Assembly (NCBI GenBank): GCA_907165135.1
Contig: OU015566.1
Location: 5,518,001-5,582,000 of the forward strand
DNA from: Oikopleura dioica
Taxonomy: Eukaryota > Animalia > Chordata
Reading direction: 5' to 3'
Length of the DNA stretch: 64,000 nt
The translations under genes and the position numbers were made by a program. Within the stretch, counting starts at the first letter, position 1; each line of letters begins with the position of its first letter. Below, piece after piece: positions 1 to 64,000 of this stretch. The notes beneath the pieces were generated by a model. The model was given only the letters and a program-made list of their open reading frames with translations. It ran no database searches and was not told the DNA's origin.

Positions 1-60
1 AAAAATAGACTGAATGATAGGGTCGAGTATATTTTAGCGCGTAAAGCGGAAAGAGCCGGC
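1..60 (-). promoter_or_regulatory. ~60-bp cassette shared with the upstream regions of both CAP genes; orientation implies a gene to the left of the window
   Basis: AAAATAGACTGAATGATAGGGTCGAGTATATTTTAGCGC nearly identical to 5845-5883 and homologous to the reverse complement of 460-521. Confidence 0.5.
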
Positions 61-267
61 GGAGATATCTCTAGTTGTTGTAAAAATCTTTCAATCTTCA
101 ATAAATCGGTTAATTGTTTATTTATTGACATCATAAAACAGTCTTGAGTTGGTGCATTCTATCATGCCGCATTCTTTGTAATTGCACCTCACCCTAACCA
201 TAACTTATGGTCCATAAGGCGACAGGTTGATTGGCCTCAAAATTCGGCCAATTATGATGTGAATTTG

Positions 268-425
268 TAACCCTAACCCTACTCCTGACCCGGGGGCTTC
301 GAGCCCCCCTCCGTTCCCCGGGACCCCTGTTGTTAAAACTTTTAACTTAACTTTTAACTTAAAAGTACGCAGTCCCTGACCCCTACCTCCTTGTCTAGGG
401 GACTTCGCCCTCTTGGAACCCCCCA
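268..425. repeat. Two tandem copies of a CCCTAACCC / GGGGCTTCGAGCCCCC / CCGGGACCCC module (probable transposon relic)
   Basis: Hairpin GGGGGCT-TCG-AGCCCCC at 292-308, telomere-like TAACCCTAACCCT at 268-280, degenerate second copy 375-425; same motif order as the centre of the 63799-64000 foldback. Confidence 0.5.
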
Positions 426-459
426 TATTCATATTTTTGCATAGTTAAGAGCATTTCTT

Positions 460-521
460 GCCGGCTCCTTTCCGGTCTAAGCGTCAAAATATACGAACCC
501 CCGTGATCAAGTCTATTTTTT
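460..521 (+). promoter_or_regulatory. Shared CAP upstream cassette (contains TTCCGG, ETS-like)
   Basis: GCCGGCTCCTTTCCGGTCTAAGCGTCAAAATATAC..GTCTATTTTT ~127 nt before ATG 648; homologous copy ~85 nt before the second CAP ATG. Confidence 0.55.
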
Positions 522-647
522 GAATTCAAGCTCACGTATCGGGGTCGCTTCCTGTTCAAATGATATATAATATTGCGGTACGCATTCAATTTATTTTCTA
601 AAAGAGTAGAAAGATTGATTTGCGTCTCTCTCAAAAATAAGAGAAAA

Positions 648-1896
648 ATGGTCGACAAACGCAACAAGCCTCCTCCTAAAGGCCCTCCCCCAAAAAATCC
701 CGGAGTAGAGGATGAAAAAGCTTCTAAAGACAACCGAACCAGTACCGACCCCCTTGACGACCCGATGTTGGCTGCTGCAATGGAGGCAGACCCAAAGATG
801 GCTGAAGCAATGATGGCTAGAGGAATGAGTAAGAACGATCTTACTGCATTGATCGATGCTCTGAATGAAAAGTACAATAATGAAATGTAAGAGAATACAT
901 TTTTATTAAAAATAGTAAAGCTCATTTTAAGACCACATAATGAGACAGGCAATGACCTAGACGACGACAAAGAAGGAATGGGTGCACTGGTGGACTCCTT
1001 GGGATTGAATGGAACCAACGAGAAGTAATTTTAAATACCAGGGACGAATAACCAAGCTTACTTTTAGCACTGTCCTGGGAGGTACCATTGTTCTTGAAAA
1101 GCCGGAGGAAGTTCCCGAGAGTGAATTGGACACCGAAGCTGTGATCAGACTCCTTCGACTTGATAGGGACGCTTTGAATGCTGGACGAGAGGCCTGCTTA
1201 TTGGCGCACAATGAGAAGCGTCGTCGTCACGAGGACACTCCTGATATGGCTTCTAAAGTAGGAGTTATTTTAAAGAAGGATTTTTTCTTATAATTAATTA
1301 TAATTAAGTTTGGCGATCGAATAAATGAAGGCGCTCAACATTGGGCGGAACAACTCGCATCTGGTGCTCAATTTGGTTATCAACCAAATATGTGAGAATT
1401 TTATTGAAACATTCAAGAACATTTTTCCTTAGACCCTTTGGAGAAAACATCTACCGTGCAGCTTTACCGAATCCGGTAAGAACAGCAAATGCAGAAATGT
1501 TTGTCACCTTTGCGCAATGGGCTGTCGAGGCGTGGTATAACCAGGTCGACAACTACGACTTCGCAAAACGATCGAGACTCATGGACGAAAGCCACATGAA
1601 CACATCTGTCGGTTCTTTCACCCAGGTCATTTGGAGAGAGTCCAGAATTCTTGGTGTTGGAATCGCCCTTTCGCCTGATGGAAGAGCTTTTTACGGTATT
1701 AAATGCGGATCTTTTTCAACTGTTCAATTATATTTCAGTTGTTTGTCGATACTATCAAAAAGGCAACATCGAAGAAATGGCGTTCCGAAATGTAGGAGCG
1801 CTGAAACCCCAATATCAAAACAGCAGCGGACGATCAAGCACTGGACCCCCAAGCAGCGGACCACCAAGCGGAAAAGCGATGAAATCAAAATGGTGA
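648..1896 (+). CDS. CAP/SCP (GAPR-1/GLIPR2-like) protein with low-complexity N-terminal extension, 6 exons
   Basis: Spliced via short GT-AG introns: AHNEKRRRH, FGENIY, AVEAWYNQVDNYDF, GSFTQVIWRESRILGVGIA, VVCRYYQKGN; no signal peptide. Confidence 0.85.
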
Positions 1897-2078
1897 TGAT
1901 CAAAAACAAAAGAAATAAATAAAAATCTGTAATCGACTTTAACTTTCAGTATATCAAACGGCCTGATCATTTTTGAAATTCTTAAATTAATAAATGATGC
2001 ATAAAATTGACAACTTTATGCTTTGGTATGACAACGTATGATTTCACTGTCTTGACAACATCGTTTCTTCGACGAAGA

Positions 2079-2725
2079 AAAAAAATTTCGCGGGCATGGA
2101 AATCGTCAAAAAACTTCTTGTCTAGTTTTGAAGAGCTCGTCGAGACGAGTCGAATGATATATAAAACTCCAGATAGTTTTAAGATTTTCCGCCAAAAAGT
2201 GATAAGAAGGTGTCTTATCAAAAATTTTCTGACCGGCGCCGTTTTTGTTCGAGAAAAGCTGAGGTGATGCTTGACCCCGGAAAATGATCCTCATGGTCTG
2301 GTCTATTCCGGCAAAAATTTCAGCTCGTCCTCACATATCCTGCTGTGCTTATCAGCGAAAAATCAAAAAAATAGTGCATTTTGTTGTCGCTGCACGTTCC
2401 TAGTTTCCGGCCAATTTACAGTCCCATTTTCCTTGGAAAATGAAATTTAACGATAAACTCGGCTGGGTAAATGATGACGAGCTGAAATTTTTGCCGGAAT
2501 AGACCAGACCATGAGGATCATTTTCCGGGGTCAAGCATCACCTCAGCTTTTCTCGAACAAAAACGGCGCCGGTCAGAAAATTTTTGATAAGACACCTTCT
2601 TATCACTTTTGGCGGAAAATCTTAAAACTATCTGGAGTTTTATATATCATTCGACTCGTCTCGAAGAGCTCTTCAAAACTAGTCAAGAAGTTTTTTGACG
2701 ATTTCCGAGCCCGCGAAATTTTTTT
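2079..2725. mobile_element. Foldback element: ~250-bp near-perfect inverted arms with ~146-bp spacer
   Basis: 2079-2329 is the reverse complement of 2476-2725 with few mismatches; no target-site duplication evident. Confidence 0.8.
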
Positions 2726-2980
2726 AAAAATCATCCGTGAAACACTTGACATGTCCTTGGAACAGCGAATTAACAAGTGCTGCACATGCGTTTTCTCAAT
2801 TAACGATTGCTCAAAACGGAATGTCTAAGCGGCTCGAAACAAAGAAGTTTCGCCGTCATGTTTGCCATAACATCAGCGGCTTGTACCTCTGAGCCCGTAT
2901 ATAATCAACCGAATTCGTTCACAAGCTCATCTTTATACATTTGCTCTATTAGAAATTATTTTTCTATAAAATAGGGAAAA

Positions 2981-4463
2981 ATGAAGCTCTCACAGTTTCT
3001 TCTCGCCACCAGCGTTGCCGCCAATTACGACAAGAGATTTCAGAATTTTGCAGCACAAGTTCAAGCGGAGCGGGCTCAACTTTGCTCGGATAAGATAAAG
3101 GAGACGAGAGACAAGCTACTCATTCAAAATGGATATTGGAACTGTCCCAGTCTCGACGAGATCAAGTCGAAGATGGAGTGCTTTCCACAATGCAACGATG
3201 GATTTAAAAAACTTGGCAAACTAAGCCAAGTAGAATTCAACCGAAACTTGAGGCAACATGCTACAAGTCGCCAAAGATCGAAATGAAGTAAGATAAAAAT
3301 AAAGATCACGATATATCATATATGTTTTCTTAAGAAATCTTTCTTCAAAAACTTCACTCTCCTGTGCTGAAGATCTTCCTGATGTCAAGCCACCTCATCC
3401 GTGTCAAGCCAAAGCTGACACGATCGACATTTTGGACGGAGCTCTCGTTTTGACGGAAGAAATCAGCCGAAAGAGGGCGAAATTCAACGTTGTCTGCGAT
3501 GATGGAACTGTGAAAGGCGAAGTCATCTGTGCAAAGCAGAAGAAAGGCGTGTTTTTCAAAGCGCCGACTTGGAGCGATCAGATCACGTGGCAAGACTCTT
3601 GGACAGGAATTTGCAGAGAGTTCGCCCCACTGAGCAACTCGATCAGCCCTGGTCTTCAAACTTGCTCCGAGTCGGAGAACTTCCCCGAACTGGCAGGTCC
3701 TATGGGAAAAATCGTCGGTGGAGTCCAAGTCCTCGAGAATGAGTGGCCTTGGATTGCTCAGTTGAAGTTCGACTTAAATGATGGGCAGGAGAGACTTTGC
3801 GGAGGAAGCGTCATTGCCAATAGATGGGTCATCAGCGCCGCCCATTGTTGTCTGGACGTTCAGAGAGTCGTCGGGCGGTTCGGAGATTTGAAGGCGATGG
3901 AATCTGACAGCAACGAATACGAGCTCGAAGCCAGCGCCTGGTTCAATCATGCCGAGTACGACCATTATGCCTATGATAAAAACAACGATGTCTGCCTGAT
4001 CAAATTCAACGACGACATCATCGCTAGTGACCCAGACAGCAAAGTTCAAGCTGCTTGTCTCCCAAAAGCAGACAAGCAACATGGCGCCGGTTGCTGGGTT
4101 GCTGGCTGGGGATCTCAATTTTTCGGGGGATTTGCAAATCCAGATCTCCACTCTGTTGGAGTGAATGTCTTCAGCGCTGAATACTGCATTGCGAATTCCC
4201 CCTCGATCTTCTTCCTCGAAGCTGACGACATCTGCGCCTACAAACCAGATCTAAATGGCGATGGAATGCTCGATGGTGGTGCCGCCGCTTGCAACGGAGA
4301 TTCCGGCGGACCTCTCATCTGCCCAACCAATGGAAAAGCAACTCTGGTCGGTCTCGTTTCAAGAGGAATCGGCTGCGCCTGGGCAGGATTTCCGAATAAG
4401 TACACTTCGACCTTCGTTACTTCTAGTTGGATCCAAGAGACTGTCGCCGCAAACGGACTTTAA
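2981..4463 (+). CDS. Secreted S1-family serine protease with Cys-containing N-terminal pro-region
   Basis: Signal-like MKLSQFLLATSVAA; IVGG, AAHC, NDVCL, GDSGGP; 47-nt intron 3288-3334. The frame change near 3206-3270 needs either a 38-nt intron or one extra A in the A6 run. Confidence 0.9.
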
Positions 4464-4878
4464 GATTACTTGCCCATCTTTTATCTGTAACACTTCTCTC
4501 TCAATCGACAACTTCTGAGCGTCAAGCCTGCCCGAGCAAATTAAACTCATTCTTGGGAGTCTCGTGATAAGCTTAGTTTTGGCCCCAAATAGCCATACCT
4601 GCTCCTCTTTATTATGAATACATGAAAATGATCTATCAGAAGTCTTGTTTATTGCACGCAGGCTGGTATCTCAATTTCAATTAAATTGTTTACTGTCTTA
4701 GCGCTTGAAGTCTCTCTTTTTCTGTTGGTATTTTTTTGAACATTCAATAACTGCATTGATAAACAAATATTCCGAGTACAAGAAATTTTATTGAAAAAAA
4801 AAACAGTCATCAGGTTTCGCTCTTTTCCAAAATTTAGAATTGATTAAATTCAGTGTAGCTAACTTCCAGGAACGGTTT

Positions 4879-5761
4879 TTAGGAACAGCTCTCGATTAAT
4901 TGTCCGACTTGTTGAGCTCGTTGACCTACGATATTGCCTTCTTGGAAGTATCGGCAAACAACTTAAAATAAAATTTTATATTCAATAATTTAATGATATC
5001 ATGTTGTTAATTAATATATTTTGTTTATAATTTCCGGCCCCTACCAACGATATAATTGCCATCTTTCTCTAGCGCGATTCCAACACCGAGGATTTGGGAT
5101 GTTTTCCAGATTAACTGAGTGAAACTACCAACTTTCTTGTTGTTCAAATTTGTATGATTCTCGAAGTCGTAATCTTCGATTTGCTGGTACCAGCGATTGA
5201 CGCAATCTTCTCCAGTATGTTGGAAATCGGCCAAGGTCATGTAATCTAAGTCACTTTGCAGGTTGATTAAGACGATGTTCTCTCCACAGACTCTTTTAAA
5301 AATCGATTATTAGGTAACTAGTAGTAGGCGATAACCTGTTTTCTGGATCATAGCCGTATTCTTCACCGGCTGCAATTTTATCGGCCCAATCTTGTGCTCT
5401 TCTGTTAGCATGTTTGTTGAGCTTAACAATTGAAAATAAAAATAAAGGACATACTTTAATCATACAATCATAGGATTTGTCCCTTCGTGTAGCTCGCGCT
5501 TCTTGTTGTGAAACTCAAGAGCTTTGTTTCGTCCAGCTTGAATAGCTTCCATGTCAAGTTGAAAATACTGCGAAATTTCAATTGCGTCTTGCACGGTATA
5601 AGCGACTTGCAGGACTTCATCCGGCATACCTTCAAGGATATATCCGTTTTCTGGGATCTCGGCTGGGCTTGAAGTACTTTAGTCGAGTTTATTTCAAGTT
5701 CTCTGTCTTACGCGGTTGTTAACGCTGTTACAACTGCTTCAACGGTATCAAGGGCGCTCAT
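4879..5761 (-). CDS. CAP/SCP (GAPR-1-like) paralog 2, 5 exons
   Basis: FHNKKRELH, CGENIV, CVNRWYQQIEDYDF, GSFTQLIWKTSQILGVGIA, VVCRYFQEGN; canonical short introns. Confidence 0.85.
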
Positions 5762-5844
5762 TTTTCTGGAGAACGATATCTTCGGCCGGCACCACGAGTA
5801 TTTACGTGCGTGAACCGGAAGCGACCCAGATACGAGTGACTTTG

Positions 5845-5903
5845 AAAATAGACTGAATGAGAGGGTCGAGTATATTTTAGCGCTTAGACCGGAAACGAGC
5901 CGC
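5845..5903 (-). promoter_or_regulatory. Shared CAP upstream cassette
   Basis: Homologous to 1-60 and 460-521; same orientation relative to its gene. Confidence 0.55.
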
Positions 5904-5956
5904 AGAGGAATGCTCTGAACTTCGCAAAAAACTGAAAAGCCTGATGTTTCAACACT

Positions 5957-6495
5957 TTATTTTTGCGCAGTCACAAACTTTATCATTGACCGTATATTTA
6001 TCATAGTATACTTTATCATAGCCGTATAGCACTCGAATCCATTGGAAAAGGGGTCCATGCAAAGAAAGCATTCAGAAGAGCAGCTGTTTTGGCAAATATT
6101 TGCGCCGTAGAAAAACTTCATCTTCGAGCAACTAAACAAGGGCCTTCATTTTCAACATACTCTCACTCTCTTACGTCGGAATTCCTTTGCTGAATTCGCA
6201 GCAATAGCTGTCACATGAATCTGGATCTTGGCATTTCGCGACGCAATTTTTGAATCCCGTGATGCAGGAAAACTTGCATTCTCCGCCAGGACAGCTTCTC
6301 AGACATGCACTAAGGTCAGTTTGGCATTTATTAGGGCACTCAGTTGCCTCTGCATCTAATGAAAATTATGAGTTTGAAGGGGATGAACACTGAGAGAAAA
6401 ACTTGATTCATGATCTCTTATTCATGAATTTCGGCCTTACATTTTGTGAAAAAGCAAAAAGAAAAAAGAAGAAAAACTGCTGCCCTGATCATCAT
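5957..6495 (-). CDS. Small secreted cysteine-rich protein with repeated CxxxC motifs, 3 exons
   Basis: MMIRAAVFLLFSFCFFTK|YAEATECPNKCQTDLSACLRSCPGGECKFSCITGFKNCVAKC...; GT-AG introns 6356-6440 and 6132-6174; TATA-like TTTATAAA upstream. Confidence 0.75.
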
Positions 6496-6693
6496 TTGCT
6501 TTCCCTGCGTTTTCCTGCTCTTTATAAACCGAAAGCGCTCTATCCGAAGATTAATTAATTCTGACAGAGGCTGTGAGACAGCGCCCGACTATCAGCTCCT
6601 TTATCCGTCTCAACTATTCAATATTGGCGTCTGTAACTGTTTTTTTTATTTTTGATTGAAATTAATTTATACATTGTTAAATTGAGCTTATCT

Positions 6694-7981
6694 TCAATTA
6701 TTATTGATTTCTTCTCGTTTCTTGTCAATTGAAGCCTTCAAATTTTTGTACGATTCCTTCACTTCTTCTTCCACTCCAAGTGCTTTTGCGAGTCTCAGGG
6801 CACCATCATCAGCGTTGCCGCACTACAATCCAATTAAGACCTATTCAAGCTGTTGGTAAATACATAGAATGCATCAGCAGTTCTCCTCCTGTCCTCCTTG
6901 AAGCTTCCAACGAGCTCCCTGTTGATCAAAATCCTCGGGCAGTCGTTGCCAACCCCATCTGGGATTCCCCCGACTGGATAGACATACAATGAAGTACCCA
7001 TCACAATCATCAAATCGCATTCCTCCAAATCATCGTTTAGCAAATCATGAAACCTGTCTGGAAGACCTTCCCCAAAGAAGACGATGTCAGGCTTCACATA
7101 GGCGCGGTCATTTCTGTCCTCACAAGATGTGCATTCCATTACTGTGCCAGCTCGGAGCATAGGATGCACTTCGGAATTTGGGTACACTTTCTTGCATCTT
7201 TTCGGAGGATCAAGAAAAAGAATAAATGCCTTTGTTGATGTAAACTGTCAGTTTGACTGTCAGACAGATCGTATTCCCTGTATTCTTAAGATGATCTTTT
7301 TTAATCTCTTCCTAGTGCATCTCGAACTGGCGAAAGATCCGTGCGCTTCGACCAGCTTTTCTTCCTCTAAACCGGCTAATCGCTCAAGACCGTCGATATT
7401 CTGCGAATAGATTCTTTTCAAAATGCCAAGTTTGCCGAGTTGAGCGATGAAGTGATGAGTGATAGTTGGAGCATAGAGACCAGGTAGGAGTTCTTTGGAG
7501 AGGGTGTAAAAGGCTTGCGGTCTTTTCTTGAAGTACTTGATGTCGAATACAGCTTCTGGGTAAGGGAGGTTGTATCGCTCCAGATTGCTGAGATTCAGAA
7601 TATTCAAACACAGTCATATTTGCGAGTTTACCTGTAAAGCCCAGTTCCTGGCGTTCTGAAATCTGGAATTCCCGCGGAAGTGCTTATTCCCGCTCCAACC
7701 ACCATCACGATATTCTTCACCTTCCCTTCTTTCAATAATGCTTCGACATCTTCAATTTCAAATTCATTCGCCAATTCACCGCCAGAACTCGAAGACGAGC
7801 TTGAAGTTGACTCGTCGTCGCTTTTACTGTCTTTTAAGTCGATTTTCTGAATGCACTCGCTCAGCTCATCTGTCATCTTTCTTCTTGTAACTGTACTTGA
7901 AACTGCTCTGGATTGAAATTTGTTTTTCGGAAAGATTCGAGTAAATGGCAGTTGCTTGAGATTTCTGAAGAGAGAATTCAT
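6694..7981 (-). CDS. SIRT2/3: Class Ib NAD-dependent deacylase (SIRT2/SIRT3-like sirtuin)
   Basis: [24 protein letters not shown], two CxxC zinc pairs, [17 protein letters not shown]; introns 7588-7631 (GT-AG), 7198-7311 (GA-AG) and one near 6820-6860. Confidence 0.95.
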
Positions 7982-8407
7982 TTTTTCATAACTTAGCAAC
8001 GCCAACACTAAAAATGATAATCCAAATTCTTATTCAATGCTTTGGCAAGCGCTTTTGTTTTGCGACTGAAATTGGAATTTTATTAGAAACACAGAAAGGG
8101 CGTTTTGGAAAAGGCACCAAATTATACACATTGGATTCTTATGATTGTCAGTAAGCTTCTTTAGATAAGAGATAGTCTGATTGATAGGCTTGATGGACGA
8201 TTTTTTTGTTTATTTAGATTTTGAACCATTGTGAACATAAATTAACTTTACAAGCAGGTCATTGTTTTCGCATCCCGTTTTTTGGCGAGATACAGTGAGG
8301 TTACAGCGGTAGGTGACATTTTTTGTTTGTACAGAGAAATAGAAAGTGAACTTGTGCGAATTGAAGTGGTGAAGTAGAAGAGAAGCAGAATTTGCGATTA
8401 AAATATT

Positions 8408-11400
8408 TTAATCTGACGATTTTGTGGAATCGAGGAAGACGATGAAGGGACCGGGAACCAGGCCGCAGCTTTCTTTTCCTGTTTCTGGATGTTTCCTGAA
8501 AAGATCGTGAATCTTGTGACTCTTGTCTTGTGAGTAGCTTACATTCTCGCGAGGTACCAGCCATCATGCAGCGGATCATTTTGAACATCGTAAAAGTACT
8601 GTCCCACCTCGAAAGTCAGTTCGTCCGGATTATCCGCTTTGCAAGCATACTTCGCCTTTGCCCTGGTCGCCAGTTCAAAAGCAGAGGAACTCTTGTGCAT
8701 CACCGCCGGAGACGCGGACGGTTGAGGACTGTGAAGCTCGGTATGCAACGGATCCGGCTCCCCAAAAATACTTCCTGCATCTTTGGAGCTTTGTTTTCGC
8801 AAAATCGAAGGGCGAACGTGGTCGGACTCGTTGCCAGTCGGTCGACGCTGGATTCTGGAGGAGCCCTTGTTGAGGCTCTTTGAGCGGATGCTCGTTATCG
8901 GGCTCTTTTGGATGTTATCCGGCATTGCTCCCGGAGTCACCAAAATATTGAAATCGGTGTCGGTTTTGTGCTTTTCCCGGATGTCTTCCATTTCGCTACT
9001 TCTGAATTTTAATTGTTGCTTGAATATCTTGATACATTTTTGTCTGGGCTCGGCAGCCTTTGCTCTCTCAAATCCCGCCTCAGATTTTCTACATAGGCTG
9101 TCGAGCCCAGTTTTTACAGAGTCCCTAACTTACGATTTCTGGAGCCTCTGCCTCGTGAGCGTGACTTTCCCACCATCTGCCGACGAATTGAGCTCCTCGT
9201 TGCTCCCGTCAATCGTCAGCGAGTTGTCAAAATCCTCGGAGCTTGAATTAGTTGCAGTCGAAGACGAGGAGTTCTTTTTGCTCACAAATGCTCTTGGAAT
9301 GGCGGGACTTCGATTGTCGTCGGTAGTTTCGGATTCGTCGATGTCGGGGATTTTTGAACTTTCGGAAAATTCGGCGATTTTCTGCGGCGTCAGGTGATAA
9401 TGAAGATTGTCGTACTCGCTCCGACGGTTTTGGCTTTCTCTTCTACTATCAGATGGCAGTGACGATCTGAAAAATGTACGTAAACTACATGTCTTGTAGT
9501 AAATCTGTTGTAATGAAATAAAAGATCTTCGTTTCTACTAGAGGGTCAGATGTCTAGACAACAAGAAATTTTCTGACGACACCTCGAAGAATTCTTGATG
9601 TCTTTGCCAAGAAGAAACAGAAGAAAGCTTATTCAGTATTTCAAAATAAGGGTATACCACCGGATATATATTCACAAAACCGACCGCATTTCACCAGATA
9701 AAAAACGTTCTATCACCATCAATTTTACCAGACATACAAAACGCGCAAAAATGAGTGTCTCGCTACAACTGAAGCTCCTCGTCTTCGTTTCCCGAAAAGT
9801 CAGTTTCGGTAAAGTCAGATTCAGGAAGAGCGACGAGAAAGTTTCCCCTCTTTCTTTCTCTTCCGAAAAATTGGAAATGTCCATTTCTAGGGCTTCGAAT
9901 GTTTCGAGCACATTTGGAAGACGGGAAACGCGAGCTCCACTGGCTGTAGTCCCTCCTGACTGTACAGGAGGCAACTCAGACTTGTCAAAGTGAACGAACA
10001 ATGAGATTCTAGTGAGTTAGTAACATATATTCACATTAAGCAGCGACATTTATTCGTAAATGCTTACCTAGAAGTTGTTCGATTGGACAAGGAAAAGGAA
10101 TGCTTCTGAAGAGTCTGGTTCATAGTCTTGATTTCTTCTGACGTTTGAAAGAAGGAATCGTGCTTTTCTATCAGCAACTCGACCACTGTACATTGGTATT
10201 TGACATCTTGTAGTCCAGCTAAATATTTTCGATATTTCTCATCTTCTATCTATTGACTTTACCGATCGTTTCTTGCTTCGCCCACATAAAGGCAGGCCCA
10301 AAACAGACGGAAATATTTTGGGCTGACATTTTGTTCACACTATCGTTCGCAGCGACTTTCACTGAAGGAAGATAATAAGCATTCGATGACTTCAGCAACT
10401 GTAAGAATCTGCGTGGAACGAACCTAAATGCTCGCAGATCATTTTCAGCACGACTTTGTTGACTTCTGGCAGCGTTTGTAAAATGCCCTTGAACTCTTCT
10501 GATTTGACATCGATTTCCACATCGTTGTTTCGAAAGATGTCTGAACAAAAAATGAGAATGGGTCAGCAGCGAATTCTTCTTGAAATAAGTCCAGTTGGAA
10601 TCAAGAAAAACTGGTCGGTTCTGTTTTGTGTTTTCTGAAGCCAAAATGAAAAATACTCGTGAAGATAATTGTGATGACTTGATAACTGATAATTGATTTT
10701 TAAAAAAGTAACTGTTACCTTCTCCAATTGCTGGTGTTAGTAACCTTGGTAAGCAAAATTAAGTCGGCTTGGGCGTTGAATTACCTATGATTGTCTCGTG
10801 ATTTTCAAAGGTGAGAATGGGCTCGCGTAAGTTCCGAAAAAGCGCCTTGATCGCTGACATAATCGTCCGCACCTCGCAGTTGTTCAGGTCGACGCTGTTC
10901 GAGGGATCGATGATTTTCTTCAGCAAGTTGTCGACTTTTGACTGGACTGCCACGGTGCTAGAAGCTTTGATAAATAAGGCAGTTGGTTTTAACAAAAGGA
11001 TTTCAAGATTTGAACTAACCGATAAGCTCCTTCCATTTCTAGCCCACCACCAGACTCGACATGCGTGATGCATTCTTGCAATCTGCCTGAAGAAAGAAAA
11101 AGTAAATATCTACAGAAAGTACGCATTTTAGCAACATACCGACAATATGGTCGTCTAGCTCAATATTATGACTGGCGCATGAAATGCCTCCCGAGCCGGG
11201 GTCGACGTAAACTCTTGGGTTCCCACCGGTATTGCACGAAACGAGCTGCTGCCAACGCTTGAATTCTTCTTCGCTTGCTGCTTGGAAGGTCAGACACTTT
11301 GAGTCGCCCTGCTTGTTGTCGCTCACTAAAACGGAGACTTTTAAGTTTGATCAAGAATTTTTTTCAAAATTACCGGCTTTTCCTTGGGTTGACCCCATTT

Positions 11401-13488
11401 TTAGCGCACTAATTTTAAACTGAGATATATAAATAACCTAAGCTATTCTATTTATTAACTGCTCTAGAAAGAACGAAAGGACAAGAGTTACCTTGAATGT
11501 GGAATATGTTTTTCCTGTCGGTGTTCATATCGTCCATCCTACTCGAGTCAAAAACAACCGAATAGGTGGTCCTGGACATGACACTGTCTGGATTGTACAG
11601 CACAATTTGCTTCTTCTTCGCGCTGAACTCGAGATAGCGATGGCTCCATTTGTAGCCGGCAGTTTTCAGCGCCATCGGTCCTTTTGAGAAGCCCTTTTCC
11701 AGTTGTAGAACATGGCCTTCGTATGCGTCCTCGTTTTCGTTCAGCCGAGTTGACGGATTTCTCACGTGGTTTTGTCTGTGCTTGTCCAGGTTTTCTTGTA
11801 TACTTTTGTGCTAAAGAAGAGGGAGTTAGTTAAGGATGGGGTCGGCATCGGGGCACGGGAGAAACCCCTGAGTCAGGGATCTTGAAAACCACGGCTTTCA
11901 ACTGTACCCTAACCTGGGTCAAGACTAAAAACTTACTCTAGCGCGTTGATTATTAGACAAATTCAGCGTTTGCTTGATTTTCTCGCTATTTTCCAAGTGG
12001 TGGCATTCGTAGCAAGATTTCGTGAATTGAAGCCAATCCTAGAAAGAAATAGAAAAGCGAAAAGATTAATAATTTGTTACGCCAGCGATTGAAGATAAAT
12101 TCTCCACGAGTTCGTATTTCTTTTCTTCTTCGATTGCCAAAAGCGTGTCCACGTATGCGAGCGCGTTTTCGTGATACTCCTTCCTCGACTTTTTCGTGTC
12201 TCGGATCGCCTGGTTTTGCTTTGACTCTGAAAGTTCAAGTTCAAGGCCAGAATTATGACTGTCAGACATGTTTTTGAACTCTCAAATACGATCGTATTTG
12301 ATGACATTAATGTGACACTGTCTCGTTAAGAAATGACAGCATAAATCATCATCAAACATTATTCATTTAAAAGAGTCAAGGTGACATTGAATGTATCTCG
12401 ATAAACGTTTCTCAAGATTTGAGAATCATCCTATGTAAACCTGAGTTAGGGTCCTGAAGAATCTTAATGAAAAGCCGCGTGGCGGCTTTCCAAAAACGTA
12501 GCCGGGAAGCGGCTACGCGAGAGTTTAAAAATAGTTTTGAGTGATTTAGTCAGTAATTTGCTTCGCAAAACCTGAATAAAGATCTTTCAGAACCTGACTC
12601 AGCTTTCCCACAAAGTCTACCGAGTCTTTTCCCCATTTCTCACCTTTGTGGCCTTCCCCAACTCCGGAATTGGAAGCCATGTTCTTGTAATATTTGTCTC
12701 TGTACTTCTTGTAAGCTCTTCGTTTCTCCGTGTACGCTTTTTCAATTCTATTTTCTCTGAATCTGTCGATCTTGCCCTTCCACTTGCTCATGCTCTCCAG
12801 CATAATCTCGAAGTTTACCATGTAAGTGGTGAACATTTCGGAAAAGTCGCCCAGCGAGTTTTTCATGAAGAGTTCGTCCTGGCTCAGCTGCGGGCCGATC
12901 GTCCCTATTTGGAAGCCATTCACCAAGTCGGCGTTGAGCGTTTTTTGGGCTTCGGCAAACGCTTGACCTTTCGTGATAAGGTCCTGAAAATGAAGTTCAA
13001 ACGGTCACTTTTTATTGATTCATTGGTTTTTACACCTTTTTGACAAGGCGTTCTTGGTGCTTTCAGAATACATGTTATGATCTTGGCTCAGAAACCTAAG
13101 CAAAAAACCTCTGACTCAGGTTTTCGAGCCCTGACCATAACATGTACCGGATTCTGAAAATACGAAAACGGTGTTTTCCAAGAAAAAATCACCATGGCGC
13201 CCGAAAAGCTGTTAAAAGTTTTATATTTTCGAAAAATGTCAAGAGTCGCGGAATTGACAATTGTCCAAATAATTGCACAAGACTCTTCTTGCGACTGTAA
13301 CTGACCTGTATATGTTTTGTTGTCTTTTTGATGGCGTCGCGCGTGCCCTCGATCGTCTCTTCATACTGCGCGATGGCTTGTCTGTATCTCGGCGGGTCGA
13401 GCCAGCACTCCGAAAATTCCAAGTCGAAGCTCTTTCCGCCGCCGGTTCTTGCTCTGTTCGGCTTTTTCTTGATCGACGAGCGATTCAT
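8408..13488 (-). CDS. ARHGAP26: GRAF/oligophrenin-family BAR-PH-RhoGAP-SH3 protein (middle exons approximate)
   Basis: LEFSECWLD (BAR start), YEGHVLQLEK..KWSHRY (PH), EGAYRTVAVQSKV with Arg finger and NKMSAQNISVCFGP (GAP), AKAKYACKADNPDELTF..GWY..GLVP (SH3). Symbol indicates family, not strict orthology. Confidence 0.9.
11862..11920. mobile_element. Relic of CCTGAGTCAGG-TIR MITE in a GRAF intron
   Basis: AAACCCCTGAGTCAGGG followed by TTGAAA-N8-TTTCAA hairpin. Confidence 0.5.
12437..12606. mobile_element. CCTGAGTCAGG-TIR MITE in GRAF intron 12227-12643
   Basis: AAACCTGAGTTAGGGTCCTGAAG ... TTCAGAACCTGACTCAGCTTT; central AAAGCCGC-GTG-GCGGCTTT hairpin. Confidence 0.65.
13061..13159. mobile_element. 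Small foldback in GRAF intron 1
   Basis: TTCAGAATACATGTTATG ... CATAACATGTACCGGATTCTGAA, inner CTGACTCAGGTTT. Confidence 0.55.
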
Positions 13489-14603
13489 TCCATGTTTCTG
13501 AAAAACAAAAAATCAAAATTCTGAAAATCTCTTCTTGAAATTTCAACCAATTGGTAAACTAAGCGCGCGTAGGCGTTGCGCAAAACCGAAAAAGTGTCAT
13601 TTATGATTTCTGTTGGGCTTTTTTACCGTCAAAGTGTCCATCTTGAAATTTCCTCTTTCTCAAATTCAAATCCAAAAATTGTCAAAAGAAAAATCGTCAG
13701 AAAAAAAACGGAACTCTTCTTTTTCAGTCGAACGAGCAAACGCGCAGAAACGCCTTTTCAAAGCTCTTTGTGTTAAATTTTTATTGCCCAAGAAAATTAT
13801 TGACAAGAACAAAAATAAAAACCGAGAATTGCTTTTTGTCGTTTTTTCGTTTTTTCACTCACTCTTTTTATTCTCTGAATCTGAGCTAGTCAAAGACAGA
13901 TAAATAAACTGCCTTTTTTGAATTAATTTAATTTACAATCATAGTTGGGAAAATGATGAAAGCCTCGTGCCGCCGTCTTTTAATCTGTCTCTGTTTGACA
14001 TTCCTGAAAAGACATATTTACTGGAACTTGACTTGAGTATTCTAGCTCACAAGTTCTCCCGAAAATTGACGTAAATTGTGCATCTAATCTCGACTTTTGA
14101 AGACAAGATCGTTAAGGGTATCAGCGGCTTTAATTTGAATTTTTCTACTGGAGCGCAAATGGAGAGGATACCCTTAAAATTGAGGCCGCGATTTTAATTT
14201 CTGATTTGTTAACATTCACTAAAATTCCCTGATAATCGAGATTCGGGGTCTGAAATTTAAGGGTATCTCTAATTTTTACTCTTTGGGAATTGCTTAACAT
14301 CAAAAATACTTTCTGTACTGAAATATCTCTTGATAACAAGATCCTCTCGAACTCTGATTGACAGCGCTAAATTCACGCGCTTGAGGATTTACAGTAGTCC
14401 TTTTCTAGCTCAAAAAAAATGGAAAACACGAATTTTTCCACAATAAATTTGTCGCAGCTCACTGTAATTGACAATTTAGTCAGACAGAAAAAGAAATAAA
14501 AAAACGTTATATTTGGTAAAGCATGAATCATCAATAATTTTCAGGAGGTAGAAAATGAATAATGGTTATTTATCTTTTCTCCGGAAGTAAAATTTCTCGA
14601 AGA

Positions 14604-14762
14604 AGTAGAGTTTTATTGCCAATGTTTAGCTTTCGGAGTTGGGCTCCATTATCAAAACACTAAGGATGATTTAGTACAGAATGCAGTTAAATAAAATCAT
14701 CCTTAGTGTTTTGATAATGGAGCCCAACTCCGAAAGCTAAACATTGGCAATAAAACTCTACT
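14604..14762. mobile_element. Perfect 69-bp-arm palindrome (21-nt loop), young foldback insertion
   Basis: 14604-14672 is the exact reverse complement of 14694-14762; AAATTTCTCGAAGAA repeated at 14590-14604 and 14789-14803. Confidence 0.85.
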
Positions 14763-16670
14763 ATATCGATACAAGATGTCAACAACAGAAATTTCTCGAA
14801 GAAATTTGAAATTTGGAAACTCGGAAGTCAAAATCGTTACCGATCATTACCGGAAGAATCGAGCATTTTTATGAATTCCAAATGTTCTCGATAAGAAGGT
14901 CAAGTTGCGTTCTCGACAAACAGAACTGAGAATCTACGGAAAAAACGACGTGTGGGACGAGTTCTCTCAGTGACGATTTCTATTCAAATTGGAACTTGGC
15001 AAATATTGATGCAGCAGTTGTTCTTTTTCAAAATGAAAAAATTGCTGGAATTATGTTAAGGCTCTCACCTCTCTAAAAATAACAGAAAATAAGGGAGTCA
15101 TTACACTATTTTCTGAAGAAAAAACAAGAGTCCACAAGATATAGAATTAATAAAAGGGATGCCCTTAAGGTCGAACCTTTAAGTTGACTCAAATTTTAAG
15201 GGTGTAGAGCGCGTTAAAACCTCAAATTTTCAATACTGAAAATAAGGTGAGATCTCAATTTTTTTCTTCAATAATTTTCGCTCGTTTTACCTTGATCATT
15301 CATAAAAAGCTTCTATTTTCTTCGTCAGAAAATCTCTTTTTCTTTTCTCAGAAAAATATTTATAAAAAAATTTGGTTTTTTCTTTGAAAAATAAAGTTGC
15401 GTCTAAATTATGCTTTTTTGGAGAGTAGAATCAAGTGATCTCGCTGTTTCTGGCTGTGTTTGCTCGAGTTGGAATGCAGAGCTATTTCGTCGGCCAGAGT
15501 TTTACGGCTTTTGCAAATATTTAAATTTCAAAGACAAAAATCAAAATTTAAATCGTGACGTCCATCTTGACCAACATGCGACGAACACGCGCGATTCTAC
15601 CGCAAATTCAAAGCCAATAAAGCAATTACAGTCACATTAAGGATGTCAACAACGATTCTGGTCATATTTGTAACAATAGTTAAAGTGACTTCCCTATTCA
15701 TATTTGAATTTTTTCTTTACTCATATTTAAGATTGAACCCTTATCTACAAAGTAAATTTGACGAAAATCTAAAATACTAATCAATTAATCCCCACCGCGG
15801 CTTCAAAGAACCTTTAAATCCATGAATTCGGTACACTTGTAACAATAGTTTAGGTATCTTCCCGAAATTCAATTTGGATAGTTTTTGCACAGAATGAAAG
15901 CTCAAACACTTTTCTACAAAGTAAATTTGAGGGATTTTCGAAACCTTTATTGCATGCATCTTTTTTCATGCATTGTTATAAGTAACGATTTTTTCAAAGT
16001 TTGAACTCGATTTTAGTACTGTTCCTGTGCATCGATTTGTTTCATTACCAGTAGTAAAATAGTTTGATCCTATGACAATATCCCGGAGTGCTCAGATTGT
16101 GCACTCAGTAATTCTTTAATCCCCTTTTCCGGCGCCAAAGTGCAGGTGTTTGCGACTTTTGGCGCCCTGTTTGAATGCGAAAAAATGGCTTGATCTTATC
16201 GCAATGGGTATCATTGAAAAGAAAATTTCACAAGCTTTCAGAAAATATATAGATTGCTATATAGAATGTAAGTTTTAAAAAAAGCATTTATCACAGTGCA
16301 TTTCTAGAGAACGTCAATGCGTCAGCGCGCCCATCGAATCGGTCATATCTCGAGATCTAGATGAGATATTGAAGATCTGAAAAAAGCTTTGGAATCAGCG
16401 TCTGATACGTAACAAATATAGGTTCGGTCAGCCAATCAGACATGACTTGAACTGGTCGTTGTTCACACCCTTAATGAACTGAATTCAAAGATTGAAAGAT
16501 CAATTCTCTTAGAAAACAGGCTGAAGATCGAATTTGGGCTGAAATTTTGGCCGACTTTTTTAGTGTATTTCATCTTTCTTTCTGTGAAAATAAAATAAGG
16601 GTGTCGCCATCTTATTTTTTTTTATTTCTCCGCTCGTTTTTTTCTCAAAATGACCTGTATTCAGCAAACT

Positions 16671-16863
16671 GTGTAGTAAACCTGAGTCAGGGTTTTTGAT
16701 AGCTTTACTGAAAAGCCCCGTAGTAGATTTTTTTAACAAAGCCGCAAAGCGGCTTCGATAAAAATGAAATTTCGGATTCGGCGAGGCGGTTTCGTTTAAA
16801 AATAAAGCCGCTACGCGGGTTAACAGTAAAGCTGTCAAAAACCCTGACTCAGGTTTTTTACAC
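16671..16863. mobile_element. Best-preserved CCTGAGTCAGG-TIR MITE
   Basis: 33-bp TIRs 16678-16710 and 16824-16856 (1 mismatch); central AAGCCGC-AAA-GCGGCTT. Confidence 0.8.
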
Positions 16864-17675
16864 AGGTTGTCGAGAGAAAGCCGAAATTTTGTTATCAACG
16901 AAAAAAACCGTCTTTCAGAAAATTTCAATTAGGCTGAAACTTTGTAACCGACAGCTTGTAATCAGAAAAATTGCTGTAGAAACGCCACCAGCCGCAAAGC
17001 TTATCGAAATCTATCAATCAGTCTGCGTGGCAGTTATTGACTCTATCAATCTGTTTCTACTTACTCTTTGGGATCCGCTAGAACTCGAGCTATGAAATCT
17101 GGCGATCGTTTCGTCGCTGTGGAAATCGTACGGATTGTACATTTTCAAATTTTACGACTTTCGATTTTTCTCCGATTTCGATTTCGTCTCTATTAGAAAA
17201 AGAAGATTGGCGATTTTCGATTTATTTCTGAAATGATCTGGGAAATTGGATTTGGAAAATTGGTAAATATTGATGATTAGGCAAGTGGATGTGTTGGCCC
17301 AGGGATAATTACTCTACGAGCACGGCTTGTTTTATGCAGAAACAGGAGAAGATGAATAAAGCAAGCTGATGATTTGATCAAGAAAGAAAAAAGAGGACAG
17401 CAATGAATGGATGCAAAAATACAATAATGATTTCTTGTAGAAATTCGCCCAAGACGAAGACAAAAATCTGCGGTAAAGCCGGAAATTCAGAAAAGATTTG
17501 AAAGAAAGTTATGCGGAGCCGCTCCGCGGATTCCTTTTTGAAAAAGCCGCTAGGCGGCTTATATTTTAGGTTTTTCAGGGTCTAACCAAGGATTTGAGGA
17601 AGAAGATTGTTCTCCGTCGATTCCGATTGCTGACCTTGTTTGTGCTGGTCATTTTTTTATTCTCAGACTAAGAAA

Positions 17676-18269
17676 GATGAATTTAAAAAACTTTTTGCAA
17701 GCTAAATTCTTAGGTGGTTAGATTTTCAGCTCTAAAGAAAGCCCGTAAAATTTGGAGTCGATTCAACCAATTCGTTTTCGAAATTTTCTAGAGAATGACG
17801 TCACAAATGACGTCAGAAAGTTCCAAAAAGCCGAAACTTTGAGTCTTATATTAACTGCGTTCCTGCTTTAATTTTTCTTTGTTCGATAGCTCAAATGAAA
17901 GCTTATTCAAAACTGTACTTAGGTTTTTACGGATTAGGAAAAAAAATTTGAAAAAGTTGGCTCTAGAATTTTCCGAAAAAAAAATTTCGAGGAAATGAAA
18001 ACTTATGAAAAACCTTAGTACAGTTTTTCATAAGAATCAATTTGAGCTATAGAACATGAGAAAACTCCGTCAAAAAAGTCGAAAAAAAGTGACTCAAAGT
18101 TTGCCCGAAATAGCCATTTTCGCTAACTTCTAGCGTAATTTATGACGTCATCCTCTGAGGATTTCGGTCTGAATCTAGTGCAGTCGACTCAGAATTTTAC
18201 GGGCTTTCTGCTGAATATAAAAACAGGCAAAGTCAGGATTTTGCCTGCAAAAAGTTTTTTAAATTCATC
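17676..18269. mobile_element. Degenerate ~590-bp foldback element
   Basis: GATGAATTTAAAAAACTTTTTGCA / TGCAAAAAGTTTTTTAAATTCATC ends; inner mirrored blocks (AAAGCCCGTAAAATT, TGACGTCA, TAGCTCAAAT, AAAACTGTACT). Confidence 0.75.
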
Positions 18270-19750
18270 AAAGATATTTCGAGGATTTCAATAATTTGGA
18301 AAAAATCAGGAAGATAAGAAACAAGACTGCATTTGAAGCTTTAGAGAGATTTGAAGTGGCGTGGCTTGTTTCGTATTTATCTTTCTTCGTTTTCCCGGCA
18401 TAAAGTCAAAAATCGCGTCACAATGAAAAACCTCGTCTCTGAGACGCAACGACCTTTGAAACTGAATAAAGAAATTCACAAAAAAATCGCTCAAAAAGAC
18501 CGCTTTTGAAAGGAAAAAATTCAAAAAGCGGAAATCTGGCAGTTTTAAAAGCAAAAAAAGCTGACTTTCTTAAAACTCTTCTGTCGGTGTCAATATTTTT
18601 ACGAGTCTTCAAGTCGTAAATCAAGAAAATTGATGATGATCATGCTAAATGAAGAACGGAAATCTTTACTAAAACCGACCATAAGTGGCAGATTTTGATT
18701 TTCGTTAAATATAACGAAAATTATTCTATTATTTTTGTTAAAAATTGGTATTTATATTCAAAAAACGCATAAAATGGATAAAAATTTGTTTCTTTTCAAA
18801 AATAAAAATCATAATTTATTTGATAAAAGAATCAAATTAGCAATTCAAATAAATAAAATAACAAAATTAATGAAAATCCTGATTTTATTATCCATTTGTG
18901 TCGAAAACCCGTCCAATCCACCCGAAAACAACCAAAAAGACGGGCAGAGTACTGAATGAGTCATTATTTGAGGAATTTCACTTTTCCGAAAAAAATACTC
19001 GGCGCTGATTGGCCAGCGCCGCGTCCTCACGAGATTTTTTCTTCGAATCATAAATCGGCTTTTACGCCGAATATTCTCGCTATATTTCCCGCTGATAAAT
19101 TTTTCAGAGATTTAGAAGAGATTTGAAGATACAGTGACTTTTACAACAAGACTAAGACAGTAAAAACAGTAAGAAACTGAGAGAAGTCGAAAATAGCGCC
19201 GAACAGTTGTGGTAGTGGGTGAGAGGCCCTGTAGTTCAGTAATTAACAGTGCCAGGGCGCTATCAACTCACTGCCTGACTGTAAGCGGGCTTAGTTTTTA
19301 TTCTGTAGCGAATTTTCTCTTTTGAAAACGAAAATTTAGAGCTCAAAAATCGAATAAAAAATAGTGGCGGCGCAGCGATGAGGCCGGCCTGGCTGGGCTG
19401 CGCAATGAGCTGCCTCTCTCTTTTCAATTGATCGATAGTAAACATTTCGTGTTTGGCTTCTAAGCGGCCAATAGGAAACAACCGCCACCCGACTCCAATA
19501 AATACAAGACTAGGATCGACCCACGTTTTGGCATTCCGGACCAGACCAGTCAACAATTGAACCACTTTTTTATTAATTTTGTTTAGCGTTATTTCGAGAG
19601 GAAAAAAACATTAGGAGAAACATTAGGAGAATATCCTTTTCTCACCTTTCCATAGAAATTTTGCTGAACACATGATTTAAAATTGTCACTTTTTCTAATT
19701 GAATCTGATTTTATATAACTCATGTTCCTTCTGGCGGAAAAATACTGCGG

Positions 19751-20004
19751 TTCTAAAATCTGGGAGTCCTTTTTCGCCGGAATTTTGGTCGTTACCTAAT
19801 GTTAAAATCGCAAAATTAAATCTAAAATTCGAGAAGCATCTTGCGGCTTCGAGCAAAGTAAGACAAAATAGCCGCGCCTTGGGCGGCTCAAGTTTTCTCT
19901 TACTCGAAGCTTCAGGCGGCTTCTCGAATTTTAGATGTAATTTTACGATTTTACCGTATTATAACGACCAGAATTTTAGCGAAAAGCACTCTCAGAGATT
20001 AGAA
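19751..20004. mobile_element. Degenerate foldback with central AGCCGC..GCGGCT hairpin
   Basis: ATCTAAAATTCGAGAAGC / GCTTCTCGAATTTTAGAT and TGGTCGTTA / TAACGACCA mirrored. Confidence 0.7.
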
Positions 20005-20151
20005 TCGCTGTGATAAGTTCTAAATCTATATTTTCGGTGCATAATTTGTTAAAATAAGTCGTGCAAATCGTTTCTCGAGCAAATAACATCTTTTCTGTAC
20101 TCCTCAAAATTGTTCTTTTTATCTTGTCCTAACAAATTCGTTAATTTCAGA

Positions 20152-20419
20152 GTTATTGCGAACGGATGAGGAGCTGATCATCCTCTTGAGAGCTTGGCAA
20201 CGAAAGAAGCTAGAACTTCTTTTCAAGGAGTCGAAAGACTGGAAAGGCGTCTTGCCAAGCAATAAGAGCTCACACTTCCTCGAAGATGTGCGCTGGAAGA
20301 ATTTTGAGCCGAAATGGAACGCGCTCGTTCGGGACGATAAACATCGTCCAAGTCAATGGAAGTTGCCGAGAAATCGGGAACTCGAGGAGAAAATAGCAGA
20401 AAAACTGCCTTTGTTATAA
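20152..20419 (+). CDS. Probable terminal coding exon of an unidentified gene (Trp/Lys-rich, ~88 aa)
   Basis: TTTCAG acceptor then open frame LLRTDEELIILLRAWQRKK...KLPLL*; upstream exons not found. Confidence 0.35.
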
Positions 20420-20543
20420 TTTCTGGAAACACTCCTACAGCATATCTTTCTACCGAAAAACGGTTGCGCTATCAATATTATTCCTATTCCACTGAAGCAT
20501 GTTTCAACTTGAAAGACTCCTTTATCACCTTCGGGTACCTGTG

Positions 20544-20677
20544 AAAAAACCTGAGTCAGGGTCTGAAAAGCCACGAAGCGGCTTCGTTTTCAAAAGCCGC
20601 TGCTTTCAGTTGAGACCTTCAGGACCAGTCTCAGGTTTTCTACTCAGGTCGCAGAGCTCAGACCCTGTCTCGATTTT
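20544..20677. mobile_element. CCTGAGTCAGG-TIR MITE relic
   Basis: AAAACCTGAGTCAGGGTCTGA ... TCAGACCCTGTCTC; AAGCCAC-GAA-GCGGCTT core. Confidence 0.6.
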
Positions 20678-21252
20678 GTTTTAACAAAAAACTCTTTTCA
20701 GAAAATGCGAATTTAAAAATCTGAGGTCCACAATTGCCAGGGATCGGCTCCTGGCGGACAAATGAAGACTCATCTGGAGCGCTGGTTACTCCATCGAATG
20801 AGAGGACGATAATTTTCGATGTCCTCACAATCAAGAATACTTCAACCTCGAGTGGTTGGAGGTCCTCAAACTTTCTTTTGTGAAAACACCTTCTTTCTGA
20901 AATGAAGCATGAATTTCATCACTTTCTCCACCATAATTGGTCCAAAATAAATTATTTAACTTTTAAAAAGACTTGTCAACTTCTTTTCTTAGCAAAAATA
21001 TGATTTTGTCATGAATTTCAAAGCGACTAGCTTCGTGGAAATAAACGAAAATTGGGCTTTTAATTGGTATCTTAGACTTTAACTTGCGATTCTGAAGTAG
21101 ATCCCGGTTCAGCAGCCTCTTATGCGAACCTGATTCAGGATAATCAGCGACTGGTTCCATCATTTTCGTCTCAAACTCTTACTTAGACTAATAGACTATT
21201 AGTAATAATTACTAATTAGTAATAGTCATGCATTCTTATTTCCAATTTTCAG

Positions 21253-21847
21253 ATGGGTTTTTTCCTTCCGTACCTCCAGGTCGCTCGTAGCGCCGGAAAA
21301 TCTACCTTCCCCGCTGCCGTCGCTGGTCAGGCTGCCTATGGCCTTCCTTTGGGTAAAAATATTCTTGAAGAAAAACGCTAAATCCCCTTCTACAGCCAAG
21401 TACCCAGTCCAGTGGGTGGCCCCTAAAGAAGAGCCTTCCATGTACCTCGCCGACTCGCTCTACCCCAAGCCAGGCTACCAGACGTCCAAAATGCTTATTC
21501 CTCGACAATTTGTAAGTTTTGTTTCTTTTTCTTGATCTGAAGAAAATTTCTAGCTCTCTTACCCAACCAACAACGGTACCTTCTACGGCAGCTGGCGATA
21601 TGCTGAGCTGCGAAAGAACCAGTGGCTCTGGTGGACGACTCTTACTGTCATCATGATCACGCTTATTCGGGCTGGCGAAGGCGGATCTTTGAACAAGTCC
21701 TGGCGAGGACACAACGACTCTTACTGGTAAAATCTCCCTTTTCATGAGAAAAACTAATGGCGATTTCTTTTCAGGTACGGAGAAAAACACGAACTTCTGC
21801 ATAAAATCGAAGAGCTTCAGCACAACCTCGGCCGAATGGCTCACTAA
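21253..21847 (+). CDS. Small single-pass membrane protein, 4 exons; weak resemblance to mitochondrial ATP synthase subunit f
   Basis: In-frame splicing through three GT-AG introns; hydrophobic WLWWTTLTVIMITLI; C-ending codon bias; YPVQW..PK and RQF..GTFYGSWRY loosely recall subunit f (identity uncertain). Confidence 0.7.
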
Positions 21848-22193
21848 AACCTATTACAAAGACGAAATCGCAATTTGGAATTAATTCCGAGTTAAAATGC
21901 ATCTGTTTCTTTCTTTTTACGTTTCCTGGAAGTTCACTGTTCAAATTTTTCAAAATCCAGACAATTAAATCTTCAACGAAAGAATGAGATTTTATGAAAA
22001 ACTGATTTTGCGACTAGCGATCTATTTTATATTGAGTTATTTTACGTTAATTTACGTTATTTTCGAGTTAATTTTCACAAGTCATCATTGAATAAATATT
22101 TTATTTTAGAAACAAACGAAAAAGTTCTGCTCAAAGAATAAATAAATAAGAGGGGTAAATGTAACGAATAGACCGAAATATGAAAAGTCGGAA

Positions 22194-25100
22194 TCAAGGC
22201 AAATATAAGGGACCAGCAGTGATTGTAGGAAGGTACTCGTCGATTGATCTTCGTTTTCTTCCGCTGGAACAATCGATGACGCAATTTTCAACGCTAGAAG
22301 GAAGGTAAAGAACTCCTCTTGATTGTTACCTCGAGTCGCAGACGTTTACATCGCAGTGGAGGAAAAGTGTTGAAGCGTCAAGGAACTTGAAGGAGTTCAT
22401 CCTAAATCTCGCAAAGCTCTCTTCGCCATTTTCGAAGATTTCCAAAGTGTCAGCGGCGATTTCGTCATTGTTGCCGCAGAAGTGGTCGATGAATGAATAG
22501 GAGAGTGTGTCTTGAGGATCGTCGCTGAAATTCATATTTTTAACGAAAAAGAGTGCTCGAAATATACGTGGAGGTGGCCCAGCAGCGGTTGAGTTGAAGT
22601 TTGAAGTTGTCGCCAGCTGATTCTAGCGCAGTTTTGACGAAGAAAGGCTGCGGAACGGAAATGGTTTCATTGACCGCGAAATGATCGCTTTAATGTCTTT
22701 CAAAACGGCTCTATCGGTAATAATAAAAATAGCTTTGAAAAACATTCCTGAAAGCGTCGTCTTTGAATAGGTCGATGCTCAGGTCGAAGTTACCGGTCGT
22801 TTCGCCCAAATCGACAGTGAAATGATAGAGCGAGGTCAAAATCGGGCCTAAGTCGACTCTGATCAGCCGCTCGAAAACACAAGCCAAATCGACTTTCAAT
22901 CTTCTTTGACGACTAATCCCTCCATATTTGGCGCCAGCGACGCCTTGAATAGAGCTCTTGATAGTGATGTGAGTCGCATTGTAGACGATCTCGTTCCCAC
23001 AGTCGGCGATTTTTCCCTGCTGTCCGAAGTGATACTCGTCGTTGATAAATGTTCCATTGCAAGCGCTGTCCACGGCTCCACTGGTCGCTGCATTTGGCCC
23101 GCTCAAGGAGGCAGCAGAAGGATTCATGTTTAATTTCTCAAAGACACAGCTGTGGATAGAGATACCGAAATGGTCCGGGCTGCATTTTGCCGAGCTCTTA
23201 TTCGAAGTTATTTTACACAAAGATCAGAAGCTTCCTACTTGTAAGTTAATGTCGCCAGAATCACAAGGAGTGCTTCCCGCAGACGAAGTTGTTGTTGTCG
23301 TTGGTTGTTGAGTGGTTGTTGTTGTAGCTAGAAGATTGATTCTGAATTAGCAGATTCTGTTTTGATCAGAATCTCGACTTTTGTTCTCTCGAAATTTTTT
23401 ACTTACGCGGTAGAATCACATTCTCTTTCGGTGAAAGAAAAAAGGTCATTTTAAAATTTGTTCGATTATATTCCAATAGATATCGCATCTCGATATATTT
23501 GCGATAATTGTTATCTACTTACTTGTAGTCGTTGTTGTCGATGTAGTTGTGCTTGTTGTTGAAGTTGTTGTTGTTGCTAAAAGATTGTTCTTGTGTTAAC
23601 GAATTCTGTGACCAGAATTTCTCGTCTTTTTTTCAAGATTTTTTTTCTCATGAAAAATGCCTTGCATTTTGATATTTGTTTGATTTTTACCATGTGATCA
23701 GACTTACCATTTTCGAAACCGCATGAGAACTCAGAGAAGACTTCAATCGTTTCGTTGATTTTGCCAGTGACGGCGTTGGTATAGACAATGTGAGTGCCGT
23801 TGTGACTCTTCTCCATTCCACAAGCGTCGTAGCCGTAAAGAGTGAATTTATAGTCGGCGCCAGTCTGGTAGTCGAGTTTCCCAACGCATGTGTTCAAACC
23901 AGATGCTTTAATGGGGCTAAATTCATCTGTTTATGAATGATTCAAAGTCAAAAAGTCAAACCCATTGTAGGAAAGATCGACTCCGTTGATCGCCAAATTT
24001 TTGAGTCTCAGTCCCAATCGATGCATCACACACTTGTCGACTTTTACATTAATCTCGTCATAGTCACATGAGAATTTCAAATGGTCAGCAATGTTGATCT
24101 GAATTTTTACCGGAATTCAAACTCCTTGAATGAAAAGTGAAGCTCACCTGATCTGGCTCGGGCATCGATGCCAAATCGCATTCGCAGCCGTGCCCAGGGC
24201 TGCAAGAGCCGAAAGATCCGCACTCCGTAGTTTCTCGTTCACGACACTTTGGCGAAGTAGACAGAAGCCCCCCAGCGTCTTCGCATGGGAGAGTACAGAT
24301 GACAGAGCAGTTGTCGTTCCATATTTCCTGAATGTCGAAGCCTTCTCCTTCAACGACCTCGCATTTCTCGCCTCCCTCATTATCGGTATTGGCCAAGAAC
24401 TCGTGTGAAGAGGAGAAAACTGCTGACACCGTGGCATTCAAATCAAAATCAGCAGGGAACTCGATGCTGAACTGAAACTCCACCGATTTGTCGGTGTTGT
24501 TTACTTGGAAAGCATCAAAAGTAGCGAAGCCAGTTCCAGGTACAAAGGGAACTCTGTCGACTCCAGTTATTTCTCCTGTCTCTCCGTCTTTTAAGGAAAC
24601 AAGGCAAGTAGCTGGATTGAGAGGGAATCCTACAACAGTCATCATTTCTCCATTCTGATCGAGAACGTGCAAAACGAAAGATTTTATATCATTTTGCTCG
24701 ACCTGGAGTCCGGTCGGTTCTTGATCCAGAATAAGCGTAGTTGGCACCTTGTAGACAATAGGCTCGGCTGCAGTGTCTTTGGCCGCTTGTTTTTCATTCG
24801 CTTTTTCTTCCGCAGTCTTTGCTGTTTCCAAGTCGATTTCACCGTCTGAAACAGCCAAAATCTGATCACGAAGGGAATCAAGGTCGATGTCTCCTGATTC
24901 GTCCAATTCAATTGTCCCTTCGTCTAGGCCGAGTTTGTCAATGATGCTTTCACCGACTGGGTTGTCCGCATCAAACCACTCTGGGAGATCTTCACTGAGT
25001 GTTGGTGGATCAGCCATGCCAACAGCCACCTCGCCAACAGAAACGCTTGAATCCTGATCGACGACTGCTGCTGCTACAGCCGCTCCAAGAGGATTTCCTT

Positions 25101-28100
25101 CTTCGAGTGATTTTTTGGCTAATAGGGCGCCAAGATCATTCAGTGCAGCGATCTCAGCCTCCTCTTTTTCCAAATCTTCTTCATCAAGCTCGTTGTCGCC
25201 ATCTTCTGGCCTTTCATCATTGCTTGCAATTTCAAACTGAATAGAGGAGCTTTCTGAATTGCCAGCTCGACGAAGGCGCGGGTTGCCAAAGAAATGCAGA
25301 CCAGATGATTCTCGTCGTTTTCTTCGCTCCTCAGAAGTTTCACGAATGACATTTACAATTTTCACTCGACTCGGTGAAATTCCTAGAAGGGCGGCAATGT
25401 TAATAGCAATGTTACCATTGTCGTAGAACTCGTCGTCTGTCAACTGAGTCGTTACGTCCAACTCGAGAATCAGCGTTGACTTGAGCTGAAGTCCGTAGAT
25501 GTGACCTGTCTCGAGAATCATGTGGATAGCTTGCTCTTGTCGATCGAAAAATTTGATCCCGGCTCGCTGTGAGGCCCGTCAAGAGAAGGAAGATGAATTT
25601 CTCTTCGAGGTCGATCCCACTGGATTTCGTCGCCAACGTAGTGTGCGTTAGTTGGAATCATATAGATGCCGTCTTGCTTGAGGTCCAATCTATTCGGCTT
25701 CAGCGTAATGAACCTCACATGAATCTTGCACTTCTGATCATTGTAGTCCGGCAAATGGAAGTTCATTCGCTTCGGAATCGTTGAAGTGAAGGAATAGTCG
25801 TACTGATGGCCACAGGCTTGGTGAGTCCAAAAAGTGCTCAAGCGAATCATACAAGCATAGCCAATGCAATTAGAGTGATCTGCTGGCCCGTTGACGATGT
25901 CAATGTAGCCCGTGTCGGATCGAATTGCCAAGGGCGCTATTCTTCGGACCATGTGATCCACGTCCATGAATTGGAAATTCATCATTATCATTTTCAGCGA
26001 GTCTGTGCAATGCCACGCTGGAATGGAAGCATCGTAAACGCAGTTTTCATCACGAATGACTCCCTTTTCTGGCGCATACTCTTCAACGGTGAGTTTCTGG
26101 CCGTCGAGAGTTGTCAACATGCCTTTCGGAATTCGGTAATCTCCCAGTCCAGGACGAGTGTCAGTGTACGTCGTTCCATTTCTGGTGACTCCTTCCCATG
26201 CATATTCAGCCTCGGAGTGGAGGAAGCCCGGACTGCCGAGAAGGTCGCCAGTTTCATCGATAACAAGTTGTTTCTTGTGGCCATCGCAATGAAGATCGCC
26301 ACAGGATCCGATGTTGACATAGCGAGTTTTTGGTCTAAAGAACTTTGCGACTTTGCTCAGTGTAGCCACATTACTGTCGAAAGTATTTCCCTGTTTGAAA
26401 TAAGTCGGGTGCGAATAGTCTTCCATTTCTCGGTTCGCACTGAAAATAACATCCTTATCGCCACATCTTCCATTAAATTTAGTAAAAGCATTTGCCAAGA
26501 CACATGTTCGTCCGTAGATTGCTGGAATCTTCACAAACGCTTTGTACATCGGTTTTCCTGGCCATCTATTGTGGCCAACCAAGAAGTCGCTTCCGACGAT
26601 AGCAGCATGGTCACGTGGACTGCTCGTTCCTGGAAAGAACGTTTCGTGCATGTTGCCAATTTGTGAAACTTCATTGTCGACATCGCATTCCCAATGCTCT
26701 GATCGGCCGATAATAATGTTATTTTTATAAGTTATTGATGCTTTTGGGTCGAATTTCCATGCTGTAGCATCCGGTCCTGCGTGGACAGTGTAAAGCGCGT
26801 TAGAATTGTCGACTAATACATTGTCAGAAACCACTTGCCGCTGTGTCTTTGATTGAAAGTAAACCGCAGTGGTTGCATGATGAATGAAGAATCCTGATAC
26901 TTTTTGGCATCGGTATAGTTCCTGCTTCAGAATGTAATAGCCAACAATACATCCGCTGCCAACATTTCCGAAAACGTTTGGATCGCTCTCGTAGACATCG
27001 GCAGTGCATTCTTCGAGATCGCCAATGCAACTCTCACCAACACCATGGTAGCAAGGACCCATAACACCTGCAATATGGTTATTTTTCATCGTCAACCTCT
27101 GAGCGTCTTTGAAATCAATTCCAGCTGGAATCAAGGATGTATCAAGTTCTGAATTTAAGCCGTTTACGTAAGCATAAACAGATCGGTCCCAAATAGAAGC
27201 GATGGCGTTGTTTTCGACAACAGCATCGTTTCCTAAAACGCGGATACCATCTTCAGGTGCGCCAACGATGACGTTGTCTTTCATTTCTAGACCGTGAACG
27301 TCTATTCCGGAACCGATAGCAGTATTAAGGCCATGGAAGAAGGAACAACCGCGAACGTATGATTGCTTTCGATCTCCACTTGCAGTGGGGTCGACATTGT
27401 AAAACAAGAGCTGGAATCGCGAGTCCTCTTCGTTGGTGTAGCCGTACTGCCCCATTTGTTTGAATTGGACGTAGCTGAACTGTCCATAGCCAGATCGGAA
27501 AATGGTGTCCTTCTCTGTTTTTTCAACAGTGCTGGCGACGAGGACTCGTCCTCCGAGCACAGCGTTAGCACCGTCACTGCCATCAATGATGATATTTCTC
27601 GTCAGAAGCATGACGGGAGTACCGAGGTGATATCCATCCGCATCTTCCAGATTTGTCTCGATTCCGAAGTGACGAAACTGCGCAGTCTGATTCAGTGTGT
27701 AAGTTCTTGCTTGTTTTGCAGTTATTGAAAAAAACTCGACTTCTCTTTGATCGAAATTGCTAGATGCGATTGCAATTTCTTCACCAATCTTCCAGTCGGC
27801 GTCTTCACTCAGTGTTATTGTGTTTTCGCCAGGTTGGACTGTTGTTGCAAGATACGTCCAGGTTTTGTCTCTCGGACAGCCGTGCATTTCAAGTGAACCA
27901 TACCCGCCAATTGCTTTGGCTCCGATAGGAATTGAGTTTCCAAGTGCTCCGAACTCTTCTGCTTCAGTATAGTTAGCCATGAGACGGATCGTTACTTTTT
28001 TGTCGCAGGGAACCGGGTTTTCGGCAGTTCCGATGACTAGTTTTCCGATGTTCTGATCGATCAAATCTCGACGTCGGCGAGATTTGCCCCAGGTCGTTTC

Positions 28101-31100
28101 CGAAATTCCAGTATTAACAATAATCGACTCAACTTCAATTTCAATATCATCCTCAATATTTTCAATAATGAGCTCTCCATCAACTAAAAGTTTAGTTGCT
28201 TTGAGAACATTCGGCCTTTCCGGATCTCGGAGATCGTCAGGAATTGATGAAAGCCTGACCTTTCGCTTCTCGCCGATAAATACGTTCGTCTCGTTGTTAC
28301 CGTCCCATCCTGGAACTGTAAATGTCTCTTCGCAGCCGGGCTCACCGATCATGCATTCAATCGTGGCTTCAGTCGTTGTTGTTGTCGGCGGCTGGACTGT
28401 TGTAGTTGGTTCTTCGCATTGAGGATAGAAACACTTGTACATCTTCAGCGACCATTCCGCCGTTCGGCCATGAGTTCCATCGCCATAGGCGTCTACTTCA
28501 TATTTATCCGGGTAAATTCCTTTCGTGCTAGAAATTATTGGATTCTTCAGACCCCTAAGCATGTAAGTCAGTTTGTATCGCTTCGTCGTAAGGAATTCTT
28601 CGTCCGATGTAATGTGATAATCGAGATTGTTGTGACTCTCATTTGTGATCGAAGGAATTTCGTCGAGTTTAACGCCAAGGTTAGTGTAGTCAATGCGCTG
28701 ATGGAACTCGTGCGCAATATGGAGGTAATCATTCTTCTCTAAAAACAACATTTCAGCCGAATAAGTTATGTTGGTGATGTACTCGAATCCTTCGAAAGAA
28801 AGAATATGCTCTTGGCCTTGATTGAGTAGCATCATCCATCCTTTTTCGATCGGTCTGCAGACTCGGTAAGGAGAATAAGCAACGCCATAAGGCGAAACGA
28901 CACGACCTTGAGCGCCTTCTATTGACTTAGGATAAACCCCATGGAACGGAAACCTGTGTGGTTTGAATTTTCCGCCGGCGTATGGACAGACTTGAATAGG
29001 GTATAATATCGACTTTGCGTTGACTCCCTCAGGTCCTGGCCAAACAGAGGTGCAATGATTCGGGTCGTATGCATCCGAATGAGGCACGACGTAGACTTCT
29101 TCGCCGCCATTTTCAGTAAATGATCCATCGATGTCACGAATGGCGTACTCGTGCTCCCACTGAGTTGTCAGTTTTCTTGGTGAATTCGTCCAACGAACAT
29201 TTGTGTACCAGGTTAGAGCAGCACATTCGAATGTATCGGAGCCATAGCAAGGGTTGACAGCTGTACAGTAGCCATTGAAAGTTCCTGGCTTTGATGGACC
29301 GGGCTCATCAAAGTTGAAAAAATGAATGTCATGGACTGTGAAGGCAAACTCCATCCATGGAGTTTCGATTCCCATGGAACCACAGCTATTCACGTGTGGA
29401 TCATGTTTCATGCTTCCGATCACAATCGAACGAACGAATGCTTGAACATTTCCAGGGCAGTCGACGCCTGGACAAACGCCGAATGAAGAGAGGTACGATT
29501 CCTTACCAGCAAGGTTGGAAATGAAGTTATCAGATGCGATAAAATTGTGGAACTGGATGGCACCACCGGTGGTGATTTCAGCTCCTCGCTCGTTATTCCA
29601 AGTGTGGAGTCCGTAAACAGAGTTTCTGTCGACCCCTTCGGGCATTATTGCATTTTCTGGAATCTCACCAATTTTAAGCGCTTTAGGAGCACTTTCTCCA
29701 CAATCGCCGTTCGGTCCAGTCGGAGTAAGGTCGACAAAGACCCAAAGGCCGTATTTCCCAGAAGAGTGGACTGTGTTATTCCAGAATTCCCCGAGAGGGC
29801 GGTTCTTGCAGCAAATTGTATTTGTTGCAGATGGGCCAGTCGGATGTTTTGGCGAGTTATACCAGTAGCCGAAGTGGGTAGAGCCAGCTACAGCGTTGTG
29901 GCGGATGATGTTGTTCGGATTCGGCATCCAGAAGGACGAAGGAATAGCATCAATATTCAAAAGAGAAGAGGATTTTTTAGTCATCACTGCTAAATTGTAC
30001 TGCACAATATTGTCTTCTTCGATGCCATCTTCCAGGAAAAACGTTAAACCCATGACGTTAAAAGCAACATTGTGTTCAACAAGAAGATTGTGAACTCCGT
30101 GCATTGTCACAGCTCGATTGAAGCTTTCGTGAACGCTATTGCCTCGAGCATAAGTATTCGTATCAACCAAGTCACCTGTCATATGGAAATGAATTGGATA
30201 TCGGCCTAACCGGAAAGCTTGTCCGACGAAATTGAACTCGACGAATTCGATTCGAGCGGAATCGACCATATGCATAAATAAATGCCCTCCGAGCTGATCA
30301 GAGCCGACTTCGTGTCCATATCTGTTCTGAAAGCAAGTCTGGGTGCTATTAATTTTGTCGAAAGCGGTTCCGATTCCAAGCTCACATTCGTCCAGCTCCT
30401 CGACCCAGTCTAAGTTTCGATTTCCCTGGAAAAGCACATTCTTCGACAAAAGACCAACTTCAGCTCTTTGGCAGATTGTTCCCGCCCAGTCAAAACCATC
30501 TGAGCACTCGGCCATGTGGCGGTATTTTAGAGTATCATTCAAAGTCAATGTGTAGCCGTCAGCACTCACTGCTGAAATATAAGCAGTTTCGGAATGATGA
30601 AGATGCATCCGGTCACCAGTTGTTGCGATGATAACTTGATCTCCTGCAACCCAATCGTTTGCGACAGGATGAGTTAACTTAATTGTGTCGTCACCGACCT
30701 CAGCAGTTTCATCCATATGAGTCCATGAAGTGTGAACGCGGCAACCATGGAGGTCGATCGTTCCACGGCGAACTGCGAACACCTTAGCGCCGTAGATCGG
30801 GAGCTCGACAGACCGTTGATGGCCATACATCGTAATTGTTGCGTCAAAGGGAATTGAACGGTCACCAGTTGGATCGCAGAAAGGTTCGTCTTCGGTTCCG
30901 ATTTCAAAGTGTCCACCATTTGTCACGACTGCGTATTCTGTCTTGAGCTCGATGCCGTGAACTCGGTCCCAAATAACAGTTCCTCCGTCAACAATCAGAA
31001 CAGCAAGAATAGGCGTCGATTCATCAAGCAGAATCACTTTTCCTTCAGGAATGACGACAATGTCGCCTGCCATCGGTTTGCAACTGCCATCTGTGCAACC

Positions 31101-34100
31101 CCAAGTAAACGTGCTCGACCATCTGTCGACGTACCAGAATTTTAGATCGTCGGAGCTGAAAACACCGTTGCCAAAATTAACGAATTCAATCTTTGGCTGA
31201 ACTGGTATGTTGAGGCCACTGTAAGCTTCCGTCTCACAAATAAGCTCCGAGAAAGTTCTCGAAAGAGTTATGCAGACGATACCATGAATTGAGACAAGGG
31301 CGTCTTCACCTGCATCTAAGTTTGAGCCAGTAAATGTGATTCTAGTGCCACCAGCTGAACCGCCTTTAGTGGGGCTGAAACCAGAAATAAGGGGAGTCTT
31401 GGTTATATCGACGTAAATGCTCGCTTCTGCAGAAATGATAGAACCCGTCGATTTATCAGTTACTGAGAGTCGAACAACAACGATTCCAGATTGCGTAACA
31501 TGATCAAGATCTTCGAAAATGCAGGTCATCTGGGTTCCTTCAGCGTTGACTGCTTGAATTAAGCAGTCGATTCCGTCGACAAGAACAGCGGAGTTTTCAG
31601 CACTAAACCCGGCGCCGAAAAGAGTTATCGGTTGTCCTCCAGACTGACCAATAGACGCAGGCGAAACTGTATCGAGAGAAAGAGAAAAATCAACATCCAC
31701 CTTTCCAGAGAAATATCCCGTGGCTGAATCTCTTACCCGAAGACTGTAAGAACCAGCTGAAACCGAAGGCATGATGACTGTCAAAGAATCGCCGGAACAA
31801 GAACCAGAAAGCTCGTGGAAAATCTCGACTGGATTGACACCAGATTCTTTGTGGTGTCCTGGGTTGCCGCATTGAAGGTCGAAATTTATCCCCGAAAGTG
31901 TTGCATCATCATACAAAAGGCCAGTTAGAATTTGTCCATAGAATTTATCATGAGAAAAGTTTTCTCGAAGGTAGTAATTGCTCTGACTCAAGCGATAACG
32001 TCCGTCAAGCTGCAGGTGTTTTTGCCAGCGAGCGCAATCAGCAAGTTGGCGATTTACTACAATTACTGGTAGGTTATCAGCATTAGGGTCTCCATCTTCG
32101 ATTTCAAAACACTCATAATCGCTGTCTTGGTTTTTGTTGTTGGCGTGCTTGAAAATCGCGACACCGTCGGCGAATTCAGCGAAACCAAGTTGAGTGTTTT
32201 TTCGGTTCTGTTCAAAGCTATCATGATTAGATTGAAGGACAAATGAATCTAACGTTCGGCCGATTATAGCGCCACTCTCTGTGACAACTTGACAGATTTG
32301 CTGATCCTTCATCGCGCAATTCGGCACAGCACACTGGATCCATGCGGGCTCACTTTGGCCTTGTTCGACTTCAGTTGAAATATAACAGAAAGGTCCTTGA
32401 CTTCGGAAGTCGGGATTACGGCACGAGTTTCCAGCAAGATCCAAATTGGCTTCTGAGGTTGATCCTGGAATCGAAGGCACTTCTGCCCAGTTGACGCAAT
32501 CATGACCTTCAGAATGAACGAGATCGCCCCTATAGTACTGTCCTCTGTCTGAAAAGCAATCTTGTTCATCGTAAGACTCGCACACGATTTGATGAGTATT
32601 TGAGCAAGGAACAAATTTCAGCTGCGCGGAACCTACATGGTAAACAAGACAGGAATCTACAGATGGGAAAGTGACCTGGTCTGTCCATGCAACCGCAGTG
32701 CCGTCTAAGTCGTGAGTGAGCGAGTTGTCAGTCGCCGAGTATTTTATGTTCAAGAAAATATTCCCGCTCTCGGTAGAAAGAACATTTGTTATTTCTTCCA
32801 CGGACTCGAATTTCGCAAGATTCCAAAGAAAGTTTTCTCCCTCAGCAAAACAGTTGCTTTCCGCGACTGCGCTCAGTTCCTGTGGATCTTTTATTTCAAA
32901 CTTAGAACATGAGAAACCATCTCCGCGATAGATTCCCTGGCAAACGCAACTATATTGGATTCCATCGAGATTTGGCACGCATTCAGCTGCATAATGACAG
33001 TTGTGAACTCCTTCCGCGCAAGGACTCATGTTCAATACCAGATCAACTCGAAGTGAGCTAGAACATGTTCCAGTTGGCAGCTCAAGAGAAATTGAGTCGC
33101 CAGCGGAGAGATCACTCACGTCAGAGAAAGTCGTCGGGCTCTCGTTGCCAACTTCGACGAAAGTAAAGTCAAATTTGAACGAATCGTGATCAATAAACTC
33201 ATGTTCAATTTCTATCGAGGCAGCGCCTGTTATTCTACCAGAAGGCATTGAAAAGACCAATTTATCGCCAATAGAAATAATTGGACATCGAGAGCATATG
33301 ATTCCTCCACTTTGTGTAACAGTTATTGAAATATCTTCGGACCAACCATATCCGGAGACTGTGACATGCTGCCCGCCGTTAACCGATCCGGAAGTTGGAG
33401 TTATTGATTCAGCAACAAAGAGAGCATTGACTCTGACAAGTGGTGCCACATAGATTATTCCATCATCAGCAGTTCCGCTTATTGAGTACGAGCCGGCAGC
33501 AAGAATAGGAGCATCGCATGTTTGAGAATTGGTGTTTCCTGAGCACCCACTTACCATTTGCCCATCGATTGTTATTTGAGCACCATCCAAATTGACCCCG
33601 TTGAATGTTATTTGGGAAGTGTCGTGACTGATTCCAGAGGCGGGTGTGAACGATGTGATTTGAGGAGTAGCGGACAAACTGGCATAAACTGGGATCTCAT
33701 CGATGTCGAAGGAATTGTCAACATTGTAGAAATCATTGTCATGACGAAAAAAGATCGCCAAGTTCACTTGTCTATCAGCGATCTCTCCCCACATTTCAGG
33801 AGCCTGACAAATTATTTCAGTGTAGGTCAGGGACAATATATCACAACGATAGGCAGGGTCCTTTCCAAGATGAACTTCTGTTTCAACAGAAATAACATCG
33901 TCAGTTTCGAGAAGATTTTTGTCTTGAGCGATAAATCCAGCACCAGTCATCGTTAATTGCCAGCCTCCTTTAACACCGACTGAAGTTGCACTGACAGCTG
34001 TTGTAACAGGCTTAATTTTGAAACTTTTTGAACCATCATAGCTATTGTAGTAAGCTCGTCCACGCCCAGCTAGGACAAAATCGAATTGGTACTGCACTAA

Positions 34101-37100
34101 CGGGTCCATCACATTGTTGTGTTCGATTGCGTATGTGCCACTGATACCTTCTGACGCTTTGTAGAAGTTGTTTTTCGGATAAATTGCATTGCCCAATCGT
34201 TGAGAAGCAGTAAAGTGCGCCTGTGTTGTACAATCTCCGGATGTCTCGAAATTCGTTATCGTCAAATTTGCCTCCATAAATGGAGTCGACGGCCCATTCG
34301 CCACCCACTGGTCTACCACAGGTGTAAACGCCCAGGAATAAATGATCGAGTGCTTTTCCAATGCACCGTCAAATGATGAGGCACTGTTTGTCGTCGTCAC
34401 GCTACAAGCGCCGAGCTCAGATGCTCCGTCATCAGAACCATCAAGAACAGGAGGAGTGCCAATATGCGCCGCGATATGTGGCCATTTCTCATTCACTTCG
34501 CCCCATTGTCGATCAGAGAAGCTGTCTGTGAAAATGACTTCTAACCATTCAGGTCGCTCGACAGCTTCTTCGACAATTACTACTCCATTTAGCCAGGTGC
34601 TCCAGGCGTTGTCAATGTATCCGGTCGAATAATGATAAGTCCCGGGCTCTGTAAAGAGGCGGAGAAAATCTCCCGTCGATTCTATTATCAGTGGACTCCA
34701 GATTTTATCGTCTGAGGAAGCTTCATCACAATTCGGCACATCGCATTCTTGAAATTGCATCCTTGGTGCGTACCCGTTAACCGTGAATGACCATTTGAAG
34801 CGAACAGCTTCGCCAGCTTTGATTCTTACTGTTTCGAAGTTGCTTCCTGTGCTCATCGAAATTGGCTCGTTTATTGCGTACCCTGTTTCGCAAACAATTT
34901 TATCCGCGAATACTTCCTTGACGTTGCACTGATTTCGATCGCCACCTGAGAGCCCGCCGACAGCAAAGATCTCGACAGTTGTTTCTTCGTTGAGCTTACT
35001 GTTTGGAGTAATTGAGTCTGTAGCGAAGCCAAAGCCCGAAATTGTGATGATTCGGCCACCAGCAAGGGATGAATAGCGCGGATAGACGCCAGTTACTTCG
35101 ACTGCGTACTCGAAGTTGACTTTGTTCGAGAAACCGTTTTCTGCAGATGTTATTTGCAATTCATAAGGCCCTTGATCGAGCATAACTGTAACTGCTACAA
35201 TTTCCGTGTCAGACCAGCTTGTGATTGTCCAGTCACCAGAATTTGCTGTTCGAAAACCCAAACAACCGCGATGTGCGTATTTAGAATCAGTAAGGCAATG
35301 GTTTTCTGAGAAAAGTCCCTGAACGTCTACTCTTGATCCGTTCACTTCTGAACCGAATCCAGTTCCAGTAATAACCACGATGTCTCCACCAAGAACAGAC
35401 ACTTTTGTTCGCGACAATCCAGTGACTGTAGGCGTGGAATCGCTCGCAGTCTGGCGGCGTTTTCTGTTCGAGTCTTCAACAGGCAGCGTAATGCATTTCA
35501 TTTCAATGTAAGAAACTTCTCCAGGAATCGCGATACATTCTTGAAGAGTATCGAAAACTTCAATGACAAGTCCCTCATAAAATCCAATTCCAGTCACAGA
35601 GACGATTGAACCACCAAATATCGAGCCGGACTGAGGCGAGTACGAAGAAATCGTGAGTAAAGATTTAACTTTGACGTCAGACTTCGCGCTTCCAGAAGAT
35701 GGGTCTTTGAATAAAACTAGGTTTTCTCTACCTGGAACAGGACCAACAGTCACGGTCAATCTCGTGGCAACAAAGGGGATGACTTCTTCATGCGAGATTA
35801 TTTCGCATCTGCTTCCACCTATTTCAATATAGCTTTCAGCAGATACTCCAGTTGTTGCCGGGAAAATCACATCTACAGTGATTGTATCTCCTTCAGCGAT
35901 CACGTCCTCCTCGCCGACTGAAGTTGCGTAGACAACAGGAGTGTGATCTTCTGAGAAAGTAAATGAGCATCCATAAAGCATGTTGTCAGTCCATGTGTCA
36001 GGGTGCATTTCTTGCCGGTAGTGAGCACTACACTTAGATCTTTGGCGATTCGCGATGACAACTACTTCTGGAACTCTTTGAGGAATGGCCATCATTGATC
36101 CTTGAATTGTTGATTGATAAGGACCGCCCTGCCAAAAGTCATCATTGATCACAGAGAACGCTGCTGCGGCATCTGGATTGCGTTCCACGAATTCTACTGA
36201 TAGCGAATGCTCGGCCTTCAGCTGACCAAGATTGCCTCTATCAAGACCTTTGAAGTCAAAGTAGTAGCCATTCATACAGTCGCCAGTTTTGGTGACTTCT
36301 AAGTTTATTCTCTGAAGATGAGGCCACTGGCTTCGCAGTTCAGATTGGACTATTGAAGCAGATTGAGAATGGTCAAAAGAATAGGAGGTCTCCCCGTCGT
36401 CAATGCCGAAAGATACTCTTGTTGAAACATGAGAACAAACTGCCTCACTGATGTTGTGACTTCCAGTCAATGTGTAGCCACGACGAGAGTGCGCCAAGAA
36501 GTAACCAAGCCTCGTTTGAGTGTCATCCTCGTATCGCCCATTCTGGAAATCGCCGAGCCACTGTAAGCCGATGGAAGCATGATCGTATCCATGAATCTCG
36601 TTAAAACTAAATTCAAACAATTCTTCGCTTCCTTTCTCCATGAACAAGTCTTTCGTTTGCTGCTCATGACCTCGTGCGGTATAGTCAAAAAGCTGCTCCA
36701 AGATTCGTAATTATAAAGGGTTTCGTAAGACCCGTCCTTGTTGAATCTCAGAAGTCTCGCGTGAGCATCGTGCGAGAAAATCATTCTGTACCAACCGGTG
36801 CGAGGGACGAGGAAGAAGAATTGGCTTCGAGCAGAATAATGATCACGGTTGAATTGGCCACTCCATTTTGTTCTCTCGGAGCCTGAAAAATATGACGAGT
36901 CGATTATTTCGAAGTTAGCCGGCTCGTATTCACGATTGAAAGCCTCGTGTCCATAGGTGTAAGCATCTCGGTCATCGACATATCTTACTGAAGATCCTCT
37001 GCTTCCGGCAAATTCTCCAACGCGCTCACAACTTATAATTTCACACTCAACGATTGTATTGGAAGCAGTTGAGTTGCAGCTAGGAGTGGCGAAGAGACCA

Positions 37101-39423
37101 TCTTCATTTCTGCAAAATGTGCCTTGTTGACAGTCGTCCCCGTTTTTGTCCACAGCGAGAGTTCCTTGATAGCCAACTCCTTTGCCCCAAATGCAACGAG
37201 TTGTTTTGACTGCGTTTGTTGTGTCCATGTCAAGTGCCATCTCCCCAACCAGATGGTCTCGATCTTCGTATTTGCCACAGTTGTCAGTTGAACCCATTTT
37301 CGGAAAGCACGATCCGTCAAGGGGATCATAAATGTAGTGCGTGCAAGTGGCCAGTTCTTCACAGTGCAGTCTACAAGCTGATTGAGTGGGAGTGAAGTGG
37401 CTATCAAAGATGTCATTTCCCGGACAGTCGTTCGCGTCGCCAGATAATGGGCTCCAATTGAACTTTCGCCTGTGAGTCTCAACTTTTTTCGTCACGCAAG
37501 TAATCTCTGTTGAAGTGTGAGTGAGAATTTCGCAGGATTTTCCACCAAGTTCAACGGTTGTTTCTCCAAGCGTGCTCGAAAATCCGGTTCCGGTGATGGT
37601 TATTACAGTGCCGCCTTCTGCCGATCCGACATTTGGTGAAACAGAACGAATCATCGGATAAACTTCGAAGTTGAAAGGATCGAGGTTGTCATTACCAAGC
37701 ACGTGAATAAAATCCTCCGAGGTAACGGAGGCTCCTTCGTTTTGTGTCGTGAAAGTAAAGTTGTATTGACCAGGCTCTTCTACTCTAGCGAGACATCTCA
37801 AAATTCCATTAATATTGTGGGTCATTTCCCGGAAGAGTTCGATTTCCAGCGACTCATCCTTCTTGATCGACAACTCACATTCGCCCATGTTGAGTCCATC
37901 TTCAGAGATGAATCGAGGCTGAAAAAATATCCTGTTCGGATCTTCCTCATTTCCGTCGTCGACTGCATTGAAATTCACTGTGCGGAGTCGTCCTTGGAAG
38001 TCGATCGCGTTTTCCGCGCAAAGGTAGCGGATTTTGACATCTGGGCACATTTCGATTTCGCCCAGTGTTTGCGTTTGAGCGCTGTCAGAGCAGTGGAATC
38101 CTTCTTTCAAGTTGAAAGTTTGCGCATGTGGGAGGCCATCGGAGTTGAAATTAATCGACTGTACAAATGTTTCGTTGTTGTTTTTGTCGAAAATTTCCCA
38201 ATCAACTGGGGAACGACAAGCTCCCGCTAAGTAGAGTTTTCTGTGTCTGTGATGCGAGGAGAAGCGTTCGTCCTCATCTCCGTCGTTGTCCGTGTCAAGA
38301 TCTATCCACATCGACCAAAATGTTCGTTCCTCGAGGTATTGTTCTTGAGGATGCGCAGCTGGCGACGAAAAGTAAGGAGTCGCCCAGAAAATCTCGGGTC
38401 CCCAGAAGACTGTGAATGTAAAATCCCACCCTTCTATGATTTCTCCCCCGTCGATGACAAGTTTTACCTTCCAAGTTCCTTCTCGATGAACAGCGGGCGT
38501 CCGGCAAACGAGCGAAGGGTGATCTTGGTTACCCACTTGTCTTGACAAAAGCGTCAACTGTCGATCGAATTCGCAGAATTTGGGAGATTCTCCGGCCATT
38601 TCGAACCAAAGAACGAAATCGTCGCCATCTGGCGAGCTTTCATCGGCGATGGCGCCAGGGATATTGAGTTTGCTTGATACTAGATTCCATCCTACGACGG
38701 TGATCAGCTGTCCTCCGAGGATGGAACCTTTGTTTGGAATCACTCTCGTTACACTTGGGGCTCCAGCGCGCCGTTTTCTTGCTCCGTCCTCGTCGTTTTG
38801 TGAACGAATGTCGGCCAATAGCTCTTCTCTTGTTAATTCTTCCGCGCTGATACCACAGATTGTGTAGCAAGTGGAGACGCCGTTGTTCTCTCGTGGAGCC
38901 ATCGTCCGTTTCTTGTCCATTTCGAGCAATGCTTCCTCGACTTTACAAGGCTCGTAAGCCGGAACACCAAGAATGGCGTACGAAATTCGCAGTTCGTAAT
39001 CCACACCTTCTTTGATTCCAGTAGCTGTGCATTGCAGGAAGTAAGGATAGTCCAATCCTTCTCGCTGCGGATACAAAGGATCATTCTCCTCAATCGTCAG
39101 ATCTTCACATTTTGGCGGATCCTCAAAGTCTTCCTCGGCCGGATTGAAAAATATCTCGACACTTTCATGCAAAACAAATTCTCTGTCTTCATTGTATTCT
39201 CCAAGCAATTCGAGATTTGAGCCCTAGAAAATTATTTCTACGAGAATGAGGGCTTGAATTTGTATTTAACATTTTTGAAATATTTTCTTATACGTACCCA
39301 AAATTGAACAGTGTCTCCATCTCTGACGACTGGATCTGGTGGTTCGAGTTTTGGTGCTTGAAGAGTGCCATGCACTATCGAAAGAAAAGAAAGCCGTAAA
39401 ATTTTCTCTCCCAGGGAAGGCAT
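22194..39423 (-). CDS. PKHD1L1: Giant PKHD1L1/fibrocystin-L-like protein (~5,500 aa) with extra modules and C-terminal ZP-N + ZP module
   Basis: Many IPT/TIG repeats, PA14-like and cupredoxin-like segments, two G8 domains (DRWSSTFTWG..GDIVVIPEG), parallel beta-helix (GRYPIHFH, HESFNRAVTMHG), C-terminal GSNFFDR..DDEFY..NIAALLGI; two -1 frameshifts at T5 runs (36687-91, 25547-51); ZP exons 22194-24098. Confidence 0.9.
22688..22747 (-). other. 60-nt non-canonical GA-AG intron with 15-bp terminal inverted repeats
   Basis: Only this splice keeps the ZP frame (DAFS|DHFAVNET); 22692-22706 and 22732-22746 are 13/15 complementary. Confidence 0.65.
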
Positions 39424-40249
39424 GGCTTTTTAATGCTAATGTCTCTTTCTTTCGTTGAAAATGGAAAGTTTAGATTTTAGAGGGCGCCAGATCAAACTCC
39501 GCTTTCTTATCTGTTTGATATTATCTCGTGTTCCGGGTCGCCGGGTCTTCAATTCGAGACAATTCCATGTTATCAAAAATGGACATCATTTCTTCGAAAA
39601 AAGATCATCTTCTGACTTTCAAAAATCGATGTTTTTAGTTTAATAAAGGAAAATAATCACGGAAAATCGCTCCTGCTCGTAAAATTTAAATGAACCCGCA
39701 ATAAATCGTGTAATCGTTTTCGGTGCAAGACTAAGTAATAAAATGATAAAACAAAGTAATCTTTTCGCAACTCGTCAACTACATAATAAGTTATTATCAC
39801 AAATAACACGGGTCTAAGGCAGCATCATGATTACGATGAATGATAAATTTGGCGTTATTTCTCAGTAATCGAGATTCTTGGATTAAGTTTTTATTCTTTA
39901 TAACGCTTTAAAACGCGCTGCTTTGACAAAAGGAGCTGCTTTCGAGAATTCCTTGCGTTTTGAATTTAAAATAAACAATCATACAAGACAAAAATATCAG
40001 GACAATAAAAGCTTGAAAGAAAAATAAAAGAAGATTTTAAGAATGTTTATTAGAAAATAAGACTAGAAACAAGAATGAAAGTTTTGTAAAAAATGCTTTT
40101 GATTGAGATCTTGATCAGTCGCATTTTAGACGCAAAAGCCAGCAGGAACTTCAAAAGAACAGGGATAGAGCTGTAAACACTGTTTCCGATGACTTGTTGG
40201 GAACTGTAATCTACACTGTAAATCAGCTTCAGCAGGGCATCGAGCAGGG

Positions 40250-40744
40250 CATTCGTGAAAAATATCCGTTTCGAGATGCAGAAATCCCCTCGAACTTTTA
40301 AAGAGCTAATCATTCCTAATGGAACTTTTAATTAGGAATTTCAATTATCGATTGGATTGTACATTTTCTGAGTTCTTCTCTTTTGACTCTATTCCGTTTG
40401 GAGATCTCCAAGAAAAATGAAAGGAACTTCATTTAACTTTCTTTTACTGATTAAAAACGTTGAAGATTCAAATATTTCATTGTCACTTCGAGTTGAAGTC
40501 TTCGACAGACACCAAGGATCCACCATCCATCGGTGGGTGAAGGCGCCAAGCCGAGGCAGGGAGATGCAACGTGACCACCGCCAACTCCCTCCCGCAGAGG
40601 CAGCACATCTGCGAAAATAATTGTCGAATAATTGAAAATTCGACTAGGTTTTTTTATCTTCAGTGAAAGTTTTATTAGGAATGATTAGCTCTTGAAAAGT
40701 TCGAAGGGATTTCTGCATCTCGAAACGGATATTTTTCACGAATG
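40250..40744. mobile_element. Inverted-repeat element (~80-bp arms) in the last intron of copy A
   Basis: 40250-40329 complementary to 40666-40744; right end GTTCCCTTTA is Kolobok-like. Confidence 0.7.
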
Positions 40745-41626
40745 TTCCCTTTACCACTAGGTAACGATTGATCTCTGTGCATGTGCGCCCAGCTGTTATC
40801 TTTTTCAATCTTGGCCTATATATGCCCTACTCACCTTCCGGTACCTCCTTGTTGATTCGTCAATCGATCTCCTTTAAAATCGAGCCGTTCAATGGCGTGT
40901 GGACTTCGGTAGCCTGAGATGATGAAAATTGAATTTTCGATCATTATTGCAGATGCAGAATAGTCAGCCTTAATTGAAATCAGATTTCTTGAATTATTAT
41001 ATTTTTGAAATTTACGTTTTGAAGATCGCCGATCTGTCTCCAAACATCGTTTTCAAGAAGCCAAATTGCTGATTGATATTTATTTCCATCATATCCCCCG
41101 GCGAGCAAAAGACTTCCACTTGGAAGGCCCATCAATACATGGAAATACATTCGACTAGCAAGATTTGAATAATGAAATTTTTTTTCAAATACCTTTTAGG
41201 AAAATCTGGTAAAGTGGACCAGCCCCGAGAACTCAAAGTCTCCACTTTGTTGCTGTAATAGCTTCCAACAGAAGTGGGCTTTCCATTGTAGTCGCCGAGT
41301 TTACCGCCCAAGTGTTTATAACTCGATGTGAAAGTGTCAATTGAAAATTCTCCATCGAAAATTTCACATTTAAAGGCATAAAAGCTATCAAAGCAAATTA
41401 GTGCTTTTTCTCCATTTTCAATCGAAAGGGGAGTCACATAATAGCTCCGCCCTGCGCCACCCAGTTTTTACCGAACCGGGCGAGGCAGGGCGGCGCAAGG
41501 CGGCCCTATTCAGTACCCCCGTTCGAAAGTGCTGCAGAGCCACTCGAAAATGGATTTATCAATCTTGTCGATTGTTCTCTCCATTCGCATCCTTCTAATT
41601 TGGCAATCTGAATAAAACTATTTTAA

Positions 41627-42171
41627 CCGCGTGGGACGAATCCCCGCGTATGAGCGCGGGACGAACCGTACATTCGAATGTCATTTAAGCAAAAACTCGA
41701 ATAACTCATGAACCGCTCGTCCGATATTTCTCAGATCTTCATAGATAACTAATCTTCATGTCCTCTTTCATATCCTGATGTCAGAATTCATATTTTGGTT
41801 TCGTCAGAAATAATTATTTTTTAGTAAGTATGAGAGTGAAAAATTTTTACCATCATCTTCCGTGCTCTTTTCACTCGAAAGAAGTTGCACTTGGTGAAAT
41901 TCCATCAAAAATATAGACAAAAGTTGCCCAGATAGCTCAAACAAACAAATTGGTTCCTTTTTACAGTAAAAATCTCAGCGGGCGCTCGAGTAGGCCAGAC
42001 TTAATCCCGTGTCAGGTGCAGCCCTGATAAAACTTCCAAATTTGCACAAGTTACTAAGAAGGCATGAGCTAACCCACATTTAAAATTTCAAAGTTATCGA
42101 ATTTATAGTCTTGGAATACCGGGCCCCTAAAGTCTTAAATGACATTGGAATGTACGATTCGTCCCACGCGG
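41627..42171. mobile_element. piggyBac-like MITE, intronic
   Basis: TTAA target duplication (41623-26, 42172-75); 16-bp TIR CCGCGTGGGACGAATC; asymmetric subterminal repeat. Confidence 0.85.
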
Positions 42172-42660
42172 TTAAGATCGTTTTTAAGTTAGTTTTCTTA
42201 CTTTATTTCTATCCCTTCCATCAAAAATATAGAGGTTATTTTTTACAAGAGCATGAGGAGCCCATCGAAGATAGTCCTTTCTTGGTGCTGCTATTTCTGC
42301 ATTTATTTTTCTTTCTCCATTGAAGGAAATCACAAATGCTTTTGCCAATTTTTCGCCCATAATAAGAATTGCTTTCCCTGAAGAAATAACAAAATTTTTC
42401 ATTTCTGCGCGATCATCGTATTTAAAAATCCGTAGTTTCTCGTTTTTGATATTTTCAAGGCCAATCATCTTAATTTTCGAGTTAGTTTTCTTTTTCTTCA
42501 AATTCTTTTTTTGGGTTCAGTAATCTTTTAAAAGCGAAAGTAAAAGTTTGTATTTTACTGTTCCTCAGAAACTTCAAGTAAGTACGAGTCAGGTGAACTC
42601 GACGAGCTAAAATGAAGTGACAACTTCGACAGTTTCGTGATGTTTGATTGCAAATGTAGT

Positions 42661-44951
42661 TGGTGTGGGGCGCTGTGCAGCCTCGTATATAAGCGGGCTC
42701 CTAGCCCGCAACCAGCACTCCTCTCCACCCTCAAGGCCAGCTCACACCTACCGCTCAGGTCTCCCAGTTATACTGGTGAACTGTCGTGGGATGTTTGAAC
42801 CTGCCCTTAATGGAGATATAGGAGCCAAAAATCCGTAAAAGCTTATTTTTTTCCGTTTTTGTCGAGATATTCTGCTACCAAAAGAGAAAAACGGTGATTC
42901 TATCTTGATGCTTTGCTGCTTTTAATAACTTCAACGATTCGACGCTGCTTTACGATTTGGAACTGCTTTGCTCTACGTTTAAAACATGTTGGTATTTTAT
43001 TTTGACAAACTATTCGATTTGGACTCTTATGGAGAATTTATTTGGATACCTTTTTCAATGATTCGTATAATTAATTGCTAGCGGATTTATTTATCCTTTT
43101 GGATCAAAACTTTCTTTGGAATTACTTTCTATTGGAACTCTCAAATTTTATAACCCGTCATTCGTTTATAAAATTTACTCTGGAATCTCGAAAAGAATTG
43201 TGAGATCTTTATGACGATCAGAATCACAGATATCAGTTCTCAAAACTGATAGCCGACTCAACCAATGACGTCAATGCTTCACTTATCAGTTCCCAAGGAC
43301 GACAAGACCTTCACGTCACTTGGTTCTCATCAGCGATGCAACTCATCAATTGACGATATTAGGTTCTCATAAATTCTTATCGACGATTATGGGTTCTCCC
43401 TCATCAACAGTTTTTGAAATGCAAGCTTTACTAAAACCCTGTCAAATTACGAAAGTTGTTTGTTCTAAATGCTGATTCTTTATCGGTTGACCTATGGCAA
43501 TGGACAGTGAAGTCTGGATTACTTATGAGATTACTGAGGCTAGCGAAAAAATGGACGAAGAAGCGATGAATTATGAGACAATTGAGAATAGACGAGTTTG
43601 TGGACATGCTGGTGTCATTTGAAAAAGCGAAAGATAAGATCAACATAGTTATTTCTTTGGTTTGACGATGATCAAATCCTGAGGAGTGATATTCCTCTTT
43701 ATTCGTGGATCGAATCGAAAAAAATCGCCTTCCAGACGATATACTTTTGGTCACTTTGTTGACGACTATATTTGTTGATGGTCTTTGTGATCTTATGGCA
43801 AGGAGAAGTCGTGGAAAACTTCTTAGGCCTGGATAAACCCGAAAAGTGCCAACATAGTGGACTTCGGTAGGTCGACAGCATGGAGAGGACGTCCGAATTA
43901 AACGATATCAAAGGTGAAGAAAAGTTTCTACACTGGATGAAGACTTGACTTCACGCTGCCGAGAGAACGATTTGCAAGTTCTTGATAAAAGCAGAAGATA
44001 TCGGGCTGAAGAAAAATGAACTATAGAAGAAACTCGTGGTGACTGCGAACAATTTGGCCGGAACTTTGCCCGTCACCTAATATAATTGTTTTGTCACGTT
44101 GGAAAACATTGGGTTATGATGATTTGCAACTTTGTTTAATCGAGAGGCAATAAAAACAGTATTTCAAAACGAATCAACTTGGACAACGACGTGCTTTCTT
44201 GCAAACTGAAGAAAAAAGAGCCTGTAATTTTTTTTTACGATTCGGTTCTCATAAACAAAAAAAAAATTACAAAGTATTCAAAAAATTACAAAAATATCAA
44301 CTACTAACAATGATCTTTGCTTTGTATAGATTTTCCTTATTTCTTCCCATCTTGCTTGTTTCTTCTAATAATCTTTTAAATATTTATTTAAATGATCAGA
44401 TTTCCCTGGACTATTGAGTCCTGAACGTTCGTTCGGAAGGGACCTTCTCATAAAGCTCATCCGTCAGGCGGAGCTAGGCAATTAAGCCGGTTTAGTTTTT
44501 ACTTATGTTAGTTTCAAATTTATTAAAATACCTTTTCTCATTTATTCTTGCTCTTTGTGCGCGTGTGAGCGCCGGCGCGCTCATTTACTGTTATCACTCT
44601 TACGCGCGTTACTGTTTCTCATCAATAGATTCTCTCTCTTTTCTGCACTCACCGCGTATTCTTTCTTATGTATTTCCTTTCTAAATTTCTCCTTATTTCC
44701 TTAAATTTTGAGTTCTTTTATACTTCTCTTATAAATATTTAGAAGATTAATTTTAAGATCCATTATTTTATGTTTACTGAAAATTATTATTCTGTACTTA
44801 AAATTTCATTCAATAAACATAAAAACCTTAGGGGAGGAGTGGTGTGGGGCGCTGTGCAGCCTCGTATATAAGCGGGCTCCTAGCCCGCAACCAGCACTCC
44901 TCTCCACCCTCAAGGCCAGCTCACACCTACCGCTCAGGTCTCCCAGTTATA
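42661..44951 (+). mobile_element. Non-autonomous LTR retroelement (2,291 bp) with identical 112-bp LTRs
   Basis: LTRs 42661-42772 and 44840-44951 (TG...TA); 5-bp TSD GTAGT; PBS-like TGGTGAACTGTCGTGGGAT at 42774; PPT AGGGGAGGAG 44830-44839; TATATAA in LTR; no gag/pol ORF. Confidence 0.92.
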
Positions 44952-47900
44952 GTAGTCGTCCTTCAAAATAATCAGAAGCAATCCATAAAGACCCAGTTTC
45001 AAAAACTCCGAAGGTAAAGAAAGTAGATTCATCAAAAAATTTACATTCAAGAATTTTTGTTTCTTCGGAAAAACAGGATCTCTCGGGAAAATGAATTTCA
45101 AAATCGAGCTTAAATTTTTCTCCTCGATTCAATTTTATCTCTTTTGTTGAAATATGATTCAATTCTGCGAGGGATGTAAAGAAATGGTCTGGAATGATCG
45201 TTGAACTGCCGAAACTTGGGGGAAATCGCGGCTGGGCGACGGCATTTTTCGAAAAAGCTGGAAAGACATCATCGTGGAATGCGAAATAAGGATTGCTTGT
45301 CACATGCATCTGTTTCCTTGATGGTTGTTGGACGAACTCGAGCTCGATTAGGTCTGTATAGGGAAATAAATTATTTTATTTAGAACAGTATTCCAATTAA
45401 TAATTGGCAATTATTAGATCCCTGCCGAAATGAAATTTTATTTCAAATGAAAAATCAAAAACATAGTTCTGAATGAAGATCTTCTCGTCGTTAACGATTC
45501 CATTTGCAAAGTATTCGCATTCGTCGTTGTTATACCCCGATAGATCTGTGTACCAGCCATCGGAAGCGAACAATTTCGAGAAACACACAGATTTTTCTTC
45601 ATATTTATCAAGCGAACCTATCCACTCGCGGCCGAGAGTAAGGAACTTCCCTTCCGCCTCCAAAAGGACCGAATAAAGAGTGTTCGAGAGATCAATGCTT
45701 CTTGTCACTAGAATTAAAAGAAACCTGTCTAAATCAATCTTTAGGGGGATAAAAAAAGATGCTACTCGAGTGACTCGAGTAGAGTCACAAAATTGTACGT
45801 TTTAACCCATTCCAGAGGGACCACGTGGACTAGATCCAAGTCTCTAAGTTCTGCGGGAACTCTGAAGTCGCCTTTTTTCCATCCTTTTTCTAATTCTTCT
45901 TCTTTTCTTATTCTGTTCAAAGAAAGAGTCGTCGACAACTTGATGAAATTGTCACCCAGCTTGACACTCATTAAATATAATACTCCTTTGAAGCTGATCG
46001 AAGAAACTTTCGCATTTTGATGATTACTAGCGATGTAACCCTGAGATTCTTCGAATCGGTTCAAATTGTAATCGGGAGCGTAGTAATAGCATTTATCGTC
46101 TCTTCCTGTTGGACGACTTTGAAGGGTCAAAAATCATTATTCATTCAATGAATTTCATTGTAAGAAAGTGATTTTTAGAAAAGAACTCTTTTCGACCGCT
46201 ATCAGATGACAACGACTGGAAACACTTTTCTATCTTTTTCTTCGTTGCGAATCTCAATTCGATGAGTACCGATCGACGATCCAAAGTGAAAGACGAAAAA
46301 TCCACTAAACAAGAAGAATTAATACATTTAAAACTAGAAACTATCAAATTGATAGTATCAATTAGCGTAAACTTACATTCTTCTGTGTCCATTGGGAATA
46401 TAAACCAAATAACCGCCAGTCTCCTTGACTATCCTCATATCTCCAACAGCATCGACTAAATAATGCTCGCCATTGAGAAAGACGGCTCCGATTGACTTTT
46501 GCTGTTTTATATATTTTATTATACGTGTTATTTACTTCAATTAGTCGAAAACATTCATGAGGAAAAAGGGACCGATGCCGACCCCAGTAATCAGTTACAT
46601 TTAGATTCACCAAATTAGAAGTGACTGAGTCGTCTGACCCTCGCAAGTCCGAAAAAATGATCGGATACTTTGTCAAAGAAGCTCTGCGGCCCATAATTCT
46701 CTTTGTTATCAAATCCGCACCATGCGGGACTCAAGAAGTTGACAGATACGTACCCAAGAAAATCTTCTCTTACATGTTAACTTTCCTTTTGTTTTTCTCC
46801 CTTTCTTCAGATTCCAGACGGGAACAAGCGTTTGCTCATTTTCTACTTTCTCGCACTGATAAAATGGACAAGGACATCCTGCTTGGCAGTATTTTTCGAA
46901 CGGACAAACGTCTCCAGCGAAATCATGAGACCTTGTCAATTGAAAGCAAATTTCTTCGCAGTGATTGAGGGCTTTATTCCTCGCCGATTCCAAGACTAGA
47001 GACTGGGAGCAGAGGTGACGGCAGATGAACCGATCTGTCTTCGGTTTTTTAATTTGTAAAATTCTAATATGATCAATCATGATTGAAAACCGTAGCATAG
47101 AATTTTTGTTTCTTACATCGTAGTTGATTGATCTCATTTTCTTTTTCTGTGAAATTGAGGGGCAACTGTATCTCCCTTTGTGGCACAGAAATAGAAGCTG
47201 GTTGAGTAAAATTTCTTGTCCCAATACATTCATGAAGCCGATGCGCACAGTGGTCCATTTCGTTTGTTTTGATGCATTTCTTGAACCCGAATTGGCAAAC
47301 ATCCGTCAAGTACGTTGGTTGAATCCTTGCAGCCAGCATCGAATAGTAATTTGCTGAAATATGAATCACTGTACAAAAAACTTAAAAAGTTATACTTATT
47401 CCGACGATAATCCCCCAAAAAAAGCAACCAAAAACCATGTAAACTGCTAATTGGCGCATTGTTTTGTTACCACTGAAAATTGTTAGCATGTGCCTTTTCT
47501 TATTCGAATCTTTATCTTACTGAAGAGAAAAGCGTTTTTCAGACTTCCAAAAAGCATGTTTTTCGAACTCATCCGAAAACCAGCCCGTGAATTTTTCCGG
47601 CGCGGGGGTCTTCACCATTTCTGCTTGAATCATTTTTGCCAGCTTCATTTTCTTTTCCGGTCTGGCATTTTCCATTCCTCGCGCAAATCTCGCTCTGAAC
47701 GTTCGAACTCTTTTTGTTGATCTTTGGAAGAATCCGGCATTTTCTCGATTTTCGTCACCACCGTCGATAGTTTCATTAAAGCCTTCCACGAAGTCTTTTG
47801 CCTTCTGGTTGATAATCTTCACTGTTGGTTTCACTTTATTGATATTCGGCATGAAGAGCCCTCCACCAAGATCGATCAGTGTCTTTTTCACAGTGTTTGG

Positions 47901-48369
47901 ACGGAGAACTACTTCATCCTTCGTCTTCATGACTGTTCCAACACAATGACATTCCAAGCATTTTACATTGGCCAGTGGCTCTCTTTTTGGAGCATCGGGA
48001 GGTTCGTTTTCCTCCTTGATCGGGGCTAGATTATGACGTTTTCCCATCTCTAGCGGCGTCCCTTCATTTTTCGGGACTATATCTTCCTCTATCCTTGATC
48101 TCATGAAAAAAGTGAGTAAAAATACTCCCTCTGCTTGTAAAATACACTCCTCGGAATAACGTTAATCTTCGAAAAAAGCTTCCCTTATTCCTGTTTGCGC
48201 ATCATAACGACGCTCAACGAGATTACTTGAAGCCAGGTTGGTATTCAAGTCAATTGAAATATGCCCTGATTCGACATTTTGGAATCAACGAGGAAAAAAG
48301 CATGAAGATTTTATCCTTACAATCCAATAACATTATGAAATCATGTTATGTTGGTATTATTATTGCTAA

Positions 48370-51300
48370 TTATATAGTACAGAAATCAAGAGGAGAGACA
48401 AAAAGAATCGGGAAACGTACTTCGGAAGAGGTTTTTCGCCGCTATCTTTCGGAACTTCTCCAACAACATTCGTGAAAACGATATTTTCGTTCGAGTCTTA
48501 TTTGAAATTTCAAAATATTCAGCAGACTCAAAATTTGAAAGTCTTTCTGAAATCACGGCCTAGATTAATTCTTTGAATGAGACGCACTTCAGTAGTCATG
48601 TCGCCTGGAAATACAAAGATACTGTCAGCGATCATGAGGACTGATGGGAAAGTAACAAGCTAAAATAATCCAGCAATTAGAAGGCGAAAGATGAAATGAA
48701 GGCAGACGCACCTTTGGCAAGAAGCCATGTAAAGACCAGTTGTTGTTCATTAGCTGCCAGATTTCGTTTGTGTCTTGCCATGGCTTTCTGTCTTTTCCTC
48801 CAATTGTCAAAAGAGCTCCTGAAGGCAAGCTGACGACAGCAAGGTCTTCAATATACCTGAATAAGTGTGTATTAGATTTTCAAAAAAGCTGTCTTACCGG
48901 GGATGCGGCTCAAGTTCTTTCCACTTTCCAGTGCTCATCATTGTCTCTGTCGTTCCTTCTCGATACAAACCACCAACGACCGTCGGCCGACCTCTGTAAA
49001 GGCCAAATCCAGCGTAAAAGTGCTTTTCTTTTGTTTTTTTCGCAGGTAAAACAGATTTCCCGTCAAACTCTTCACAAGATCGTTCGGAATCGTAATCAAA
49101 GCAAATGAGCGCTATAAAAAGGATGATACACAACTGCCTCTTTCAAACAAAAGAACCTTTTCTCCCCCCATCTATGCTTACAACTCCATGACCGTGGAGA
49201 AATTTCGCTGTCAGATTGACTGATAATTGTTTAAATCCACATCCGTCAAGTTTAGCGATCTAGTTTTAAAAAAATTCTTTCGTATTAATGATTAAGTTTT
49301 ACTTTATGAGCATCAAACCGTCCTCCAAAAATAAACAATTGGCCGGAAACCAGTGCGTATTTGGACTGGTAAACGTAAGTTGCAATGTCGAAGGGATCGC
49401 CCCAGAAAACTGGAGACTCAATTGATAACTTGTTATTCATAGAACCATCGCCAAGTAGAGGGAAAGGGGCAAACCGTCCCCAAGATTCAGGCACGATGAC
49501 TGACAATTGCGTTGCTTCTCCGGTGGAGTAAATGAAGTTTCGAATTTCTGTTTTTTTGTCAAACTTGAAAACTCGCACTCGTTTGTTGGATAAATTCATG
49601 AGTCCAGAACTATCTGCCCTTGACAAAGCTTCTTGTCTAGAAGCGATCGTGGATTTTTTCCTCCTTTCTCTCGTTTTATCGAGTATTTCAAATATGATTG
49701 AATCAGAGGAAGAGTTCGAATTTAAAACAAACTCGAATTTTTTTAACCCAATTGGTTTGTATTCAAAAGTAACTGGTTCAGCGAAATAATCGGAGTCAAC
49801 CAGAAGTCGGCCATTAATGCATCCAAAGCTGAGAAGCTTATTTCCAATAAAAAGTTGTAGTTCAAATATATTTAATTCTCTGCACGGAGCATTCTTTTAA
49901 TACAAATGATGTTAAGGAAATTATTCTTATTTCTCACCCGTGGATTCCATTCAAACTGAAAAGTTTCTGCTCTGTGAAATTTCAGTTCAAGGGTGGAAAT
50001 GTGTTCATATTCGTTGAGCGAAGTAAAGTTGAAATCTGGGACGAGTGTTCTTGGAAAAGGTTGAGTCATAGAACTGGCTGATTGATTGAATTTGTCTTGG
50101 AAGGCGGCATTTTTTGAGAAACCCGGGAAAACATCGTCGTGAAAAGCAAAGAGGGGATTGCTTGTCACGTATATTTTCTTTTCGGGTTTTTGTTGGACGA
50201 AATCGATCTCGATTTGTTCAAAATTAATTTCAATCTCGAAAGTCGTGTCGAAAACATAATTTTGGATGAAAATGCGCTCGTTATTGATGATTCCGTTGCC
50301 GAAGTACTCGCACTCGTCGTTGTTGTTTCCGATTTGGTCTGTGTAGAATGGATCGTCCTCGCCAAGATAATTTCCCGTGAATAATTTCGAGAAGCAGATG
50401 GGCTTTTCTTCGTACTTGATGACTGAACCAATCCACTCGCTGCCCAGGGCCAGGAACTTTCCTTCCGCTTCTAGCAACAAAGAATACATTGTATTGGAAA
50501 GGGGAATGCTTCTTGTCACCAAGATCAGCATCAGTCGTCCTACGTCTATCTTCAAAAGATTAGAAATTATCGTCAAAGTATTGATGAAAACAAAATTTCT
50601 AATCCGTTTCAAAGGAACCACATGAACCGGCTCGAGATCTCTGAACTCTGGAGGCAACGCTTGCTCACTTTTCTTCCAACCCTTTTCCATTTCTTCGCTT
50701 CTTCGAATCCTGTTCAACGCGAGAGTCGTTGATAGTTTTATGTATCTGTCACCCATCCGGACACTCATTAGGTAAAAGATTCCCTTGAAGCTGATGGAAG
50801 ACAACTTAGCGTTGAAGTGATTACTAGCAATAAAGCCTTGTGCTTCTTCGAAGCGATCCAAATTGTACTCAAGAGCGTAATAGAAGCATTTTTCTAATCT
50901 CCCAGTTGGAGAACTTTTGTCGATCAGAAACACGATAATCTTGTTAATTATTTGTTAAGATTAGATAAAATAATAATATACTATAATATATATTTCATAT
51001 TTTTGACCGTTTTCAGATGACAATTACTGGAAAAGTCTTCCTGCCATCCTCTTTGTTACGAATCTCTATTTGATGAGTTCCAATAGACGAGCCAAAATGA
51101 AAAACGAAGAAGCCACTTAAACTTGGATTTGAAATTCGAATTTTTAACTTACAGAAAGGGTATTTTATTTGGAATCGAGAGAGATGGCTCATCTTCACTC
51201 TCCTTGACAATCATCAGATTTCCTAAAGCATCGACTAAGTAGTGTGCACCGTTGAGAAAAGTCGCGCCGGTCGACTTTTAAGTTTTTGAGAATTGTTTTT

Positions 51301-52863
51301 AAGTTCTTGCTCAAGATCAAAAATTTAACATCATCCGAGATATCTTCGGATATAAGCAGTCAAAAACGTTCATGAAGAAAAAAGTCGGTCTTCAGATGAG
51401 CAACCTTAAGGGGGGGTCGACGAGAATTTTTTTCAGGGGTGATCGTAATTTCGCTTATACTCATAACCGCGATATGAAACTTATATTTTTAGAATTGTCA
51501 GATCCTCCCGAATCTGTTGAGCCTAAAAACATTTCATAAAAATGAGATTTAGGGGCTGAAATTGAGAAAATTGTAAAACAAATGGCCATTTTTGACGCAT
51601 TTTCGCGAAAATGCCCCTACTTTGAGGGGATTTTTGACCGATTTTTTAGTAGACTCTAATTTTCCCTATCTAATCCAGTTTTCCCGCATTTTTGGTCACG
51701 GAAATCCCGATTCTCGTCGACCCCCCTTCTTAACAGCAGTGGCATTTGCGGAAAAATCTGACAGAATGATTGAAAACTTCTTCGAAGCCGTTTGACGATC
51801 AAGCCACCGACGAGTTATCAAAGTGGCATCGTAATTTTCCTTTGTTTCGTTTTTATCAGCAATAGTCAGTGTCGTCATTGTTGTCGTCGATAAAGTCGTC
51901 GAAGACTGCGTTGTTGTCGATTGCGTCGATGTCGTCGTCGTTGATAAAACCGTCGAGGAAAGTTCGCAGCCGCACGAAGATTCGGTCGTTCCCGGAACTT
52001 CAGTTGTGACTTTCTGAATACTTTCAGAGCTACGGTCGAAAAAAGGAATGAGTTTTTGATGCGAGTCAGGGAATTTTTCGCATTGATAGAACGGACAAGG
52101 ACATCCATTTTTGCAATATTTCTGAGTCGGACAAATGTCGCCGGCAGCGTCGAAAGATCTAGTCAGCTCAAAGCAAATTGACTCGCAAGGAGAAGTCGGC
52201 TTTCTCCTTGTTGATTTCAGAACCAGAGTTTTTGAGCAAAGATGGCGGCAGACTTTTGTATCGTAGAACTTTTGCTTTTTGCAGCGGAGGAGATTCAATT
52301 TATTCTCCTCCTCGGAAAAGACCGTCGTTTCCATCTTCGTTTTTTCAACTTTCTGAACCGACAGGGGGAGAATAAATTCCTTCGTCTCGTAGCACTGCTT
52401 CATCAGGTGGCCGCAATAGTCCATTGAATCAATCTGGAGGCATCTTTTGTAGTTTCGGTTGCAAGTCGAAGTCAGAAAAGTTGTCACGCCTTTTGACTTT
52501 TCCAGTGAAATTAAATTCGCTAGAAAAATAAAAATTTCGGAAGGATAAAAAATATCTACTTAGAAGCATGATCAGAACCCAAAAGATTGTGCCGATTCCT
52601 ACATAAGAGTACTTTTGAATCGTCGTAGCGTTTCCATGCTCAGCAAGAGTCATTTTCGAAGTGATTTTTTTCTTGTAGCTTTTATTCTCTTTAAGATCGG
52701 CCTCCTGGGTGTGGATGCTGCGAGTAGTGAGCACATCTTCCGCAAACAAGAAGACCTTTCTCCCTTTTTTGCCCAAAATGCCCACGCAGTGACACTCCAA
52801 GCAAGTAACTCGTTTTTGCTTCAACCAATTTAGATCCTCTTCCTTTTCAAGATTGAGTATCAT
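48370..52863 (-). pseudogene. Type II membrane Cys-rich + Kelch-like family, copy B; exonic MITE and in-frame TGA
   Basis: CLECHCVG, HGN, TM YSYVGIGTIFWVLIMLL, CRHLC..CPTQKYCKNGCPCPFYQC, YNLDRFEEAQGFIASNH, GGRFDAHK, FYAGFGLYRGRPTVVGG, ends PILFVSPLDFCTI*; TGA at 51360-62 where copy A has CGA. Confidence 0.75.
51410..51729. mobile_element. Kolobok-like MITE (320 bp) inserted at TTAA in a coding exon
   Basis: TTAA at 51406-09 and 51730-33; TIR GGGGGGTCGACGAGAAT; purine termini. Confidence 0.8.
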
Positions 52864-53013
52864 TTTAATTGAATTTCTCTGACTTCATAAACTAGCGGAG
52901 GGAAAAGTGAAGATGTTCTGGTCTGACAATGGGACGTTCGTAAAAATCGCACTTTGATTTTCGCATCCGAAGCGGTTATTAAATTTCAGCGCCGTTAAAA
53001 ATCTCCGAACAAA

Positions 53014-53563
53014 ATGTCAGTCTGCCTTGTCTGTCGGAATGAGAGTCGACCCTCCTTGAACCTCCTCCAGGGAATCGAATTCGTGCCTTTCTTGATCCAA
53101 GCGGCAAACAGCCAGCTGATCCAGTCGTCCAAGTCAAGCGGAACACTCGAAATCGTGACCGACTGTATTGCCAATTTCTCGCGAAACTACTGTCCCGACC
53201 AAGAGTCCGCTTACCTCTCCCTCTTCGACACAGCTTCCCGATCAAGTTTGACAGATGGAGACGAATTCTTTGGCGCGAGTTTGATGAAAGTGGTCGTCAG
53301 CTTGAGCGAACAAAACCTCGGCCAAGAGCTGCTCCAGAAATCGGAAACTACGCAAGAATGGACTGAGCGGCTTGATCAACGAGACGGATTGGACTCTTCG
53401 CCGCAAGAAATCAAGTAAGCTCAAAATTAATAATCATCTCTTACCGATTCTTTCAGAGGAGGTTATCTACGAGTACGCGCAAAACGACAACGAAGCAGAG
53501 CGAGAACTCTCCACCAAATCTTCTCAAATCTTGGAGCTCATCAATTTTTCTCAAGAACAATAA
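53014..53563 (+). CDS. Uncharacterised acidic/helical protein, 2 exons
   Basis: 134-codon ORF ending at a GTAAG donor (~53415), TTTCAG acceptor (~53457), second exon ends in TAA followed by AT-rich 3' region. Confidence 0.65.
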
Positions 53564-53710
53564 TTTCAAGCCTCATTTTCTGCCCATTTAATTCTATTTT
53601 CTATTTTTTTTAAATATATCTCTATTTTCGAAACTAAAGAATTGAAATCAAGGAAGACAAAAGAATCGTTTTCCTTTATTTTAAAATGCTTTTATTTCTA
53701 ATAAAGTTGT

Positions 53711-56165
53711 TTATTCTGGGATGAGCTGGATGATGTAAGCAGAAGGAAGAAGATACCAGGTGTTTTCGTCCATGTTTTGTGAAAACTCGTTGACGAGTGT
53801 GAGTTTGATTTCGTTGTCTTCGTAAACGGTGCACTCGGTTGAGTTGACCAGATTGAAGATGTACTCGGGAGAAGCGTAGTATGGCCTTTTTAGAGGAATG
53901 CGCAGAACTAAAAAAGGCTAGTTTGAGTTTGATAAATTTTAAAATATTGCACCTGAAGAGTGATCCTTGAAATCGCTGTTTTGGAGAACGTACTCGCCCT
54001 TTTCGACTCGGTCGAGCGTCATTTGGTGGAAGAAGAGAACGCCGGAAGAAGGTAAATAGGCGCCGGTGACTGTTGCAGGACGAGTGAAGGTGAAATTTTC
54101 GTTGAGAGTTACTGAATTCGGGTTATATTTGTTTTCTTTGTGATTAAATGCCTGTATGGAAGTGACAGCTTGATTTAACTGGACAAGATTTTGCAAAAGG
54201 TTTGTCTTCGAGGTTTTTTTGTACTCCTCTGATGATGTGCCATCCACTTCTCATCAGATAAGTTTTTTTGCAAAGCCGATTCAAAAGAATCTCGATTTCA
54301 TTTTCTTGCTTTTCTTGTTCTTTGTTGTTCGGATTCAAATTGAGGCCGGCCAAACTTCGCGGAAAGACGATCGTAGTCAAAGTTGCCAGAATTTTTTCAA
54401 AGGTACAAAAACCGTCTTCGTCTACGAAAGCAAGGTCATTTTTGATGGCGTGTCGGAGAAGAGTGGTGACTGAAATCGGGGCGCAAAGTTGACTGGTTTT
54501 TTGGTCGAAGACGTTTTTCGTCAAATTTTTCATGTCTTGATTGACGCACTTTGTCGCGTTTTGTTTCAAATTCGACATTTTGCAGGATTGAGTCAAGTTT
54601 GGATCATCAAGGCAAAAAACGGTTGACGCGTTTTCCAGCGAAATTATTTTCGTGACTTCGGAGATGAAACCAGAGTTGGTAAAAAAGTATACTTCACCCG
54701 CCCTTCAGAATGAAGTATACTTCCGAGCCATTTCGTACTTCAAATTGAAGTAAGCATTATGCGCTTCAAGATTGAAGGGCGCCCTGCAGATTTTTGAAGC
54801 GCAGGGTGAAGTATACTTTTTTACCAACTCTGGATGAAACTGCGAAGTGATGAATAATTATAGAATCTCTTGAAATTTTTGATTGAGGATGCCCCACACT
54901 CCTTCAAAACAAAAATTACAAAATCGACAAATCAAGCTCTTACTTCAACAATTTTATCAATTTCTTTTCTTTCGCCATCATCGAGTGGTTGGTACAGAAG
55001 TGTCCACGCAGTCTTCCAATCGCAGAAAAGGAAATAATAAAGATTTTGAGCTAAATAACCAGCTACACCCGCGATTTGACCATGAATACTGAATCCTGGC
55101 GTCCCAGCAGCTTCGAAATTTTGTAAAAATTGAAGATTTCCAAAAACTTACCAAGAGCGCCAAAATGTTTGTATTTTGATCCTCTCCTGGCGTACCCCAT
55201 TTTTCGGTAGCCTTTTCGACCGGTTAACTCCCTAACGAGCCCGAAGTCAATTATTTTCGGAATTTCACCAACAATCACAATGTTTTCGAATTTCAGATCG
55301 TAATGCTCAATTCCACGACTACTCAAATATTCAAATCCATCAAAAATTTCATTCGCAATCATCCTTCTCGTTTCCAGATCAATTCTTTCTTCTTTCAACA
55401 AAGTCCTTAAAATCGCCTCTCCCTTTTCCATAATCGTAATCCAGCCCAAGCAATCCTTCTTCTTCTCGTCTTTCTCGTGAAAAAGCTCAACATTCACAAA
55501 GTTATGGACAACGTTTTGATGAAATGGCATTTGATTCTTCCCCTGTGATGATTCTTCTTTTCCTTTTGCTGGTTCAAATTCTCAAAAAAAACTTTAAAAA
55601 TATATCTCAAAATCCCGTTTCTACCTTTTGAAAGATGTATCTCGCAATCAAATCCGTCCTCTTCAAATTCCTTAGTGAAAAGAAAAGGATCAAAAACCTG
55701 CACCCGCACAACTGTCTCAAGACCTTCGAAGTTTTCAGCGATCACAATCGCTTCTCCTCCTCGTGAAAGCAGCTTCTTTTCCAAATCGTCATCTAATCGC
55801 CAATCAACAGACTCTTCATTGATCTCCCATCGTCCGATTGTTCTTTCGATAAGAAAGGGATCATTTTTAAGAACTTGCTTTTGCAATTCTGTTTGCTCGA
55901 ACTTCTCAAGATTTATATTCTTTCTGTCGAAAATCATTCCCCGGCCTTCTTCATAAAATCTTATAAATTCCCAACGAAAAGCATTTTTATCATCCTCAAA
56001 ATCAAGTCGCTCAACGGATTCCACAAGCCGGCATTTCTGCGTCCGCGAAGTCGTCCTCTTCAATTTCGGAAGAAATTCTTTCAGCCAACATTCAACTTTC
56101 TCTCTTTCCAGTTGAGATGGATGGTCAATGATTTCAACATTGTCAAGCTCTATTCTTTTCGCCAT
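53711..56165 (-). CDS. Atypical protein kinase-like domain fused to a papain-like cysteine peptidase domain; exon interrupted by hAT MITE
   Basis: SRGGEAIV, HYDLKFEN, IIDFGL, GTPGF; then DQKTSQLC and FHQMTL..VLQNS; introns include a 40-nt GC-AG (54112-54151). Confidence 0.8.
54671..54832. mobile_element. hAT-type MITE (162 bp)
   Basis: 8-bp TSD GATGAAAC (54663-70, 54833-40); 29-bp perfect TIR CAGAGTTGGTAAAAAAGTATACTTCACCC. Confidence 0.92.
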
Positions 56166-56218
56166 TTTCTCTTTTCAATTTTATTGTTTGAGCAGTAGTA
56201 TGTGAAAATTGTTTGCAG

Positions 56219-56439
56219 ATTGATTTTTGAACCAAATCAAATATCTGCAATCATGTTTGCATGGAAACGAAATGAAAGCCTGCGTCAACTTGGAAAAGAT
56301 CTTTTCCGACGGGCTTTTGGGCGTCGAAAAAGACAAGAAACGAGAGATGAAGCTGGAAAGTTATCAGAGAAAGATCGAAGAGCTCAGTGACGATTTCGAG
56401 CTCGATTTAGAACGAGTCGATGATTTGGATAGAAGCTGA
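56219..56439 (+). CDS. Possible short coding exon or gene, head-to-head with the kinase gene
   Basis: TTTGCAG acceptor, charged coiled-coil-like frame MKACVNLEK...VDDLDRS*; reading frame ambiguous. Confidence 0.3.
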
Positions 56440-57471
56440 CAGAGCTTTTTGCAGAAATTAACTTTATTTTAATTTATTTGTACAAAATGCCAATTCTGAC
56501 AACTACGGAAGAGAATGAAAACGAATAATTCGATAATAATAAATAAAATTGTCGAAGAAATTTACCCTTTCGTCTTTTTTTGAATTCAAAATTGACCTAG
56601 ATTCGTTTTGAATCAATTCTTGTGTAATTTTTATGTAAAAAATAACCAAAAAATATGCTTCTGCAGCTTCCGCACATGTCTTCATTAATAATTCATGCCT
56701 TCCAAAAAATCAAGGCTTGGACGATTATGCAAGTGACCTAGATTTTGCCCGTGGAACCTCGCTCTTGAAATTGGTGAAAGCGCAGACGTACGTAGGAACT
56801 TGTCTTTTCCCTCAATTGTGTTGGTGTTTGCCCGGCGCCAGGAGTATGCACATGCTCCTTCTGTCGGCAGTGCGGAACAAACGAGCCAAGTCGAATTGTT
56901 CTGCTCATAATGGACTATGTTAACTATTCAATTCATTGCAAGTCAAACGAGGATTTTAGACAAATAGCATTACAAAACGAGCAGCGGCCGCGTGCCCCGC
57001 CAGTTACAAGTAAATACGGATTAAAAGCACTCTTTGTCTCTTGCTTTTATTCTTGCACCGTGCGCGTGTTCTATCTGATTATCTGGCTGTCGGCTTTTTT
57101 CGGGAAAATTAACAGAGATCAAGGAGGATCGCTTTCGCATCTTTTATTGACATTCCATTATTTGGGCCCCAAAAATTTAACTACACGAAAAACAGCGAGG
57201 AAAAAGCATCTAACCAAGCTTTTTTTCGACTTTTCGTTATTGATTTATTGAGCCCATGAACTAAAATTACGCAAGAAACTCATCTAGAAACTTCATGTAA
57301 ACGATCATCATTTTTTTGCATCATTTATTTACAATTGTAAAAAATTTTTTGTTTTTAAATTAGACAGCAAAAGGGAAGAGCTCGCAGAGTAAAAAGAGGA
57401 AATATACAGCAGTGTTAGAAAGTGTCGTTGCATAAATAGAACTAGTAAGATCATTTTTTTCTGCCATTTTT

Positions 57472-60400
57472 TCAGACTTCGACTTTGATGTCTTCCATTT
57501 TTTCATCGGCGTGTTCGTCGATCTGGAGGGACTGTTCTTCGTCTTCGGAGTTGTTTTCGAACTGTGGCTGGTGGTGTTCGGAGCCTTCCGAGCCGCTTGG
57601 GGAGCCGGGGTTGATCGTGGCGATGTTTTCCGGGTTGCTCTGGCTGGAGTTGTTGAGAAGAGCGGCGCTGAGCTGGGCTTGGGCGCTTTGGGCGGCTTGG
57701 CGCTGCGAGTTGAGGAGGTTTTGGGTGAGAGTGGCGAGGAGCGGGTTCATTGTCAGGGATGGGTCGAATTGCTGGTAGGGGCTGCTGTGGACCATCGAGG
57801 GTGGGGCGTCGTCTGAATTTTATTTTTAGATTATAGTTTTCCACGAAGATGAACTCAGTTAGATATGAGATGATGATTGTCATAAGTTCTTAATTCAGCT
57901 CCAGTTGTGGCTTTATTCATGACTCAACGACTTTTTTGTTGAATATGCATAAATTATATAACTTGTTTTGGATTAAACGTAGATCATATTCGGCTATTAT
58001 TTTGAGAAAGAATAGATTCTTACCGTTTCGGAACGGTCGCGCTCCGCCGGGCTGATGCTGGTGCATTCTGTAGTGAGCCTTGATGTCCGCTGGGGAGCTC
58101 GTTGTGAAGGCGCAGGAGCCACAGGAGAATTGCTGCTGCCCGGTGTGCTGAAGGAGAAAGATGAAAAATTGAGGATGACGTGTGTTTTAGCTACCTTTGC
58201 TTTGTGAAGACGGAGGGTATAATTTCTGGTAAATCGTTTGCCGCAAATATCGCATTCAAAGGGCTTGACGCCACTGTGCAGTTTGATGTGCTGCTTCAAG
58301 TTGTGGTAGCTGAATTCAAAGCGTTAGTGACGCGCTCGTTTGAAGACCTCCTTACCGGGTGAAGCGGGAGCCGCAGATTTGGCAGACGTGGGGCTTGGGG
58401 ATTGAAGTGGGCAGTGTTCGGCGACGGACGGGCATGTACTGGCCGGTTGGCGGAAGAGCGGGCAGATCGGGCTGGGTGAGTGGCTTGCCGGTTCGGGTTC
58501 GGCCGACTACTGTGCCGGGAGTGGGGATGCAGGGATCGGTGTCCATGGCGATGACGGAGAGATTGGCTTGGTTCGACTAGGGTAGATGTCAGATAGAAGT
58601 CAAAATGAAAATTTCAAAAGAAACTTCAAAACAATGGAGACTTACCGAGACGCTAGAATTGGGAGACTGGGGGACCATCAGACCCATGTTGTTATTTTTG
58701 TTGAGATTGTCGTCGAACTCTGGGTTTTCTTCGTCTCCTTGGTGCCCTTCGCTCATTCCAGAGTCGATTTTCGCACCTAGAGAAAAAAGTTTAATTGGAT
58801 TGAATTTGTTTTTGAGTTGGGTAAGGGGGCGCTGTCAGCGGTTGACAATTTGAAAGTGCTATTATGGAATTAGGTGCATATGCTCTAGCTACGTGCAGTT
58901 TTGGATTGCTGCTAGCAAGAGTGTAGTCATGATACACTTAATTTGCGTCTTAGCGGGCTAGCGTTGCAGATGGATAGGAGCAGGGAGCAATTTTAGGCCA
59001 ATTGCGCCGGATCAAAGTTGCCCCCGATTTAATCCCGGCCACAATTAACCTGTCCGAGCAGCGAAAATGCATCGGGTTAGAAATTCGCCCGCTTTCTTCG
59101 CTTTTCGATAATTGGCCATTTTTTAAAATTTGGAAGGGGGAAATTGAAAACTTGAAAATTGAAAATTGTAAAAAAGGGAAGAAGAGAGCTCATTTTCTAT
59201 CTATGCACCGGGATAATTAGGCTTTCGCTGTGTAAAAGGAGCATTTGAAATTGCTCCAACGATCGCTGCCCGCATCAGTTAATTAGGCACAATTTACTCT
59301 GGTGGTGCTAGTGCCGGTGATGCCAATTATCCGGCCATCGATACCGACGGCCCTGGCGCCCGTCTCTCCTTTTTCATGCTTTCGTTTTTCGGGATCGGAC
59401 TCGGGCGATTTCGAAAATCGAAACGGGCCGCTCCCAAAAGATCTAGTATTGTCTTTGCGTTTCCGAATGCAAGCCGCGGCATGTTTTGCCAAAAATGCCG
59501 CAGCGGAAATTCCTAATTCAAACATGAGCTGCTGTATTTAACTCGCGCCTCGGGGCAAAACTGCATGATGTGCCCTTTCGCCTGTGTTGTCCAATTACGG
59601 GGAAATAAAGTGACTTTTGCAGCGCCGCGGGCTGCGCGATTTTGATTGCATATTCGCCCTGTAGCCTATAGAAGGCCATTATGATTTAGGCGGCACCCGG
59701 GGGCGATGCACAGCGTGATGCGTGCCTAACATTTTCTCACATTCCCTCTCTCTGCCTGGGCCAAGCGCGCACGCGACTCGGATGCAATTCATCAAGCGTT
59801 GATGTCATTGCACTATCCCACGCTTTGGCTCAAGCAGAAAATTGCTTTATTTATAAAAAAATTACCTAGGGAGGATTCTGTTGTCTCATCTCCATCGCCA
59901 TTTTGGCTTGAAACGGTGCTTATGTCCTTCTGCGGGCTGCAGCAAGAATCGTTGCTGGCGACGGTAACTGGCGATTCTTGAGGAGTCACGATTGCGCTGT
60001 TGGGCTGCTGCTGCTGCTGCTGGTTGTTGAGCTCGTTGCTCATCTTGAGAATCTGCAGCAGCTGCGGGATGTTGTCCTTCAGCAGGGCTTGCGCATCCTG
60101 TCCACCGTTGTTTCCTTGGGACATTCCAAGGACAAGTCGGAGCATTTCCAGTTGCTGGAGGGAGTTGGCCATTGGCCCGGGAGAACTTTGCATGCTCGTG
60201 AATTTTCTAAAGAAAAGATAAAGAAGATGAACGCAAGAAATAATCGGGTTGATCTTGAATGAGTTTTCTTACCGGAGAAAGTCGGAAACAGGCTGGATGT
60301 GCAAGTGAACTGATGCGAGGAAGACATCATTAACATCACTTTGCGGGACATTGAGCACGGAAGTGTATGCGTACTCCAACAATGGCAGGAATCCTTTCAC

Positions 60401-61246
60401 CGTCACGTTTGCATTGTTCAAGACGACGCGAGGTTGGCCGCACCCCTCTACAATTCAAAGTTAAATTTCCATTTCATTACCACATCCCATCGTAAGTTAA
60501 AATCGATCTAAGAGGCAAACACATGCCTCGGTCTGTGGAAATGGCTCGGACTGAGTGAAAAAGCTTTGGACTGTGGAAATAAGAATGTGTGTATGAATGT
60601 CTTGTTGCGAAAAAAGATCGATCGAGGGAGCAGTTCTCAGTGCTCCGGAAGGGAGTTAATCGAGCCGCGCCTTGTTTGCTGATCTGGTTAGCAAATAGGT
60701 GTAAACTGGGTTGAATAAGTTAACCTAGCACTCCAATGATTGACGATTCAACACCTTCCCGTGCCCAATATTCACTAGCCAAGGGCCATCCAAATAACAG
60801 AAGCTTCTTTCCCTTGAGTTTAATTGAAAAAATGTCAGTTTGGCAATAAAATTTAGACATAGCTCGAAGTACACTAGATTGCCCACCCTTCCATAAAACA
60901 TAAAAGCAAGAAAAAAAAAATTGACGACTCACCTTGGAGGAAGAAATTACTGCACGCTGCCATAACGATTTTGTGCGCGCCAAATTCTTGTCCCTAAAAG
61001 CACCACATGAGTTGTTTTACGATCATGCGCACTCGCATTTCTACGGCAAGAGAGTCGTGTGTCTTGCGCCTGTTCGAGTGTCTTTGTTGATTTGAATAGC
61101 CATCATCTTTCGTTTTTTATGATGATAAGCGATTAATCTCTTACCTCAACGACGATGGTCAGGTCGACGAGCATATTTTCTTTGCGGAAAAGATTGAGTC
61201 GCATGAAGAGCTGCTCGTGGTGTTGGTCGTCTCGGTGAGTGATCAT
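57472..61246 (-). CDS. BTB/POZ-C2H2 zinc-finger transcription factor (ZBTB family), three fingers
   Basis: [25 protein letters not shown]|[18 protein letters not shown]|..LLEYAYTS (BTB); [65 protein letters not shown]; canonical introns. Confidence 0.92.
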
Positions 61247-63798
61247 CTGAAAATTGAACATTTTAGACTCTCTCTTTTTTTCGAACTTTTTGGAGAAATG
61301 AGAATGAGGGCGGACTGATCAGTTGCATGAAATTCTGGAAACGAAGGAAAGATCGGAATTTAATACTTAAGCTGTTTTTTTCAAGATTTTGCAAAAAAAA
61401 AAAGAAATGAATAAAAATATTTTTGACTTGCCGTCGTTAGTGTTCTTTTCGAAAAAAAGCAGTGGCACCTGCTCTGGCTTGTGTGCTGCTCTTAGTGTGC
61501 TTTTACGACCGGGCTGCAACTTGAAGGACTCCTGCCTAGAGAGGCCAGGCAGGCCCCTCCTTCTCTAACTCAACTGGGCAGACAAAAGATCAAGTAGCAT
61601 AGAGCAGCAGCAGTAATCGTGCCCAACTGCCACTCGAACGCCTGCTTTTTCAAATAAAATAGGGGCCTCTCTCTCTCTTTCTATCTCTCTCTTGGAAAAT
61701 GAATGAAATAAGGTGAATCGCTGCTTTTGCATACGAATTTTCGACGCAAGCGCGGTTCGAAAAAAAAATTACTTTTGCCAATCGAGAAAGAGAGGCAGGA
61801 AATCTCTTATGCAATCTCGAAAAGAAATGACTTTTTTCTTTTTTTTTTAAAGAATTTTTTTTTATTAATCTTTCCAGACCCTTTTTTCGCTTGCATATTT
61901 CTTGCATGGATGGCGCTGTTCCCTCCCGCTCAAGAAAAAAAGAGGAGACCTCCCTTGAGACCAGCTCCTTTTTTCGACCAACCACATGCAGCCATGAGCT
62001 AATGCATGCGCGCTGTGCTCGGATGCAAACAGCGCCACCACAAGTTTGATGTCAAGGATGATCTCTTTTTTCTAGTGCTTTTTGTTACCTTTACTGAGTT
62101 TTCCGGCATTTTGGCGAAGATGAAGATTTGCCTCGAAATCTGGATTGGTGGATGTTTGCCGTCTCTCTGTTTCAGTCGAATAACTGTAGTTTCTCGATCA
62201 GTTTTGAATTAATTCTTTGTTTTTGAAAAGATAAAGCTTTGAATTGCAGATTTTTTTTTCGCCGCGGAAGTTGTTGCTGAGTGAGCTTCTGCGAGAGGTA
62301 TGATCTGCCAGGTTCAAAACGCAAGATATTTAGCAAGCGAGGATCCGCCTTGCCGTGGCATACAAGATCAGTGGAGGGCGCCCCCTCGCCCAAGCAGCCG
62401 CAGTTGAGGGCAGCCCGGAGCCACGCAGCCCAGCTAAGCTCTTGCTACCTGCACGAGACTCTACTAATGGATTGGAACTCGACTATACTTGTTGCTGCGT
62501 AACTTGACCGTATTTATATCCAACCGCCCGCCTCCTTTAAAACTAAAAATGGAACTCAGTTTATAGACAAATAAAATTGTCCCTCTTTGAAAAAGATTAT
62601 TGTATCAAGATAATTTCAAATTTAAATTGCATTTAATTATTTGAAGAATAATAAAAATAATTAAAATTTGTAATCGATCCATCTTTTTGAGCAATAATTT
62701 TTATCAAATGCGATATTGGCTTCAAAAGCAATTGAGTCAAATAAAAGCCAGTTGCAAAACGATACACTGCATGCCGATAAAACAAGCATTGCCTCCTGCT
62801 TCTTGTTTTCGCCTTGAAAGGGAAAATGGTCATTTCTGCGGGGAAGTCCTGGAGGATTTTATTGCACCGGCGACTAACCTTGCCTCGCTCCCGCTTGCTG
62901 TAAATTTTGTAGGAAGAAGTTTCTTTCCTAGAATTTTATTTTATCGTTTTTGCTTCTTCAATTCTCAATTTCAAATTCACAAAATGAAATGAAGGATCGA
63001 TTTCTGGTTGTATAACTAATATTCAAATTTCGTCTTTCTCCACAGAAAAATCAAAATTCGCAGCTGGAATCAAAAAGGGCAGACGGGTTCATTGCCAGAC
63101 TCGTCAGAAAAAAAGAGAATCTTGGATCATGAGATCCGAAAAAGAAGTCTTAAGATTGCCCATTCAGTTTCGGAAATTTAGCCCAAGATTGTCAACTTTA
63201 TGCAAAGAACCTTTTATGTCCAAAAAGCAATTTTTGGTTACAAATTTCAGCATGAGTCGACAATCTTGGGCAAAAATTGAGTAAATCTGAATTTTATTCC
63301 AAAAAAAAAGTTGTCAGAAGAGATTATTTGATTCCGGTTAATAGAAGCTGCCAAAAACGAGTGATTCGATTTGCACCCCCTGTAGCTGCGATTGCTGCTG
63401 CCACTGTAGCTGCGTGAGAATTAATCTGTGTGCAAAAGCATAGGATCAACGCAGTGGGAGGCCTTATCTACCGCCATATTTGTGCTAAGCAGGGTTTTGT
63501 AACGCTATCGCATATTTTTCACTTATCACAGGAGAGTGAGAAGACTGATGAGTTTTATTCAATATCGCCCTCTTCTGACCAGCATGAGAGCGAACTTGCA
63601 TCTTCGAGGAATCCGATAATCGACAACGAAACAATTTCAAGTCAGAAGCAAAAATAACACGGGGGTTCGAACTTGGAAGAATAATCATCTGATCTTATTT
63701 GAAAAACTGTATAAGAACCTTCAAAAATATTGGCTAGCCAATCAGATGCTAGCATAGCCCCATATCAAGGCCCCATTTTAACGGATTTCTTAGATGAT

Positions 63799-64000
63799 GT
63801 TCGGAGAAGTTTGCAATTAGAATTGGTACAGGACCAATTCTTCTATAATATAGCTAGAATTGGTCTTATACCACCTACCTAGTGGGGGGGGGGTCCCGGC
63901 GGCGTAGCCCCTTGGTAAGGGTTAGGGGTATCATACCAATTCTAGCCAAATTATAGAATAGTTGGTCCTGTACGAATTCTTATTGCATACTTCCCCGAAC
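63799..64000. mobile_element. Foldback element truncated by the window edge, with G-rich and telomere-like centre
   Basis: 63799-63864 complementary to 63935-64000 (~85% match); centre G-run-TCCCGGCGGCGTAGCCCC-TAAGGGTTAGGGG. Confidence 0.8.

Follow-up and report, generated by a model that had tools for sequence, protein, structure and literature searches.

A predicted fibrocystin-L–ZP fusion gene with an anchor-less product in the larvacean Oikopleura dioica

House proteins of the fibrocystin and ZP families are already known, published separately: oik14, which is fibrocystin-like and has no membrane region, and oik20, a ZP protein for which no signal peptide is predicted, are both products of the giant Fol cells (PMC3390340). 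The oikoplastic epithelium expresses four out of eight fibrocystin homologues, and expression of fibrocystin homologues has been reported in the Fol and Eisen fields (bioRxiv 10.64898/2026.03.31.715263). Human fibrocystin has a convertase site, termed C1, and disulfide-linked fragments (PMC13424714, PMC6992733). We found no description in the literature of a fibrocystin-L–ZP fusion.

In a 64,000-nucleotide stretch of O. dioica DNA (hereafter the window; GCA_907165135.1 OU015566.1:5518001-5582000), a single minus-strand gene of 10 exons appears to run from an ATG at 39423 to a stop codon at 22194, with a predicted product of about 5,518 residues; all features described below lie on this strand. 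The reading that best explains the evidence jointly, and that we consider probable, is a single fibrocystin-L–ZP gene with an anchor-less product, for which we predict secretion and ZP assembly, likely in the house or an apical matrix. Judged from sequence, the fusion is real in the larvacean (Oikopleura-type) group, and the gene belongs to a fusion family that is expanded in larvaceans. The original prediction, in which fibrocystin-L runs in frame into a ZP-N domain, a Thr linker and then a full ZP module and lacks a membrane anchor, was supported by relatives, Pfam and Kyte-Doolittle analysis. Four RNA runs gave no reads on the gene outside low-complexity Thr codons; we infer splicing here because splice-site logic and colinearity with at least seven marine-metagenome relatives support the predicted junctions. 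An AATAAA (22100-22105) lies about 90 nt past the stop codon.

Exon 1 (39298-39423) has its putative ATG at 39421-39423, 42 codons and a GT donor at 39297. Its N-terminus (MPSLGEKILRLSFLSIVHG), as read from sequence and frames, is weakly signal-peptide-like, and a signal-like peptide likewise opens the ORF of one relative. The weakness of this N-terminal signal is a point against a fused, secreted protein. Giant exon 2 (24148-39223; 15,076 nt), which forms a single frame if two T5 runs are each granted one extra base, encodes a fibrocystin-L-like ectodomain. In the upstream ORFs Pfam detects TIG (E 1.1e-39 over six stretches and 1.2e-19 over two), two G8 domains (E 1.9e-39, two stretches), a CEMIP beta-helix (CEMIP_beta-hel, E 7.9e-55), kringle, WxxW and PAN. 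The best Pfam stretch for the first G8 lies at 30714-31082, and the CEMIP beta-helix (30293-29745) comes after it. Residues 3050-3727, the last 678 of the big ORF, are matched by fibrocystin-L-like proteins of Lytechinus, Amphiura, Penaeus and Tubulanus (E 7.5e-88 to 3.9e-57, 94-100% coverage), with 33% identity to that of Lytechinus over 97%.

Two further regions precede the ZP part. The stalk domain (IVYKVPTT...FSIEF; 24457-24759), of about 100 residues, also occurs in the tail cassette of a CAP-ZP protein of Styela clava, and by eye its fold would be beta-sandwich-like. The second region, a Cys-rich EGF-like stretch (24172-24363) directly ahead of ZP-N, has 10 Cys in columns that are conserved in relatives. 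Neither region has a Pfam match. The EGF-like repeat that had been proposed here thus stands as a Cys-rich stretch, but Pfam calls no EGF. In the Kyte-Doolittle analysis no 19-residue window of the whole model resembles a membrane helix, and the last 19 residues (-0.2) form a hydrophilic tail.

The ZP part begins with a domain that we call ZP-N1 (23708-24098), encoded by two exons (24098-23962 and 23916-23708) on either side of a 45-nt GT-AG intron (23961-23917). This canonical splice was chosen because it restores Y-N-G-P-I-K as in relatives. The first of these exons gives a half ZP-N match in Pfam (E 1.2e-4). ZP-N1 shares 42-47% identity with the one ZP-N that relatives have, and of four relatives scanned with Pfam, three score above the threshold for that domain. 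Two Thr-rich mini-exons, both read from sequence, follow at 23523-23576 (54 nt, phase 1 to 1) and 23239-23327 (89 nt), and together encode a 38-residue stalk of which 32 residues are Ser or Thr. They are duplicates, mini-exon 1 with about 75 nt of its upstream intron being about 75% identical to mini-exon 2. Among the paralogues and relatives compared, only this copy has an extra ZP-N and a Thr stalk before the ZP module.

The module itself opens with a segment (22748-23196, by Pfam) that comprises a second domain, ZP-N2, the interdomain linker and the start of ZP-C. ZP-N2 (23196-22750) matches PF23344 over profile positions 1-100 of 101 (E 2.6e-8, 34.5 bits against a cut-off of 24.7), and it matches uromodulin with E 0.008. 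At the ZP-N/ZP-C boundary the best reading is a non-canonical GA-AG intron of 60 nt (22688-22747), preferred because the GT-AG alternative (22743-22648) loses 12 residues that are conserved in relatives. GA-AG introns occur often in O. dioica (PMC7072748), a species with 11-12% non-canonical introns (PMC8008620). ZP-C (22197-22687) is encoded by exons 22687-22568, 22524-22330 and 22293-22197, and has six Cys in the uromodulin/GP2 pattern, which align with those of uromodulin and of relatives. Its two PF00100 matches (E 3.2e-12 at 22523-22332 and E 1e-3 at 22686-22570) occupy adjacent profile positions across a 43-nt intron.

After the last ZP-C Cys lies a furin-type consensus site, RKRR (22248-22259), at which cleavage is predicted; relatives have RKR or RRRRR in this position. 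Only 17 residues follow the site, with no membrane helix or GPI-like tail. The putative C-terminal propeptide EYLPTITAGPLYLP, with the stop codon (22194-22238), is a candidate external hydrophobic patch. Candidates for the hydrophobic patches, by position only, are VDLGPILTS in the linker and LPTITAGPLYLP in the tail. The Thr mini-exons, complete ZP-N/ZP-C and RKRR end claimed at the outset hold on the exon model and in Pfam.

A second multibasic site, RRKRR (25312-25326), sits upstream of the ZP part, about 840 residues before the end of the protein, at an alignment column where all 11 homologues have basic residues. From its sequence it is probably the counterpart of the human fibrocystin proprotein-convertase (C1) site, and cleavage is predicted. 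Cleavage here could detach the fibrocystin part from the ZP part, a point against the joint model. In one alternative, the gene is fused but cleavage at RRKRR releases a soluble ectodomain of about 4,680 residues, leaving a stalk-plus-ZP piece of about 820 residues that polymerises, or else a ZP region that acts as a non-polymerising binding domain. Conservation of the multibasic site in every aligned homologue speaks for such a release, as does the cleavage of about half of human fibrocystin at its C1 site (PMC13424714). However, the human pieces remain disulfide-linked (PMC13424714), and the ZP module here is of the polymerising uromodulin/GP2 type, with a furin site in the usual place. We therefore regard a freed ectodomain as possible but rather unlikely.

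Two 1-nt deficits in T5 runs interrupt the giant exon in the assembly as given. The first run (25547-25551) is one base short; relatives read NFFDRQEQ through it, a reading that requires T6, and both flanks align to 11 homologues. Unless one T is inserted at 25551-25547, the upstream frame meets a stop at 25520-25518. The upper bound of the fusion had originally been placed at 25550, where it abuts this frame break and the upstream-frame stop, although relatives read across. The second run (36687-36691), also one base short, lies in a PA14-like stretch (...YESWSSF|DYTARGHEQ...) that has a coding look on both frames and too little space for an intron; a homologue search across this break returned no matches. 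In both places a homopolymer error in the assembly is the most likely cause.

If both deletions were real, the gene would be broken: translation would end at 36467 or 25518 and the ZP tail would never be made. The presence of both breaks in the assembly as given, the lack of reads on the locus in the four RNA runs and a related fragmentary copy in the Okinawa genome are in keeping with a broken gene. Each break, however, is a single missing base in a T5 run, a typical error of long-read assembly, and the correct frames contain no other stop over about 5,500 codons. Moreover, 11 homologues align on both sides of the 25551-25547 break, and the 923 codons past it stay open, the first 473 being 52% identical to the relative P0001. 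A broken gene thus seems quite unlikely.

The continuity of the fibrocystin and ZP parts is best seen at their junction. Joining the nine exons from 25566 to 22194 yields a frame of 923 codons without stops, ending in CVIDCSSGRKRRSIDEYLPTITAGPLYLP before the stop codon. The claim that no stop, ATG or signal peptide intervenes between the parts is accordingly correct for stops and signal peptides, but there are internal Met codons in the ZP part. The exon that ends ...MPEPDQ (24148) is joined across a phase-0 GT-AG intron of 49 nt (24099-24147) to an exon that opens INIADHLKFSC, and among the stop-free joins found at the fibrocystin/ZP boundary no GT donor other than 24147 occurs. This intron, which was part of the original prediction, is supported by the frames and by alignment to seven relatives, against which the spliced product is free of gaps at both the 24147-24099 and the 23961-23917 junctions. 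The 24147-24099 junction also has the same position in a public OKI2018_I69 model (P0007). In at least seven relatives (P0001, P0003, P0005, P0006, P0008, P0010 and P0011) the fibrocystin/ZP junction lies within one uninterrupted ORF; four of the seven are genomic rather than cDNA, because their ENA contigs carry introns and neighbouring genes. One relative has TIG, kringle, two G8, CEMIP beta-helix and ZP-N together in an ORF of 4,091 residues.

Another reading has two transcription units or isoforms, with a fibrocystin-like protein that ends, by intron retention, near 24148 or after ZP-N1, and with Thr/ZP exons that are expressed separately (for example by operon trans-splicing). It would fit the lack of RNA reads supporting the junctions in the four runs, the stop met within about 20-45 codons on read-through of the 24147 or 23707 donor (so that shorter isoforms are possible) and the unusual length, in this genome, of the introns after ZP-N1 (131 and 195 nt). 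This arrangement is very improbable given that the ZP part lacks any start codon plus signal peptide, that only 49 nt separate the two parts, that the junction is intra-exonic in relatives, and that in relatives it is the ZP-C behind the lone ZP-N with which this ZP-C is colinear and to which it is closest.

As to whether the combination of G8 and ZP is already widespread, it proved common within this tunicate group (several paralogues and one public predicted protein) but was not found outside that group. By our own count, the G8/ZP junction is spanned by the best match of about 18 clusters (at 50% identity). The annotated echinoderm, shrimp, nemertean and flatworm fibrocystin-L homologues that we retrieved have no ZP. 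Among the tails inspected, those of the Amphiura homologue and of the unassigned P0021 end in a clear membrane helix; P0015, like P0021, has a membrane helix. Just one close match could be obtained from the Okinawa assembly, a fragment in which the stalk end and ZP-N1 lie between repeats. This fragment is a point against the joint model.

Under the single-gene model, the protein would enter the secretory pathway, and convertase cleavage at RKRR would strip the blocking C-terminal patch. The ZP modules could then assemble head to tail into filaments, by analogy with uromodulin, and the giant fibrocystin arms, carried on the glycosylated Thr stalk, would stick out from the filament core. Cleavage at the second convertase site, RRKRR, may sever the arm from the stalk, and the pieces could remain linked as in human fibrocystin. 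The protein would probably act in the house or in the apical matrix of the epithelium that builds it; a role in the house matrix would, by analogy, fit the published expression of oik14, oik20 and the fibrocystin homologues. A wider, Rosetta-stone reading, in which fibrocystin-family ectodomains and ZP filaments of the uromodulin/tectorin type are ancient working partners, is highly doubtful. If it were true, the vertebrate pairs PKHD1-uromodulin (at kidney cilia) and PKHD1L1-tectorins (at stereocilia) would bind via the stalk region that is covalently joined here, and in larvaceans a sensor-and-matrix pair would have become a structural fibre of the house filter.

The predicted protein resembles PKHD1L1 and PKHD1 of other animals in its many IPT/TIG domains, its two G8 domains with beta-helix units and its conserved juxtamembrane multibasic site. 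It differs from them in that an EGF-like stretch, ZP-N, Thr stalk and ZP module take the place of the membrane helix and cytoplasmic tail, and in the addition of kringle, WxxW and PAN. For the ZP module, the best solved matches are uromodulin and GP2, both for a relative's module (E 1e-19 to 1e-16) and for the ZP-C exon of the window (E 1.3e-5). Shared with these proteins are the six ZP-C Cys, a Cys-rich EGF-like unit before ZP-N and a basic site after ZP-C. On the other hand, in the product of the gene described here the cleavage site is followed by neither a GPI anchor nor a membrane helix, the N-terminal arm has about 4,700 residues compared with about 300, and an extra ZP-N and mucin-like stalk come before the module. 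Egg-coat proteins ZP1, ZP2 and ZP4, which have extra N-terminal ZP-N repeats, also carry an isolated ZP-N before a full ZP module. The precursors of fish egg-coat ZP proteins that lack a membrane anchor end soon after the cleavage site, as here, although egg-coat ZP proteins are far smaller and their N-terminal regions are unrelated.

Closer to larvaceans, oik14 and oik20 come from the same organism group and represent the same two domain families, but are reported as two separate proteins (PMC3390340); their probe primers do not match the window (at least six mismatches). Styela clava XP_077966103.1 (811 aa) shares a cassette of about 490 residues, comprising the stalk domain, Cys-rich stretch, ZP-N, ZP-C and an ARKR site (27% identical, E 7e-37), but its N-terminal partner is a CAP domain and not fibrocystin. 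Finally, the O. dioica protein CAG5102553.1 (OKI2018_I69 chr1 g355, a public prediction of 5,726 aa) likewise has TIG, two G8, CEMIP beta-helix and ZP-C, and is colinear with the present product over about 5,000 residues. Since the two are only 33% identical, CAG5102553.1 is a paralogue; unlike the gene described here, it has one ZP-N, no Thr stalk and an extra Cys-rich basic tail after ZP-C.

A protein joining a fibrocystin-type ectodomain (the arm) to a ZP module is predicted from the minus strand of the window, where a gene runs from an ATG at 39423 to a stop codon at 22196-22194. This strand contains a 3,727-codon ORF (36701-25521) and, upstream of it, a 913-codon ORF (39208-36470), in which Pfam recognizes IPT/TIG repeats, two G8 domains and a CEMIP-type beta-helix, together with kringle, mucin WxxW and PAN domains. 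The mucin CysD (WxxW) and kringle domains are insertions into the fibrocystin-L scaffold (38018-38317 and 32316-32558), and are also found in the Oikopleura dioica paralogue CAG5102553.1. The ATG and a weak signal-like peptide are supplied by a first exon (39423-39298), which is separated from the giant exon by a 74-nt GT-AG intron; a signal-like peptide also opens the ORF of one relative. We considered whether an LTR element at 42656-44956 hits the gene, but it lies outside, upstream of the modelled start at 39423, and the intervening stretch (40050-42500) has short ORFs only.

At the other end of the arm, a 473-codon frame (25566-24148) ends in ...CECDLASMPEPDQ at a GT donor, an AG acceptor lies 49 nt past this donor, and the exon beyond begins INIADHLKFSCDYDE, exactly as the original prediction had placed them. 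To model the ZP part, we enumerated every stop-free in-frame join at each junction. In the resulting model, all on the minus strand, exon 25566-24148 is followed by the phase-0, 49-nt GT-AG intron (between 24148 and 24098), exon 24098-23962, a 45-nt GT-AG intron (23961-23917), exon 23916-23708, a 131-nt intron (between 23708 and 23576), exon 23576-23523, a 195-nt intron (between 23523 and 23327), exon 23327-23239, a 42-nt intron (between 23239 and 23196) and exon 23196-22748. A 60-nt GA-AG intron (between 22748 and 22687) then leads to exon 22687-22568, and introns of 43 nt (between 22568 and 22524) and 36 nt (between 22330 and 22293) separate this from exons 22524-22330 and 22293-22197, after which come the stop codon and an AATAAA at 22105. 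After joining, the frame from 25566 to 22197 has zero stops. Just downstream of the AATAAA is a 180-codon minus-strand ORF (21305-21844) with no Pfam match.

In Pfam searches of single exons, the first ZP-N exon matches half of the ZP-N profile (E 1.2e-4), 23196-22750 matches all of it (E 2.6e-8, over the curated cut-off), and ZP-C is recognized on 22686-22570 (E 1e-3) and 22523-22332 (E 3.2e-12), with ZP-C profile positions 27-59 and 62-125 flanking the 43-nt intron. Past the last ZP-C cysteine comes RKRR and then 17 residues to the end. The exon model and these matches thus bear out the predicted series of a ZP-N, two Thr-rich mini-exons, a complete ZP-N/ZP-C and a terminal RKRR. The whole-gene model, with one unknown residue placed at each of two frame breaks, has 5,518 residues, 144 cysteines and 28 N-glycosylation sequons; no segment in it resembles a membrane helix, in agreement with the anchor-less product that had been proposed.

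Two of the introns required a choice. The intron at the boundary of the second ZP-N (ZP-N2) and ZP-C is best read from the sequence as GA-AG, as the canonical alternative would delete 12 residues that all relatives retain. In O. dioica, GA-AG is a frequent type of intron, 11-12% of introns are non-canonical, and the median intron length is 49 bp (PMC7072748, PMC8008620). Within the first ZP-N (ZP-N1), a GG-AG intron (23962-23927) was dropped in favour of the canonical 45-nt GT-AG intron at 23961-23917, which restores colinearity with the relatives.

The giant exon contains one-base frame shifts at 36691-36687 and 25551-25547. Both are T5 runs at which T6 would hold the frame. At 25551-25547, 11 homologues align on either side, and NFFDRQ[E/S]Q runs across the site in the close homologues; since the relatives are continuous over this stretch, the break there corresponds to a missing T. 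A 71-nt GT-AG intron (25637-25567) that would bridge the frame change at 25520 is ruled out by the same continuity. The break at 36691-36687 was judged from the frames alone, because blastx of that region against the relatives gave no matches. Apart from these two positions, approximately 5,500 codons are stop-free, in an otherwise intact gene of approximately 16.5 kb. Given the T5 runs, the homologues aligned on both sides of the second break and the long open frame, we read both breaks as probable assembly errors, and two such single-base breaks in one gene suggest systematic under-calling of homopolymers in the assembly. Homopolymer errors and short non-canonical introns thus split giant genes of this kind in current assemblies.

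None of the sequencing runs listed for the stretch contained it. Four RNA runs carrying the same species label (three oligo-dT and one single-cell), compared with 21900-27800, yielded just partial matches of 90-95% on ACA-repeat mini-exons, which come from other genes; these data are uninformative, as the runs may be from a divergent lineage or the gene may be silent in the samples. The exact 26-mer of the spliced junction also had no match in JGI metagenome contigs. The support for the fusion is therefore comparative. With the 473-residue exon as query, we found ENA proteins with ZP-N and/or ZP-C that align over 84-99% of its length at 38-52% identity. The contigs fetched for four of these relatives (one from a Tara Oceans metagenome project) are assembled ENA contigs with tiny introns or neighbouring genes, and so are genomic rather than cDNA. 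In all four, the fibrocystin C-terminal region, a Cys-rich stretch and ZP-N lie within one unbroken ORF, which further includes ZP-C in two marine-metagenome relatives, P0005 and P0006, and the first half of ZP-C in a third, P0001. A single ORF of 4,091 residues encodes seven TIG domains, a kringle, two G8 domains, a beta-helix and ZP-N. Furthermore, the spliced window product aligns with seven relatives without gaps at the positions of the 49-nt and 45-nt introns. From their tiny introns and their similarity, the relatives found in metagenomes are probably other larvaceans.

A full HMMER search with P0005 listed approximately 18 clusters at 50% identity that each have a best match crossing the fibrocystin/ZP junction. 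Among the 20 longest ZP matches, a CEMIP beta-helix occurs only in the three that are of fibrocystin type (two of which also have G8), and the others are tectorin-, uromodulin- or DMBT1-like. The paralogue CAG5102553.1 (OKI2018_I69 g355, 5,726 aa), which is 33% identical to the window gene, likewise has TIG, two G8 domains, a beta-helix and ZP-C; no long proteins with a tail like its own were found, in a search that relies on shared words and is thus weak evidence of absence. None of the annotated fibrocystin-L-like proteins from sea urchin, brittle star, shrimp, nemertean or fluke shows a ZP domain, and, among the tails inspected, those of the brittle-star protein and of an unassigned homologue (P0021) finish with a clear membrane helix. 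By comparison of sequences, the in-frame fusion originally noticed at this locus is thus well supported, although by the relatives and not by RNA. We conclude that the fusion is real; as to whether G8 and ZP might already be widely combined, a point raised at the outset, the combination is common within this tunicate group, and none was found outside the group among the homologues retrieved. We found no description of it in literature mentioning fibrocystin with zona pellucida. It combines the domains of two known families in a new arrangement, which is already contained in a public prediction but, as far as we could find, undescribed.

The window copy differs from its relatives in the ZP part. 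Whereas the relatives have one ZP-N with the linker and ZP-C directly after it, the window copy has the orthologous ZP-N (42-47% identical), a 38-residue stalk (32 Ser/Thr), a second, more divergent ZP-N, the linker and ZP-C. ZP-N1 and ZP-N2 both have an extra cysteine 12 residues past the first, and are 22% identical (E 3e-5 when the two are compared with each other); an internal duplication is therefore likely. Similarly, the two Thr-rich mini-exons are approximately 75% identical, each including approximately 75 nt of upstream intron (23500-23650 versus 23215-23400), so that mini-exon and acceptor region are, by sequence, a tandem duplicate.

The ZP tail also has a different partner in another tunicate. 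Styela clava XP_077966103.1 (811 aa) and the larvacean proteins have in common a continuous cassette of approximately 490 residues, consisting of the stalk domain, the Cys-rich stretch, ZP-N, ZP-C and the basic site, which stands behind a CAP domain in Styela and behind fibrocystin in the larvaceans. This exchange of partners points to a cassette that travels as one piece in tunicates. In O. dioica OKI2018_I69 (OU015568.1), a fragment copy (17885-19095 of locus L005) comprises the stalk end, the Cys-rich stretch and ZP-N1, is 57-78% identical by exon, and has on each side a copy of a repeated element that contains kinase-like ORFs. Its annotation as a single gene, g13047, joined across approximately 8 kb to a PhoPQ-related gene, looks chimeric. 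We rejected this Okinawa locus (the source of model P0007) as an orthologue, as just the stalk end and ZP-N1 are present and it is unusable for exon conservation.

A further question is whether the arm remains attached. An RRKRR site on the minus strand (25326-25312) aligns with multibasic residues in all of the fibrocystin-L homologues compared (echinoderm, shrimp, nemertean, fluke and larvacean-like relatives), and probably is the counterpart of the proprotein-convertase site at residue 3616 of human fibrocystin. Because of this correspondence, cleavage may cut the arm from the ZP-bearing stalk. In human fibrocystin, the fragments from convertase cleavage stay disulfide-linked (PMC6992733, PMC13424714). 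If the arm is still attached, a filament with giant arms would result; if it is lost, the products would be a free soluble ectodomain and a small filament.

Two published house proteins belong to the same two domain families as the parts of the fusion. The house proteome includes oik14, which is fibrocystin-like with IPT, G8 and PbH1 and probably without a membrane region, and oik20, which has a ZP domain and lacks a predicted signal peptide (Hosp et al., PMC3390340). Both are expressed by the giant Fol cells, which produce the food-concentrating filter (PMC3390340). Of eight fibrocystin homologues reported in a 2026 preprint, four are expressed in the Fol and Eisen fields of the oikoplastic epithelium (bioRxiv 10.64898/2026.03.31.715263). 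The in situ probe primers for oik14 and oik20, as DNA and as translated peptides, have no match in the window, so either the window gene is a further paralogue or its lineage is a divergent one. As one lacks an anchor and the other a signal peptide, oik14 and oik20 could themselves be halves of one fused gene, and are worth re-examination as such. For larvacean biology, the window gene is a candidate mesh or fibre protein of the food-concentrating filter.

The proposed product brings together two known systems. Fibrocystin proteins are membrane receptors at cilia and stereocilia, for which we know of no ligands, and ZP modules are the standard means by which animals build extracellular filaments. 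A protein uniting the two predicts fibres bearing arms of approximately 4,700 residues, and would make the larvacean house a tractable system for finding what the fibrocystin ectodomain binds. The solved structures closest to the ZP module are GP2 and uromodulin: P0006 matches them with E-values of 1e-19 to 1e-16, the uromodulin matches spanning ZP-N through ZP-C, and the window's own ZP-C and ZP-N2 exons match solved structures with E-values of 1.3e-5 and 0.008, respectively. The module has six ZP-C cysteines, its basic site stands where such sites usually do, and its short tail may act as the blocking hydrophobic patch. By analogy with the established behaviour of uromodulin, cleavage at RKRR would release the patch and allow head-to-tail assembly into filaments. 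ZP precursors without a membrane anchor are familiar from the egg-coat proteins of fish.

Follow-up and report, generated by a model that had tools for sequence, protein, structure and literature searches.

A divergent protein kinase domain joined to a predicted papain-fold peptidase-like domain in a large Oikopleura dioica gene family, and a transposon within one of its copies

Does one gene of the chordate Oikopleura dioica join a protein kinase-like domain to a papain-fold peptidase, and can the copy at this locus still encode both halves? Such a pairing had been proposed, from the DNA letters and their open reading frames, for positions 53,711 to 56,165 of a 64,000-nucleotide stretch (contig OU015566.1 of assembly GCA_907165135.1, forward-strand positions 5,518,001 to 5,582,000; the window, whose numbering is used throughout). 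All of the motifs quoted in that original prediction (DQKTSQLC, HQMTL...LQNS, HYDLKFEN, DFG and TVVRVQ) are present at the locus. Our analysis indicates that the locus is probably one paralog of a family of more than 100 copies, encoding a fusion of a kinase and a papain-fold peptidase that would act as a cytosolic two-enzyme protein, and that the gene was later hit by a MITE. Both folds are well known; their union in one animal protein is undescribed in the literature searched.

The gene occupies positions 56165–53711 of the minus strand, and three-frame translation resolves it into six exons, with a start ATG at 56165 and a stop codon at 53713–53711. Five short introns of 41–46 nt, all with GT-AG ends, join the exons, and the six translations are colinear with annotated O. 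dioica proteins of ~700 residues such as P0079. Exon 1 (55625–56165) contains the start codon, an N-terminal region of ~130 residues and the kinase N-lobe, and is an open frame that aligns to P0079 residues 37–199. Intron 1 (55581–55624, 44 nt), placed by the frame change between open reading frames and by its splice-site ends, leads into exon 2 (55152–55580), the kinase core, which is identified by Pfam and by column conservation and which includes HYDLKFEN, DFG and a conserved basic activation segment with the sequence RRGSK. Beyond intron 2 (55111–55151, 41 nt; translation and splice-site ends), exon 3 (54944–55110) encodes a remnant of the kinase C-lobe with the motifs GTPGF and CDWKTAW, recognized from its translation and its colinearity with P0079. 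Exons 2 and 3 correspond to P0079 residues 202–341 and 343–397, with one split codon between them, and the Phe and two Trp residues of exon 3 are invariant in 39 family sequences. Intron 3 (54902–54943, 42 nt), read from its splice-site ends, is found as the same intron in paralogs L013–L015.

Exon 4 is divided by the transposon. Its upstream part (54833–54901) encodes linker and ends with the first copy of an 8-bp target-site duplication, GTTTCATC (54840–54833); the downstream part (54225–54670) opens with the second copy (54670–54663) and continues through a conserved linker, the Gln and Cys of the peptidase and the helical sub-domain, with three sequons (NLT, NAT and NLT) in the linker ahead of the Gln. 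Intron 4 (54179–54224, 46 nt) joins two reading frames, and its GT...CCAG ends are kept in L014 and L015 around a variable interior. Exon 5 (53953–54178), assigned by translation, colinearity and conservation, forms the β sub-domain of the peptidase and carries the His and Asn. Intron 5 (53908–53952, 45 nt), again located by translation and splice-site ends, precedes exon 6 (53711–53907), which contributes the last peptidase strands (WYLLP motif) and the stop codon. An AATAAA polyadenylation-type signal can be read on the same strand at 53691–53696, 15 nt past the stop. Neither a signal peptide nor a membrane-spanning stretch is present in this copy, the N-terminus being hydrophilic (maximum 19-residue hydropathy 1.35), and a kinase stands in the place of a prodomain, in agreement with the claim that the peptidase lacks both signal and pro-peptide.

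The kinase assignment is carried by exon 2, which matches the Pfam Pkinase profile (PF00069) with an E-value of 2.3e-13 (50.6 bits against a cut-off of 31.7). The codon for the catalytic Asp of HYDLKFEN lies at 55299–55297, and that of the DFG Asp (IIDFG in this copy) at 55248–55246. Both the GxGxxG loop and the β3 (VAIK) Lys are absent: the family loop reads S-x-G-G-E-A, and the position of the β3 Lys is taken by the Arg of TVVRVQ (codon 55706–55704). These features extend to the family, in which the catalytic-loop Asp, Lys and Asn are each found in 34 of 34 sequences and the DFG Asp in 33 of 33, while GGEA is invariant and all 31 members that cover the β3 position have Arg there. The prediction of a kinase with catalytic Asp and DFG, a short Gly loop and no β3 Lys is thus borne out. 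That this key Lys site is always Arg while the catalytic residues are fully conserved is relevant to the question of which features a kinase needs for activity.

The kinase fold was judged on a predicted model of P0079, a stand-in relative with a mean identity of 57% over the exon pieces (pLDDT 83, pTM 0.82). Foldseek returned only kinases as neighbors of this model (E about 1e-6), as did VIA among its best 50 (Z 9.1–10.5), with the pseudokinases ULK4 and IRAK3 among the tied structures. PDB sequence searches with P0079 and with a mixed profile likewise found kinases only; DAPK1 matched P0079 at only about 1e-6. The DSSP string of the model shows no long αC helix between β3 and β4. We conclude that the first half is predicted to be a real, if atypical, protein kinase domain with the bilobal kinase fold.

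The C-terminal half was expected to match papain through its Q-x5-C and H-x15-N motifs, and the relevant codons are those for Gln (54503–54501) and Cys (54485–54483) in DQKTSQLC and for His (54028–54026) and Asn (53980–53978) in HQMTL...LQNS. Within the family the corresponding columns hold Gln in 42 of 43 sequences, Cys in 38 of 40, His in 34 of 38 and Asn in 27 of 33, and because all of the quoted motifs sit in conserved family columns they are not chance occurrences. The spacing is that of papain and of C39 peptidases. The fold was judged on a predicted model of another annotated relative, P0098, for which pLDDT exceeds 90 across most of residues 141–370. All 50 of its best VIA neighbors are clan CA peptidases (Z 5.9–9.9), led by Der p 1 (Z 9.9, 163 aligned residues, rmsd 3.7), xylellain (9.7), the C39 domain of PCAT1 (9.2) and cathepsin B (9.1), a Z of 8–10 being middling by VIA's own scale. 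In the model, Cys144 opens the long helix 143–159 at its N-terminus, and the His and Asn are on adjacent strands (His277 in strand 274–285, Asn295 after strand 290–294). Foldseek gave a weak and mixed result for this half (best E 0.015), in which papain-fold peptidases were the commonest entries, and the exhaustive aligner was needed for the peptidase match. A language-model search for look-alikes returned Peptidase_C1 and C39 clusters at 0.90–0.92.

Sequence methods drew no link between this domain and papain-family C1. Pfam searches of all exon pieces recovered only the kinase, with weak matches to MAGE, BING4CT and TANC1 that are noise, and the same searches of 26 relatives at E-values up to 10 gave nothing consistent and no match to PF00112, C39 or PF14381. 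A PDB search with a peptidase-only profile returned one chance match, EsaI (E 0.57). Scanning the genome with PF00112 found 19 exon matches, all from ordinary C1 genes and none at family loci. With hhalign, the family profile aligned to a 29-sequence cathepsin-L alignment with a probability of 0.07%, a weak negative given the low diversity of both profiles (Neff about 2.5–2.9), and did not match a sparse alignment built from the C1 exons of this genome. Membership of MEROPS family C1 was rejected on the lack of a sequence-profile match, of a signal peptide and of an I29-type propeptide, the kinase preceding the domain instead. The proposed papain match holds only at the level of the modeled fold and of the Gln/Cys/His/Asn spacing. 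The models point to a papain-fold (clan CA) cysteine peptidase-like domain that represents a new sequence family; it is recognized by no domain library.

The locus appears to be one paralog of an Oikopleura-restricted family of more than 100 copies. The exon that encodes the Cys (the downstream part of exon 4) is matched at least 131 times in the genome, and most of these matches end at one shared exon boundary. Relatives elsewhere are O. dioica proteins and unnamed metagenome fragments only, all named matches being O. dioica, and the family accounts for only 59 clusters among 1.84 billion representatives. At least 10 annotated O. dioica proteins contain equivalents of all six exons, and in paralog L016 a single uninterrupted ORF of 635 residues covers everything from the N-terminus to the peptidase Cys exon, the kinase included. 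The proposed fusion of the two halves into one polypeptide is accordingly a property of the family, whereas at this locus a transposon with an in-frame stop separates them, and the products here may be separate or truncated, the outcome that was set as refuting the original prediction. Comparison of this copy with three paralogs gave dN/dS values of 0.33–0.37 overall and 0.14–0.25 in the peptidase core exons; its exons are open, retain all of the named catalytic residues and, by these ratios, appear to have been shaped by purifying selection. In some Bergen-strain members the N-terminus is hydrophobic, and N-x-T sequons are conserved in the linker, so a secretory route is possible for part of the family. 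The linker just ahead of the peptidase domain is highly conserved and was modeled with low confidence. In a chordate from which many standard genes have been lost and whose genome is among the smallest of any animal, more than 100 loci of one family would imply a strong lineage-specific need, for which defence, reproduction and genetic conflict are the usual suspects. In searches of the Oikopleura literature on kinases, cysteine peptidases, papain and lineage-specific expansion, no paper on the family turned up.

The element that divides exon 4 is a 162-bp hAT-like MITE (54671–54832) with CAGAGTTGG... terminal inverted repeats and no coding capacity; it sits between the two halves of the gene, is flanked by the target-site duplication and was overlooked in the original prediction. 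Its assignment to the hAT superfamily rests on the length of the duplication and on CAG termini only. An inverted repeat of 206 nt with 51-nt arms, which are 86% identical with flanks included, was narrowed to 162 bp plus the 8-bp duplication by the empty sites of the paralogs. The genome contains 130 matches to the element, probably representing a few dozen copies by our estimate, and a related, longer element is present in exon 2 of paralog L013. The insertion site is empty in the three closest paralogs (L013, L014 and L015), and the MITE in this copy is accordingly read as young. It brings the exon 4 frame to a TAA at 54823–54821, four codons into the insert, and together with one copy of the duplication adds 170 nt, a +2 frameshift. 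Two GT-AG pairs would restore the frame: GTAAAA at 54824 with an AG ending at 54703 (122 nt), and GT at 54840 with an AG ending at 54656 (185 nt), the latter using the weak donor GTTTCA derived from the target-site duplication. Production of the fused protein from this locus would thus depend on putative splicing-out of the insert, and otherwise translation would stop after the kinase. The locus offers a natural test of whether splicing can rescue a fresh exonic transposon insertion in Oikopleura.

How far this copy, and each of its halves, still functions can be read in several ways. The gene may have been killed recently, the MITE staying unspliced so that translation ends after the kinase (...SFIQSW) and the mRNA is degraded or yields a kinase-only fragment with no peptidase half. 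The in-frame stop, the frameshift and the youth of the insert all favor this account, as do the element in L013 and the tolerance of large families for the loss of single members; the other exons, however, are all open with their catalytic residues kept, dN/dS remains at 0.33–0.37, and either GT-AG pair could remove the stop in frame. In the published annotation of the OKI2018_I69 O. dioica assembly, 11% of introns are non-GT/AG (PMC8008620). We regard a dead copy as a serious possibility that falls somewhat short of an even chance. A different doubt concerns the kinase half, which may not phosphorylate because its β3 Lys is Arg and its model has no long αC helix. The Lys-to-Arg change at this position usually inactivates kinases. 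The half could instead be a pseudokinase, a nucleotide-binding or docking scaffold that places substrates or regulators for the peptidase, a reading consistent with the reduction of the Gly-rich loop to GGEA and with the presence of ULK4 and IRAK3 among the neighbors. Such proteins usually lose the catalytic-loop Asp or Asn or the DFG Asp, whereas here all three are invariant in 33–34 sequences, a pattern that favors the retention of catalytic or metal-nucleotide function, and the scaffold reading is credible without being the one we would choose.

For the C-terminal domain, a papain fold with an intact triad may serve something other than endopeptidase activity, such as an isopeptidase or deubiquitinase-type enzyme, an amidase, a transferase, or a self-processing module that acts on the linker only. 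The top-scoring neighbors are mostly C1 endopeptidases, and Gln-x5-Cys and His-x15-Asn are spaced as in papain and C39, both of which make this rather unlikely. Atg4, UfSP, ZUFSP, the pseudomurein isopeptidase PeiR, the phytochelatin-synthase-like Alr0975 and C39 domains nevertheless score within 2–3 Z units of the cathepsins. Clan CA also includes many non-protease activities (PMC10318531), and the linker ahead of the domain is conserved in spite of its low model confidence.

The reading that we favor remains a two-enzyme fusion. The product would be a protein of ~680–700 residues consisting of an N-terminal α/β region of ~130 residues, a divergent kinase fold that keeps Asp-x-Lys-x-x-Asn and DFG but has Arg at β3, a short loop (GGEA) and a reduced C-lobe, a linker of ~50 residues that is strongly conserved, and a clan CA peptidase-like domain with the Gln/Cys/His/Asn set. 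The MITE would have entered the linker exon after the exons had evolved under purifying selection. From this architecture, the modeled folds and the conservation we infer a cytosolic protein whose thiol-peptidase activity would be coupled to nucleotide binding or phosphorylation by its kinase-like half, with phosphorylation possibly at the conserved Ser of RRGSK in the activation loop. The copy number, clustering and divergence would fit a fast-evolving family of the defence or conflict type. Gating of the protease by phosphorylation and a role in immunity or cell death, both put forward in the original prediction, are candidate functions. A bolder version, which we consider improbable, would make the family a chordate-lineage invention of more than 100 clustered, fast-diversifying intracellular kinase-protease sensors or effectors in defence or genetic conflict, in which phosphorylation releases the linker, an internal pro-segment or self-cleavage site, and small transposons bearing GT...AG are tolerated in exons as instant introns.

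Compared with generic eukaryotic kinases (DAPK1, CaMKI, GSK3, Chk1), the first half shares the Pfam Pkinase match, the HxDxKxxN loop, DFG and kinase-only structural neighbors, and differs in its Arg for the β3 Lys, its GGEA loop, the lack of an APE motif, its short C-lobe and its N-terminal extension of ~130 residues; no one kinase group is preferred, with Z values of 9–10.5 all tied. As for the pairing itself, which had been thought to lack a characterized animal precedent, we found none in the searched literature, but EDR1/CTR1-type Raf-like kinases of plants do carry a papain-like-fold domain and a kinase domain in one polypeptide. In EDR1 proteins the EDR1 domain comes first, so the domain order is the reverse of that in the Oikopleura protein. 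The kinase there belongs to the TKL type and has a normal Lys, no PF14381 match was obtained here at E-values up to 10, and nothing points to common descent. The EDR1 domain (PF14381) has been likened to C71 and C93 peptidases and is often kinase-fused (PMC10318531).

Among peptidases, the papain-family C1 enzymes (PF00112; Der p 1, xylellain and cathepsins B, L, S and K) share with the Oikopleura domain the two-lobed papain fold (best Z 9–10 over about 150–165 residues), a Cys that starts the central helix, with a Gln six residues earlier, and a His and Asn 16 residues apart on neighboring strands. Unlike them, the Oikopleura domain has no detectable sequence relationship to C1, lacks a signal peptide and an I29 prodomain, has Trp neither after its Cys nor at the N-S-W position, and sits behind a kinase. 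The C39 leader peptidase domains (PCAT1, ComA) are tied with C1 at Z 8–9 but over fewer aligned residues (about 125), and their Gln/Cys/His/Asp-or-Asn arrangement and spacing are the same as in the Oikopleura domain. They are bacterial, transporter-fused domains of about 130–150 residues, whereas the Oikopleura domain, which gives no Pfam C39 match, has a larger helical lobe and spans about 240 residues; in both systems the peptidase forms part of a larger, multi-domain protein.

The gene on the minus strand at 56165–53711 has a eukaryotic organization of six exons, as read from the DNA and from a three-frame minus-strand translation that places the start ATG at 56165 and the stop codon at 53713–53711, with AATAAA 15 nt downstream. 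Searched singly, the six exon translations are colinear with annotated O. dioica proteins of ~700 aa; the locus model was compared exon by exon. In the annotated relative P0079, exons 1 (56165–55625), 2 (55580–55152) and 3 (55110–54944) correspond to residues 37–199, 202–341 and 343–397, the interrupted exon 4 (54901–54225) to residues 431–560, and exons 5 (54178–53953) and 6 (53907–53711) to residues 580–631 and 635–697. The five ordinary introns are 41–46 nt long and all GT–AG; in the O. dioica OKI2018_I69 assembly the median intron is 49 bp and 11% of introns are non-GT/AG (PMC8008620). The intron after the Cys exon, the part of exon 4 encoding the peptidase Gln and Cys, is supported by the ending of nearly all genomic matches at one shared residue and by the close paralogs L014 and L015, which retain GT...CCAG there with a variable interior. 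In the paralog L013 (~2462–2512) this intron seems to finish in AC rather than AG (ttttccac), an ending that would have to serve as a non-canonical acceptor or else be disabling. L014 carries a short duplicate of the N-terminal DHPSQLE segment ahead of its exon 1 equivalent (~620–760; G000:C5:5794300–5798300). Elsewhere in the window, the minus strand holds a single 3727-aa open frame at 25518–36701.

The predicted fusion of a kinase with a papain-type peptidase holds at the family level, where on sequence evidence the two halves are a single protein: equivalents of all six exons are found in at least 10 annotated O. dioica proteins, and the paralog L016 has a 635-aa uninterrupted ORF running from the N-terminus through the kinase to the Cys exon. 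Two public O. dioica proteins, P0111 and P0108, are peptidase-only models, the latter having as its first residue the Met that is conserved in the QMSNLKQ linker motif; these annotations may be genuine stand-alone forms or split annotations. At the locus itself a fused protein is uncertain, as a 162-bp hAT-like MITE lies inside exon 4 (54671–54832), with inverted termini CAGAGTTGG... and flanked by the 8-bp target duplication GTTTCATC (54833–54840 and 54663–54670). The MITE has 130 matches genome-wide, and its site is uninterrupted coding sequence in the three closest paralogs (Cys exon identity up to 90%). Read-through meets a TAA after four codons, with a frameshift besides, since the insertion amounts to 170 nt. 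Two canonical splice-site pairs would restore the frame. In one, GTAAAA at 54824, a good donor overlapping the in-frame stop, would pair with an acceptor AG whose last base is 54703, for a 122-nt intron contained entirely in the MITE; in the other, the duplication supplies the GT at 54840, which would pair with an AG finishing at 54656, for a 185-nt intron. The MITE could behave as a ready-made 122-nt intron, using its own donor and matching acceptor. A longer member of the MITE family (~420 nt) lies in kinase exon 2 of L013 (~956–1378; G000:C5:6846255–6846676), the closest paralog, whose Cys exon is 90% identical to that of the locus; since both copies carry such an insert, one element family has struck two close paralogs independently. 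Comparison of the locus with the three paralogs gave dN/dS values of 0.33–0.37 overall and 0.14–0.25 in the peptidase core exons, indicating constraint until recently.

The motifs quoted in the original prediction were all found in place, within conserved family columns. In the peptidase half these include Gln (42/43), Cys (38/40), His (34/38) and Asn (27/33). The papain reading of this half stands as regards a modelled fold and the placement of these residues, but not as regards C1 membership by sequence. Pfam gave no match at E up to 10, a PDB profile search returned one chance match only, and a PF00112 scan of the genome recovered ordinary C1 genes and none of the family's loci; hhalign of the family against cathepsin L gave a probability of 0.07%, a weak negative given that both profiles are of low diversity. 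The predicted model of P0098, a relative standing in for the locus, has pLDDT above 90 across most of residues 141–370, and all 50 of its best neighbors in VIA, an exhaustive structural aligner, belong to clan CA. Der p 1 is the closest (Z 9.9, 163 aligned, rmsd 3.7), followed by Der f 1 and xylellain (9.7), the PCAT1 C39 domain (9.2) and cathepsin B (9.1). The aligner itself warns that Z values of this size are middling; the assignment draws its strength from the uniformity of the neighbors and from where the four residues lie. In the model, Cys starts a 17-residue helix with Gln six residues upstream, and consecutive strands carry His and Asn. The Foldseek list is weak and mixed, papain-fold peptidases being the commonest matches, and the clusters returned by a language-model look-alike search include Peptidase_C1 and C39, with scores that are borderline (0.90–0.92). 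We conclude from the model that the peptidase half is probably a new sequence family with a papain fold, outside C1.

The kinase half is an atypical kinase. Exon 2 by itself exceeds the Pfam Pkinase cut-off (E 2.3e-13), and solved kinases resemble the sequence only weakly, and just around the catalytic loop (DAPK1, E about 1e-6). Structural neighbors of the P0079 model (pLDDT 83, pTM 0.82) are kinases only (Foldseek E about 1e-6; VIA Z 9.1–10.5), with no kinase group distinguished among them, and DSSP of this model places no long helix between β3 and β4. Arg replaces the β3 Lys (31/31), the GGEA loop is essentially invariant, the APE motif is missing and the C-lobe is short. The catalytic-loop Asp, Lys and Asn (each 34/34) and the DFG Asp (33/33) are invariant, which would argue against a decayed pseudokinase, while the invariant Arg would argue against a standard kinase. 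The family alignment shows an activation segment that is basic and conserved to an unusual degree (G-R-x-x-Y-R-x-M-G-Y-x-R-R/K-G-S-K-x-R); at the locus (55170–55235) it includes RRGSK, an RRxS-type phosphorylation consensus with its Ser retained in 27/35 members and the adjoining residues in 30–35/35.

As in the original prediction, the protein is cytosolic by default, given that the N-terminus is hydrophilic, and a membrane-like stretch absent, both at the locus and in its nearest paralogs. Two caveats apply: some Bergen-strain models open with a hydrophobic stretch, which may in part be a retained intron, and the conserved linker before the Cys bears N-x-T sequons. This linker (54500–54630) comprises ~50 residues that are among the family's most conserved (N-L-T-K-S, for instance, is retained in 36–39 of 43 sequences, and there is a second N-L-T-K-N). 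It has three or four such sequons, yet the models give it pLDDT values under 50; its role may be that of a functional motif, a pro-segment or a cleavage site.

A scan of 64,281,565 bases on 19 contigs, with the window at C4:5,518,001–5,582,000, found at least 131 matches to the Cys exon, most without stops, on contigs C1, C2, C4 and C5; they are tightly packed around C1:16.1–16.6 Mb and C2:11.6–12.7 Mb. The family matches only 59 clusters among 1.84 billion representative proteins, and searching 5.8 billion sequences with a profile brought up 174 proteins, each of which comes from O. dioica or a short metagenome contig; the named homologs all belong to O. dioica. These matches bear out a family of more than 100 copies restricted to Oikopleura. 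A literature search found no paper on the Oikopleura kinase-peptidase family. We infer that its domain pairing and peptidase family are undescribed, encountered here as a transposon-interrupted copy of presumptive function. A review of papain-like enzymes (PMC10318531) describes the plant EDR1 domain as a papain-like fold that frequently occurs in fusion with a kinase, so the pairing of a kinase with a papain-like domain has a plant precedent. The Oikopleura sequences are unrelated to those of plant EDR1 proteins. Relative to the Oikopleura family, EDR1-type proteins have the reversed domain order.
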